Part shown: piece by piece, positions 1-64,000 of the stretch | Layout of the letters: the number at the start of each line of letters is the position of its first letter | Position numbering within the stretch: the first letter of the stretch is position 1 | NCBI RefSeq assembly: GCF_030684315.1 | Contig: NC_081370.1 | Location: forward strand, 21,659,578-21,723,577 | DNA: 64,000 bases | Source: Stegostoma tigrinum | Lineage: Eukaryota | Direction: 5' to 3' | Notes under the pieces: generated by a model | Databases searched by the model: none | The model's input: only the letters and a program-made list of their open reading frames with translations | What the model was told of the DNA's origin: nothing | Position numbers and translations under genes: made by a program

Positions 1-55
1 AAGCAACAGCACAGAATCCTCCCGGAACGGCCTCAATGGCAACAACAAACACCCG

Positions 56-134
56 CCCACCTGCCCCGCGTGCGCCTCTCAAAACAGTCCCACCTGCCCC
101 GCGTGCGCCTCTCAAAACAGTCCCACCTGCCCCG
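56..134. repeat. 33-bp tandem repeat (about 2.4 copies) in a GC-rich promoter-like segment
   Basis: cccacctgccccgcgtgcgcctctcaaaacagt at 56-88 and 89-121 exactly, partial third copy at 122-134. Confidence 0.9.
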
Positions 135-639
135 GGTGCTACCCATTCTCCTGAAGCGCCCTTTGGTCTGAGTAGAGATCAGATCTTCGTATTCTAATTT
201 TTATTCGCACCGCTGTTTACAATCTGCTGTTTCTCACTTTATTTGAAAAGGGGAAGACTTTTCTCGATTCAGATTATAATGAAAGTAAAATGCTGCCGTA
301 AATCTGATTTTTTTTAAAAAAGGAAGTGCTGCTTAATACCGACACACGAGGCTGAGTATTTACAGCTTTTTTATGTTTGTATAATTTTAAAATTATTGTT
401 CTATTTTTACTGTTGCTGTCCAGGAAGACGTTGAAACTTGTCATAAACAGTACATGTCTGATTGATCATTTTATTTATTGTTACGTGCAACGAAGTACAG
501 TGAAAAAATCTGTTTACCAGCGGTACAGGCAGGTCATAGTATACAAAGATGTGCAGATCGAAAAGACTTATACTGAGGCATACAGGTTACATTGTAGGGA
601 GCGTGCACTGGACGAGATTAACGTTAACAAAATCAGCAT

Positions 640-2030
640 TAATTGATGCTAAAATCCATTCATCAGTCTGATAACACTTAGAAAGAGGCTGATCTTGAAC
701 CTGCTTGTGCATGTGCTCAGGCTTCTGTCTCTTCTGCCTGATGGAAGAGGTTGTAGGAGATCATTACCAGGGTGCGATGGGTCTTTGATGATGTTGACCA
801 CGTTTCCACAGCATTATGCAATGTAAATAGAGTCCATTGCTGTGCACACAACTTTCTGTAGTTTCTTACAGTTTCTGGGCAGACCAGTTGCCACAGCAGG
901 CCGTTATGGACCTGGAAAGTATGCTTTCAAAGGTGCATCTGTAGAAATTGGTGAGGGATGTCATGGATATGCCACATTACCTGAGCTGTCTAATGAAGAA
1001 GAGGCATTGTTTTGTCTTCTTGACCGTTGCATCAATGTGAGAAGTCCAGGACGTGCCATCGTTTATTGTCACTCTGAGTGACTTGATGCTCTCAACCTAT
1101 GATGTGTAGATCGGGCATGTTTTCCTTTCTTTCTGATGTCAATGATCAGTTCTTTAGCTTTGCCGGCATTGAGAGAGATGTTGTTATCATTGCACCATGT
1201 CGCCAAGCCTTCTATCTCCCTACTGTATTTTGACTTGTCGTCGTCTGACCCACTACAGTGGTGTTGTCAGCAAACTTGTAGATGGTGTTCATTTAGAATT
1301 TGGCAACAACTGTGAGTGTACGGGGATGTCACTAGGGGGGTTTGGGGGGCTGCAATGTTGAATGTTATTGTGGAGGAGGTGCAGTTACTTAACCTCTATG
1401 ATTGCTGCCTACGGGCCAGAAAGCTGAGAATCCAGTTGCAGAGGGTGGAGTTGAGACCAAGGTCACACAATATTGAGATCAGACTGGAGAAGATAATGGT
1501 GTGGAAGGCAGAGCTGTAGTCAATGAGCAGGAGTCTGACATAGGTGTTTTAGTTATCCAAATGTTTCAGGGATGGGTGCAGTGTTAGGGATATGGTATCC
1601 ACTGTGGACCTGTTTCATCAGTGAGCAAAATTTTAGAGAATGGAGGCAGGCTGGGAGACTGGAATTGATGTGGGCCATGACCAGCCTAATGAAGCACTTC
1701 ATGATTATTGAGGTCAGTGCCATTGGGCAGTAGTCATTAAGGCACATTGCAAGTGCTTTCTCAGGTACGGGGATGATGGTGGCCTTCTTGAAGCAGGCAG
1801 GGACTTTGGCTTGTAGTAGGAAAAGATTGAAGATGTTAGTGAATGGCTCCACCAGTTGGTCCACACAGGATCTGAGTGCTCAGCTGGGGACACTGTCTGG
1901 GCCAGTTGCATTCCTCAGGTTGACTCCCAGGAAAACCGATCCGACATCTAAAGCGGTGACAATGGAAACGGGCGTGACCAGGGCTGTCGGGGCAGGTGTC
2001 ACTGGGCCATTTGCATTCTGCTCAAACTGA
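640..2030 (-). mobile_element. Degraded Rex1/Babar-like non-LTR retrotransposon
   Basis: ORF 1553..1864(-) DQLVEPFTNIFNLFLLQAKVPACFKKATIIPVP..CLNDYCPMALTSIIMKCF is typical of Rex1 RT; frameshifted. Confidence 0.8.
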
Positions 2031-2220
2031 GCACCTCAGGAAGCCATGTATCTTTGTCTGCTGTCTTACTGTGTTTCATTTTGTACTCCAAAATGTTGTT
2101 TAGGCTTTGCTGTTGGTGGCAGGAGCCTGTTTTATAGGTTTGGGCCTCTGAATGCCTCTTGGCATCCCTGATGGCTTTGCGGATGTAATATCTGGAATTG
2201 TTGTTATGTTGTTGTGAAGG

Positions 2221-4696
2221 TCAATAGACAATAGGTGCAGGAGTAGGCCATTCGGCCCTTCGAGCCAGCACCACCGTTCATTATGATCATGGCTGATCAT
2301 CCACCATCGGTATCCTGTTCCTGCCTTATCCCCATAACCCTTGATTCCACTATCTTTAAGAGCTCTATGCATCTCTTCCTTGAAACTATCCAGAGAGTTG
2401 GCCTCCACTGCCTTCTGGGACAGAGCTTTCCATATATCCACCACTGGCTGGGTGAAGAAGTTTTTCCTCAACTCTGTTCTAAATGGCCTATCCCTTATTT
2501 TTAAACTGTGTCCTCTGGTTCTGGACTCACCCATCAGCGGAAACATGCTTCCTGCCTCCAGAGTGTCCAATCCCTTAGAGATCTTTATATGTCTCAATCA
2601 GATCCCCTCTCATCCCTCTAAACGCAAGTGTATACAAGCCCAGTCACTCCAATCTTTCAACATATGATATCCTGCCATTCCGGGAATTGACCTTGTGAAC
2701 CTACGCTGCACTCCCTCAATAGCAAGAATGCCCTTTCTCAAATTTGGAGACCAAAACTGCACACAATACTCCAGGTGCGGTCTCACCAGGGCCCTGTACA
2801 GCTGCAGAAGGACCTCTTTGCTCCTATACTCAATTTCTCTTGATATGAAGGCCAGCATGCCCTTAGCTTTCTTCACTGCCTGCTGTACCTGCATGCTTGC
2901 TTTCATTGACTAATGTACAAGAACACCTAGATCTCGTTGTACTTCCCCTTTACCTAACTTGACTCCATTTAGATAGTAATCTGCCTTCCTGTTCTTGCCA
3001 CCAAAGTGGATAACCACACATTTATCCACATTAAACTGCATCTGCCATGCATCCGTCCACTCACCTAGCCTGTCCAAGTCACCCTCTATTCTCATAATAT
3101 CCTCCTCACATTTCACACTGCCACTCAGCTTTGTGTCATCAGCAAATTTGCTAATATTACTTTTAATGCCTTCGTTTATATCATTAATGTATATTGTAAA
3201 CAGCTGCGGTCCCAGCACCGAACCTTGTGGTACCCCACTGGTCACCGCCTGCCATTCCGAAAAGGACCCATTTATCACTACTCTTTGCTTCCTGTCAGCC
3301 AGCCAATTTTCAATCCAAGTCAGTATTTTGCTCCCAATACCATGCACCCTAATTTTGATCACCAATGTCCTGTGTGGGATTTTATCAAAGGCTTTCTGAA
3401 AGTCCAGGTACACTATATCCACTGGTTCTCCCTTGTCCATCTTCATAAATACATCCTCAAAAAATTCCAGAAGATTAGTCAAGCACGATTTCCCCTTCGT
3501 AAATCCATGCTGACTTTGACCTATCCTGCTATTGCTATCCAAATGAGTTGTAATTTCATCTTTTATAATTGACTCCAGCATCTTTCCCACCACTGACGTC
3601 AGGCTAACTAGTCTATAATTTCCTGTTTCCTCTCTCCCTCCTTTCTTGAAAAGTGAGACAACATTAGCCACCCTCCAATCCACAGGAACTGATCGTGAAT
3701 CTATAGAACATTGGAAAATGATTACCAATACGTCCACGATTTCTACAGCCACCTCCTTAAGTACCCTGGGATGCAGACCATCAGGTCCCGGGGACTTATA
3801 AGCCTTCAGACCTAACAATCTATCCAACACCATTTCCTGCCTAATATAAATTCCCTTCAGTTCGTCCATTACCCTAGGTCCATTAGCCACTATTATATCG
3901 GGGAGATTGTTTGTGTCTTTCCTAGTGAAGACTGATCCAAAGTACCTATTCAACTCTTCTGCCATTTCCTTGTTCCCCATACTAAATTCACCCATTTCTG
4001 ACTTCAAGGACCCAATTTTAGTCGTAACCATTTTTTTTCTTTTCACATACCTAAAAATGCTTTTACTATCCTCCTTTATATTTTTGGCCAGTTTTCCTTC
4101 GTACCTCATTTTTTCTCTGCGTTTTGCCTTTTTAGTTATCTTCTGTTGCTCTTTAAAAGCTTCCCAGCCCTCCGGCTTCCGGCTCATCTTTGCTATTGTT
4201 ATACTTCTCTTTTAGCTTTATGCAGTCCTTAATTTCCCTCGTCAGGTACGGCCGCCCCTGCCTCCCCTTAGGATCTTTCTTCCTCTTTGGAATGAACTGA
4301 TCCTGCGCCTTCTGCATTATATCCAGAAATACCTGCCATTGTTGTTCCACTGCCATCCCTGCTAGGGTATTGTACCACTGAACTGTGGCCAGCTCCTCCC
4401 TCATAGCTCCATAGTTCCCTTTGTTCGACTGCAATACTGACACTTCCGATTCTCCCTTCTTCCTCTCAAACTGCAGATTAAAACTTATCATATTATCGTC
4501 ACTACCTCCTAATGGCTCCTTTACTTTGAAGTCCCTGATCAAATCCAGTTCGTTGCACAACACCAGATCCAGAATTGCCTCCTCCCTGGTAGGCTCCAGT
4601 ACAAGCTGTTCTAAGAATCCATCTCGGAGGCACTCCACAAACTCCCTTTCTTGGGGTCCAGTACCATCCTGATTCTCCCAGTCTACCCGCATGTTG
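2221..4696 (-). mobile_element. Relatively young 5'-truncated CR1 LINE (end of endonuclease, RT, 3'UTR)
   Basis: ORFs 4153..4707, 2910..4187 (KSPGPDGLHP, YLDFQKAFD, SGVPQGSVLGP, FADD), 2610..2906 (RPHLEYCVQFW) and 2100..2597; (CTATTGT)-type tail at 2221. Confidence 0.95.
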
Positions 4697-4869
4697 AAAT
4701 CTCCCATAACAACTGTAGGTCAGTGTAGGATTTGAGAGATGTGAATATTGATGATGCCCAGAGGAGTTAAAGACTCTCTCCCTAACCGTAAGAGGAAATT
4801 GTACCAGTTTCAGTGTCTTTCATTTTTACATAACATTAATTCATGTGCTATAAGGAGGTAAAGATATTG

Positions 4870-7250
4870 AAATACAAAATTGACCCATCGAGCCCATTGC
4901 ACCATTCAATGAGATCATGGCTGAACTGATGATCCTCAACTCCCCTTTCTTTCCTTATCCTTATAAACCTTGTTTCCCGTAATGTTTAAAAAAATTGCCT
5001 ATCTCGGCCTTGAATATACTTAACCACCCAACTTTACAGCCCTCTGCAGTAAAGAATTCCACAGAATGACTAAGCTCTCTCAGAAAGAGAGAAGAAAAAT
5101 TCCTCATCTCTGTCTTATATAGGTGATCCCTTACTCTGAAATTATGTCCTCTGGTTCTAGGCTCTTCCACAAGGATAAACAATTTTTATGCATATATGCT
5201 GTCAGGGTCATTAAGAATCCTTTATGTTTATTCTAAACAGGAACTACTCAACCTCAAATCACATGACTGCCCCTCTATTCCTAGAATCAATCTTGTGAAT
5301 CTTCTGTGGACTGCCTGTAATCCCGGTCTATCTTTCCTTATATAACAGGCTCAAAATTATTCATGGTATACCAGGTGTTGTCTGGTTAAAAAAAGGCTAG
5401 TGTCTTGTTTAGTATCAGTGAGAGCTCCCTGTTTTATGTACCATTTCCTTTGAAATAAAAGCCAACAATCCATTTGCCATCCCTATTACCCACTGAACAT
5501 GGATGCTAGCTCTTTTGCTTCACAAGGACTCCCAAATCCCTCTGTGCTACAGCTTTCTGCAGTCTTCCTCCACTAAATAATAGTCAGCTCTTCTTTAATT
5601 CCTGCAAAAATGCATAATCTCGCATCCTGTTTCATCTGTCAAGATTTTGCCAATTTACTTATCTATTATTTTGTAGACTTTATGTTAACCTCACTACTTG
5701 TCATCCAACTTATTTTCATGTTTACTGCAAACTTGATGACAATACATTCACTTCTGTCATCCAAGTCATTGAAATATTGTAAATAACTGTTGGTCCAGCA
5801 GTGATGCCTGTAACACTCCATCAATTATAGATTGCCATTCTGAAAATACCCACTTTATCCCAACTCCTTGTCTTCTATTAGTTAGCTAATCCTGTTACCA
5901 TAATATATTACTCATGACACCATGAGTTGTTATCTTATTAAGTAGTTTTATGTACATACCTTAATGTTATTTTAAAATCTAAATATATTACATCTACTGG
6001 TTCTCCTTTATCTATCTTGCTTCTACCTTGTCTTCAAAGGATTGCAATTAATTTATCAGGCATGACTGCCCCTTCATGAAACTATGCTCACTCTTCTGGA
6101 TTTTATTATATATATATAGAAATGCTCTGTCACTATATCATTTATATTGGACTCAACTTTTCTAAATTACAGACATGAAGCTAACTGACTTATAGTTACC
6201 TGTTTTTTCGACTCCTTCCATTTTTGAATAAGGGTGTTGTAGTGGCAGTTTTCCAACTTCTGGGTTTTCCCCCAAATCTAAGGATTCGCGGTTGATTAGT
6301 ACCAGTGCACCCACTATCTCTGTAGCTCCTTCCTTTAATGTCCAAAGAAATATCCCACTGCGTCAACAGGACTTATTAACCTTTAGCCCCATCAGTTTCC
6401 CCAGTACTTTGGTTTCTAGTAATAGCTGTTGTGTCTATTTCCTAACAACTCACCCTGCCTCCCGGATCTCTGGATTATTTATTATTTTTGGAATGCAATT
6501 GACATCACTTTAATATGAAGATGATGTAATATATTATTCAACTTAAACAACGTTTCCTAGTTCACCTTATTGTTTCCCCAATTTTTTTCTCTAAGGGGCC
6601 TCCCTTTTCATTTTAAATACATAAAGCAGATCTTACTTGTTATTATACTACTTTCAATAAGGCCTCCTCACATTCTTTGCATGCCAATGACAAGTCTTTT
6701 TTATATATTTTGCAGTTTGCTTTCATACTTTATTTTCCTCTGTAATATTGATTTTGGTAATTTTTTATTGACTTCTAAAACTTTCCAAATCCTCTGGTTT
6801 CCTGTTAATGTTTGCCATGTTGAATGTTTTATTTCAATTTGATACTATCCTTAATTTCCTCAATTAATCATGGTAAATTTATTCCTTACCTAGAGTCTCT
6901 CTTACTCACTGAGATATACCTTTGCTCTGAGTCATTACCTGTATTTGTAAATGTTTGCCATTATTTCTGATCCACATTTCTCACTCTCAATCCGAATGCC
7001 AAATTCTACCATATTATGGCCCTGTTCCTTAGGGAGATCTCTTACTCTGAGATCATTTATTAAATATGTCTCATTACACATTACCAAGTCCAAAAATAGC
7101 CCGATCCCTGGTTGGATCCATAACATATTGTTTTAAGAAACTCAAATACACTCTGAAATCTTCTCATGGCTGCTTCTGCCAGTTTGACTTCCCAATTCAC
7201 ATGAATATTATTAATTTTGCCATTTTACCACATTTCCATCTTTGACCATA
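4870..7250 (-). mobile_element. Old degraded CR1 LINE
   Basis: Colinear similarity to the 2221-4696 copy; fragments EEPRTRGHNFRVR and LDLVMCNE. Confidence 0.8.
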
Positions 7251-8761
7251 TTTGATGCTGTTTTCTTATTCTTGAACACCCTTTCCCTTCCTGTCCCTTA
7301 ACAGCAAAATATTACAGATGCGAGGAAGCTGAAACAAGCCCAGAGAATGCTGGAGAAATTCAGCAGGTCTGGCAGCATCTATACAAAGAGTTTTCTCCAG
7401 CATTTTCTGTGTTTGATCCCTTCCTGTCCCACACTGGCCATTATTATCAAAAAAGTTGCCTGGCAATGCCACTGTATCCATTTGTTTTGTAAGCCAATCT
7501 ATCTCTCCCCACAATCTTTGTCTGCTGTGGTGGCTAAGGTTTGACTTTAGATATAATTTAGAAATTTGTTTCAAATTTGAAACTGCATTAGTTTGTATTT
7601 CAAAATTCTACTGCAATTCATTAACATGATCGCAGATTTTGAGTTAAACTTTAGACTTCAATATGCTGCAGTTTCGTCGAGTGTGTTTCTTACAGCTGTC
7701 ATTGCAGCCAGTGGACTGATGTATTGTTACTTCTGCTTTATTTGCGTCAGCATTACATCCATATTTTGCCAGCATTTCTATGGATGGCGCTAGATAAACC
7801 AGGCAAAATCTGCTGAAGTATAAAGTAAAAATTATGAATGGAATTAAGGGGGAGACGGATGTGAGTATTAAGATTTCAAGTGATAGGGCTCCGTGACTAT
7901 TTTCTCTAGCAGCATGTTCTATTGTAAGACTGTCCTTGGGAATAAAGACTGTTGATACATAGTTTGAAAAAAATGGTCTTCGTACTTTGTATGGCTGGTA
8001 TCTCATATTTTGTCATTGCTAAAAGGCACCAGGAACTTGTTTCTGTCAATTCTAACCAGCCCATTTCATATTTTACAGAACATGATGGGTCTATTTTTGT
8101 CTTTCTTGTAGTGCCTCCCATTCCAATTTTTTTTAAAATCAAAGATGTAACACTGGTGTGCTTCCTATACTGATTTTGTGCAGAATTATAGAAGCCCCAC
8201 AATGTGAAAGCAGTCCATTCGACCCATCAAGTCCACAATGACCCTCTAAAGACCTTTCCTACTCAAGAATTGAAATTGTTATCACTGAGCCAAGGAAGAC
8301 ATCTTAGATATTTGTCTGTGTTGTGTGGTGGACAGTTATTAATACAATACAGATACATAACATATATTGAGAATACAATACAGGATAAGACCATTAAGCC
8401 CAGCTAGTCTGTGTTTGTTTTATGCTTCACACAAATCTCAACCTATTCCGTGTACTTCTCAATTTTTCAGCATTCCTTTGTAATTTTCTTTCCCCTCACA
8501 CACTCAACTTGCTACTTTTTGAAATGATCTATACTATGTGCCTCCATTATACCTGATTCCAGCAAGTTCCATATATTAATTACTGAAAAAAAGTCTTTTT
8601 TACTGGATTTAACAGAAACTATCATGTATTTTTGGATTTCCAAATAAGAGAAGTGTTTTCTTTACAGCTACTCTATCAAACGCCTAAAGGTAAAGACTTC
8701 CATTGGATCACCACTAATTTTTTTTTGTATAAAATGTCCAAACCTGTTCAATCTTTCTAGT

Positions 8762-8925
8762 ACAAAAACAGAAGTTGCTAGAGAAGCTCAGCAGGTCTGG
8801 CTGCATCTGTGAAGAGAAATCAGAGTCAACATTTTGAGTCTGAAGACCCTCTGTCAGAAAAGAGCTTTTCCAGCAAATTCTGTCTTTATTTTTGATTTAC
8901 AGAATCTGCAGTTCTTTTGTTTTTT
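8762..8925. mobile_element. Fold-back Penelope-terminus-derived element, older family (related copies at about 7300-7410 and 56032-56182)
   Basis: acaaaaacagaagttgctagagaagctcagcaggtctggctgcatct followed by an inverted copy of the terminus. Confidence 0.6.
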
Positions 8926-8974
8926 TCACTCACTGTTTCTAGTAGCTGAGTTCAAAATTTGGGGAGGTCTTTTA

Positions 8975-9290
8975 CCAAGACCCAGGTAATGCTCTGGGGA
9001 CCTGGATTTGAATCCTGTCTATGACAGATGGTGAAATTTGAATCTAATAAAAATCTGGTAGTAAAGGTCGAATTATAATCATGAAACTTTTGCCAATTTT
9101 CAGGAAAAGAACGTCTGGTCCACCAATGTCCTTTCAGGAAGGAAACTGCTGTCCTTACATGGTGTGGCTGACATGTGACAGAATTCCTGACCCACAACAA
9201 ATGTTAACTCGAAACTCTCCTTTGAGCTATTAGGAATGGGCAATAAATAGTGGCCTAGCCAGTGAAACCCGCATCTTGTGAATTAATAGA
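8975..9290 (+). mobile_element. tRNA-derived Deu-domain (SacSINE1-like) SINE
   Basis: B-box-like gatttgaatcc, central ccaatgtcctttcaggaaggaaactgctgtccttac, LINE-type tail gggcaataaatagtggcctagccagtga. Confidence 0.65.
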
Positions 9291-9376
9291 AGAACAGATT
9301 CCTTTTGGAGTTACCTCCCTGTGTATTACACATTGACAAATAATCAGTCAGAAAAAGAATAAATTAGATACCACAC

Positions 9377-9382
9377 TTTATT
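9377..9382 (-). terminator. Polyadenylation signal AATAAA of TNNT3
   Basis: tttatt on the plus strand about 245 nt past the stop, followed on the minus strand by U-rich sequence. Confidence 0.7.
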
Positions 9383-9625
9383 TACAAAAACAAGAATGTT
9401 AGGACAGTTGTTTGTAATAGAAGAGGATGGGCGCTATATTAACATCTGTAAATAAAGGGGATAATTGTCATAGATCCAATGTGCAAATCAGAGTAAAATA
9501 GATTATTTCTAAGCATTGGACTTAATAGTGCTATATAGATTGTTTGCCACTTGAGTTGAGCTAGAATCCAAGCTTGAGACAATGCAGTCAGGTCATGCTG
9601 CAGTGGAGACTTCTGCTTCAACCAC

Positions 9626-9674
9626 TTACTTCCAGCGGCCACCAACTTTGCCCTTGCCAGCACCCTTCTTGCTG
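9626..9674 (-). CDS. TNNT3: TNNT3 terminal coding exon (SKKGAGKGKVGGRWK*)
   Basis: tttgtag|C AGC AAG AAG GGT GCT GGC AAG GGC AAA GTT GGT GGC CGC TGG AAG TAA. Confidence 0.96.
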
Positions 9675-9867
9675 CTACAAATCACAAGCAAAAAAAAAAT
9701 TGTCAACCTCTAGTACTTAAAATCCAGTAGATGCCCTCTCTTGTATAACAAACAAAACTGGCTCCAGATACAAGTGCAAAAACAAAAGGATCTCCAGTGG
9801 CCTTTACAAATTTTGGCTGGAATTATCAGCTAAGTAGAGGGTGAAAACAAACAGGTCAGAAGTCTTA

Positions 9868-10328
9868 TAATAACAAGGTGCAGAGCTGGATGAACACAGC
9901 GGGCCGAGCAGCATCAGAGGAGCAGGAAAGCTGATGTTTCGTGTCTGGACCCTTCTTCAGAAATGGGGGAGGGGAAGGGGACTCTGAAATAAGTAGGGAG
10001 AGAGGGGGAGGCGTATGGAAGATGCATAAAGGAGAAGATAGGTGGACAGGAGACAGGCAGGTCAAAGAAGCGGGGTTGGAGAGAGTAAAGGTGAGTTTAG
10101 GTGGGGAGCTAGGGAGGGGATAGGTCAGTCAGGGGAGCATGGACAGGTCAAGGACGCGGGGTGAGGTTTTTTGGTAGGAGATGGGGGTGTGGCTTGAGGT
10201 GGGAGGAGTGGAGAGGTGGGAGAAAGGACAGGCTAGAGAGGCAAGGATGAGCTGTCTGGTCTGCTGTGTACATCCAGCTCTACACTTTGTTATATTAGAT
10301 TCTCCAGCATTAGCACTTCCTACTATCG
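9868..10328 (-). mobile_element. Penelope 3'UTR/pLTR fragment with inverted terminus
   Basis: Reverse complement of the 37000-37358-type sequence (purine-rich tract); degenerate hammerhead core at 9931-9960. Confidence 0.75.
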
Positions 10329-10959
10329 AGGTCAGAAGTGAAAATTCTTCTGCAGTGAACTAATAAGCAGCATACTTTCTGGAGACAGTCTGTGTTAGTG
10401 GTTGTTTAGTCTATCTGACTCTCTTTCATGGCTTGTCCTCACTCAGATGATCTGGAGCAGGAGCACCCAGAACCCTTCTGTGACTGGATGCTGTAATGTT
10501 TGATGGATAGAGAAAAATCATTTTTTATTTAAATTGTAAGTTTGCTTCAGTTTCAGCTGAATAATTTCTTAATTGGGCCTCTAAAAAGAGAGGCACTTTT
10601 TGTTGACCTTTTTTAGTTCAGTGACTCTGCAGAATACAAATCTATGTAGAATAAACTTTCTCACCTCACAATGCGGTCTTTTGGCATCAATAACCCACTC
10701 TCATTTCTTTCTTAGCCTCTGCCATGATTACCTCTAAAGTGGCACTGGTCAAACATGAAAACTCTTCTTCATCTTATTATTGTTTTCATTACTTTAGAAG
10801 AGGGTTGATCAAAACTGTACTCATTGAAGAATGAAAGCAGTTGCCACACAGATCCAGGATATCAATTAGTGACCAGAATTTTTTTTCTCTCAGAGACCTT
10901 TGCAGTTACACTTGGTCTTTAGTCAATCTAGGGTCAGTTAGCTCAGTTGGCTGGAAGGT

Positions 10960-11822
10960 ACTGTCTGAGGAGCTTTGGTAAATTTCTACAGTGTGTGTTC
11001 TAGATCACAGCTACAACTGAGCATCAGTGGTGGAGAAGGTGGATGTTTGTGGATGGGACACCAATCAAGTAGACTGCAGTGTCTCGGATGTTGTCAACCT
11101 TCTTTACTGTTTTTTGAGCTGAACTCATCCAGGCAAATGTGTAGCATTCCATCATCCCTTCTGTCTTTTGTCTTGCAGATAATGGACAGGCTTTGGGGAG
11201 TCAGGAGTTGAGTTATTCACCATAGTATTCCTAACCTCTCACCTGTTCTTATAGCCATTGTATTTATGTGGTGGGCTCAGTTGAGTTTCTGGTCAATAGT
11301 TACCTCAAGGATGTTGATAGTGGGGGAATTCAATGATGGTAACACCACTGAATGTCAAGGGTTGGTGGTTAGATTGTTTCTTATTGGTGATGCCATTGCC
11401 TGGCATTTGTGTGATACAACTGTCACTTGCCACTTGTCAGCCCAAGCCTCGATATTGTCCAGATCTTGTTGCATTTAAGCATGAACTGCTTCACAATCTG
11501 AGGAGTCGTGAATGGTGCTGAACATTGTGCAATCAGGAGTGAACATCTCCACTTCTGACCATATGATGGAGGGAAGGTCATGATGAAGCAGCTGAAAATG
11601 GTTGGGCCTTAGAGACTACCCAAATGAACTTTTGCAGAGATATCCTGGAGCTGAGACGACTGACCTCCAAAAAACACAACCTTCTTCCTGTTTGCCAGGT
11701 ATCACTCCAACCAGTGGAGAGTTTGCCCCTGATACCCATTTATTCCAGTTTTGCTAGGGCTCCTTGATACCAAACTCTGTTGGATGCTGCCTTGATTGAT
11801 ACCAAGGGCTGTCACTGTCACC
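10960..11822 (-). mobile_element. Degraded CR1/L2-clade LINE fragment
   Basis: Reverse complement of the family at 21590-22325 and 27860-28660. Confidence 0.7.
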
Positions 11823-14800
11823 ACACCCGATATGGAAGATTAAGCAATGATGTCACTATTTACGACAGTAGAGTTGAGAGGATTGAAAGGATGAACTTTT
11901 CTTTTCTGGGAGGGTTTTAATCAATGGGATTTCCATTAAAATTATAGCCAGGCTATTCAGAGACCTTCCCTTCCCAAACTAGAACCTGTGAAAGTTTGGT
12001 GAATTGAGAACTTCAATACTGCACAATTTGTTTTGGATGGGATATCAAGGGATTACAGGACCCTGTTGCAAACAATTTGTGATCAAATAAATGGTGGAAT
12101 AGGCTCAGTCACATGAGTGGCCTAGTTTTGTTCCAATGTCATTGCAGAAATCCGTTGTGTACATCTTGAAAAAAGTAAGTTGGTTGAGGTGCAACATGCT
12201 GGACTACCTCTGATCCTGACACAGTGTTGGAAGCATTTGAAAAACAAATCATCTGTAAGAAAGTGTATTCACCATATTGAAGAATGATTACAATTGAGCA
12301 CAGTGAAATTAATGCCTTGCATTCTTTCATTTCACTTACCTGAATAACTTTAGGCTTCATTATTCTTTCTATGCCTTTGCAAACTGTATTTTCAACTACT
12401 TGCTTGCTAATTTTTATACTTGAAACATTAAATTTAGCAGCATCGATATGAACTCTGAGAAAACAAACATGCTTTACATCCTGCAGCCTTGGAAATCTTT
12501 AATGCAAATTCATAAATTACTTACTTCGATTACCAGGAGGGGTTGGCTTAAAGACATTCTCAGTGTTACATAAAGCATAATGGAATGCAATGTAAAAATA
12601 AGTGCTTTTATGGAGGACCTTACTCTAGCACTTGGTCCTGAATCATCATAGGAACATTCCCAATTAGATAAAATCTTCTACTTACTTGAGATTTTAATGA
12701 TTCCAATAGGAATTTGCACAGAACAATATAAAGATCCTTGTGGAAAATGCTTCATACATACATCAAAATAAACAGGTTCAAAGCCCATTTTCTTACATTA
12801 ATTGATAGTACTCTTCAGTATGCAAGGTCTAATCCAGTTGACTTTCCTACTGTTGTTCCCTGGTAGAAACCAAGGAGTGTTCACATTGACACTGGAATTT
12901 ATTTTTCTTTAAACAATAATACCAGGACATCTGTCAAAAAGGTCATGTTTGTAAAGTCTCCTCAACATCCTGGTTATGGGTAGTCTGTCCCATTATTGTC
13001 AAATTATCCATGGTGCAACATAGAACTAGCATCATTCACACTGTATGAACACACGTAAGTTGATGTCTGGTTAAACAGGCAGGAAAGGTACTTGCTCAAA
13101 TGAAAAATGACACAAAGCATTGTGGATAATCTAAAATTGACAAGGGTTCAAAGCATGATAAAGCACAATATTATTAATAACAGGGTCCCCGTACACAATT
13201 TGAATCTAGTTTGATCTAGATTATAATCTATTAGTTCATCAGAATAGGCTAAGATTTAATTTATTTAATAATTGTTGACTGGAAGGAGCTCCAGGACAAC
13301 TATTTCATCTTGGGGACATTAGAGAGCCATTTCACAATTTGTAATGTTCAACTGGCTCACAGCTGCCATGCCAGAAGGCCATGCTTCCTTTCAGTCACTC
13401 CAGATGAACACATTATTTAGTCTTGCACTATCAAAAAAAAACTTAGTTAATTTAAGCTCCTATTCTTAATGATGGTACTTGCACAGGAGATGTTAAAAGC
13501 TCCTGTATACTATACTATTTGGAAATATGACATCCATATTAAAGGATTAATGATTGTGATGCAATTAGTACAAAATTACTGAACAATAATCACCAATCAA
13601 AAAGCTCAATGTGCAAAAATTATTTGGGACTATTTGAGTACAATATTATTCTGAAAAGAAACTTCCCTCTTTTGTTTCATTCTTTGATGATAACAAAAAT
13701 ACATGATAAAAAATCTTTGAAGTGCTATAGGATTTCTCCTCCCCCATTTTCAAAAGCAGATTTCTTCAAAAGTGGAGTCCAAATATAGTAAACTGGGAAA
13801 AGAGTGTTCTTTGAACATAAATTTGAGAAACTCCCACTCTGTAAAAGCAGGGAAAAACCTGGAGGATGGGTTTTATTCACAATGCTCTGTACCATGGGTT
13901 GGCAATATGATGTTAGATCATGCATTCTCTTCAAAAATAACAGAAGATTTAAAGGAAGAAATGAGGGTACTAGGTAAAATGGAAAAGGGATTAAACAGAA
14001 AGGAACATATTAGCACATCATGAGTTTATCAATATGGAACTTGAACTGAGTAGGACATCATTTGGTTAAAAAGGGTTGGAGGTGTCCACAAACTGGATTT
14101 TAGGTCAACCCAGTTTTTGTTTAGAAAATATCAAAATTGAAAAGTGAAATGATTTATAATTTTCACATTTTGAATATAGAAACAGATGTAGAGACACATT
14201 TCAGACAACACTGTAGTCCTGCAATACTGTAACCATGAGCAAAGTAAGTCTAGGTGCTGAGTGTTGGAAAGTTATTCAACTGTGAAGGCCAGTACAGATA
14301 AGCTCAATTCCATCAACTGATATCATTAACTTTCTATTATTGTCATTATGTTACAAGCGGGAGCAAGAATTCAAAATGTCCTTTTGTTGTCCCTAGCCCA
14401 AAGATGCCAAGCCAATTGTAATATGTTGCAACTTCAACTTCACATGTAAATTTAACATCTGGAACCCTTCTTGGCCGCATTGCTCAGCACCTCATTAAGG
14501 AAAAAAAACAGTTTAAGCAATTTGATTATGATCTACATGTCTGAAGTAGAGAAGCATACATACTTAATTTAACTGCAGAATTCCAGTGTGCTAACACTAT
14601 TCACTAATATGTCCCAAATTGACTGAAGTGTGTGGAGACATATGTTACTATAAATACTTTGAACACTTAGACGTGTATTTCATAAAGGAACAATTTAATT
14701 CAAACAAACACTGTGAGTGTAATGAATAATGAGTGTAGATATCATTACATGAGTTATTTGCTTTTGCAGACCTTCACCACACCTGTTTGAAGTGAACTTC

Positions 14801-14892
14801 TATTAGATTTGTCCATAGTTGATAAAGTAGATGGCCATGTTTGTATATTCCTTTAGAGGAGTAGTTGGGAGAGTGGGTAACAATGTACTTAC

Positions 14893-14933
14893 TGTTTTTG
14901 AAGTTCGTCAATGCGATTTCTGGCTGTAGTAAT
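14893..14933 (-). CDS. TNNT3: TNNT3 mutually exclusive exon, beta-type (ITTARNRIDELQKH), 41 nt
   Basis: tttacag|ATT ACT...AAA CA|gtaagt; the RID..QKH pattern matches mammalian exon 17 (beta). Confidence 0.92.
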
Positions 14934-16086
14934 CTGTAAATAACATATGCTCATTAGTGCACTAAACTGAAGACTGACTCAGTTACCTGTGGTTGGATGT
15001 TTTGTCCACTTATCTGTCGAATGTTGTGTTCTCCCAGAAGAGCTCAAGGAAAGACAGCTGATGAACCTGCTGGATGAAATTTTGCAAATTGCACATTGTG
15101 CACGTCTAGACTAATACTTACAGTGTTGTTCCTCCTTCAATCCTGCAGGATGGCACACTATGAAAATGTAAGGACCCTGGACTGATGACAGCCTGCAGAC
15201 TGGGCTCAAGAACTGAACTGGACTGTTGTAGCTAGCCTGAAAGCTTTTTGAGGAGGCAGCAGGTTTAACTGGAGACCAATTAAATGTTCAGAAGATGTTG
15301 GACCTACAGGGCATAGTAAAGATAAAATCTGTGGAACTGATTTATGACTAATCAAATGATAAACTATCGACACCCTCTTATCTTTGGAGAAAATGTATTT
15401 TTGTTTAAACAAAGCTTTTCAAAAAAAAATCATTGATTGTGACCAATTGACCAAATAGTGAGTGGATGCAATTTAGGTAGATTTTGTGAAATGCATTTTC
15501 TGTGGCAATAATGGCAAAACAAAATACATATCCACTCACATACCCTGACAGTAATGACTCCTTAATATTTCGGAATCAAATAAATCAGTCTTTAACTGGT
15601 GTAAATGATTAAAAACACACAAATCTGTTTTTTGAGTGCATAACATGTATGAATAAGGGCCCAAATTGAAACAAAATCAGATTTATTCCTTCCATATAGA
15701 CTTGACTTTAAAAATAAGTTGGAAAATGCTGCATGAATTCCTTATTATAACAAGATAACTATAAGGTGTTTAATTCTTTGGCTAGTGGTAAACCAATGAC
15801 CTCAATCCAAAAGGTTCCTAGCACCAGATCTTACATTGTAAACTCAGTAATGTTCTAATACTGCTGAAGTAGAAAGCAAAGGAATTTTTGTTTTCTACAC
15901 TGGGAACTATGCTTCATTTAGATGAAGTTAAATATAAACAACTGTATTTTTTTTTCAGTGTTGTCACCTGCTACCGCCTCACTGCATGTTTGATGGTTCC
16001 TTGGCTTACCATGCAGCCACCCCATGCATGTTCCAGGCAGGACCCCTACAGCTGCAGAACTTAAAGGGGCTCTGTTTAGTACTTAC

Positions 16087-16127
16087 AACTTAGCCAGTAG
16101 CTCCATTCTCTTACGCAGTGTTGTAAT
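16087..16127 (-). CDS. TNNT3: TNNT3 mutually exclusive exon, alpha-type (ITTLRKRMELLAKF), 41 nt
   Basis: cttttag|ATT ACA...AAG TT|gtaagt; the LAKF end matches mammalian exon 16 (alpha). Confidence 0.9.
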
Positions 16128-18079
16128 CTAAAAGGAATTACAGCAATATGTATTTCAATGGAACACTAAAAACACGGATGTTGTCAGGAAGTAGCCTGCA
16201 CAATTTTCATTAAAGTACTTCCGAAAAAGAATTTGGTATAAAATAATATGGACAATTCTGTAAAATATTGCTCCCTCATAGAAATATTTACAGTTTTGTG
16301 TTTGTTAAGTATATATGATGGAACAAGTTGTTTCAATAATATTTTCATTTTCACTACATGAGCGGAAAAAGGATTAACTCTTGAAATATGATGCTAAATT
16401 GATAGGGCTAATTATTGAGAAGAAACACTTCTTTAAATTTATGACTGGCAGTTTATCTTTTCTCTTTGGCCACAATTACTATAAAAATCTTTAGCTCTAT
16501 CTAATGGACAAGTATCTCCATCTTTTTACTTCTTTCTTCAAAAGAGAACACAGCACCTCAACCATAATATGCAGATTATGGCATGCTATCAAGCGATTGT
16601 CCAAATAGAAAGGTTGCTTGTTTTAATTTGTACCATGGCAGTGGGAGATGGATAATTCTGAAGAATGAGACTGCAGTTGGGATTCTTCAATTGGCTTGTT
16701 ATCCTCCAGTACAATATAGGCTCTATATTGTCCATGAGTACTATACAGTCAGAGCTTCACCATTGAGCATTGCACTTAACAGGAGAGCAAGCCTTACTGT
16801 CGATGAGAGACAACCTCTTCCTTATTCTCCTTAAATGTAAAACAGAACTGTGAAACAGCTTTACAAAAGTATTTCATTTTAAAACACGCATGGCTTTCAT
16901 AAAGATACTACGAAAACATAGGAAACAAGAAAGGTGTGGTTCAAGATAATCTGGTAATCTACTGAAATGGAATACGTTCCACAATGTCAGAGATGGTAAG
17001 GTTGTCAAGGCAGTAGCTCAAGGAAAAGTGGTTGTGATATGAAAATAGATAATTAATTTGGAATTTGCTTGATTTCTTTTGCAGATGAAGGAGTGCGTGC
17101 ACAGAACATGAGACTAAATGGTTGTATTTATTCACTGGATATGGCTGTCACAGATTCGATGAGAAGCTGTACTATGGAAACAATAGGTTTGAGGGGCTGA
17201 AGTCTTTCCTCTATTAATTTTATTAATGTACCATATTGTCTTCCTGATCCGCTGAAGAACTCTCTCCTTCTAGTTACATCAAAACGTATGTTGAAAACTG
17301 GAAATATTGGAACATGCTATTGAAGGAGATAGAATCACATCCAAAGTTTAGAAAGTTGCAGAATTTGGAGTGGAAATTTCCCTTTTTCCTAAAATATGGG
17401 AATGCGTGTATTAGGTAGTGACTAATAATTCATACTTACCTCTGAGAACATTTGCTAAACAACCACCTCTCAGCTCACTAAGAACCAACGCACAGAATGT
17501 AACCGAGTTCCTCAGTGAATTACAGTCCTTGACACTGGCATCCTGGTCACCACAAGCTGCCGCCAGCAGCTTCAAGGACAAAGTTCCACTGAATGAAGCC
17601 TACTCATGGGATGGGAGTCATAGGAAAAGTTGAGTTAGAACCATAGGGATGGATTGACTTTCAGAGGCTAGATAGTTTGGGTTGGCCACATTCTAAAACA
17701 TGAGAATGTTCTGAAGGAGTTGAGTGAAGGAGGTTTAAGAGAGATGTGGACCAAGAAGACTAAAAAAAAGTGATGATACCCAAAAACTTGACAATGGAAG
17801 ACTCTTAGGATCAAATGAAAATAAGAAGCTGTGAGACATGTAAAAAAAAGATCAGAGGACCTGCACTGAGGCAAAGCAGTGAGAGTGACCATCTTCAACT
17901 AAGTTTTAAAATACAGCAATTAATTGATTGTAATGCATTGCATGAAAGCATTGCTATGGCCCATTAAAGATGTTTTACAGTTTATGTTTCTCATTTACTT
18001 TTTTTTGTAACTTTAGTAACTACTAGATCTAAAATGGAGAAGACGATAGCAAAAAGTTGAGTAATACAGTGACTAGGCA

Positions 18080-20010
18080 AAATACCATTGTTGGTAATAC
18101 TTTAAATATCCCTGAAAAAGTTTTTATAGCCCTTATGAAAATCAATATCCCGTATCAATTTTGTCAGTAACATCTTCAAATAATTCCAACAGGTTTGTCA
18201 AACATGATTTTCTATTCATAAGTCACTGTTGATTACGTCCAGATTATTTTTGTCTAAGTGTCCATTTTCTATATCTTCTTACAATTAGTATATTGATAAA
18301 ACATCTTCAGGTTGTAGTTAGTTTTACTTGCCAATATTTTTAATGCCCCTCTCTTTGCTTTGCTAATTTCCTTTTTGATTTCACTCCAGCACTTTCTGTA
18401 TTCTGTGACACATAGAGGCTTTAGATTTGGCTATGCTGCCCTTTTGCTTTATGGAGACATATTTACTCTGAACACACTTAATCTCCCTTTTGAATATCTC
18501 CAACTACTCTAACACCGACATAACTTCAAATAGCTGTTTCTAGACAATTTTTGCTAAATCATTCCTCAGCTTCCTTAAATAAGTCCTATTCCAACTGAAA
18601 TTTCTAACTGCTGTACCATCTATGTCCTTCTCCATAGTTACGCTAAAACTAACTGAATTACAATCACTACCACTAAAATGCCAGTTCTTCCACCTGCCAA
18701 GTTTTATTTCCTAAAGCAATGTCCAGAATTGCATTCTGTTTTGACGTTACATGCTGGCCAAAAGCATTATACTGAATGCAGTTCAAGAATTCTGCTTCCT
18801 TAATTTCTTTACACTAAAACTATTCCAGTTAATATTGGGATAGTTAAAATTTCTGACTATTACTTCCCCAATGACTTTGCATTATTGCTTATATAGTTGG
18901 TCATCTATCCCTCTGACTGTTTGGCGGTCTATTGTACATGCCCAGAAGTGTGGCAACTCCTTTTTAGTTTGTTAGCTCAATTCACATTGCCTCATTTGAC
19001 AGTCTCAAACATATCATACCTCTTGACATCTATATCAGTTTCTTTGACCAAAATTGCATACAAGCCTTATAGATTAAACTATCCATTTCACCTGAAATCT
19101 CCTCAGTCAGGAATGTTGAACTGCCATTCCAGTCCCACCTAAGGCTATGTTTCTGCAATAGAAATTAGGTTTTACGGCCACTGTTTCTATTTCTGCCATC
19201 AGCTCATATACTTTATTTGTTAATCATTTAGCAGAGTTCAGAGACATTGAGCACCATATCTCCTGATGATTATAAGTGAACATGAACAGCACTGGTACAA
19301 ATTAAGAGAGCTCTATTTTTTAAAAAAAGTTAAACTACAAATCAGTGGGTTGGAGTACATTTATTCGAAATAAAGTATGAATTTTCTCATTTCAGTTGCA
19401 TTGGAAATTGGATGATATGATATTTCTGGCATTTAACTGATCTAATAGTCTGAGAACAGAATTACAAGAGCTTCTATGTGAATACCATAGTTAGGTGATT
19501 TGAATCACTAAATTGTTATCATGCAAAAGGAAACTATTTGGTCCATCATATCGCTCGTTTTTTTCTTCAAATAAGCATCATTACTTATCACCAATTTCCT
19601 GTTTTCTCCCTATACCCTTGCGAATAAATCATTCAATACCCTCCTGAATGCCTCAATTGAATTTGCTTCCATCACAATTCCAGGCAACGCATTCCATAAC
19701 TTAAACTACCTGCAAGGTGAAAAAAATATCTTGCATTTGCTTCTTTTGCAAATCACTTTTAAATCTGTGCCCTCTCATTCTTGTTGCTTTTGTGAGTCAG
19801 AACAATTTCTCCCTATCTACTTATATCCAGCCACTCTGCATCAGATCTCCTCTTAGCCTTCCTCTCTCCAAAGAGAAATTCTTCAATACATTCACATAGC
19901 TGAAAATTTTCATCGTTGGGACTGTTCTTGAAAATCACTCTGCACTCTCTTAATGCATTCACATACTTTCTCTAAAGTGACAGTCAAAACTCTACACAAC
20001 ATTTCAGTTG
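18080..20010 (-). mobile_element. Highly degraded CR1 fragments
   Basis: Patches similar to the CR1 at 2221-4696 (ttgtcaaacatgattttc, cactaccactaaaatg, tttaaatctgtgccctct). Confidence 0.55.
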
Positions 20011-20235
20011 CAATTGCTTAATTAAGCTAAATTAATTAAATTAATTTGAGTGGTTTCATTACCACAAATATGCAGTGCACTGATTATTCAATTGTGAGAA
20101 GGAACTTTACGTAATTATTATTATTTAGTACCAACAAAGTATGTTGAAACTGGAAGGAACTTCATCTTTAATTGTCTGCTTGTTTGCTTTTAAACGTCTG
20201 TCTTTAATTAAATGATTCAAAGATTTGGTACATAC

Positions 20236-20326
20236 CTCATACTTCTGCTTCTTCAGTTTTTCACTCATATCAAATTTTTCAGATTCTAGTTGGCACAGCC
20301 AGTCATGTAGTTCCTTGGCCTTTTCC
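20236..20326 (-). CDS. TNNT3: TNNT3 exon (EKAKELHDWLCQLESEKFDMSEKLKKQKYE), 91 nt
   Basis: ttaccag|G GAA AAG...TAT GAG|gtatgt; TnI-binding coiled coil. Confidence 0.97.
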
Positions 20327-21589
20327 CTGGTAATTTAATAATTGGAGTATCAATCAAAATATCACAGAGAGATCAGTTCTGCCTCCAGGAGCAGTTGGTA
20401 ATAGCAAAGATAGAAGCAAGGGAAATCAGATGGGTCCCCACCACTTACTCCATTTACAAATGAAGGAGGAGCAGCGGCCTGGACCGGGCAGTCTAGTTCC
20501 CTGCAGTAGGGAAACAACAAAACTCAAGTTTGATGGTTTTTGGATTATCAGTAGGCATTACTGTCCAGTTATCCTATATTTTCATTTCCTACACCACATA
20601 ATCCTGGATGGTTTCACTAAGAAATACCTGTTCAAATGTTTCAAACAGTGCTCTATATGGGAAGGCAAACATTAATTCTGTTGTCAGAACAAAAAGAGTC
20701 AAAATTATATGCCTAGTAAGAACATTTGAAATGTGAAAAAGAATAGTTTGGTCATCAAATGTGCTTCTTGCAGTCCATGCAAAACTACCACAGACGTGAA
20801 TGCCTTTGCACCACCAAGTTCCTGACACCCCATCCCTGTTTCTCCCCATCATGACAAGATCTCTACGCACACTTTCCAATTTCATTATGCGCATGGCAGA
20901 TAACTCAGGTTAAATAGATAACTCTTTCAGAGGCCTACCATATTTATAATGAACAAAAAGGTGTCTTTCTCTGCTCTACACTTCTACAATAATTATCACA
21001 GTCTGTGTCTTGATTTGAAGATCATGTCTCCTCTCAAGGTCATGAGTTTTGGCTGTGGATGTTCATGTGATTGAAAGAGTGAATCCATTGTAGTAGGCCA
21101 ATACTAGGCTAATCATCGTGTCATGAGGCGTGGACTGCAGGATTTGTTTCTGTTTCTCTCTTTCTCTGCTACTGCTCTACATCATTATTAAGGAGACTGA
21201 ACTCAAAGCATGACGAAGCTTGATGGATATGTTGTAGACATCTTGGATAATTGGCAGCAATAATTAGACAAAACAGGACCCTCTGAAGGAGATGCCTTTC
21301 AGCCAGTTGGACAGACTGTCCGGGCTGCTGTAGACAGTTTTGCAGGAGTTTTGTCTGCATGCGTAGATCTGGTTCCAAGGAGAACATTAGCATCTATTTG
21401 ACAATCTTCCCATTGAATCCATAAGTTTTGTTCGTGGAATTTCTATGGGCATTATATGTGCCACAAATACATGGTTCAGACCTTGAGATGTATTGATACA
21501 AAGTGAATGTTCATCAACAATCACCTGTAAAAATTGGGTGATGCAGATATCACTCATTAATAACATTTGAACCACAGAAGTGCTGGGCA

Positions 21590-22325
21590 ATGACATTGCC
21601 AACAAGAGAGAATCTAACCATTAGCCCTTCACAATTCAAGTTATCATTATGGAATCCTTTACTATCAATATCCTGGGGGGTTACCACTGACTGGAAACTG
21701 AAATAGATTTGCTGTATAAATAGAATGGCTACAAGAACAGGTCAGGAGCTAGGAATCTTGCAGGGAGTAACTCAACTTCTGACTCCCCAAAGCCTGTTCA
21801 CCATCTGCAAAGCACTAGTTAGGAGCGTGGTGAAATACTTCCCCTTGACTGGACAAGTGCAGCTCCAAACAACACTCAAGAAAATCAACACCATCTATGA
21901 CAAAGCTGCCAGCTTGACTGGCACCACGTCCTTTGAATGTTCCCTCCCTCCACCACCATGATCAATAGCAGCGGTCTGTACCATCCACAAGGTGCACTGC
22001 AGAAATCCATCCAACCACCTGCAACAAACACTTCCTTCTAAACCCATGACCACTCCAATCCAGAAGGACAAGTGTAACTGATACATGGGAACATCATCAC
22101 ATTCAAGTTCCCCTCCAAGACACTCACCATCCTGACTTGGAAATATATCACCGTTCCTTCATTGTTGCTAGGTCAAAATCCTGGAATTCCCTCTGTAATG
22201 CCATTGTGGGTCTAACTACAGCAGTTCAAGATGGCAGCTCACCACCACCTTGTGAATGGAAAATAGCAATGGGCACTAAATGCTGGCCCCAGCCAGTGAA
22301 ACCGACATACCATGAATGAATAAAA
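21590..22325 (+). mobile_element. 3' part of a CR1/L2-clade LINE
   Basis: ORF 21725..21961 (LLTPQSLFTICKALVRSVVKY); ends in a catgaatgaataaa tail. Confidence 0.75.
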
Positions 22326-23834
22326 AACATTCAATGATGTAATCTGGGAGGTGCTAGTGCTTTGATCTCGGATTCGACCAGATGGTTTTGTAATTATCCT
22401 TCCCGCTGAAAAGGATGTTTCTCATATGGAGGCCACACTGAGCACATTTTGTCAGTGCAAGGAAGAGACTATTTACATCGGCTATTTCTATGCTGTTTGG
22501 CGTGATCGTTTCTCTTTTTATTTTATCAAGGATGGAATAGAACTTTTCCTTAACATCCTCACCTGAACATAATGGCTGACGATATTGTCATATTGACTAC
22601 AGCTGAGTTGTAGGTAAAGAGCTGTGAACCTTTCATTTACACAACTGTGGACTTCTAGTAGTGTGTCCAAGATCCTATTTGGATGGCAGAACCCACTCAA
22701 TGAACACGAGGGTCACTGCTAGTCTTTCCTTTCCAGTAAAAGGTGCATGTTCCTTGACCGGCCCTCTACAAGAAGGCATATCTCAAATAGGAGTCTTGAC
22801 AGCTCATGGGATACAACTGTAGTTCTTCCTAAGATTAACCAGGAGTTGCAAAATTCCAAGTTGCAAAATTAGCATTTTATTTATTTGACCATGAAGATAG
22901 TGATCTCATTGGTTATAATTCCCATTTTGATGAAACATTAGAGAGCCATTTTTTCTGGCCCTTTTCCTAGTCCCTTTCCATTTTGGGTGAGCAAAGGGTG
23001 CTCTGAAGAGGAAAACTAAGTCACAGACACTGCTGTGAAAGGCACCTCTGCCCCAACGGATGTGCACAATGACCTTCATATGTCTGATGCCCCCGTGCAG
23101 ATTCTTGATTGGTAACTCCCACGTTCAGAGTGACCTGAACTCCAATCTCCTGTTTCACAGGATTTTGTAAACAGATCCTGGTAAAGTCAGGCACTTGACT
23201 TTGTTAAACAGGGGGACATTAGGAGCCAGCATATTCCACATGATCTTGACAAGTTAATCATCAGGTCTCACTGCAATGTTGATCCAGGATGACGAGAACT
23301 CCCTTGCCAATGCAATATTCACTTATTTTTTCCGTGATGAGATGCCAAATCTTCCTTTGCCTTTTCTATGTTGAGAACTTACAGCACCACACTTCAACTG
23401 CCTCCACTTCTGACTCTAATGCCCTGAGGGGCATTGCCAGGAGCAAGCACCTTCTACTGGTATATGCTCAAGGATTCACTGGAGCACACAAACTTGTGCA
23501 CCACATCAAAGTGGCGAGCCATGAAGGACTATGATAGCACATGAAATTAAGGAAACTGACTAATATCATTTAGCCCACTGTCTTGTTTCTTAAAATGAGT
23601 TGAGCATATTTTCTTTTAAAGAATACCAACTGGTTCACAAGTAATTAATTATAGTACTGGAAAATGGAAAGAACCAATCTAGACAAAAGCTCAGTTGAAT
23701 GGAGATATTCCTTCTTAGCCCAACAAATTTTCACATAACATAATTAAGTTAATTCACAATATCATTGTAGCAAGTACAAAAGAAAGGGAAGCTTTCATTA
23801 AAAATTAAATAGAAACAAATTTGCAAATACTGAC

Positions 23835-23944
23835 CTAAGCTTGTCTTCATTAAGGTGATCAATGTTGAGTGGCTTGCGCCTTTCTGCAAGGATTTTCCTC
23901 TTCTTTTCCCTTTCAGTCTGTTTCTTCCCTCTCTTCTGATCAGC
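23835..23944 (-). CDS. TNNT3: TNNT3 exon ([37 protein letters not shown]), 110 nt
   Basis: aattag|GCT GAT CAG...CTT AG|gtcagt. Confidence 0.97.
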
Positions 23945-24462
23945 CTAATTAACAATTTAATTAAAGTGTAAGATAGTTTCACTTAAATTTCAAACATCAG
24001 GGATGCATGAGAGAGTTTGCAGATCTATTAATTTTTCAACCGGTTTATTCCAGCAATTTTACACCAGCTACCATATGGAATTGATTGGGATTTCCTGGTG
24101 CATGTTTTTGAGCGCATAAGTTATTTGTTTTAATTGTCAGAAAATACTTTACCAGGCATGTGGAATTTACTAATGAGTGTACAGTATACAAGAGGAATGT
24201 TAGATTTTAGGTTAGAAGTGCAGGTCAAACTTCTTGGACTTTGTTAAAGGTGGGTCCCTGAAGAAATACCTCTCTCCCTTTAGGCCACCTTAACTTAGAA
24301 ATGAAGCTTTATTGATCCAATATTCACTCTCCACCATCCTTTAACTGAGCTTTTATCGTGTGTAGTGCACCCAAAGTGGAGGCTCTGAACTAAACAGTCT
24401 CCATAGACAAAAAAGGGATACAAGGGTATACATTATAATGGATTCATTTGTTGGCATTTTAC

Positions 24463-24576
24463 CCTGGCAAGGTAGCTGCTGTATTGAGCACCCATGCTGC
24501 TCAGAGCCTTCTTCTTCTTGGCATCATCATCAGCCCTCCTCCTGGCATCCTCCTCTTCCTTTCTTGCTTTCTCCTC
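24463..24576 (-). CDS. TNNT3: TNNT3 exon ([38 protein letters not shown]), 114 nt
   Basis: Visible in ORF 24433..24651(-); caacag| ... |gtaaaa. Confidence 0.97.
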
Positions 24577-25060
24577 CTGTTGAACACATTGGACATTATA
24601 CATTTTGCTGAGCAAGAAGTAGAGCTCAGAACAGAATGTGAGGAATTTCAAATCTTTGAATTTAAAGAGGTAGACAAAAACTCATTTTTATTAATATCAG
24701 CAATGTCCCAAAGAGATTTGCATACAATCAGTACATCAGCATGCATTCTGACATGTGTGAGACTGCAGATGCAAAATGTTCCTCTGAGGCAAATGTCAGC
24801 TAACACCAAGGTGTCCCTGAAACGATAACCCACCATGTGTATTCGGCAGAGCAGAGGTAAGAATTAAAAGGCAGGAAACAAATTTACAACCCATTATCTC
24901 TTTATTGATCATAAACATGGTCTCCAGTGTTTCTCCTATTTGACAGCCATGAGTTGACCTCATGTTTTCTTAAGAATGTAAGAGTTAGTCCTTTATTACA
25001 TATAACATTAAGTTGATGTGAATCTAACCAGGTCAAAGCCAACAGTATAGATTGACTTAC

Positions 25061-25138
25061 CATCTGCCTGGCCTGACGCTCCTTTTCCTTCTCAGCACGA
25101 ATTCTTTGCTGTTCAGCTCTTTCTGCTCTGCGTTTTTC
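25061..25138 (-). CDS. TNNT3: TNNT3 exon (EKRRAERAEQQRIRAEKEKERQARQM), 78 nt
   Basis: caacag|GAA AAA CGC...CAG ATG|gtaagt. Confidence 0.97.
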
Positions 25139-25214
25139 CTGTTGGTTGGAGAAAAGTATAGAGAGGATTTGTATTTACAAAGTTCTGAGACAGCGCCTTC
25201 TCATTTCCTATACT

Positions 25215-25575
25215 TTTGTAGGGGAGCTGAGCCTATTAGCACTAGGCTACTAATCCAGAAACCTCAATAATGCTCTGGGGATTGAGGTTCAAATCCCAAC
25301 TTGGCAGATGGTGGATTTGAAATCACTAAAACAAAAATTCTGGAATTAAGAATTTAATGATGATCATGGCAATGTTGAAACTATATTTTCATGGTTGATT
25401 GTCAGAAAAATAACCCATCTTGTTCACTAATGCTCTTTAGGGAAGGAAGCTTACTTTGTTTTGCCTACTCCAATCTCTCAGAAATATGGTTGACTCTTAT
25501 GTGCCCTCTTGGCAATCAGGAATGACCAATAAATGCTGCCCTAGTCAATGACACCCACATCCTGTGAATGAATTG
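25215..25575 (+). mobile_element. Deu-domain SINE copy
   Basis: Colinear with 8975-9290; ggttcaaatccc B box; tail cccacatcctgtgaatgaa. Confidence 0.65.
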
Positions 25576-25654
25576 GCAAAAAAAAGTTCAGAAAGTGACA
25601 GTGCACTTTTCACCATGTCTCTGTGGCCAAAGTGCATCTTTACTGTTGCATCAT

Positions 25655-27670
25655 ACATAGAAACATAGCAGGGTTAGCCATTTGACTTCTCAAGCATTCA
25701 TTATGGTAAAGCTGATCATCTAGCTCATTACCCTGATACTGCATTACCCCACATCCCTTGGTGTGATAAGCCAGAAGAGCCATATCTACCTACTTCTTGA
25801 AAACACAATGTTGTGGCCTCAGCCTCTTTCTGTGGCAGCGAATTCCTCAAGCTCACCACTTTCTGAAGGAATTTCTCCCTTTCTCAGTCCTAAAAGGTTT
25901 ACATCTTACTTTTCAAATATGATCCCTGGGTTTGAATGCCCCCACTACTGGGAACATCCTTCCTGCATCTACATTGTCTAGTTCTGTTAGAATTCCATAT
26001 GTTTCTATGAGATACACCCTCGTTCTTCTAATCTCCAGTGAACACTAACCTAACTGATTAAATCTCTCCCCATTTGCCAGTACTGCCATCCTGGAAATCA
26101 TTTTGGGGAAACATTTGCTGCACTCTCTCTACAACAAGATCATTATTCCTCAGTTAAGGAAACCAAAATTGCACACAATATTCCAGGGTTCGCCTCACCG
26201 ATGCCCTGTATAGTTGCAGCAAGACATGCTTGTTCCTGAACTTGAATCCACTCGCTATTAAGGCTAACATACTGTTTACCATCTTCACTACCTGCTGTAC
26301 CTGTATGCTTACTTTCAGTAACTCGTGCACAAAGACAGCCAAGTCTCTTTGAACATTCACCTCTCTCAATTTACAGCCAATTAAATAATAATCTGCCTCC
26401 ATATTTTTGCTACCAAAGTGAATCACCCCACATTTATCCATGTAATATAGCTTCTGCATGCACTTGCCCATCAACTCAGCCCATCCAAATCACACTACAA
26501 CATCTCTGCAACTTCCTCATAGCTCACACCTCCAACTAACTTTGAGGCATCTACAAGTTTTGACATATTACATTTAGTTCCCTCGCCTAAATAGCTGGGG
26601 TCCCAGTACCGTTTCGTCCAGCCCCCTACTAGTCACAGCCTGCCATTCAATAAAAGGCCCATTCACTCCCACTCTTTGTTTCCTATCTGCTAAAATTTCT
26701 ATCTATCTCAACACACTCTGCCAATCCCACGTACTTTAATTTTACTTATGAATCTCTTATGTGGGACTGATTAATTCCAATAGTTACGTCCTTGAAGATT
26801 TCTAGTAGGTTTGTCAAGCATGATTTCCTTTTTGTAGAGCCATACTGACTGCGTCTGATACTATCACTGTTTTCTGAGTGCTCTGCCATAAAATCCTTGA
26901 CAATGGATTCTAGCATCATCCCCATTCCTGACGTCAGGCTCACGGGTCCATAATTCCCTGTTTTCTCTGTACCTTCCTTTATTAAATAGTATTAGCTACT
27001 CTCCAGTCTCTAAGGACTATTCCACATTCTAAAGAATCTTGTAAGGTGATGACCAATGCATTCACTACTTCTAGGACCACTTCCTTAAATACTCTGGGAT
27101 GGAGATTATCAGATTCTGGGGATTTATCAGCATTTCATCCCATAAATTTCTCCAATGTAATTTCTGCATTGATATAGATTTGCTCTAGTTCCTCCCAATC
27201 ACTAAACCCTGTATTCCCCATCATTTCTGGTATGTTATTTGTATCCTCCTTTGTAAAGACTGAAGTATGAATTCAGTTCATCAGCCATTTCCTTGTCCTC
27301 ATTTTAAGTTCCCTCATTTCTGACTGGAAGGGGCCTACATTAGCCTTCACCAATATTTTTCTATTTACATATCTACAGAAACTTGAAATATTAATTCTTA
27401 TACTCCCTGCAAGCGTACTCTCATATCCAATTGCCCTTCTTAATAAATCTCTAGGTCCTTCTTTGCTGAATCCTAAACTGTTGTCAATCCTCAAGTCTAT
27501 TATTTTTCCTGCCAATGTTTATGCTTCTTTTGTATATCTCATGCTAATTCTAACCTCCCTCACAAACCATGGTTTGGCCACTCTTCTCGTAGCACTCTTG
27601 CACCAGACAGGAATAAACATTTCTTCTAGTTCACCCATTTGCTCTTTGAATTTTGCCTTTGCCTGTAGAC
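25655..27670 (-). mobile_element. Degraded CR1 LINE
   Basis: ORFs 26154..26474 (DKCGVIHFG..LEYCVQFW), 26746..26943 (KSCLTNLLE) and 27273..27515. Confidence 0.88.
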
Positions 27671-27859
27671 TGTTCTTCCTTCTAGCAACATTTCTCAACA
27701 CATCATAGCAGCACATTTCTATTGTGCACATTGACAAAACTGCTCTGTGTGTGATATAATCATACGACAATATCAGGGATACAGTCGCAATTTGACATGG
27801 CACTTAGAGCATCAGATGACACCAAGCATAATTTGAGTATTGCTAGTTACTGAAGGAGC

Positions 27860-28660
27860 CCATGTGCAAATGCAACAAGACCTAGACAATAATCAGAATT
27901 GGGTTGACGAGTGGCAAATAACATTCACATCACACAAAAGGCAGGCAACAATCATTTGCAATCAAGAAAAACTTAGCCATCTCCCTTAACATTTAATGGC
28001 ATTTCATCACTGAACTGCTCATTATCAACATCTTGCACATTACCATTGTTGGGAACTGAACTGAACCAGAATTATAAATACTGTGACTCCACAGATTAGA
28101 GACTGGGAATTCTGAGATGAATAACTCACCTCCTGACCCGCAAAGCCTGAGTACCATTTACAAGGCACAACTTGGGAGTGTGATGGAATTCTGTCCATTT
28201 ACCTGGATGTGTGCAACTCCAAAAGTCATTCAAGAAACTTGATAACATCCAGGTCAAAGTAGCCTGCTTGACTGGGACCACTCAGCAGATATTCGCCCAC
28301 TTTACCACTGACACACAGCGACAGCAGTGTGTAACATCACAGGATGCCCCACAGCAACCTACCAAATCTTTCAACAGCATCTTCCAAACCCTTGATTTCT
28401 ACAATGTAGAAGGACAAGGAATGTCGAGTAATGGGAACATCACCATTTGAAAGCTCCACTCCATATGAACTTGGAACTGGGTGTTCCTTCAATGTCACTC
28501 AGTCAAAATCTTGGAAATCTCTACCAAACAGAACAGTGGGTGTACCCACAACACGTGGACTGCATTGGTTAAAAAATTGCATCACCACGATCATTTCAAG
28601 GGAAATCAGAGATGGGCATTAAATGCTGGCCCAGCCAGTGAGACCCACATCCTATGAACA
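27860..28660 (+). mobile_element. 3' part of a CR1/L2-clade LINE
   Basis: Colinear with 21590-22325, with the same 3' tail. Confidence 0.72.
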
Positions 28661-28743
28661 ATTTTTAAAAAATTTAAACTGTATCCATGGTGCCTCCTTG
28701 ATAGATATTCACTTTGTTGCTTTAATATCAATACAACACTCAC

Positions 28744-28860
28744 AATCCTCTCTTTCAGAGCAATCAGTTCCTCTTCTTCCTTCTTCCTATTCTCAAAATG
28801 AAGATCAATCAGGGCCTGTAGCTCAATCAGATCTTTGTTCTGACGCTTTTTCTGGATGTC
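28744..28860 (-). CDS. TNNT3: TNNT3 exon ([39 protein letters not shown]), 117 nt
   Basis: tttag|GAC ATC CAG...AGG ATT|gtgagt; tropomyosin-binding region. Confidence 0.97.
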
Positions 28861-30009
28861 CTAAATACGACACAAACACAGAAAAATCAGAGCAATAGAA
28901 TAAAAATCAGATCACAACTGAGTCATATACCACAAGTGAACAATACAGAGGAGGGCACAATGCTAATATATCTATACTATGATTTTTACTCCTTCTGAAT
29001 CTCTAGAAATGTACTAATTAATACAAATGTAACAGATATCATCAAAATCATATTGAGTGCAAAGTATAGTCCAGGAACTGTTGTATTAGACAAACACATT
29101 AATCTATTATTATGCAGGCACCTTATATATTTGATATATTCAAAGTTTACAACTAATTTGTTTTGGAGAAACAAAGCTATTTACTGCTAAGGATGCTCAC
29201 TTGATAACTTTATAACGTCTTTCAAGTATAGGAGGCATGAACTTACTGCTGACTTAAAGGAACTTCATTCAGTAATTTTCTCTAATAACTCTGAATAACT
29301 GGTTCATTACATCACTTCCCAACTGTAATGACCTGAAAGAAACAAAACCTCTTTGAGGCCATCTATTACTAGGATGTTCATGATGTATTGGAGATCACAA
29401 ATGTTTAAAAATTGCAAATGAGACCTGGATCAAGAAGTCCCACTCCTATTTCTAACTGATCCCATCTTTGCTGAGAAAGGAAGAGAGTGGGATGTCACCC
29501 ATGATTAAATCCAAACTCAGCATGACCAACTAAACATGGTACTCAGATTGTGTTTCCCTCAAAGTGATCCCATTTTTGCAAGGGTTTTAACCACTCTGTG
29601 GCAATTGTGAACTTTAAGAATCGTGAAAACTCTTGAAGGGAGGAGATGATCTGTGGAAGTGTCAAATGGTCTGGTTATTTGAATCCCCAGTCCTTTATGA
29701 ACTACACTAGCTGTTTGTTGTCATTTTTCCAAGGGCAATCATTATGTAATCCTTTCCGTTTCACAGTTTCCATAACTCAGTATTGGCTCATTAAAGTGTT
29801 GCAAGTTCACAGTTGATTGGCAACTCAAAAAGGTTATTAAAGACTGTTTATCTTTAATGCATCTTTATGAATGTTTATATTGGATTAAGGTCTTGCGGAA
29901 CTTATAGTCTTTTGAATGGGCTTCCATGAGTGGAAGTTTTTGTTAGCTATAGTAAAAGGTAACAGTGGACATTTTGAACTCCATTTTACTTAATCTAGAC
30001 ATTATTTCT

Positions 30010-30280
30010 GACGTCGATTACTACCTGAATGGCAATAAATTGGGAGAGGGGAGTGTGTAGCCGGACCTGTGCGTCATTGTGTACCAGTTGCTGAAGGTAA
30101 GCATGAGGGTGCAGCAGGTGGTAAAGAAGGCAAATTGTATGTTAGCCTTTGTTGTGAGACGTTTCGAGTACAGGAGCAGGGATGTGTTGCGGTAGTTATA
30201 CAGTACGTTGATGAGGCCACACCTAGAATACAGTTTTGGTCTCATTTTCTGTGGAGGGATGCTCTTGCTCTCAAGGGAGG
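30010..30280 (+). mobile_element. CR1 RT fragment
   Basis: gattactacctgaatggc...gaggccacacctagaata matches the CR1 RT C-terminal region. Confidence 0.75.
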
Positions 30281-31285
30281 CAGAATAAGAGGTGCTGCTC
30301 CTCCAGTTGTGGGGGGTGTCACTGAAACCTGACTGCCCCAGGTGACCCATTGTCTCTGCATGCTCCTGCCCCACTGAACTCGTCTCCTCTTAAATTCACT
30401 CTGTTTTCTCCCAACCTATGTCCAGGACACCAGCCACACCCTCCACCGCCTCCAAAACTTGCAAGTACCTGATTCCCCAACACCTCATCTTCGCTATGGA
30501 CCTCCAATCCCTGTACACTTACACCCATCACATGGATGGTCTAAAAGCCGTCCACTTCTTTCTTTCCCACAAGCCCAACCAGTCCCACTATACCAACACC
30601 CACATCTGCTTAACCAAACTCGTCCTTACCCTTAAACAACTTTTCCTTTAACTCCTCCCACTTCATACAGACTAAGGGGGTGGACATGAGCACCCACATG
30701 GGCCCACGCTGTACCCAGGATAGTAGGATACATGGAACACTTCCTTTCCTGCTGTTACACTGGCACTATCCCCCATCTCTTCCTCCTCTACATTGATAAT
30801 TGTATCGGTGTTGTCTCATGCTCCCAACAGGTGCTTGAATAGTTCAATTAATTTTACTAACACCTTTCACCTCAAGTTCAGATTCACCTGTACCATCTCC
30901 AATACCTCCCTCTCCTTCCTGGACCTCTCCATCTCCATCTTTGGTGACCACTCCAAAACTGGCATGTTTTAAGCCCCCCAACTCCCACAGCTATCTGGAC
31001 TTGCTCACCTTCCTGCAAGAATGTGATCCCCGACTCCCAATTCCTCTGCCTGCACCTCATCTGCTCCCAAGATGGGGCATTCCACTACTGCATATCCCAG
31101 ATGGCCTCGTATTTCAAGGACTGCAGCTCTTTCTACCCCACTCCCCAACCAGTGATTGAAATGCCCTCGCCCGCATCCCTTGAGTTTCCAGCACCTCTGC
31201 CTTCATATTCCCCACACCCCCACCAAAAATAAAGACAGAACCCCCTTTGTCCTCATACCACCCCACCAACCTCCACATCCAACTG
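30281..31285 (+). mobile_element. Degraded Penelope-like RT fragment with a short inverted 5' piece
   Basis: IFAMDLQSLYTY motif (ORF 30418..30651); colinear with 35450-36420. Confidence 0.82.
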
Positions 31286-31289
31286 TATT

Positions 31290-32400
31290 GGAAAAGTGAT
31301 AGGAATAGGAATAAACCATTTGGCCCCTCAAGCTTGTTCCACCTTACATCAGATTTGTCCTAATCTGCAACCTAACTCCCATCTTCCATAATACACTTAG
31401 ATAACAAAAACTATCAATGTCGGATTTAAAACTTCCAACTGATTTCCTAATTTCTACAATTCTTTAAGTAAAGTTTCCAAATTTTACTCCCGGAAGGTCT
31501 GGTCCTCAGGTTTAGATTATGCTTCTTCGTCCTGGAACTCACAGCCAGTGAGAGTAGTTTTCCCATATTTAATCCATTAAATTTGTAAAAACTTCCATCC
31601 AATCACCCTTCGTCCTTCTAAATGCCGGAGAATACAACACTTGTTTGTGTAGTTTCTGAAATTTAATCCTTTTCGTCCAGGCATTTTCTCATAAACTAAT
31701 GTTGTACTTTACGTGTGCACTTCCCAAGACCATACATGTACTTCCTTAGTTTGGTTTCCAGAACTGTTCAGTTTCCTTTAATCATTGTCTAGCTGAAACA
31801 TGACTTTACTCCTTAATAGTCTGATCTCCTCAACAAAGCGATCAGTGTTCCATTAATATTTTTGTTATTTTTGGTCATTGTTCATGACACTTTAAGGATT
31901 CATGTAAGTAGCTCCCTAAGCAATTTTTTAACCCCTACTGTTTCTAGCTTTACACCATTTGAAAGAATTTGTTTTGGGTCTTGGCTGGTGACCCCATTGG
32001 GGCCTAAATTGAAATCCATTTTGTCACAGTTTTCCCCATTCATGTCATATAAATACCCCCACTTTGTAATTTTACACTTGCATCTATATTGCTTACATGA
32101 CACTTTCATGTAGATATTCTGAAAAGATAGAAATAATGGCTCAAAGAGATTTTTGAACTTGTATCGTGATCTCATTGCTCCTTTTCTAGACAGGGAGAAA
32201 AACAATTATGCAGGATTTCTCCCTTCAGTACCCGTTACTGAGATGTGCACTTCCGGATATTGGTCAATGATACAATCTAAATTGGCATTATCTTGACAGG
32301 ATTACATAGTATACTGAAGCTAATTTTCTGCTTTCATTCATAACATTTTAACCCTTTATTAAGCTTCAGTGAATTGCTGCTGGTTGTAGTCCTTGCACCT
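31290..32400 (-). mobile_element. Degraded CR1 3' fragment
   Basis: aggaataaaccatttggcccctcaagc 3'UTR motif and downstream patches. Confidence 0.55.
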
Positions 32401-32605
32401 TGTTGAATACCTCCCTATAGGTGAGGAGTGGCGACTGCTTTGAGAAAGTAGAAAAAGTAGCTCTTCACTAAAGAATGATGAACTTACAATTATTGCCAAC
32501 ATTTGATAATGGATGTTAATGAATAAAAAAAATTTCAAGAAGCCATCGATGAAAAAGCAAGCATGTCAGTCATGAATCATTTGTTGGATAATTTCCTGTA
32601 CTCAC

Positions 32606-32651
32606 ATCAAAGTCAACTTTCTCTCCTTCTGGGATTTTGGGAGCAGTCAGC
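32606..32651 (-). CDS. TNNT3: TNNT3 exon (LTAPKIPEGEKVDFD), 46 nt
   Basis: ttttaacag|...|gtgagt; conserved troponin T peptide. Confidence 0.97.
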
Positions 32652-33605
32652 CTGTTAAAAATAAAGTAAGTAATGATACCTAGAACTTAGACTACAAAAG
32701 TTTTGGAAATGTTTTGGAAATTATTTCTTCATTTTGGTGAAAGATGTGTGTACTCTGGGGAATAAAACATTTTCAGTTTCAATTATCCTAACTTCTATTC
32801 CCATGGCTCTGTATTGATTACTTTTACTCACCACCACACTATTTTTTTTCACATTAAAGACTGCACCAACTTTCCAGATATGTGGGAAAATCTGATGGTC
32901 AGGGTTTGTCCACCCATTACACTAGCCTATACAAAGCCCTGAGATTTTCAAAGTCACAGAAGTGATAATGACACCCTCTATTTAAAAGTCATCATTGTGG
33001 TTCCTTGCAATGTTGCTATAATCCTATTCAGCGTCTTTCAGATCCACATATTGTCATTGTAGTCCCCACAATAATGCAATGTCCCTTCAGTTGTCTGGGT
33101 TAGTTCAGCAGGTCACTTTATTCTCAACCCCCAACCAAGGTATACCAAGAAAGACAGGGCAAGGTAATGAAAAGGAAACACAAACAAAGAGAAGAAAAAG
33201 ATATGACGAGAAGTCTAACACTTTTGCACTCCAATAATGGGGCGTGCTCAAAGTGAACAAATATCATAGAATTAAAGTTAGTTCCTTCGAGCAATGTTCA
33301 ATGCAGAAAACATGGGGAATCACATGCATTTGTCTGGAACTTAGAAAGAGACAGCCATTAAAGGTCAGATAGAGGTAAGGGTGAAGAGAACGGTGAAGAG
33401 AGAGTGAGACGGATGGCAAATAAATAAGGACGGAAGCAAAATTTTAAACCAGCAGAAGTGGGATGGAAAAAAACAACAGAAAGAAAAGGAAGTACGGTCT
33501 GAGAGAAAGACATATTAAACAAGGAACTGAAGGAGAAGTAAGAGAAAGAAGAGGGCCTACTCCTCCATTAAATAAACCTTCAAATTGTAACAAATCACTA
33601 CTCAC

Positions 33606-33627
33606 TTCATCCTTGGCTTCTCCTCCT
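33606..33627 (-). CDS. TNNT3: TNNT3 exon (EEEKPRMK)
   Basis: tttttctacag|AGGAGGAGAAGCCAAGGATGAA|gtgagt; equivalent of the amniote EEKPRPK exon. Confidence 0.92.
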
Positions 33628-34599
33628 CTGTAGAAAAATAAAAAAAACCGAAAAAATAAATTAGATACATGATCCAAAATCAAAAACAAAGTACAGCATC
33701 AAAATATTGTATTTTTAAAAATCTACTGCGTTGCAAATAAAATTATATGTTTCTTCTCAATTTTTTCTTTAATTTCCTGAAGGTGTTGACTCCTTGTTGG
33801 GACAGTCCTGCAGATGATGGATATTGTTCAATATCCGCACCAAATGCCAATTATTCAAGTGTGATTATTTATCAGTGTATAAGAGCAGTCTACTCATTCA
33901 CAGCAACAATCAGAGCTGAACCTGCTCCCATATGCACATATGATTCTCTCTCACAGACGTTTTCTATCATCTATTCTGGAATAGCAGTCAGAAACTAGGG
34001 GCCTGACTAATAATTTCTTCCTGGCCGATTAAGTGTTACCAAATATCTGAAACACTACCGAAACATAAGTCAACAGCTTTAGAACAAAATAGGAGCTGGG
34101 GAGGAAAATAAATAACAATTAAAAACACCGAGGAGATTACATTAACAAAATAGAACAGTGGTTTATCATTTTCAATAAAGTCAAAATTAACAAAATTGTG
34201 AGTTAAAGAGTGGCTGTGCTCTGGTTTGTCTGGTATGGCTAGGTAAGTCAATAGTTAACATACCAACAAAAATAAAATTGATTTTTAATAAGAACTCACA
34301 GGGAATGAGGCACTTCACAGATTTGATCAATTTTTCAAAGCATGGTGTATTTTATTCAGTTTTCAGCAGCAGAATATTGTGATTCTAGGATTCTCAAATT
34401 GTTAAATGTTAAAAGAGGTCAATTTTTATAAATTAATATTAATGGCAGACTTATCATCTGCTAATCCGGGGAATTAATCTGGTATAACAACAAAGAAAAG
34501 AACCTATGAACGGAGGCTCTATATTTCTACCATCCACCTGTAAACACAGCTAACAGCGAAATGCTCTCTCACTCATAACTTTAACCTCACTGTCTTGCC

Positions 34600-34826
34600 T
34601 GTAGTGACTGTAACAAGGTCAGCCAGTTGGACCGCATAGAAAATGAGTTCCTTGATTGGGGCTGCTAATCAGGGAGCCCTGGCTGATAGACAAAAACAGG
34701 AATTCAGACATCCTGCTCACTCTGAGATCTGGCTTTGAGAGAGCTGTATCAGTGTCGAGGACACTGCATGTGTAAATAAAGGGTGATTTGGTGACACGAT
34801 ACTGACCTCTGTGCGGAGTTATTTCA
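34600..34826 (+). mobile_element. Solo LTR (227 bp) with a 5-bp target-site duplication
   Basis: Begins TGTAGT, ends ATTTCA, internal AATAAA at about 34775, flanked by ttgcc at 34595-34599 and 34827-34831. Confidence 0.85.
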
Positions 34827-35239
34827 TTGCCTGGTAGAAGAACCTAAGTATTCAACAATCATGAAGTTTTTAAAAATTAGCTTTTGATGTTATAGGTGTT
34901 TACCCAATTAAATCACATATACTTTGAATAGCTTGAATTGAAGTTGTGTGTTGTATTTGTTTTGCCTCATTTGTTTACTATTTTGTGTACTGTGTTGGGG
35001 TCTTTGCCCAACATTAGTCTTAATTGCAACATCCGAGTAACGCCTGTAGCCTGATATAACTTCTTCCTAGTTTCCAAGCCTTAGGTACTGTGTATATGGA
35101 ACAACAATCCATCAAATTGTTCTCACTGCCACAACTGTTATTCAGCTATAGGTTGAGGAAGTCATGACGACAATAATGTTTGACATGAAATTAGTGCATT
35201 TGTCTTTTGCATCATCTATTCCAGTTTACAAGTCATTGG

Positions 35240-37358
35240 AGGTAATGGGAACTGCAGATGTTGGAGAATCCGAGATAACAAAGTGTAGAGTTTGATAAAC
35301 ACAACAGGCCAAGCAGCATCTTAGGAGCACCAAACCATCATCTCCCAAACCATCCACAACCTCATCACCTCAGGTGACCTCCCACCCACAGCCTCCAAAC
35401 TCATTGTTCCCCAACGCCACACCACCTGCTTCTATCTCCTTCCCAAAATCCACAAACCTGCCTGCCCTGGTCAACGCATTGTCTCCACCTGCTCCTGCCC
35501 CATCGAACTCATCTCCACCTATCTGGACTCCATCTTCTCCCCCTTGGTGCAGGAACTCCCTGCCTGCGTCTGTGACACCACCCACGCCCATCGACCTCCT
35601 CCAGAACTTCCAATTCCCCGGTCCCCAACACTTCGTTTTTACTATGGATGTCCAGCCACTATACACCCGCATTCCCCATGCACATGGCCGAAAGGCCCTC
35701 CACTTCTTCCTGTCCCACAGGCCCAACCAGTCCCCCTCTACTGACAGCCTCATCCAACTAGCCGAACTTGTCTTCACCTTCAACAACTTCTCTTTTGATT
35801 CCTCCCACTTCCTACAGACAAAGGGGGTGGCCATGGGTACCTGTATGGGCCCAAGCTATGCCTGCCTCTTTGTAGGTTACATGGAACAATCCCTCTTCCG
35901 AAGCTACACTGGCTCTAAACACCACCTCTTCCTCCGCTACATTGATGACTGTATCGGTGTCGCCTCATGCTCCGACGAGGAACTCGAACAGTGCATCCGC
36001 TTCACCAACACCTTCCACCCCAACCTCAAGTTCACCTGGACTATCTGTAACACCTCCCCCACCTTCCTGGACCTTTCTATCTCCATCTCAGGCAACCACC
36101 TAGAAACCGATATCCATTTCAAGCCCACCGACTCCCACCAACCTTCTTGCAAAAATGCCATCTCCTATTCTCAATTCCTTCGCCTCCGCTGCATCTGCTC
36201 CCAGGATGAGACATTCCACTCCTGTACATCTCAGATGTCCTCATTTTTCAAGGTCCGCAACATCCCCCCCCACCCCCCGCAGTGGTCGAGAATGCCCTCA
36301 ACCGTGTCTCCCATATTTCCCACAACTCAGCTCTCATGCTCTGTCCCCACAATAACAACCAAAACAGAATCCCCCTCGTCCTCACATACCACCCCACCAA
36401 CCTCTGGATCCAACGCATCATCCTCCGACACTTCCGCCATCTGCAATCCAACCCCACCACCAAAGGCATTTTTTCCTCCCCACTTTGTCTGCTTTCCTGA
36501 GGGACCACTCTCTCCGTGACTCCCTTGTCTGCTACACACTCCCCTCCAACCCCACCACACCCGGCACTTGTCCCTGCAACTGCAGGAAGTGCTACACCTG
36601 GCCCCATACCTCCTCCCTCACCCCCATCCCAGGCCCCAAGAAGACTTTGCACATCAAGCAGATTTTCACCAGCACCTCTGCAAATGTGGTATACTGCATC
36701 AGCTGTACCCATTGTGGCCTCCTCTACATCGGGGAAACCAAGCAGAGGCTTGGGGACCACTTTGCAGAACACTAATGCTCGATTCGCAATAAACAACTGC
36801 ACCACTCAGTCACAAACCATTTCAACTCCTCCTCCCATTCCTCAGATGACATGCCCATCCTGGGCCTCCTGCAGTGCCACAACGATGCCACCCGAAGGTT
36901 GCAGGAACAGCAACTCATATTCTGCTTGGGAACCCTGCAGCCCAATGGTATCAATGTGGATTTCACAAGCTTCAAAATCTCCCCTCCCACTACTGCATTC
37001 CAAAACCAGTCCAGCTCATCCCCACCTCCTTAACAGTTCATCCTCTCACCTATCCCTTCCTCCCACCTCAAGCCGCACCCCCTTTTCCTACCTAATAACC
37101 TCATCCTGCCCCCTTGACCTGTCCATCCTTTCCGGACTGACCTATCCCCTCCCTACCTCCCCACCTACACCTCTACTGGCTCCATCCCCACCTCTTTAAC
37201 TTGACTGTCTCCGCTCCACCTATCTTCTCCTCTATCCATCTTCGATCCACCTCTCCCTCCCCCTTTCTGATGAAGGGTCTTGGCCCGAAACTCAGCTTTT
37301 GTGCTCCTAAGATGCTGCTTGGCCTGCTGTGTTCATCCAGCTCCACACCTTGTATTAT
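35240..37358 (+). mobile_element. Penelope-like retroelement (RT plus GIY-YIG endonuclease), 5'-truncated, frameshifted, with inverted terminal segment
   Basis: ORF 35374..36519 (FTMDVQPLYT, KGVAMGTCMGPSYACLF, LRYIDD); ORF 36485..36775 (NVVYCISCTHCGLLYIGETKQRLGDHFAEH); 35240-35330 is an inverted copy of the 3' pLTR. Confidence 0.93.
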
Positions 37359-38545
37359 AGGTCATTGGACCCCTGTCCTTTTCATGCTGGTGTGCTGACC
37401 ATATAATTTGATGTCCACCAGCAACGCTGGCATAACATAGCAAAAAAAAATTAACCTCCAGTCATTATCACTGCAAAGAAGAATGATGGGGTGGGGTCTA
37501 AAGGAAACACAATTATCTTAGTACCACTACTTATCAATGGGACATGAGAACTGAACGGTCATTGAGATACAGTGGACCATTAAAAATGAATAAATACCCT
37601 ATCCTTGAAGCATGCTACCTTCAGAAAAAAGTGACAAACACTGCTTCCTGTTTGTTCACAAACACACTGGATAATCACACTGAAATGCAAAATTGCATCT
37701 TTTACACGTGAGGTCATGGTAATGAAAACCACACACACTGTTGTTCTTCCCAACTGAAGCAAAATGTTTGTACAGAACTTTCAACACTTATCCCAACATC
37801 AGGTCACATCGCTATTAAAGCTTGTTAAAATGATGATACCCTTTGACTGTACCAACTACCCATCTAGTAAGAGATGCATTTCCCATCATAAATGAAAAAT
37901 AAAGAGAAAAAGGTGGCAAAATGCACTCCTGCATGGTTTTTGTAAATAACTTTTCCATCTTAAAAGTATCCCCTTTGTCTTTTTCAAACAAAAGCATGGC
38001 AGGAGGTGCGTGCACATTAAATCCATTTTCCTTTTCCCCCAGCACTCCAACTTGTAGCCTTTTCCACAATTTAGCCGGAACTTCCTACTGTGGAGAAGGT
38101 CCACAGCCTTCTGCTAAAACTTCTATCAATATTGCTGATTGTGCAGCAATGTCACCCAACTAACATTTAACACCTTTATTTGTCACATCCTGCTACCAAC
38201 AATATCAGCAAAAACACACACTAAACACTCAAAGAAATTAGACTATTTTTGAAATGAAGACAGACTTATGAAACTGACAGTGTAATAGACAACATTAATA
38301 TTTTAGCAATTAACACTGTGAATAAAACCAAAAATAGCCAGGTTGTAAAGTTTTAATGAACACTGCAGTGAAATCTGTTAGTCAAAGTGCTTGCTGAATC
38401 CTGGAGCCATATAACGTTTTATATGGCTGCTATTGGATCATCTCAAGCCACGCATTTAGAAGAATTAACCTCAGAGAACTGGGGGAAGGGGAAGACAGTT
38501 AGAGTTCAGTGGGGTGAATTTACATTGATGATAAAGCAAAAATAC

Positions 38546-38569
38546 CGTCTTCTTCTTCGTTTCCATAAA
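38546..38569 (-). CDS. TNNT3: TNNT3 24-nt cassette microexon (VYGNEEED), fetal-exon position
   Basis: U-rich tract tgttttttgttgcaacgcacag|TTTATGGAAACGAAGAAGAAGACG|gtattt; phase 1-1. Confidence 0.72.
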
Positions 38570-39889
38570 CTGTGCGTTGCAACAAAAAACACAACAGAGC
38601 AAAACAAACGTTAAGTCAACGTATTCTGGACAGTTATTCCACTTAAGTGAAACTTGTAGGCTGACTGTGGGCTTGCACTGAGCCATATTGCTCTAAAGAT
38701 TCAAGGATCTAGGCACATTGTTGAATGGGAGTCGGAGTCAATCAATGTCTGATTTCAGTTGGATGCGTAGGTGATTGTACTCTGACTTATTTCTCACATT
38801 TAAATTAAACTAACTCTAGAGTTACTGAAGTTTCAGATAGGGCTCATTTTACAGGTTTCTCATTATCCTACCATTTTATTATCAATTAAACCCCTCTGTG
38901 TGATATTATCCTGCTTCATTCAGGCATGTTATGGTAGTTCAGAATCACCTGTACATAAAAGGAACCGCGTCAACATGAGCAGTGATTATGCTCGGTAAGA
39001 ATCAGCAATGTGAACATAAACAGCTGTCTTCTAACTTCCAACATAGCTTCAAACCTCTGAACCTTCTGATATGAACAACCACAAATCTGACCCTACATGT
39101 TCAAATATATTCATTACTTTTATAACTATATGTGAATAAAATGTTTCTGGATGTACATAAAATGAGACATATAAGCAATATTTCCTTATTTAGTTCTTTG
39201 CTAATGCTGTAACTCTCCATTCCTTGGCTACAATTACAAAATTGGAATTACATGTTGAACAGAACTGCCCGTAGATTATCGATGAGCAAAGTCGTCAGCT
39301 AAACAAATCTACTGATGTGCCACAATTATTAGATGCTAAAATATATAGACATCAACATACAAATATAGAACCTTCACAATTGAGATGCAGCTTTGGGTTC
39401 TGAAGATTATCAAAAACGTCCCACAAATTATAGATTCAATTATGCATTATTTAAATTAAATCCCAAATTGGTGGTTTAAAACTTAGACAACACCAAAATA
39501 AAACAAACGCCATTTCTTCCACACAATAATTTTTCAGAGCAGGATGATCAAGTTGCTTAATAAGGCTTTAAAATGTAAATTGAATATTAACATGATCACG
39601 AGAATCCAATATGGTGTTCGCCCGAGTCATGCATGCACCTTGAGAACATGGCAGCCTCTGCAAAGGCTCAGTTTACATAGTAGCAGGCAAGAATCAAGCG
39701 GAAAATGGATGTTAAGTTTTTGCACAGCTATGTTAACTAGGCTAGGCAAGTGGATCACAATTGCCTCCATTGTCACATGATCTGGCAGTATCAAAATGGA
39801 ACTGAACTGATGCACTCTTTGAAAATGAGGCTTAGAATAACTTAGAATCTGATGCATGATTGAAAAAAAAACAGCAGAGAATAACATAC

Positions 39890-39907
39890 CTTCTTCATGG
39901 TGTACTT
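39890..39907 (-). CDS. TNNT3: TNNT3 18-nt cassette microexon (EVHHEE)
   Basis: cgcacag|AAGTACACCATGAAGAAG|gtatgt; resembles the EVHE-type exon of amniote fast TnT. Confidence 0.82.
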
Positions 39908-40696
39908 CTGTGCGGGATCAGGTACATGCAGTGAGCAGCAAATACAAAGGAGCAAAAATATGTTATTATTAAGTGTTAAAGAGCCAAAAAAAAATCAGTG
40001 CAGCTGGCACAGGACTACCCAAGTTGAATCATCACACTGTTAAATTAAACATAAGCGGGACCCCTTTCCAGTTTCGCCAGATTACTCATTTTGCAAATAT
40101 CTATCCTTAGAATAATTATTAGCACTACAGTTAAATTTTGGAATTGCTTCTAGTGCTCACGTTAACAAATTACATTGAATAATCCTCCTTTCTATAGGAA
40201 ATAATGAAATACACCCCAATATATCACTGAACAAATAATGAAGATGATGGGTGATGTGCAGTCATTCAGGATATAGATGGATATACAATAATGATGAAGC
40301 ATCCAGAATGAATGAAGATGTTCAAGGATGAAAACTGATGCAAAATTCAAAGGATATGGTGCAATGAGAGATAATAATTCAGTGGAACGATTGTGCATGA
40401 TGGCATGGGAGAATTTTTTAAAAAATGAATATGATGAGAAGTGGAAATAAACAGAAAAGAGGCAAATAGTGATTAGAAGGAAGGAAATGCTAACAAAAGG
40501 AAAATTGAATGGAAGTAAAGCAGGAGAACGCAGGAAGGAGTCTGGACATTCCGATAGAAAGGAAATTGAGAATGAAGTAGAAAGAGAAATCACAAAAATA
40601 AGAATGGGAAAGTTCAAGAAAGAAAGAAAATAAAAAAGATATTAAGAAAAAAGTAGATGACAAAAGGTGAAGGAAAATGAATATTGCAGTACATAC

Positions 40697-40714
40697 CTTC
40701 TTCAATAACCTCTT
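40697..40714 (-). CDS. TNNT3: TNNT3 18-nt cassette microexon (EEVIEE)
   Basis: ctatag|AAGAGGTTATTGAAGAAG|gtatgt; paralogous to 46367-46384. Confidence 0.8.
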
Positions 40715-43700
40715 CTATAGATGGTGTTAATGGGCAGCAAGCAGTAAAGCATCAGTGCAGGGATTACAGGTGCAAGGTAGAAAAGCAGAAAAAAAAACTT
40801 ATTTATATCAGCGAAAAGCAGTACAAGATTGAAGAGAAGTCCTGAAGTTGCATTACATTCACTCTAATTTACTTGAGTGTTCTAATTTTAATAAATGGCA
40901 TGAGCCAAAACAAAACAAAACACAAGTTTCACTCAAACTCTCTTAAATTCTTGGCATTTCAGACATAAAAGCTTTCAACAGATGTAAGAACAGTTCTGTT
41001 TTGGTTCTCTGCTAATGCTTAGACATTCTTATCTCCTCAAATTTGAGTATGATGCGAAGTTATTTGGCACACAATGATGTTCAACATTGACTGTCCATGA
41101 AAAGAAAATGGACAAGCTCTCCAAAGTGGTCCCAAATTTTGAATGTTGGCAAAATACGGGGAGGGTAATATGATGTACAACTTTCACATTCGAGCCATTA
41201 CATTGGACCAAGAACATTAATTTCCAATTTCATTGGACAACCTTTGCTCAGAAAAACCAAAGATTGCTGTTTAGAATGTAAAGCACACCTCAACAGCATT
41301 GCGGATTAAGATTGTCACCTGTTACATTTCTGGTTGGACAGTCCACTTTCTGAGTGAGTTGTTTCAAATTTCTATATTGCATGTGAAGGTAAATATCACT
41401 TAGCATTTGATCTTCCAAAACCAGAGCCAATAATTTTCCTTGTAGACTTTTACATCTTTATATGTGGTAGTATTTAATTATTTTGTCTATTGATAAACTT
41501 TTATCAACAGATGGATTGCCCACAGTCCAAGTTAATGTGCAGAAAATACTAAGAAATGATAACAAACTAAAGCTTTATATAAATAATAAAGATGGAAGAG
41601 CAGGTTGAGTGTCTGGACTGCAGTATGTGGGAACATGAGAAAAGTGGGATTGTCCTGAGCAAAAACATCTGCAATCAATGAATCCAGCTTGAATCTCTTT
41701 GGTTCATTATCATTGAGCTGAAGCGTGAGTTGGGAAAAAATATGGATAAGGAGGAGTCAGAGCAATATCTGCACAGTTTGCTCCAGATTTGGGGAACTTC
41801 TGCCAGGCAAAAATAGGTTGTCACCCAAGCCAGGTTTGAACTGTCATATGGACAAGTGAATTGGGGTAATGAAACATGGCTGGAAAGGGGTATTCTATTT
41901 CATGGATTCCATATCAGACATCCTTCATTGACACTGGCTCTAAGTGAAACAGGCAGGGCCAGATATACAACGGGAAGAAAAAATAGGGTAGTCACAGTGT
42001 TAAACCAGCAAATGGGGAGGATTGAATTAAATGTGAAAGATTGTATAGATAATATCTTAAAAAGAAATGGTTGGGAAGACAATAGGGTATGCATCAGAAT
42101 TTGTCAATTAGGCACTGGAGGCTGAAGAAATTCTCAGATATGTAAAGCTAATGAGCCAGGAAAGAGAAACAGGGAACCGATGAATAAAACAGTGGAACAG
42201 AAGGTTCGGGTGTGCGGCCAATCTAAGCAATTGTAAAAATATAAATTAACAATTATTAGGGAACAAATAGTCTGAGTTACAGGCACAAATTCAACTTGGA
42301 AAATTTGACATGGTAGCTTTTACATGGCTGTGGGATAGCCAAGACTGGGAACTAAATGTACATTCTTATAATCTACAGGAAGGATAAGTGAAATAATAAA
42401 GCAGATCAAATTGTGTTTGCAATTAAGGATGAAATTACTTGAATATTATTAGTTTGTATAACGAAAAGTGTTCAAGCACCGAACACTGGATGAGTAGAAT
42501 TAAGAAGTAGAAGAGATTTAAGACACAGTGATAGCTGCAGTGAAGTGGTAACTTGTGAAAATGCTGAGAATAAACATGTATGTAATAAAGTCAGAGTGGT
42601 TTTCATGGGGACTTTAATTTTTGTATATATTGGGATAAACAGACTATCATGTCAGAAAGATATCGCAATTTTTGAGCATGTCTTGGACAATTTCTGCAAA
42701 ACCGTAACCTCAAATCAACAAGTTAAATTAGATTTAGTAATGAGACAGAGTCAACAATGCAATATCATTGAGCTACTAGGTTTCAACATAATGTTTGAAA
42801 AGGTGAAACATGAAACAACTACTATGACTCTAGGTTTAGCTAAAAATGCCTTCAATGAGATGAGGCAAACATGATCCAAAGCACACCGGACAAGTTTGTT
42901 ACTAAGTTAAAAAGCAGATCTTCGGTGGGAATGTTCAAAATGATTTTGACATGATTCAGAGCAGTCTATAATCTACTTGCAAAAATAGATAATCATGGAC
43001 AACCAATACAAAACTAAAAGAAAAAGCTTACAAATCTGCAAAAACAAAGCAGTGTTGGCAGATAGGAAAAATACAAAGATCAACAAATGTTGACGAAGAA
43101 ATAACTGGCATGTTGAATAATTAATTTGTATTAACGTTTACACTAGAGAAGAGGTCAACATGCCAGCTATCCCAAAGAAGCAATTAAATCAGGGAAAAAT
43201 AAGGTAAAAAATTGGAGTAAACAAAATATCAGTAAAAGCAAAATGAATGGCTTTAAAGAAGGTAAAAAAGACTAGACGATTTTCATCCCAAGATTTTAAA
43301 GGAAGCGGGTGAACACTCTATAGATTCTCCAACTACAATCTCTCACATTTTTTTGCTAATCAGAAACCATTTCTTTAGATTGCTAAGTTGTCACTGAGCT
43401 ACTTAAGAAAGCTGAGAAAGGTAAATCAATAAAATATAAACCAGTTAGTCTGACAATCAGTTGTTAGTGACACTGCTTGAATTTATAATTAAGGATGGGG
43501 TGACCAAATACCTTGAAAATGTGCAGGTAAACAGAGCCAGTGTGCTTGATGAATTTAACTGTATTTTTTTTACAGAGATGACCAAAAATGCCTGTTCACA
43601 ACAGCATGTTTATGGATATAGTTATATGGACTTTCAGGGCATATGAAAAAGTTTCTCATAAGTGATTGTTGGCTAAAGTTGAAACTAATTAAATTGAAGG

Positions 43701-44350
43701 GAAATTATTGGTCCAGTCAGGAAATTAGTTGAGGGGAAATGGAATGATGGGGACGTACTCTAATTGGCAGAATGTGATGAACTTATACTATATTAATTAT
43801 TTGTTAACTTAGGTTTTGGGATGGAAAGTTTATCCAAATGATACAAAAATAGATGGTATTGTATGAAACACGAGTGGAAGTGTCAAATCAGAAAATGATA
43901 TCTGATTATATATATTTCTTTATATCCAGAATAGCAGGCAAATTGGGAGTAGACAAAGCTCTAGTTTGACTACATCTAGTGTACCGTGAGCATTTCCTGA
44001 CACTACATTTCAGGAAGGCGATATTGGCCTTGGAGGAAGCACAATGTAAGTTCGTCAGGATGGCAAGTGGACTCTGTCAAACAATGGAAACTAGTGCTGT
44101 GATTTAAATGAATAAGGGTGATTTGGTCAAAGTTTTCAAAGTGGTACAGGAAACAGTTAGGATTTATTACTTGTGGCAACTGGCAGTAGGAGGCACAGTC
44201 TAACAATTAGCACCAAACCTTTCAGGTGTGAAATGAAGAAACACACCTTCATGTTGAGAATGGTAGAATTTTAGTGCTGTCTTCCAGATACAACAATTCA
44301 TGTCATATCAATTGCCATTTTATAACTGAAGTTCACATATTTTTGATAAG

Positions 44351-44588
44351 TGATAATGGGAACTGCAGATGCTGGAGAATCCAAGATAATAAAATGTGAG
44401 GCTGGATGAACACAGCAGGCCAAGCAGCATCTCAGGAGCACAAAAGCTGACGTTTCGGGCCTAGACCCTTCATCAGAGGATGAAGGCTCTGATGAAGGGT
44501 CTAGGCCCGAAACGTCAGCTTTTGTGCTCCTGAGATGCTGCTGGGCCTGCTGTGTTCATCCAGCCTCACATTTTATTATCTTGGATTC
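44351..44588. mobile_element. Young palindromic Penelope-terminus-derived element
   Basis: Arms 44377-44478 and 44487-44588 are reverse complements with one mismatch and an 8-nt spacer; sequence matches the pLTR of 35240-37358. Confidence 0.92.
44485..44520 (+). ncRNA. Minimal type I hammerhead ribozyme motif (mirror copy on the minus strand, 44445-44478)
   Basis: ggct-CTGATGA-a-GGGT-ctag-GCCC-GAAAC-GTC-agct: core boxes, stem II, loopless palindromic stem III, GUC cleavage triplet ending at 44516. Confidence 0.7.
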
Positions 44589-45325
44589 ACAGATTTTTGT
44601 TAGTCAAATGTATTAAATGGCATGGGCAAAGATGGATATGTGGAGTTAACAGCCACAAACTTACGGAATAACATAAAAGGATTGAGGGCTAAATGAACAA
44701 CTCCTGTTAGTATTTTCCCATACATTGCCAGAATTCTGGTTGCAATGTCCCTATCACTCAGCTCCCCTTCTCCTAAACTCTGTTTTGGTTTTGACACATT
44801 AAAAAGATGTCAGTATAATTTAGATTATATTCTGTAGGTAAACACTTGTTCACAGCAGTCAGTTCCCCTCTCAATTTGAAGCCAGTCTCTTGACTCCCAT
44901 GTATTAAATCTGTGTCCAACTGTTTTCCTCCAGATAGCCCCACTAAGAAAAGATCTTTATTAGAATTTGAGCATGTTTTTTCTCTTCTAACGAAGTTTTA
45001 ACAAACAGGAAGTTTACAATAAGCATCCTTACAATAGGTTGTGAAATTATTTGTTTTTGAGTAATGTCATAGTTATCGCTAATTAATGAAGCCCAAATAT
45101 CAATCAGACAAGTACCTCAGACGTGAATAGGGCCCAGTTAAGATAGTGCTAAGTGGGAATAGAGCAAGAACAGAGTAACAAATCTCTATGCAACTATGTT
45201 AACATAGTTTACCAAGGCAGGAGAGTTAAAATGGTCCCCATTATCACTAAATCCAAATTTCCCAAAATATACCTAGTCCAAATGTTTCCTGAAAAGGAGA
45301 ATTGGACTAACAGACAGCAACATAC

Positions 45326-45343
45326 CTTCTTCGATGTATGCTT
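45326..45343 (-). CDS. TNNT3: TNNT3 18-nt cassette microexon (EAYIEE)
   Basis: tctcccag|AAGCATACATCGAAGAAG|gtatgt; phase 1-1. Confidence 0.78.
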
Positions 45344-46366
45344 CTGGGAGATGGCAGGGACATGCAGCAAGGTGCAAATACATAGAAGCAAAATCCATGT
45401 TAATACTGAGCACCGGAGAGCAAAAGGTAACAACATGGCAGACATGAGACACCAGGAAGAATCAACAAATCATTCAACAGAATTCAAGAGGTCCACCATT
45501 CTAGCAACACTAAGTTTAACAGCTCCAAGGCAGTGTAGTCCTTGAACAATTAATAGTGCTTAATTAATTCTTTGCAATATCTCTTAGCTGCATTATCAAA
45601 AGTTGCTTAAACAACTCCTTCTTAAAATTGCTGAATATCTATAAGAAATGACATCAATGGAAATGTAAGACATCACATCATGAATGGACATCATGAATTG
45701 CATAATGATATGCAACATTGGTAATAACCATGGAAACAGAATGATTAGGGTAAGGCAGGATAGAGGGAGGGAAAGGATACAAATAGATTGAAGGAGATAT
45801 TGAAGGATGCACAATAATCAGGATGAGGATGTAGAATGGTTACAGATAATTATGGAAACAGACTTATTGAGGATGACAAAAACTACAAGATTAATGTGGA
45901 TATTTTAGAATACAGAGTGATTGAGGATAGTCAAGGAAATACAAATTTGAGAATTATGAAACAAAGATTTATTTGAGATTATGTAGGTTACACAATGTGG
46001 AGAATAATGGAGGGTACATAACATTGAGGATAATGGAATATACAGAACTATAGAACAAGGTTAACTAAGCATAAAAAAGTGAAGGTGGAATAAAGAAACA
46101 AAGAGGAACAATAAAAGGGGAAATTGTGATTGAGGAAAGATAAACGGCAGAAGGGCAGAATGAAAAATGCAAAACAGTAGAATGAAGAAAATAATCAACA
46201 TACCAATGGAAAAGAAAGGGAGAGAATTTTTTTTTGAAAAGATGAAATTATATAAGAACTCAGGAGATGAAGAATCAGAAATGATCAGAATGATGAAAAG
46301 GAAAAATGAGTGAGTAAAGACAGATAAACAAATGAAATATGGGATTATGTTAGATGCACTACATAC

Positions 46367-46384
46367 CTTCTTCAGGAACCTCTT
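46367..46384 (-). CDS. TNNT3: TNNT3 18-nt cassette microexon (EEVPEE)
   Basis: cttcag|AAGAGGTTCCTGAAGAAG|gtatgt; phase 1-1. Confidence 0.82.
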
Positions 46385-47404
46385 CTGAAGGTGATATTAG
46401 CATGTAGCAAGCAGATAAGCAGCAGTGCATAAAATCAAAAGACACAAGATGGAAAAGCAGAAAAGAATTATTTTGACATAAGTATATCAGGAGGGACTGG
46501 TATATAATTAAAAATAGATTGGCTAAAGAGCAAAATACCACACCTTTACACCATTAAAACAACTTCCACTGCAATTCACTTCAGCATGCATAAAAACAAA
46601 CTAATTGTTGAAATAAATGCCAACTGTGTTGCACTTGAACCCAAACAAAATCAAACGCAAGTATCATTCCAACACCCTTAAATTCCTGACATTTCAGATT
46701 TACTCCTTTGCTAAAAGGTAATCAAAACAACCTAACTGGCAAATGTTCAAATGTAGAACCATCTTCCTCAATACTATTATTAAGCTTGAAACCTGCATTG
46801 CAGAATTCTAAAAACAAATCAATTCATTGTTCTAGCTACATGAAATTGTTTAATATATAATCTTCGATTTGTTGAATATGGACAGGGCAGCAAGAGTTGG
46901 GCGACAGTGAAATTGTCGCCTTCATTGCCTTTGAATTTGGAAAACAATGTGCGTGGCAAAAATCCATTTTGAATGACACTACCATGGTTGAAAAGAATAG
47001 AACAAAATGCTAGATAATTGAGAAATAGTGACCATTAAGTGCCAAATTGGATTTTGAAAATCTGAATGTGAATTTGAAAATCTGGCTTGGCTGATTTTTA
47101 AGCATAAAGATGGTGAGTTAGTGAACTCTTATAGTAACACTTTGCAATGGAATGCACTTAAAATCAGTTTTGAGAAGGTACATTTATGAGGAGGGCCAAC
47201 TGTGCTCAAGATCAAAGATTCTCTTACATCTCAAGCAGTTCCATTCACTGTGAAACATGACAATCAAGATGAATTCCACAACACTGAAACATAGTTACAA
47301 ACTGAAATGTTAAACTCCAAATTTACTCAGCAATCAGTTATAGTTATATATTTATTTATGTTTTCAAATTGAAACCAATGTGAAACCATGATCTCTGCAG
47401 AAAG

Positions 47405-47622
47405 GGGTGGTTTACCTCAGTTGGCTGGCAGTTGGTTTGCAAAGTAGTGTGATGCCAATAGCATGGGGTCAATCCCCTCACCGACTGACATTGCCACGAA
47501 GGACTCTCCTTCTAAATCTCTCCCCTCACCTGAGGAGCGATGGCACTCAGGTTAATTCACCACCAGTCACCTCTCTTTAATGAGAGAGTAGCCTATGGTG
47601 TGGTAAGGCTATGGTGACTTGA
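47405..47622 (+). mobile_element. tRNA-derived SINE
   Basis: A/B-box-like head tacctcagttggctgg...ggggtcaatccc; the same head recurs at about 10932. Confidence 0.55.
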
Positions 47623-47729
47623 ATTGATTTTCAAAAACCTACAATGAATTGTTTTGGGACATAATTCAAATTCATTTTGACTTTGTACTTTTATAACCAA
47701 TCTCTTTGTCTCTGTGGCATCTTTATACA

Positions 47730-48520
47730 CTCACTTAAAACTGTACCAGAGAACCAATAGGTACATAAGTATTTCTTCTTGAAATTAAGAGGGAGATCCC
47801 TGATGACTGAAGATACCAAAGAGATTTTGGCAGAATGGAATGTCACAAATGTACGCCTACAATTAAAGGAAGAGAGAAAATGTAGAGTACGAATATACAT
47901 CAGGGAAAATGTTATAAAGGATGCAACATCTATAGACTTAGAAAATAATGATATGCTTGTGAAGAGACAACACATGATGACAGGGAAATCAAGTTTGATA
48001 AACATGTTAGATTTTTTTGGTGAAGTATGGATGTGGAAGTAGTTGTTGTTGTGTATTTGGATTTTTGGAAAGTTTTTGATCGGGTCTTGCACAGTAGATT
48101 ATTGAGTGAAGATCTCTTGGGCTGAGAGATAATATACCAGTGCAGATTAGAAATTGGTTAACTGACAGATTGCAGAGGGCTAGAATAAATAGGTCAATCT
48201 CAGATGACAGGCTGTCACTAGTGGGTGTTGCAAAGAATAGTGCTTGGACTAAAACGTTCATAACCTCCACAAATGATTTGAAATGTGGGGATCAAATGAA
48301 ATATTTACAATTTGTTAATGACACCAAACCAGGTAGGGATATGATTTGTGAGGAGAGTGTAATGAAGCTTTAGCAGGTTAACTGAATGTGCCGGAACATG
48401 GAAGATGGAATATAATGTGAATAAATGTGAAGTTATCCACTTTGGTAGATAAAAAAAATGCAGAGTATTTCCTAAATGGTGAGAGTTTGGAATATATTGA
48501 TACCAGAAGAATCTGTAGAT
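47730..48520 (+). mobile_element. CR1 RT fragment
   Basis: GKSSLINMLDFF and IRNWLTDRLQR remnants. Confidence 0.75.
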
Positions 48521-48789
48521 ACTAGGTGAGGGTAAGATTAGGCTTTCTTGTGATGCTGCAAGTCAGATCCTACCTATGCTCATATATGGAGGAGTCTCCA
48601 GTGGCTAAGACACAGGAGAAAAAAAAATAGAAGTTTTGTAGCTAGTTTAAAAAGAACAATTCTAAAATGCCTGCTTTTTGTGATATCATAAACATTAAGA
48701 GTGCTGGAATTGTTTTCGTGGTGTTAAGCTATATAAGTAAAAGATGGCATTGGGAAAAACAAAGAACAGTTAGAAATCGTCTTCATTAC

Positions 48790-48813
48790 CTCCCTCTTCA
48801 TGTTCTTCATGTT
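48790..48813 (-). CDS. TNNT3: TNNT3 24-nt cassette microexon (EHEEHEEG)
   Basis: ttacag|AACATGAAGAACATGAAGAGGGAG|gtaatg; phase 1-1, Glu/His rich. Confidence 0.8.
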
Positions 48814-49179
48814 CTGTAATCCAACACGAGAGATAATAGTTGATGATTATTCGCAGCAAACTCTGACTTCATCACTTTAACTGCCCTCACCATGGGTATC
48901 AAATACAAGCATCATGCAGAGAATTCTGAATAATTAGCCAGGTGTAAACCGAAAACACTGAACCACTCTACTTAGATGATCCCATCTTTCATCCCTAATC
49001 TGACCAAAATTAATCTCTCTCATTTAGAGCATAATCTGGGACAGTACACTTTGTCATAACCTCCTAAACTGAACACAGAAAAGAAAAACCATCCAGAAAT
49101 CTCAGTCAGCGACCCCTGTAAGAATATGCACAAATAAAAAGCTCAGGTCAGAACAGGATCAGATATGATCATGAGGTGG

Positions 49180-49328
49180 TGGGAACTGGCAATGCTGGAG
49201 AATCTGAGATAACAAGGTGTAGAGCTGGATGAACACAGCAGGCCAAGCTGCATGACCAAGCTCTCCTGCTCCTCTGATGTTGCTTGGCCTGCTATGTTCA
49301 TCCAGTTCTACACCTTGTTATCTCAGAT
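49180..49328. mobile_element. Short fold-back Penelope-terminus element lacking the ribozyme core
   Basis: atctgagataacaaggtgtagagctggatgaac ... gttcatccagttctacaccttgttatctcagat inverted arms. Confidence 0.85.
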
Positions 49329-49649
49329 ACGATCATGATGCTTTATCTGACATACTGACAATCACTACCCAGGTTCACAGATGAAGAACCAGCCACATGA
49401 AACCAATCCAGAGGCCTGACAATAGCCATGAATCAGGATGAGTCAGGATTAGTTTTACTGGCATGAATAGATAGACTGGAAACAGTTTGTGGCAAGGCTT
49501 AAGTTGAAGAGGCTACTTTCAAAATTAATGCAATAAGTTAGTGCTTTCTGGCAAGGAGGAGAGAATTCTGCGGAAACCATTTTTAAAATTCTATATTCGA
49601 AAGGTTATGGCAAAAAACCTCCATGTCACCAAATTCACAAAACATTTCT

Positions 49650-50410
49650 TTTTACTCATTCAGGAGATGGGGTTCACTGACCAGCCCTAATCTCCTACAA
49701 GGTGGCACTGAGCTGCTTTCTTGAACTGTTGAAGCTCATTTGGTGTAATTGCATCCATGGTGCTGTTAACGAGGCTGTTCCACCGAAGGAACAGTGGCTT
49801 TTTTCCAAGTCAGAATTGTGACTGACTTGGAGTGGAACTTGCAGGCAGTAGTGCTCCAATGTACCTGGTGCCCTTGGTCTTCTAGATGATAGTCATAGGT
49901 TTGGAAAATACTGTTTGAAGACCCTTGTTGAGTTATTACAATACATCTTGTGGATGATACACGTTGATGCTACTGAATACCAGTAGCAAAGGGACAAATG
50001 TTTTTTGATGTGATGCCAATCAAGGGGGCTGCTTTACCCAGGATGGATATCTCTTTAACATTGGTGCAACCGCTTCATCCAGGCAAGTGGAGATTATTCC
50101 ATCACATTCCTGGTTTGTGCCCTCTGAATGTTGGATTTCAAGAGGTGAGTTATTCACTACAGAATTCCCAGTCCCTGACCTGATTTTGTCAAACATTTAC
50201 ATGGCTAGCCCTCTTTAGTTTTGTGGCCAAAGGTAGCCCACAGGATGTTGACTGTGGGAAATTCGGCAATAGTAATGCCATTGGATGCCAAGGAGCAATG
50301 GTTAGATTCTGTTCGGTTGGAAATGGTCATTGTCTGGCAAATGTGTGGCATGAATATTACTTGCCACTCATAAATCCATGCCTGGATATTATTCAGGTCT
50401 TGCTGCAAAT
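49650..50410 (-). mobile_element. CR1/L2-clade LINE 3' fragment
   Basis: ORF 50205..50477(-) LQQDLNNIQAW..EWQVIF. Confidence 0.72.
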
Positions 50411-51454
50411 AACAAACATTAAAGTGAGGTATAAGATACAACTTGTAGACACTAACAGAGGAAGGGAAGGTATTCAAAAAATATTGAAGTGGGAAGGTGG
50501 AGACTTAAGACAGAAAATTTCCATGAACCATGAACTGCTCTATATTCATAACGATAGCTGTGTACTGCCAACTTCAATGCTTTTAGAAAACCAAGAATAA
50601 TCAGAAGATCCAAACTGAATTTGCGGCTCAATGATTGAAACTTCCAAACTCAGAAATGCTTTACATAATACTGAAATACAAATTAAAGAAAATATAACAT
50701 AAAAAAGAACATAGAAGTACTTTTGGAAAATTGAAAACCTAGTAATCCAAATCATAGTCTGAAATAAACCAACAATAAATCAAATAAATTGTATAGTCTA
50801 TGCAGACATACAGTTTAAGTGAATACGAATACGAAGAAAGCATTCAAATAATTTTAAAATAATTAAAAATAATATTATTAATACATTTTTGAAGTGCTTC
50901 ATAAAGGTATACTTTCATGCTGTATCTATCAATACATATAAAATATCTACATATGTAGAAAGTATAGAATAATTTAAAATAGTAAGTGATATATCAGATT
51001 TGTATATATCACTTTATCATTGCAACAAGATGGAAATTTTACTTTAAAGTTTTAGCAGAGATTTGTATGTTACTAATTAGCCCCACGGTTAAAATATGAG
51101 AGTTATGGGTTCATACAGATGCAGGTATGGGCAACGATAAACTAAGGGATAACGTCAACCACAATACAACTAGCAATTGCTACCATGTTGCCAATTGTGA
51201 CTGAGAGCACAGTGGGTCAACTGATTTAAAAAAGAATGGCAGAACCTTCAACAATTTCAGTGGTGAAAAATGAGCAAGATTGAATTGACTGACCATTATC
51301 ACCCTGCCTGACTTTCCCTTTGCTTCATTAAAAGATTTTTTTTCCCCATGTTGGTTTGTTTTCAAAAAGAAAAGTTATGATTAAATATTTAAATAATATA
51401 AAAGCATTGCTGTGAACTTATGCAACACCCTCCAGCATTATTTAGGCCATCACA

Positions 51455-52690
51455 AAATCACAGATTTTTATGTTGCAGAAGGAGGCCATTTGATCCATTG
51501 TGTCTGCACCAGATTTCCAAATGAGCATCTGGCTTCAGGCCTTCCTCTTGCCTTTTCCCCATAACCATGCACATTATTTCTATTTAAATAATTATCTAAT
51601 TCTCTCTTCAGTGCCTCAGTTGAACCTGCCTCCACATGAAATCCAGGCAGTGAAATCCAGACTGAACAACTTATTGTATTAAAATGTATTTTTCTCACAA
51701 AACATTTACTTCTTCTGCAAATCACTTTTAATCTGTGCTGTGTCACTGTTTGTCCGTTTGCAATTAGCAACATTTTCTCCTTATCTACTCTGTCCAGACC
51801 TCTTATGACTTTGAAAAACTTCAGTTAAATCTCCCCTAAGACCTGTCCCCAAAGAAAGCACACCCAACAACTCCTATCTATCCTTATAACAGAAGTTTCT
51901 CATTCTAAAACCATTTTTGATCATCTCTGCTGTATCTTCTCCAATGTATTCGCATTCTTTCTAAAGTCTGGCACACAAAGTAATGTATGATACTCCAGCT
52001 GAGGTCTAACTAATTTCCTGTACAAGTTTAGCATAATCTTCCCTCTCTCATTCTCTATGACCTCATGAATAATGCTGTGGATATCGTGTGCTTTATCGAC
52101 CACTGTCATCATACATTATATAATCTCTACAGTGTGAAAGCAGGCCACTTGGCCAAACGAGTCCACACTGCCCCTCGGAACAGTATCCAACCCAGGCTCA
52201 CCGCCATCTTCCCCCTCCCCCTCACCCCCCAATCTTTCACTGTCACCCTGTATTTCCCATGCCTAATCCACTTAACCTACACATCCCTGTACACTATGGG
52301 CAATTTAGCATGGCCAACCCACATAACCTGCATATCATTGGACTATGGGAGGAAACTATAGCGCCTGGAGGAAACCCACATAGACATGGGGAGAATGTGC
52401 AAACTCTATGCACAGTTATCTGAGAATGGAATTGAACCTGAGTCCTTGACCCTGTGAGGCTGCAGTGCTAACCACTGAGTCTGTTCTGCCATGTTTAATA
52501 CCCAATGCACCTACACTCTTGGATATCTCTGATCTTGTGCATCCTTCAGAGAAGCAGTTTTATTTTATACTTCATTTCTTTTTTCTAGTAAAATGTATCA
52601 TCTCACAGTTCTCTCCATTGTACTTCATCTGCTGCCTGTCCACCCACTCCACCAACTTGTCAATGATCTTCTGAAGTTCTGCATTGTCCT
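51455..52690 (-). mobile_element. CR1 3' fragment interrupted by a SINE
   Basis: ORF 51921..52112 (LNLYRKLVRPQLEY); resumes after 52492. Confidence 0.75.
52120..52492 (-). mobile_element. HE1-like V-SINE
   Basis: Minus-strand tRNA head (ctcagtggttagcactgcagcctcacag..caggttcaattcc), V-domain (gagtttgcacattctcccc..gtgggtttcctcc), CR1-derived tail. Confidence 0.82.
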
Positions 52691-53149
52691 TACTAGTTTC
52701 ATTGTTTACAATAATAATTTAAAATAAGCTTTTGCCTACTTAGGTTTGGCCAGTTTCCATAATGCCTCTTCTTTGTCAATTTTTAGCTCATTCAGCATCT
52801 CAACTACCACCTTTATCACAGGTCTGTTCAGCTGTGAAGTAAAGTTTGAGGGTTCAATTCTAATTTACCATGGTCAATGTTAATAGGAGATTAATAAGTT
52901 TAAAGTGTCATCAGTAGACTTACAGACTTGTGAACACCAAAAACCAGTCTGATGACATTTATACAGAAGCAATACTCGTTCCTTATGATATGCATCTTTT
53001 GATGGTTATATACATAGGAGTTCAATTGCCATTTTAAGACTGGGCTGATCAGAGTATTCCTGAAACACTACGATCACTTTCTCTCATGACACAGCTGAAG
53101 AATCCAGTCAAAAAAGGGGATAGATGCAACTTTATTCTAAAATGCCTAA

Positions 53150-54240
53150 AAGAAACGGACTTATAGATGAGGTATTATAGGGGCTGGCTATTTTTAAGGT
53201 TAATAATTCACCTGGACCAAATAGGATATATGCAATAATACAAAGGAAATTATGGGTGGAAATTGTGGAAGTATTGGTCATTATTTTCCAATCATCTGTA
53301 GATACGTGGATGATGTTGGAGAAATGGAGACTTGCAAGTGTGCTGCTTTGTTCAAAAAAAGTGTAAGGATAAACCCTGCAACCACAGGCTATTTAGTTTA
53401 ACATCTACAGTGGGCAAACATTTAAGAATAATAATCAGGGACAACAATACAGTGATGTGAGCAAGTGTGGATTAATTAAGGAAAGCTTCATTAATTCAGG
53501 TAACAGAGATGATAAGTGAGCCTTTTGTGGCTGATGGGGTGCATGTGGTTCTAAAAGCATTTGGTTAAGTGCCAGGTTTGTCAGCAAAGTTGAAACTCAA
53601 GGAATATAAGAGACAATATCAGCATGAATTTGTTGAGTGGCAGGAAACTGAAGTACATAGTGAACATTTATCTTTTCAGACTGGAGGAATATAGTGGAGG
53701 TCTTTGGAGATTGATCAATTTACTCAAACTATATCAATGACTTAAACCTCTGCACACTGGTTTAACCACAACCAAAGTATTGTACCAAATTTGGGTAGCA
53801 ATCTTTAGGAAGGATGTGAAGGCTTTAGTGAATATGCTGAAAAGATTTCTGAGAATTTTTCCAGGAATAAGGAACTTTGGTAATGTAGACAGAGAAGCTT
53901 TGATAAAAATGTTCAAAATCATGAGGGGTCTAGGTAAATAGGGATAACCTATTTCAATTGACAGAAGAGGCAAGGACCAGAGGATCCTGGGTTAAGGTGA
54001 ATGATAAAAGAACTAACGATGATTTGAACCATAAGTGTGGTTAGGATTTGAAATGTGTTGCCTTAGAGGATAGTGGAGGTAGATTCAACTGCGACTTTCA
54101 GAAGGAAATTGGTAGCACCTTAAAATCAAACATAAAACGTGCAAAGCTATCAGGAGTGGGATTGATTAGATTGCTATTGCAGAGTGCTAGCAAGGAAAAG
54201 ATGGGTCAAATTACCTCCATTTGCGCTTGAAAACATTTTA
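53150..54240 (+). mobile_element. Degraded CR1 fragment
   Basis: tcacctggacca, tggtcattattttccaatc, gaccagaggatc and 3'UTR patches. Confidence 0.65.
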
Positions 54241-54244
54241 TTAT

Positions 54245-54495
54245 TATAGAATCCCTACAGTGTGGAAACAGGCCATCTGACCCAACCAGTCCACACCGAC
54301 CATCCGAAAAGCATCCCACCCCTCTAACCTTGCATTCCCGTGGCTAATCCACACAGGGGCAATTTAACATGGCGATCCACCTAACTTTCACATCTCTGGA
54401 CTGTGGGAGGATACCGGAGCACCTAGGGGAAAGGCACACAGACGGTTGCCCGAGGTTGGGAATCGAACCCTAGCAGTGCTAACCACCGTGCTGCT
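54245..54495 (-). mobile_element. HE1-like V-SINE (internally deleted)
   Basis: Colinear with 52120-52492. Confidence 0.78.
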
Positions 54496-54997
54496 CTTTG
54501 GATATATCCGCACTTTGAAAAAGTGAGTTTCAAATTATTTTTGTAAGGTGGGGAGAAGCCAGAGTATTACATTAACTTCCCACACCAAAAAATAGATGGC
54601 CCACTGCTGTCTTCCGTAACACTACCCTCACCATATTGCCTTGCTCCCTGCCCACCAGGCCCACATCGCTCGCTACAGCGCTAGGCTGAACCTAACAGGC
54701 TGCCCGCTTGTAGGCCCCAGAATACCTCTAGCCTTTTATTTGTTGGAAACTGATGGGAAGGTTGACGTGCTCCATAATTTCAATATCCGCCGCCCCTAGA
54801 ATTTAGGTCTGATTTGAAATCATTTTCCATATCACAATAGTAACCTACAGGGCTCCGCAAAGCGAATAATTGTGAACAATTAGGCTTTAGAATGCGTTAA
54901 AATTTCTCATTCTAGAATTTGTTTTGTAATAATTACAGTGTATGCATGTGTAAAAACATGGCTTCATTACAGCAGGCAAGTCACAAGATGGACTTAC

Positions 54998-55005
54998 CTT
55001 CGTAC
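54998..55005 (-). CDS. TNNT3: TNNT3 8-nt microexon (V-Y-E)
   Basis: tcttctctttcag|GTACGAAG|gtaagt, with an ACTAAC branch-like motif at 55030-55035. Required to convert phase 2 to phase 1. Confidence 0.88.
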
Positions 55006-55240
55006 CTGAAAGAGAAGATAAAACAGTAGGTTAGTCACTGGTAAAATGGACGGTGCAGACTCACGTTGACATAGTATTAAAGTTTTTAAGAACTAAACGG
55101 AGTTACTAAGGCACGTTTCTGGTCTGCACTTTAAAGAAAGCACTAAATTGGCATCGAAACTGAGCTGGAGATGAGACAGGGTCATCCCAAACACTGGATA
55201 AGCCAAGTTTTAGTAAATATAACTGCAAATAAACACTTAC

Positions 55241-55260
55241 ACTTCTTCAGTGTCAGACAT
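55241..55260 (-). CDS. TNNT3: TNNT3 first coding exon (MSDTEEV; whole exon 55241-55281 includes 5'UTR)
   Basis: Minus strand ttcttgcag|ATCTAAAGGGCTCAGTTGAAG ATG TCT GAC ACT GAA GAA GT|gtaagt. Confidence 0.93.
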
Positions 55261-56722
55261 CTTCAACTGAGCCCTTTAGATCTGCAAGAACCAAAGAGAG
55301 AATATCAATGAGAATGGCCTACATGGACCATCCTCTTCAGTTTTACAATTTAAAGAATGCGTTATGTAATGAAAACCACCAACAGAAATAGCCTCACTAA
55401 CAGTGCAGAGCTAATGTCGCCTTTTTTGATATTGTCAACAAACATTCAGGCAAAATAGCCCGGCCGTTAATACAGGAATCCGAGTAGCTGCAGTAGCAGC
55501 TTTCCATAGAATTGACACCTCTCTGATCTATCCATACACTGGTGGAAATATCCATTTATATTTTCTGCACGGCCCATTTGGGAATAGGAACGTAAGATGG
55601 TGGGCTCTGTTCCATTTCCCTGATACGCACAGTGGCTGGAATAGGATGAGGAATATCTTGGAAATATACCTCAACAATAGTTTCGAACTTTCCTGTGCGT
55701 TCTGGATTTGTCTTTTTTCCCGAAAAGATTTGCGGGAAAGAAAGCTGCCCACTCTCAAACAGCATTCTTGATTCATTCCAAGTCGAGGGGACCGGACAAG
55801 GAAAGCAACATTCAGGGGCACTATCCGGTAAAACGGTTTTCCAGACAAAAGGACGCCTCCTCAGTCAAAGAGGTTCTCCCGTTGTTTCTCGTTTGGGAAA
55901 AGCCGCCAGCATCGATGTCCTGTAGCGTTTACGCCGTTCTCGCTTCCCTTCCGCTGAAGTTAGGACGGAAGATTCTGTGTAAATTCGCTTTCCGCGACAA
56001 CTCGTGTGCTTTAACATTTTTTAAAAATATCAAGCAGCGCACTGGGGATGCGGGGAGATCTGAACTAAAAACAGAAAACTGCTGGAGAAACTCAATAGGT
56101 CTGGCAGCATGTGGGAGGGCTAGAAACAGAGTTCGTGTTTTGAGTCCGATATAACTGCTGAGTTTCTTCAGCACTTTTCTGTCCGTCATTGGAAGCATGG
56201 CAGGAAATCCCTTTTCATGCTCGTCCCGCAGACATAGTTATATTTCTTTGGCATGTTGCCTGGTATTTGACCTGATAATATCGGTTCGTGGTGGGGTACT
56301 GTACTAAACCTGACTTTAGAACCCTGCACTCTGCTCGTTCTAGCGTGAGGAGTGAGGGTCTATGTAACTGTAGGGCATGGCAGTCAAGGCTTGGCTGAGA
56401 TCTAACATAGAGAAAAGACGGTAGGCACCTGCTGGTTTTGTGTACCTCAGGTACAAAGCTGAATGAGGAAAAAAAATCGTTTTCTAATACTTGAGCTGAT
56501 TATTGCACGTTCTTATGGTACAACACCCCCAAAACAATCTCGGTATGTGAAAACAATATAAAAATCTCAAATTTCCTACAGTATATGAAAATGTGCATTC
56601 AAGGTGTATTTTGATGGCATCATTGATATAGAAACCAATAAAACAGATGTACTGATGTAGAAAATGGACACAATTAAATCCAAATCAAATAAATGTCTCC
56701 ACTTGTCATGTTGTTTCCTTAC

Positions 56723-56880
56723 ACCAAACAACTACGAAATGACAACTGGCTGCAAAGTTCTTTGAAACCTGCTCGGGTTATAAGAGGCTTTCTGTAAGAG
56801 TTGTTGTCAGAGCCGGAGAGAGACAAGCACAGACATTCTCTTTGGACAGGAAACAGTGCAGAACCCTCCGAACACACACA

Positions 56881-56916
<36 letters not shown>

Positions 56917-56960
56917 CAAACACGTAATGCTCTATTCGCGATCACGTCTTTCGGGCTACT
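56723..56960 (-). other. TNNT3: Candidate non-coding exon 1 of TNNT3 (5' end uncertain, about 56755 or about 56960)
   Basis: Donor ttggt|gtaagg at 56722; TATA-like boxes at 56778-56783 and about 56988-56996; 1.4 kb upstream of the ATG exon. Confidence 0.5.
56872..56916. repeat. Compound (CA)n(GA)n microsatellite
   Basis: acacacac...agagagag read directly. Confidence 0.95.
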
Positions 56961-56979
56961 CAGGTGAAAAGAGCAAAGG

Positions 56980-57300
56980 ATGGACACATTTATAAATGGA
57001 ACTGTCTTTAGAAAAGGAGATCGGCCGCAAAGCCAACAGCTGAGAATGCCTTGCGCCTGCATTTGCCAGATCCTATTTCTACGTCTTCAGCTTCTAAGGG
57101 TCTCTGAAATAACATCTCACAGACGCAGCTCTCCTTCCTAATTAGGCGATGGTTTCTCACTGTCCCGAAAGGTAATCCACGCCTGGGCCACGGTCCGCCA
57201 GCAGCTGCTGTCCATTCCCTGGCCGCGGATTCAATCTCATTTCTCATTAATGCCACAGCTAATGTAAGGCGCGAATATTAATGAAATAAAATAGATCAAT
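56980..57300 (-). promoter_or_regulatory. Putative muscle promoter of TNNT3
   Basis: CpG-containing unique sequence with CAGCTG E-boxes (57037-57042; 57202-57207 within CAGCAGCTGCTG), CATTCC MCAT-like site (57213-57218) and a TATA-like element. Confidence 0.55.
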
Positions 57301-58705
57301 ACCGCGCATATTTTCAACAAGAACATGACACAGTTCCTCATCAGCAGCCTAATTTGCACAACGCTAATAATCTTTCCATATTATTCCGTGTCTTGTTCTT
57401 ACTAATGAACTTTGTATTTCGCTAAAACCCTTACGTACGTTTAAACTAATTAACTTTCTGAGCTCTTGGGATCTCTACAGATTGCCAAGATTTGGGAGAG
57501 ATGGTGAGGCGGTGCTATCCTCACTGTGAAGCTAAAACTAATATTCCATCCCCCCACATAATTTCCTCGTAGTTCTTCCTCTCTCTGTCTCTGCTCTCAG
57601 TCCATCTTTCTGATCGATCTTTTTATTTCCCAGTTACCTTCCTCTCTTCCCCAGATTCTCTTCACTTCCCCCACCCCCACCCTGATACGCATGTTTTCTG
57701 CCAATTTTCTTTTCGTGGCATGAGCCATTGTTTTTGTTACAAATTCAATCAGAATCGGCTCTGTTTCAAACCAGCTCACCAGCGCCGGCACCGTATGAGA
57801 CCATTCACATATTTCACAGTGACCTGTCGTAGGGAACGTGACAGGCACAACCCCACCGAAATAATGTGCAGCCGGATCCATGACCCTATCACTGCATCCT
57901 CAAAGCGGGGCTCACTGTGTCAATCTGCTTCATCTCAGAAAAAAAAAGATGGAAAATCCTATCACCACGCATTCTTCCGGACTTCTTCACAGAAAATGTT
58001 CCACAAAAACAACCTGTTCCCCATTTCAGACCAATGCCGCCTAGGGAAACAGCCCAAAGGAGGAGTTTGAAGATGATCCCACACGGGTCAAAGACAAAGC
58101 AGCCCACCGGGTACACCCCCGCATGGCACTGAATGCTCATTTGCCAGCTAAAACCGTCAATCCGGTAACCTGACTGTTCACGATGTGTTAGTAAGTGATG
58201 GGAACGATGGCCATAGAGATCAGGCAGCAGTCTCTTTAAACAGATGGGACCTCGATCTGTTATCAGCCTCTCACCTAAATATTAATACCATCGTGAATCT
58301 TAAAACCCCTTTCTGTTTAACGCTTCCTAACCTGGGTTACGTTGGGCCATGATTGTAAGAAAGTTCGCCTAGAGAAGGGGAATGAAGTTGGTGGCTTGAG
58401 GATCTTACCGCAAAGTGAAGCAGATGGAGAGGGAGGATCCCTGGTGGCTTCAACAGGCAATCGAGTCTGCTGAGCTTCACAAGGTGATCAGTCCAGATCT
58501 TATAGTGAAATCCGAGCCACAGGCAAGCCGGATTGGTCTCAGCCACTTGAACAACGCTGGGGGTGCGGGTTGGTGGGGGGAGCAAGAGAGAGAGACACTT
58601 GTCTAATTTTAGCAAGTCTTGAACGAGATGCACTGAGTATGCGAAGGAGAGAAGCGGCAAAACCGAGAAGACGCTCATCTGGTTATTTGTGGAACCTAGG
58701 CAAGC

Positions 58706-58777
58706 AGAAATTTCTGAGATAACAAAGTGTGGAGCTGGATGAACACAGCAGGCCAAGCAGCATCTCAGGAGCACAAA
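58706..58777. mobile_element. Penelope terminus fragment
   Basis: gagataacaaagtgtggagctggatgaacacagcaggccaagcagcatctcaggagcacaaaa. Confidence 0.85.
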
Positions 58778-59077
58778 AAAAATTTCTGCTGGTTTTGCAG
58801 GTGGTAGCCCAACCTTCACAGAATGAAATCCCCAAGGATAAATCATCAATATTTTCCCCTCTGAACTGTCCTGCTTTGTGCATTGTCATTGTTTTCAGAG
58901 CTTTTGTTTCTGATTTCCAGCATTTAATGTTTTATTTATTTAGCGTTATGCCCTCTCTGTGCGATCTGCGTGGGTGTCTATAAACAATCAATTTATTTAG
59001 CCAGGAATTTGACATTCAAACTACAGCGGATTATAGAATGTGCGCCTCCCATCTCCCCCAATCATGCTTTTGTTTTC

Positions 59078-59297
59078 TAAGATAACAAAGTGGATGCTGG
59101 ATGAACACAGCAGGCCAAGCAGCATCTTAGGAGCACAAAAGCTGACGTTTCGGGCCTAGACCCTTCATCAGATGATTCATTTTTCATTTCAAACGTCAGC
59201 TTTTGTGCTCCTGAGATGCTGCTTGGCCTGTTGTGTTCATCCAGCCCCACACTTTGTTATCTTGGATTCTCCAGCATCTGCACTTCCCATTATCTCT
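59078..59297. mobile_element. Fold-back Penelope-terminus element; intact hammerhead core on the minus strand (59140-59171)
   Basis: Inverted arms; minus strand reads ctgatgaagggtctaggcccgaaacgtcagct. Confidence 0.88.
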
Positions 59298-59775
59298 AAT
59301 GCTTTTGCTTTCTCTTTTGTTTTCCAAGGTATCCAAATATTGTAATAGCGAAGATTTAAGGAAACCTTGTTTCGATTTTAACACCGACATTTCAAATTAT
59401 AGATTGTCAACCGTCGATTGCAATGCTTGGCGTCTTGCAAAAAGAAAATCAATTGTTCAGTAGTAATTATATTTACGTAACATCTTAGTCAAATACGAAG
59501 AAAAGCTTCACTCAAGGACATCTACCCCAGTGGCAGCGTCTAACTTCAAGTCGTCTATTGTTCAGTTGAATGTACGGTTTAATTAATGTGCGGAATTAGC
59601 TAACAATCGTTTGAATTCCAACACACTTCCCCCCCCCCCCCCCGTTAATTCCACAAGATCTGATTCCCACCCCTCCACGGCACACAAACAGACACAACGC
59701 CCTCCATTATTGGCCCCACTCACACACATGTAGAACAGCCTCTCCTACAGACTAAGGCCAGAACTACCCAACTCT

Positions 59776-59915
59776 AAGATAACAAGGTGTAGAACTGGAT
59801 GAACACAGCAGGCCAAGCAGCATCAGAGGAGCAGGAAAGCTGACGTTTCGGGCCTAGACCACTCTTCAGAAATGGGGGAGGGGAAAGGGTTTCTGAAGTA
59901 AATAGGGAGAGAGGT
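59776..59915 (-). mobile_element. Penelope terminus fragment with a variant (CTGAAGA) core
   Basis: Same subfamily as 9868-10000. Confidence 0.82.
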
Positions 59916-59964
59916 TCTAGCTGCCAACACAAGACACTGGAGCTGGCCATGGTGTAATACCAAG

Positions 59965-60335
59965 CCTCAAACCAATAGGAGTCAGTGTTCCCTGAATCCC
60001 GTTAAAAGAACTCGTCTCTCGGTAATGTTACAAAACCAATAGGGAGGGAAAAGGAAATACGCCCTGAATCAGAGAGACGGTACACCCCCCCCCCCCCCTT
60101 TAATGGAGCAAGGGCAATTTACTGAATGCCCACGTACTAAACACCACAAGCGATTTTTATTTTGGGCGTAGGTTAGCTTGTCCTTTCCAGCTGCAGGAGG
60201 GTACAGGCCAGTGTAGGCTGAGCTTTCCGACTTGCAGTCCGAGGGTCTGAGCAGCAAATCTCACTGAGCGAACAGGGATCTCTGCACGCTGCAGCAAGCA
60301 CCTCAAACCCTCTCTGCAAAAGCTGCAGGTAAATG
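59965..60335 (+). promoter_or_regulatory. Candidate promoter and first exon of a divergent plus-strand transcript
   Basis: Two ACCAATAGG boxes (about 59971, 60035), C-tract, CAGCTG at about 60188, GC-richer segment ending in CAG|gtaaat donor at 60328/60329, then AT-rich intron-like sequence. Confidence 0.4.
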
Positions 60336-61529
60336 CCGTTTACTTTAGCCTTGTTAGTTAAGCAAACAAAAAAAAATCTAAAATAGTGACTGGAAAAACA
60401 GAAAGCCCGACGGAACCTTGACTGGCGGTGTTAATGTAATTTAATGTGAACCTAAATGAGTATGTGAAAAGCCAAAAATAAGACAAAGCCGTAAGTGTAA
60501 ATGCAGATTAGAATCTAATTGATTATACTAATTGTATAAAAGTGTCTCTCAAATCTGCAGTATTAATTTCTTCGAAAAAGCTGTGATATTTTTCAATATT
60601 TAAGACACTGTTCCTGTGATATGCCTTATATTACTAGTTGGATTGAATTACATGGCAAAAGGAAAAGCAATCAAGTCATGCAGCCTTTTATCTGATTTGA
60701 CGGTATTAACTGTAAAATGCCAATTGCACCATTTAATGTAAATTCAGATACACAATATATCAATAGGACAGAAACCCAGGAGGTATTCCACCATGAATCT
60801 AAAATTTCTATATTTAATATGTGGGATTCATTTCACCAGTTCGATAGTTTTACATAAGACAGTTTCAAGAAAGTGAAAATGCTGACCTGAGGAATAAACT
60901 ACTTGCCTGAAATACATTACAGTTCCATATGTAAACTGGTGTCCAACCAGTGTTATTAAAATATCCTCCCTTCAGTCATCTTTTGTCAAATATCAAAGGT
61001 AGAAACACACAGTAATCCTGTTATCAATTATTGACGTACAATGGAAAATATTCCATTAAACCAGAAAGAAATAATTCCCGTTGGGTCACAAAACCAAAAA
61101 TATAGCTGTTGAACAAATTATTGTAATCAAATCGATAGATAGACATGAAATAAGTATATTCTGATGAGTGACCCTGGTCTAATCCTCCGTTTTACATAAA
61201 TCATTTCAGTTGAAAATGTAAGACATGTTGCTTTGCTGCTGATCTTAGTGTCCAGTGATGGTATTCAGCTGTATTGAATATTTCTATTCCATCTTCTGCC
61301 CTTTGCTTTCACTATACCTCTTAGTAATCAGTCAGTTAATTGCAGGAATTGATTAATTCAACACAGAGCAAAGAAATCCAGGATAAAAAGTGGAAGTGTT
61401 AATTATATGTAATGCTGGTAAATATAGCACTGACATGACCTGCATTCAATCTGTGCATCTGTCTGGACCACTGATAAATTTGTTTATTTCATTTTGATGT
61501 GAAAGGAAGCAGGCATTTCATGTACTTAT

Positions 61530-62225
61530 TTACTCATTCATTCCAGAGATGTTGGTAGAAGGTGTTGAGCAGTTTTCCGGAGATTTTGCATTGTGCAGTA
61601 ATGGCGTTGGCATTCCCATGCACCTATTGCCCTTCGTCATGGTCACAGTTTTTAAAAGAACATCTGAATAAACTTTGGAAAATTGCAGCAGTGCATTTAG
61701 TGGATGGCACGCACTAAAGCTGTGATGCACAAATGGTGGAGAGAATGAATGTGGTGGATGACATGCTGATCAAATCAGCTTGGTGTCAAACCTAGTTTGG
61801 GATTATGTCTGGCATGGACTGTTTGGAACAAAGGTTCTGTTTCTGTGCTGTATGACTCTATGACACTATGTTGTTGCAACCAGTCATCCAGCCAACTGGA
61901 AATTATTATGTTAGACTCCTGACCCACATCTTGTAAATGGCAGGAAGACCTTTTGGAGTTAGGTGTGTTTCTTGATGGAAAATAATCACCTCATGACCTA
62001 ATCTTGTATTCACTGTATACATGTGGCACATTCAGACTTTTTCCGGTCTATATTATACTCTCCCTTCCCCCAGAATCTTAACATTTGGTGACATGTTGAT
62101 GATAGTGTAATTTATTGAATATCAAGAATAGGTGGTTAGATTCTCCCATGTTGATGGTCAATCTCTAGCATTTAGTTGGAATGGGTGTTGCTTGTGACTT
62201 TTCAGCTCAAGCCTTGATATTCTCA
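61530..62225 (-). mobile_element. CR1/L2-clade LINE 3' fragment (another at 63510-64000)
   Basis: ttcattcc tail and colinearity with 49650-50410 and 10960-11822. Confidence 0.6.
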
Positions 62226-64000
62226 GGGGAAAATACTGTTTCATTACCTGCACTAGAGGGTTGAAGCTAGGTTATAACAGTATCACTAACAGAAAGATAA
62301 CTATGTAAAAGCCATCATCCATCAAACTCAAGACACACCATGAGTATACTTCATCCTTGTCCTTGGCTGCCATTCATTGGAGGATGACTTCACCTCATGC
62401 TAGTGGGTTTTTACTGTGGATCTTCATGTTCAATTCTCAAATACACATCTTTCAGCAGGACAAATTATAAAGGATTAAATCAGTGGGATTGAAAGTGCAG
62501 GATTTGCTTCACTTACCTGTTGGTGCTCTGGTCACTGATAATGCATTTGTGCTCTATGACTGATGCGGTCTGCAACATTTTGAATGATTTTCAGCAAGCT
62601 CCTCCTAACCATTAATGAGAATACTGTCACACTTCAAGAAAAGCTTCAGAATGTATTTAGAAGATTTTCTTTGTTGTCCCCGGAAATATTGGCCATTTCT
62701 GAGTTGAGAAAACAGGACCTGGCAAGAAAGATGCTTTTTAATTTATTCAGCTGCAGTATCTAACCCATCCTAATTGGTTTTCCAGGAGTTTTGCCTGAAT
62801 GCTGTGGGCCTGGCTTTAAGTAGTATTTATTTTTAGTATGACTATTTGAACAATAGTATTTGTTCAACTTTCCTACATGGAGTCCAGAGAAACAAAGAAA
62901 TTGCTGAACGAATTTCTCTAGTGATTCTATGTATTGCTGACACCCAATGCAGGTCTTTACTGTGGTACAACAATACAATTAAGTATCAAATCTCAATAAG
63001 ATACGCTGTAGCTTGTGATGAGAACCAATTGCATGAAGCTTCAGGTGTCATGGGCACTGCCACATGTTCCCTCCTTGGAGCTACCCAGATCAGACAAGAT
63101 TAAAAAGGAGATGCAGGTGGATAGAGCTAGCTCTAGACATGTGAATAACTGTTAATATTGGACATAGCTACGGATTCAAAAGAAGGCCCTCTGAATTGAT
63201 CCTCTTTCCCTGGACTTGGTGGTAAAAGTTCAGAAAGTTTAGGCTAAAATGGAACTGGCAGACCTTTTATCACTTCAGCTCCATGCACATGCAACACAGT
63301 AACAACCTCTGTTTGCAAGTGGAACTTTGGTTTGTTTTTGTATTGTTAGCCTATGGGGATTGTGACCACTCAAGCTGCTTTGTTGGCAGCAGATTGGGAA
63401 TCAAACGTGGAATTTTTCAAAGTTTGCACATCACAGCAACTCGCTGGATGAAATTGCTAAGCTTCTTTGAAATCTTCAAGCTGTGAATGAAATTAGTAAT
63501 GTTGAGATTGTTTTATTCTTTCATGAAGTGTGGAAGTTGTTGGCAAGAGTAAATTTTCATGCCTATTCCTAAGTGTCTTTCATAGGGCAGTTTTGAGCTA
63601 CTTTCTTGAATGGCTGCAGTCCATGAAATGAAAATACACCCACAGTACTGCTAAGGAACTGGTTCCAGGTTTTTGATCTAATGACCATAAAGGAAAATTG
63701 ATATTGGTCTGAGTGGTGCGTGGCTTGGATTGGGAACTCTCAGATTTTGCTGCTCCTGTGCACCTTCAATATGGTACAGTAGTATAGGGTTTGGAATGTG
63801 CTATCAAAGAAATCTAATTGAGTTAATTCAATGAATTATAAAGATGGTAAACACTTGCCGCTGTGTGATGATGGCGGAGAGAATGAATGTTTAAGATGAT
63901 GAATGGGGTCTCCGTTAAGGGAGCTGCTTTGTTCAGGATGTGTTGAGCACCTTGATAGTTAAAGTTCCACTAATCCAGGCAAATGGAGAGCACTTTGTCA

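Follow-up and report, generated by a model that had tools for sequence, protein, structure and literature searches.

Troponin T is a textbook case of a protein whose N-terminus has grown through small exons. The troponin T gene of the zebra shark, Stegostoma tigrinum, raises the question of how such growth takes place, as it carries two pairs of very short, acidic and mutually similar exons a few kilobases apart. Are these pairs copies of one another, at what point in the history of sharks and rays did they arise, and are they put to use as separate pieces of the protein? We addressed these questions in a stretch of 64,000 nucleotides (hereafter the window, to which all coordinates refer) and in the proteins and gene models of other cartilaginous fishes. 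The reading that we prefer, with a probability of roughly 0.8, is that one tandem duplication of a 1.3-1.6 kb two-exon block took place in the ancestor of sharks and rays, and that the resulting exons likely serve as separately spliced modules that adjust how long and how negatively charged the N-terminus is.

A fast skeletal troponin T gene with a variable N-terminal region

A troponin T gene occupies the minus strand of the window, its start codon lying at 55260 and its stop near 9626. Compared singly, its five core exons agree with S. tigrinum tnnt3a (XP_048401411.2) at 169 of 169 residues and with the whale shark at 167 of 169, and the two core exons submitted to Pfam both score above its cut-off for Troponin (PF00992). 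Within the best 120 protein hits, all gene-named matches are fast skeletal troponin T, an assignment based on similarity rather than on a tree. The gene also contains a pair of 41-nt C-terminal exons, one or the other of which is used by each intact shark model; paired 14-residue C-terminal exons, numbered 16 and 17, are a TNNT3 feature (PMC5062619, in excerpt). By these sequence comparisons, the window gene is tnnt3, encoding fast skeletal troponin T. No reading frame for TNNI2, LSP1 or PRR33, the genes expected in synteny with TNNT3, was noticed among the 33 open reading frames of at least 110 aa in the window.

Between an 8-nt exon and a 22-nt exon lies a variable region of six phase-1 exons, in transcript order X (24 nt), B1, B2, A1, A2 (18 nt each) and Y (24 nt). 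The exons of the gene are as follows.

55241..55281, minus strand: first coding exon, start codon at 55260
54998..55005, minus strand: 8-nt exon that puts the variable region in phase 1; consistent with the N-terminus of the whale shark
48790..48813, minus strand: alternative exon X, 24 nt, phase 1-1, EHEEHEEG, upstream of and outside the duplication; same peptide in catshark models
46367..46384, minus strand: microexon B1, 18 nt, phase 1-1, EEVPEE; counterparts in catshark, white shark, electric ray and skate models
45326..45343, minus strand: microexon B2, 18 nt, phase 1-1, EAYIEE; identical in sawshark P0157, related in skate, electric ray and catshark
40697..40714, minus strand: microexon A1, 18 nt, phase 1-1, EEVIEE; counterparts in catshark, white shark, skate and electric ray
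39890..39907, minus strand: microexon A2, 18 nt, phase 1-1, EVHHEE; VH[H/Q]EE in 11 of 17 elasmobranch species checked
38546..38569, minus strand: alternative exon Y, 24 nt, phase 1-1, VYGNEEED, downstream of and outside the duplication; same peptide in catshark models
33606..33627, minus strand: 22-nt exon closing the variable region
32606-32651, 28744-28860, 25061-25138, 24463-24576, 23835-23944 and 20236-20326, minus strand: core exons
16087-16127 and 14893-14933, minus strand: two 41-nt C-terminal exons, the TNNT3 exon 16/17 pair
9626..9674, minus strand: last exon, coding part

Microexons are frame-keeping exons of up to 27 nt, and B1, B2, A1 and A2 all have the length, the symmetric phase and the canonical splice sites of this class, with AG and GTATGT at the borders of each. 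In the window, all four keep the frame, contain no stop, have strong donors and encode conserved peptides. Each starts with AAG directly after the AG, creating a tandem acceptor, and each contributes three to four acidic residues, A2 being the sole exon of the four to bear an HH pair. Sixteen of 18 nt are identical between B1 and A1, and 13 of 18 between B2 and A2. Inspection of the exons upholds what the first-pass annotation of this DNA had said of them, namely their number, positions, 18-nt length, phase 1, AG/GTATGT borders and the 16/18 pair.

Two copies of a two-exon block

The same annotation had proposed that the exon pairs arose by duplication of a whole cassette, introns included. 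Self-blastn, local alignment and intron-only shuffle tests agree on this point and delimit two copies.

45131..46698, minus strand: copy B, the earlier of the two units in transcript order (local alignment, blastn, shuffle tests)
39665..40963, minus strand: copy A, the later of the two units in transcript order (local alignment, blastn, shuffle tests)

Self-blastn of the whole 64-kb window returned three colinear matches between A and B (E values of 9e-8, 1e-12 and 2e-9) and no third partner for either segment. The best of these matches reaches 81%, and no near-identical tract is found between the copies. According to one local alignment, the duplicated unit is about 200 nt longer than originally proposed.

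For the intron-only test, the 400 nt beside each exon were compared in all 28 pairs among eight small exons, with 200 local-window shuffles. The significant intronic alignment that a whole-cassette duplication predicts is present in the upstream introns (z of 12-20): B1/A1 scores z = 19.7 and B2/A2 z = 11.8, values reached by none of the 200 shuffles, and 25 of the 26 non-cognate upstream pairs stay within the shuffles, B2/A1 alone rising weakly above them (z = 3.7). In the downstream 400 nt, neither cognate pair is significant under strict scoring (z = 1.0). With a softer matrix, significance appears midway through the internal intron (z = 5.8-8.2) and again beyond the second exon (z = 9.5-18.8); the 100 nt directly following each donor give a weak signal (z = 2.0 and 1.7), and two control introns are not significant (z = 1.2 and 0.9). 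The internal introns measure 1023 nt in B and 789 nt in A, a difference of 234 nt, and the copies differ by many gaps; gapped intron identities are not taken as dates, because controls reach 62-75% over short spans.

Within the 64-kb window, the similarity of A and B does not come from a dispersed repeat or from low complexity, and an Rfam search over 33000-56000 for a structured RNA behind the intron conservation gave no match. A and B are a tandem duplication of a two-exon block, lying on the same strand and colinear through their introns. Membership of X and Y in the duplication is ruled out, as neither has intron similarity. An older step from one exon to two, with B1 resembling B2, is likewise unsupported: non-cognate exons share 10-12 of 18 letters and their flanks 12-16 of 60, only the B2/A1 pair giving the weak signal reported above.

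The copies are separated by a spacer of 4.2 kb, which contains one recognisable element.

43272..44259, plus strand: decayed LINE (nhmmer, profile from three LINE copies of the window)

The element is recovered as two pieces, at 43272-43777 (E = 1e-14) and 43953-44259 (E = 4e-6). An old CR1 had been placed between the copies on first reading; a decayed LINE is indeed there, homologous to LINE copies elsewhere in the window, and its label as CR1 or CR1-like, based on motifs, is putative. Pfam gave no passing match on eight spacer fragments. The spacer also holds a short repeat pair in opposite orientation at about 44350-44590.

Counterparts in other sharks and rays

In three further species, four exons sit between X and the closing exons. 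Their peptides read, in order, EEIAEE, DANAEE, EEVVQE and EVHHEE in the catshark; EEFAEE, EAYAEE, EEVVAE and VHHEE in the electric ray (Narcine); and EEEVAQE, ETYAEE, EEVAAEE and EVHQEE in the thorny skate (Amblyraja radiata). All four are present in catshark P0158 and, in order, in the Logan proteins P0166, P0285, P0287 and P0288, and the EAYIEE of sawshark model P0157 is the B2 peptide of the window. Residues specific to one exon sort by position rather than by species, as seen with the Tyr of B2 (window, sawshark, skate and electric ray) and the VH[H/Q] of A2.

Proteins of 17 named elasmobranch species were checked, the large protein clusters being sampled in part (15 of 39 and 15 of 23 members). 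All four exons were found in three species and none in five, four of which have truncated, mis-built or short models; a B2 assignment in Rhinoraja depends on a loosened pattern and was not counted. In the white shark, 21 of 21 models are without B2, and the other three exons are annotated; the sequences examined from the whale, bamboo and zebra sharks have none of the exons. Length varies as well. B1 and A1 measure 21 nt in skates and 18 nt in sharks, and catshark A1 occurs in forms of five and six residues, which fit the tandem acceptor of the window exons.

Eight read-through gene models from seven species expose intron flanks of the matching type. Six of the read-through peptides (horn shark, sawfish, manta, two skates and sawshark) agree with the flanks of B2/A2 in 8-13 of 18-20 codons, and one sawshark peptide agrees with those of B1/A1 in 10-12 of 20, with a further short model at 3-4 of 6; against the flanks of other exons, such peptides reach at most 5 of 20 codons. 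The flanks that precede EVH[H/Q]EE elsewhere resemble the B2 flank of the window as much as the A2 flank, or more, so both the paralogy and the flank constraint are ancient. The shared age derives from low-complexity peptides of 5-8 residues together with the translated flanks of mis-built models.

Age of the duplication

Outgroups bracket the event from the other side. In Callorhinchus, isoform subtraction leaves at most two exons (nine and six residues) between X and Y in 13 of 13 sequences, and the models of sturgeon, paddlefish and bichir have one 14-residue module at the position of the cassette. Two exons in the chimaera models point to an elasmobranch-specific appearance, and the recurrence of the four exons in unchanged order in catshark, thorny skate and electric ray points to a duplication older than the shark-ray split. 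The duplication likely arose once, after the divergence of chimaeras and before that of sharks and rays, or approximately 421-306 Ma by the split dates in the excerpted PMC3692497; this dating is based on gene models rather than genomes, and chimaeras may have lost a copy or carry unannotated exons. The expansion had at first been called lineage-specific. This description is apt for sharks and rays taken as a whole, given the two exons of the chimaera models, and does not hold for a species, genus or order, given the counterparts in catshark, skate and electric ray.

Intron sequence that can still be aligned between the copies might speak for a recent duplication confined to the lineage of the window shark, and the nearest relatives are uninformative in this respect, since the exons are absent from the whale, bamboo and zebra shark sequences examined. 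Yet a matching set of four exons in the same order in catshark, skate and electric ray, the identical B2 peptide of the sawshark and the many gaps and 234-nt difference in internal-intron length between the copies render so young an age extremely improbable. An origin at the opposite extreme, before the cartilaginous fishes or at least before the chimaera split, would require that one copy has been lost or goes unseen in chimaeras (and bony fishes). In tetrapods, TNNT3 carries at least five short acidic exons of a similar kind at this position (excerpt of PMC2447309), and the read-through flank of the first Callorhinchus exon is equally close to B1 and A1, with scores of 22 and 21 that no other of the 2062 AG sites in the window reaches. 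We nevertheless consider this origin unlikely, as two exons in chimaera and a single 14-residue module in sturgeon, paddlefish and bichir fit one ancestral unit, and as introns become less likely to remain alignable with such age.

The cassette could also have doubled independently in sharks and rays, or its copies could have been kept alike by gene conversion. The region amplifies readily, exon X being repeated about six times in the white shark, and conversion or parallel change could explain why B1 and A1 agree in length within skates (21 nt) and within sharks (18 nt). Against this stand the position-specific residues common to sharks and rays and, in the window, copies whose best blastn match is 81% and between which no near-identical tract is found, so that we regard parallel doubling or conversion as very unlikely. 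A single duplication in the shark-ray ancestor is the reading that we carry forward.

Selection on exons and flanks

Purifying selection on the exons, set among diverged introns, was part of the original interpretation. A contrast between the two copies gives it no significant support: identity is 29/36 (81%) in the exons versus 130/190 (68%) in the 3′ splice-site flanks (Fisher p = 0.17) and versus 378/571 in the middle of the introns (p = 0.10). Four codons have changed between the copies, all of them altering the residue, and the Glu codons are unchanged. It is the retention of frame, length class and peptide across species that argues for purifying selection. As for the introns, they have diverged in part, but the approximately 55 nt preceding the exons are conserved out to rays.

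Splicing and use of the four exons

Exons symmetric in phase 1 may be combined freely without loss of frame. Twenty inclusion patterns appear in 21 catshark models and 11 in 12 skate models, although most of these isoforms are computed RefSeq models and may overstate the combinations. All four exons occur together in four of five skate-like Logan proteins, three of 12 Amblyraja models and two of 21 catshark models; Logan P0286 skips X and A1, and Logan P0078 skips all four. Logan contigs are at most 1195 nt long, too short to contain the introns, and so come from spliced RNA. Given the co-occurrence of all four exons in the skate-like Logan proteins, the copies are additive rather than mutually exclusive, and the exons appear to be included combinatorially.

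We infer that the four exons are spliced in the zebra shark too. Of ten contig runs presumed to be RNA, which shared 4-13% of words with the window, four (X1, X2, X5 and X9) were aligned to 28740-48739 at 80% likeness. Repeats dominate these alignments and no listed junction falls at a microexon, 18-nt pieces being probably too short to place; one 947-nt contig of run X5 spans the 117-nt exon. That some of the four are silent remnants in this species might be read from the zebra shark model examined, which begins after the variable region. The same model, however, is also without the start exon and the constitutive 8-nt exon and is thus simply truncated, and the unbroken frame, strong donors and conserved peptides of the four exons further reduce silence to a very small probability.

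The sequences preceding the exons may bear on their regulation. YGCY motifs number 6, 6, 6 and 3 per 100 nt before the four exons, compared with a window average of 0.95 and with 1-2 per 100 nt before X, Y and the closing exon; the baseline for this enrichment is formed by the whole window and the splice sites of these three other exons. TGCATG precedes B2 and A2.

A possible route to a tunable N-terminus

The duplication would probably have come about by unequal crossing-over, with the LINE either inserting later or already residing in the spacer. The 3′ splice-site flanks copied along with the exons, which are YGCY-rich and carry TGCATG ahead of B2 and A2, could be read by MBNL- and RBFOX-type proteins. 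Each exon, when included, would add three to four acidic residues to the N-terminal segment and, in the case of A2, also two His. In mammals and birds, this segment of troponin T binds no myofilament protein, lowers tropomyosin affinity remotely and is developmentally switched (PMC5062619 and PMC11016001, both in excerpt). By analogy, the acidic segment of sharks may lower tropomyosin affinity at a distance and thereby fine-tune contraction.

A bolder extension, which we offer tentatively and rate at somewhat below even odds, is that the shark-ray ancestor doubled an ancestral two-exon module of jawed vertebrates together with its splicing code, that the four copies gained distinct switching by muscle or stage that has been kept for >300 million years, and that white and basking sharks later amplified the region again, yielding a His/Glu repeat that resembles the Tx segment of birds. 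If true, elasmobranch tnnt3 would offer a dated natural experiment in the regulatory splitting of duplicated microexons, and a metal-binding tail of the Tx type would not be unique to birds.

Relation to annotation and to known systems

Automated annotation had been expected to miss these exons. This applies to one zebra shark sequence, which starts after the whole variable region, and to one whale shark sequence, which skips that region, but not to the catshark, skate and white shark models, the last with three of the four. In the RefSeq tnnt3a isoforms of Scyliorhinus canicula (at least X5-X50), A. radiata (X1-X12) and Carcharodon carcharias, the exons are already coding sequence; no statement of an origin by cassette duplication was found in these isoform sets. 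We also found no paper on the N-terminal exons of elasmobranch tnnt3, a weak negative in that subscription journals and supplements were mostly outside the search. The main text of PMC9741552, on tandem duplicated exon substitutions, contains no mention of TNNT3 or troponin, and the word 'exon' has no occurrence in PMC9825255, on vertebrate TNNT evolution. The cassette is apparently an unreported instance of a well-known process. What it adds is intron evidence that the copied unit was a block of two exons, a probable dating to the elasmobranch stem, a correction of the N-terminus in the truncated zebra shark model, and conserved flanks at the splice sites, open to testing.

One close likeness is with mammalian TNNT3, whose exons 4-8 and fetal exon are, in the same region of the same gene, short, acidic, of the same phase and combinatorially included between constant exons (PMC2447309 and PMC5062619, in excerpt); in the human gene, these same-phase alternative exons have been attributed to exon shuffling (PMC2447309, in excerpt). 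In the shark, by contrast, the introns still betray the paralogy and the duplicated unit comprises two exons, slow shark genomes preserving the trace of an event likely erased in faster lineages. One-to-one orthology between shark and mammalian exons is not demonstrable from such short peptides. Tandem duplicated exon substitutions (PMC9741552, in excerpt) share with the cassette an ancient origin by tandem duplication and an occurrence in a muscle gene, but the shark copies are added together rather than swapped, all four being present in one skate transcript.

Birds provide the other comparison. The P exons of avian TNNT3, which encode the Tx segment, comprise up to seven tandem exons with His/Glu repeats of the form AHH[A/E]E (PMC11016001 and PMC7581897, in excerpt). 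There too, the N-terminus of fast troponin T has grown in a restricted lineage through tandem small exons rich in Glu and His. However, where the avian segment, which binds transition metals, is defined by four to seven tandem His-rich AHH[A/E]E pentapeptides, only one exon of the shark's four carries HH, and in place of seven near-identical five-residue units the shark has two diverged two-exon copies with a single His pair, in A2. The shark duplication is likely far older, and it is the repeated exon X of the white shark, rather than the cassette, that is the nearer analogue of Tx.

Splice sites around the microexons

A tandem NAGNAG-type acceptor, which permits a 15-nt form, is present at all four 18-nt microexons of the duplicated block (B1, B2, A1 and A2; window 46384, 45343, 40714 and 39907). 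This short form is used by the counterpart of A1 in catshark and is probably in use in the A2 counterpart of the electric ray. Far upstream, the strongest donor ahead of the start codon lies at window 62517 (minus strand) and is likely to mark the end of a non-coding first exon.

About 260 nt downstream of A2, window 39560-39660 carries two overlapping TGCATG motifs. The bin holding this pair has depth from contigs of the sequencing runs X2 and X5, with a loose end of X2 falling at 39616; given this depth and the loose end, either a conserved element or a repeat may lie here. No Rfam match was obtained for 39560-39660.

Other repeats in the window

35299-37200, one copy of a repeat with a reverse-transcriptase-like frame
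30325-31283, a second copy of the same repeat, 71% alike

The two copies, whose frame is unlike that of the LINE between the cassette copies, sit in the introns flanking the 22-nt exon (33606-33627, minus strand) and the 46-nt exon (32606-32651, minus strand) on either side, and this repeat is very abundant in the sequencing runs aligned to 28740-48739. Short interspersed repeats are recurrently paired head-to-head or tail-to-tail (44377-44588, 59076-59300 and 49180-49327), with 96% self-complementarity in the pair at 44377-44588.

Gene models of relatives

Many elasmobranch tnnt3 models have a truncated or intron-derived N-terminus:
P0133, Stegostoma
P0106, P0112, P0152 and P0154, Mustelus
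P0151, P0153, P0145, P0156, P0284, P0157 and P0282, further models

In the window, read-through ahead of A2 runs into a stop, and such read-through is therefore unlikely to represent real protein. The Chiloscyllium punctatum model P0140 combines tnnt3 and a DJ-1/PfpI-domain protein in one product, probably because a gene next door was wrongly merged into it.

Exon X and its counterparts in other sharks

48790-48813 (minus strand), exon X, the single counterpart of the His/Glu run of white and basking sharks

Exon X starts with an exact 9-nt internal repeat, creating a possible second acceptor through which a 15-nt form could arise. In its place, the Carcharodon carcharias models P0147 and P0125 have six tandem 8-residue His/Glu units, each gained or omitted whole across models, and the partial Cetorhinus maximus model P0142 has a similar run. 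This shark repeat, perhaps of greater interest than the two-exon duplication itself, resembles the Tx segment of bird TNNT3 (PMC11016001, PMC7581897), which passages of the reviews term avian-specific.

Follow-up and report, generated by a model that had tools for sequence, protein, structure and literature searches.

Insertions of Penelope-like elements (PLEs) are typically described, in the accessible text of two sources, as an inverted 5'-truncated copy with a one-sided tail of 30-40 bp, target duplications and palindromic junctions (PMC8557442; PMC3846280). For the Poseidon element PAc of Anolis carolinensis, the accessible part of the report states that both strands are cut and extended and that the tail is the stretch between two reverse transcription (RT) start sites; its hammerhead ribozyme cuts only with protein, and that part gives no RNA-seq ends at the cut (PMC11167929). 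The minimal PLE hammerheads published in 2014 conserve an extra base between positions 9 and 10.1 and, in the sections available, are inactive as monomers and weak as dimers; the same account describes minimal hammerheads in pairs, one on each strand, at distances of 100-700 bp (PMC4209133). In flies, siRNAs are produced from Penelope inverted repeats, according to the available text (PMC3681739). Retrozymes are defined, in the accessible portion of a preprint, as head-to-tail tandem units with a same-strand hammerhead (bioRxiv 10.64898/2026.07.22.740005). In a literature search with subscription journals, Repbase/Dfam and supplements outside its scope, no published PLE hammerhead family from a shark was found, nor, with subscription journals and supplements outside the search, any study of junctions at the PLE hammerhead cut site or of editing of PLE inverted repeats.

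The palindrome analysed here is best read, with a probability of about 0.88, as one insertion of a high-copy PLE in which two truncated 3' ends lie head to head, likely formed at integration and likely a dead end. The insertion is the shortest form of the published PLE arrangement, an inverted 5'-truncated arm plus a tail. As far as the accessible descriptions of EN+ PLE insertions go (Arkhipova et al. 2013, PMC3846280; Craig et al. 2021, PMC8557442), the head-to-head arms, the one-sided tail, the duplication, the variable truncation and the palindromic junction are the same, whereas here the arms are cut to about 100-130 nt and hold no coding sequence, and the family is dense, with 7 loci in 64 kb. 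The coordinates are collected in Table 1.

Table 1. Coordinates of the palindromic insertion, of related copies and of the neighbouring microexons. Positions refer to the window, the whole 64-kb stretch of DNA analysed.
Feature	Position	Strand	Remarks
Target-site duplication, left copy	44332-44345		14 nt, one mismatch to right copy
PLE tail, 34 nt	44346-44379	-	Left arm only; sister copy 59300 begins at the identical base
Left arm	44377-44478	-	Element 3' end, sense on minus, the troponin pre-mRNA strand
Minimal hammerhead core, pre-mRNA strand	44449-44476	-	C3 44476, C17 44449; stem I 2 bp; predicted cut 44449/44448
Junction insert, 8 nt	44479-44486		Exact inverted copy of 44467-44474; fold-back with 4-nt loop
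Right arm, tailless	44487-44588	+	Last 3 nt common with target duplication
Minimal hammerhead core, antisense to host gene	44489-44516	+	C3 44489, C17 44516; spacer supplies 9-bp stem I
Target-site duplication, right copy	44586-44599		14 nt, one mismatch to left copy
Longest copy	35241-37358	+	Tailed inverted arm, broken 5'-truncated RT + GIY-YIG frame, 11-nt duplication
Sister two-armed copy	59076-59300		Different junction, 15-nt duplication
Sister two-armed copy	49175-49322		Shorter arms, 16-nt duplication; right arm begins immediately 3' of hammerhead cut
Sister two-armed copy	9866-10328		Long tailless and short tailed arm, 11-nt duplication
Single-arm copy	58717-58778	-	11-nt duplication
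Single-arm copy	59773-59914	-	Duplication looked for, none found
Predicted 18-nt troponin T microexon, upstream	45326-45343	-	About 740 nt from element; splice motifs
Predicted 18-nt troponin T microexon, downstream	40697-40714	-	About 3.6 kb from element; splice motifs

The inverted repeat has 102-nt arms with a single mismatch (44422) and an 8-nt spacer, a geometry that the first-pass annotation had already given and that sequence comparison and folding reproduced. The same annotation had set the element at 44351-44588, and these limits did not hold: the true insertion covers 240 bases (44346-44585), as set by the flanking target-site duplication, which had been overlooked together with the tail. 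The 14-nt duplication was matched by none of 2999 random position pairs. The spacer is not the continuation of the parent element, since most family copies have purine-rich sequence after 44478 in the loose-end consensus; its fold-back match would occur by chance with a probability of about 0.7% within the insertion.

A chance hairpin was ruled out by the folding energy of the palindrome region (-214.5 kcal/mol, z = -28.7), as none of 200 shuffles was equally stable. An assembly artefact was also ruled out: contigs of runs X3 and X4 pass continuously from the unique flank into the element, crossing the boundary with no differences, and the target-site duplication is present. The miRNA and SRP matches in Rfam, which lie below gathering, are hairpin artefacts, and a miRNA gene was ruled out as well.

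The element is present in samples S1-S3 of organism A. In organism B (X9), a 6.5-kb contig aligns at 44278-44345 (68 nt) and goes no further than the final base of the left duplication. This contig likely represents the empty insertion site, although the 68-nt alignment could be a paralogue's.

Within the window, the family comprises 12 arms at 7 loci (E < 1e-5, a count that omits three weaker matches), and target-site duplications of 11-16 nt were found at six of them (null p <= 0.002). All five two-armed loci pair a single tailed arm with a tailless one; no two of them share an inner junction, and their arms measure between about 65 nt and 2 kb. The focal locus is the only one of these five with a whole hammerhead core in both arms; the two cores are a consequence of arm length, as each arm barely reaches far enough to include one.

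The longest copy identifies the family. It agrees with the focal arm at 86 of 91 matched bases and carries a mutated hammerhead core in its 3' end, and its broken frame gives RVT_1 (E 7.7e-7) followed by GIY-YIG (E 7e-4), both slightly under the Pfam cut-offs. Atlas matches of this copy are to RVT_1/HTH_animal clusters at 0.94-0.97, and a PDB search with the RT piece returned one uninformative match. The translation contains the CCHH motif of EN+ PLEs (PMC8557442), with two Cys within the GIY-YIG core and two later His, and a C-x3-C-x2-C motif precedes the endonuclease in a Cys-rich linker (36533-37027). A CX2-5CxxC linker at this place, between RT and endonuclease, characterises the Neptune clade (PMC8557442). 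This linker suggests, from the translated sequence, that the family belongs to the Neptune clade and not to Penelope/Poseidon; in this it differs from Anolis PAc, the pointer to Neptune being this motif. The focal copy itself has no ORF. Taken as a family, the copies show the features of EN+ PLEs: RT then a C-terminal GIY-YIG, the CCHH motif, an inverted 5'-truncated copy, a one-sided tail and duplications of variable length. The Penelope-like origin proposed in the first-pass annotation was therefore borne out by the RT and GIY-YIG remnants in a sister copy, the one-sided tail and the target duplications.

Other features of these copies should be mentioned. A stretch of about 300 nt in the longest copy (36950-37275) is pyrimidine-rich and ends just before the hammerhead core, with an AG following inside the core region; this resembles a splice acceptor, which would split the ribozyme. 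The 18-nt spacer of a sister palindrome (59173-59190) has no clear template nearby, its best 13-nt match lying 46 kb off. Distant short repeats at 7317-7400, 8886-8914 and 56047-56170, some with small inverted ends, show a weak likeness to the arms and are probably older PLE families.

Beyond the window, 133,698 contigs of run X3 align to a single arm, a figure that counts contigs, as summed contig depth was not taken as copy number. An exact-pattern search for further copies gave no match in metagenome contigs, viral contigs or prokaryote genomes. In the aligned contigs, outer loose ends with unlike flanks cluster at 44349/44352 (384 and 744 contigs) and at 44384 (617 contigs). Joints of a tail end to a tailless end on opposite strands were excluded, since contigs bounded by two neighbouring copies would produce them. 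The accessible text on Anolis PAc (Frangieh et al. 2024, PMC11167929) describes ends of two classes as well, separated by about 34 nt; they match a pair of RT start sites located 3' of the hammerhead. A similar 11-nt motif opens both outer end classes at the focal locus (44346-44356 and 44379-44389, 34 nt apart) and occurs also at 59290-59300, being clearer in the sister copies and in the loose-end letters than at the focal locus; possibly it indicates where the two RT start sites lie. An overlap of 3-6 nt with the target is seen at several tailless ends.

Integration of the focal copy would begin with a pair of nicks, one per strand and 14 nt from each other, made by the endonuclease of the element. 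Reverse transcription on element RNA would then be primed from each 3' end, the outer start site giving the tailed arm and the start site 34 nt further in giving the tailless arm. Both cDNAs would halt 2 nt upstream of the hammerhead core, on reaching a purine-rich tract, after which one cDNA end would fold back and copy 8 nt of itself, and the ends would then be joined. With respect to the halting point, three of nine truncated arms in the window (ends at 44474-44478 and 59172) and 5 of 11 X3 joint rows among those listed end within a few bases 5' of the core, at or near the start of the purine-rich tract. It is possible that this position is an RT stop or an RNA 5' end.

One step of this scheme could have taken another course, compatible with the PLE assignment, in which the first cDNA folded back, primed itself and so became the template of the second arm. 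A point against two separate primings comes from the focal locus, where both arms end at the same base (44478), and copying by fold-back is simpler than two separate stops. Moreover, the spacer is itself a fold-back copy, and self-priming has been proposed for head-to-head PLE palindromes, in the accessible text of PMC3846280. On the other hand, arm ends differ in four of the five two-armed loci, the arms of 59076-59300 differ at sites of common family variants, and both strands were extended in vitro, according to the available part of PMC11167929. The fixed pairing of one tailed with one tailless arm fits two start sites, and together with the unequal arms at four loci it favours two primings. 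Self-priming is regarded as a possible but doubtful sub-step.

The first-pass annotation had proposed that the palindrome could be a non-autonomous MITE-like or retrozyme-like unit, transcribed and re-inserted whole by PLE protein. Some observations agree with this: short copies flanked by clean duplications abound, the arms are 99% alike, three of nine truncated arms in the window end at 44477-44478, and non-autonomous PLE derivatives are in print (PMC8557442; bioRxiv 10.64898/2026.07.22.740005, accessible portions). Nevertheless, a self-propagating unit is not supported by the two-armed copies in the window, all five of which differ in inner junction and arm length. The sharing of spacers among copies, which that annotation had named as a check, gave the same answer: no junction is common to the five two-armed loci, and the focal junction is absent among the joints listed (15 of 54, with some X3 joints uncounted and short junction contigs possibly lost). 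The argument from unique junctions covers these five loci and the joints listed. The loose ends after 44477/44478 agree at 0.37-0.41 only, and in the longest copy arms of the same kind enclose remnants of the RT and the endonuclease. A perfect hairpin of 102 bp would also be a poor template for reverse transcription.

MITEs, as commonly defined, share with these copies a short, non-coding sequence, inverted ends, a high copy number and target-site duplications; unlike them, the present copies have asymmetric ends (the tail), a size and interior that vary from copy to copy and duplications of 11-16 nt, and their autonomous partner encodes an RT and not a transposase. Animal non-LTR retrozymes are likewise short, non-coding and PLE-related, with a type I hammerhead, but in the accessible part of the preprint the published ones are head-to-tail, direct tandem repeats with same-strand ribozymes (bioRxiv 10.64898/2026.07.22.740005), in contrast with the single inverted pair, tail and target-site duplication found here. 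Re-insertion as a whole unit is thus very unlikely.

Regarding the ribozyme, the first-pass annotation had described a minimal type I hammerhead core on each strand, and at the level of the motif this stands. In both cores a single additional A follows A9, stem II has 4 bp and stem III (ACGU) lacks a loop, and the minimal type I PLE motif is complete in its conserved core, the extra base after A9, G10.1-C11.1 and the palindromic 15.2-16.2. The accessible account of metazoan PLE hammerheads (Cervera and de la Pena 2014, PMC4209133) gives the same CUGANGA, extra base between 9 and 10.1, G10.1-C11.1, loopless palindromic stem III and opposite-strand pairs. The extra A, which had been listed as a caveat, is therefore a conserved feature of published PLE hammerheads, as far as that account goes (PMC4209133). 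The two systems differ in other respects described there: stem II has 4 bp and the native stem I 2 bp here, versus 7-8 and 4-5 bp in Schistosoma, although a 2-bp helix I is also reported for D. virilis, and the cores lie 12 nt apart here and 100-700 bp apart in the published pairs (PMC4209133). An Rfam scan to E 5, a hammerhead model search that the first-pass annotation had suggested, matched no hammerhead model; its 10 listed matches lie below gathering and are mostly hairpin-driven. The hammerhead assignment consequently rests on motif and context.

Stem I had been called short on both strands. This is right for the minus strand (2 bp) and not for the plus strand, where the spacer allows up to 9 bp, 3 of them G-U. 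Stem I has 2 bp in the two cores that keep the parental upstream context without deletion. The cut predicted earlier, after 44516, belongs to the plus strand and not to the troponin pre-mRNA; for the latter, the predicted site of cleavage by its own core lies between 44449 and 44448.

Folding pointed to inactivity of both cores at this locus. Forcing the active fold in full context costs 58 kcal/mol on the plus strand and 64 kcal/mol on the minus strand, compared with 8-10 kcal/mol in a lone arm. Whichever strand is transcribed, the antisense arm comes first, and in simulated growing transcripts the core pairs as it appears; the proposal that the core would pair with its antisense arm in transcripts of both polarities was thus supported by folding. 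In the troponin pre-mRNA, the antisense arm would be made first and would trap the emerging core, so the hairpin is predicted to mask it. The first-pass annotation had gone further, taking such self-silencing as the reason why the insertion is tolerated, and this is not needed. The pre-mRNA core is predicted to be inactive even without the antisense arm: with a 2-bp stem I, a penalty of 9.5 kcal/mol and a competing local 8-bp hairpin over its first bases, it can use, in the models, neither stem I nor stem III. The troponin T gene was found to hold no sense-strand core that is both intact and unprotected, the one at 9960 being mutated.

The host is the fast skeletal troponin T gene on the minus strand: Pfam Troponin was found on all four exon translations, and one exon has fast skeletal TnT as its top PDB match (E 1.3e-16). 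By resemblance, the DNA is probably that of a cartilaginous fish. The start exon lies near 55281 and the last exon near 9640, with predicted 18-nt exons at 46384, 45343, 40714 and 39907 between them. The location in a TNNT3 microexon region, as first annotated, was upheld, since the element lies between predicted 18-nt exons. The four microexons (46384-39890) are alike in sequence and splice context, and the surroundings of 46385 and 40715, and of 45344 and 39908, are similar; this suggests, at the level of sequence, a duplication of an exon pair. Three other insertions of the family lie in introns of the same gene, and the focal insertion is probably neutral like them.

A 102-bp RNA duplex is an ADAR-type substrate, and ADAR editing of the hairpin is plausible. 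The A>G differences seen in X4 and X15 carry no information on editing: they lie in the same places as in X3 and derive from other family copies. A role for the host, in which the hairpin was kept to mask a ribozyme that cuts the pre-mRNA or was edited and altered microexon splicing, is hardly credible: the core is fully paired in folding from the moment of transcription, the duplex is of the kind that ADAR edits, a microexon lies 740 nt away and the element is found in all of samples S1-S3, but the pre-mRNA core is predicted to be inactive without the antisense arm, the head-to-head form is the default of the family, the same gene holds 11 inverted pairs of at least 60 nt, and the element is likely absent in organism B.

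Apart from the origin of the palindrome, the junctions at the hammerhead cut site deserve attention. Among the joint rows listed (12 of 140), 11 come from X3, and in 4 of these the arm is left at 44448, immediately 3' of the predicted cut; each of the four continues with one T and then re-enters at an outer end, at an RT start site. For a preset site, the binomial chance of this lies between 3e-6 and 3e-4, assuming independent and unselected rows, which may fail. In the window, the right arm of 49175-49322 starts at the base equivalent to 44448 (49259); this is one of nine truncated arms and has a chance of about 17%. Among the loose-end rows listed (24 of 689), none lies at 44448. These joints could mean that the family hammerhead cuts in vivo and that the cut RNA is reverse-transcribed, leaving junctions at 44448. 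Such cutting is considered unlikely, as the native stem I has only 2 bp and a nested insertion could yield the same joints. If true, it would be genomic evidence for a role of the PLE hammerhead, which was unseen in the accessible text of the Anolis study.

Overall, the feature is likely a known by-product of PLE integration and not a new mobile unit or regulatory device. The single locus matters little: truncated PLE insertions are very numerous, and both its structure and its ribozyme motif have been published before. The high-copy family, in turn, is a large natural record of PLE integration. Enrichment of 5' junctions at the cut site, if present, would bear on the in vivo role of PLE hammerheads, and the family could also inform on a second point, the use of one RT start site per strand at every two-armed insertion.
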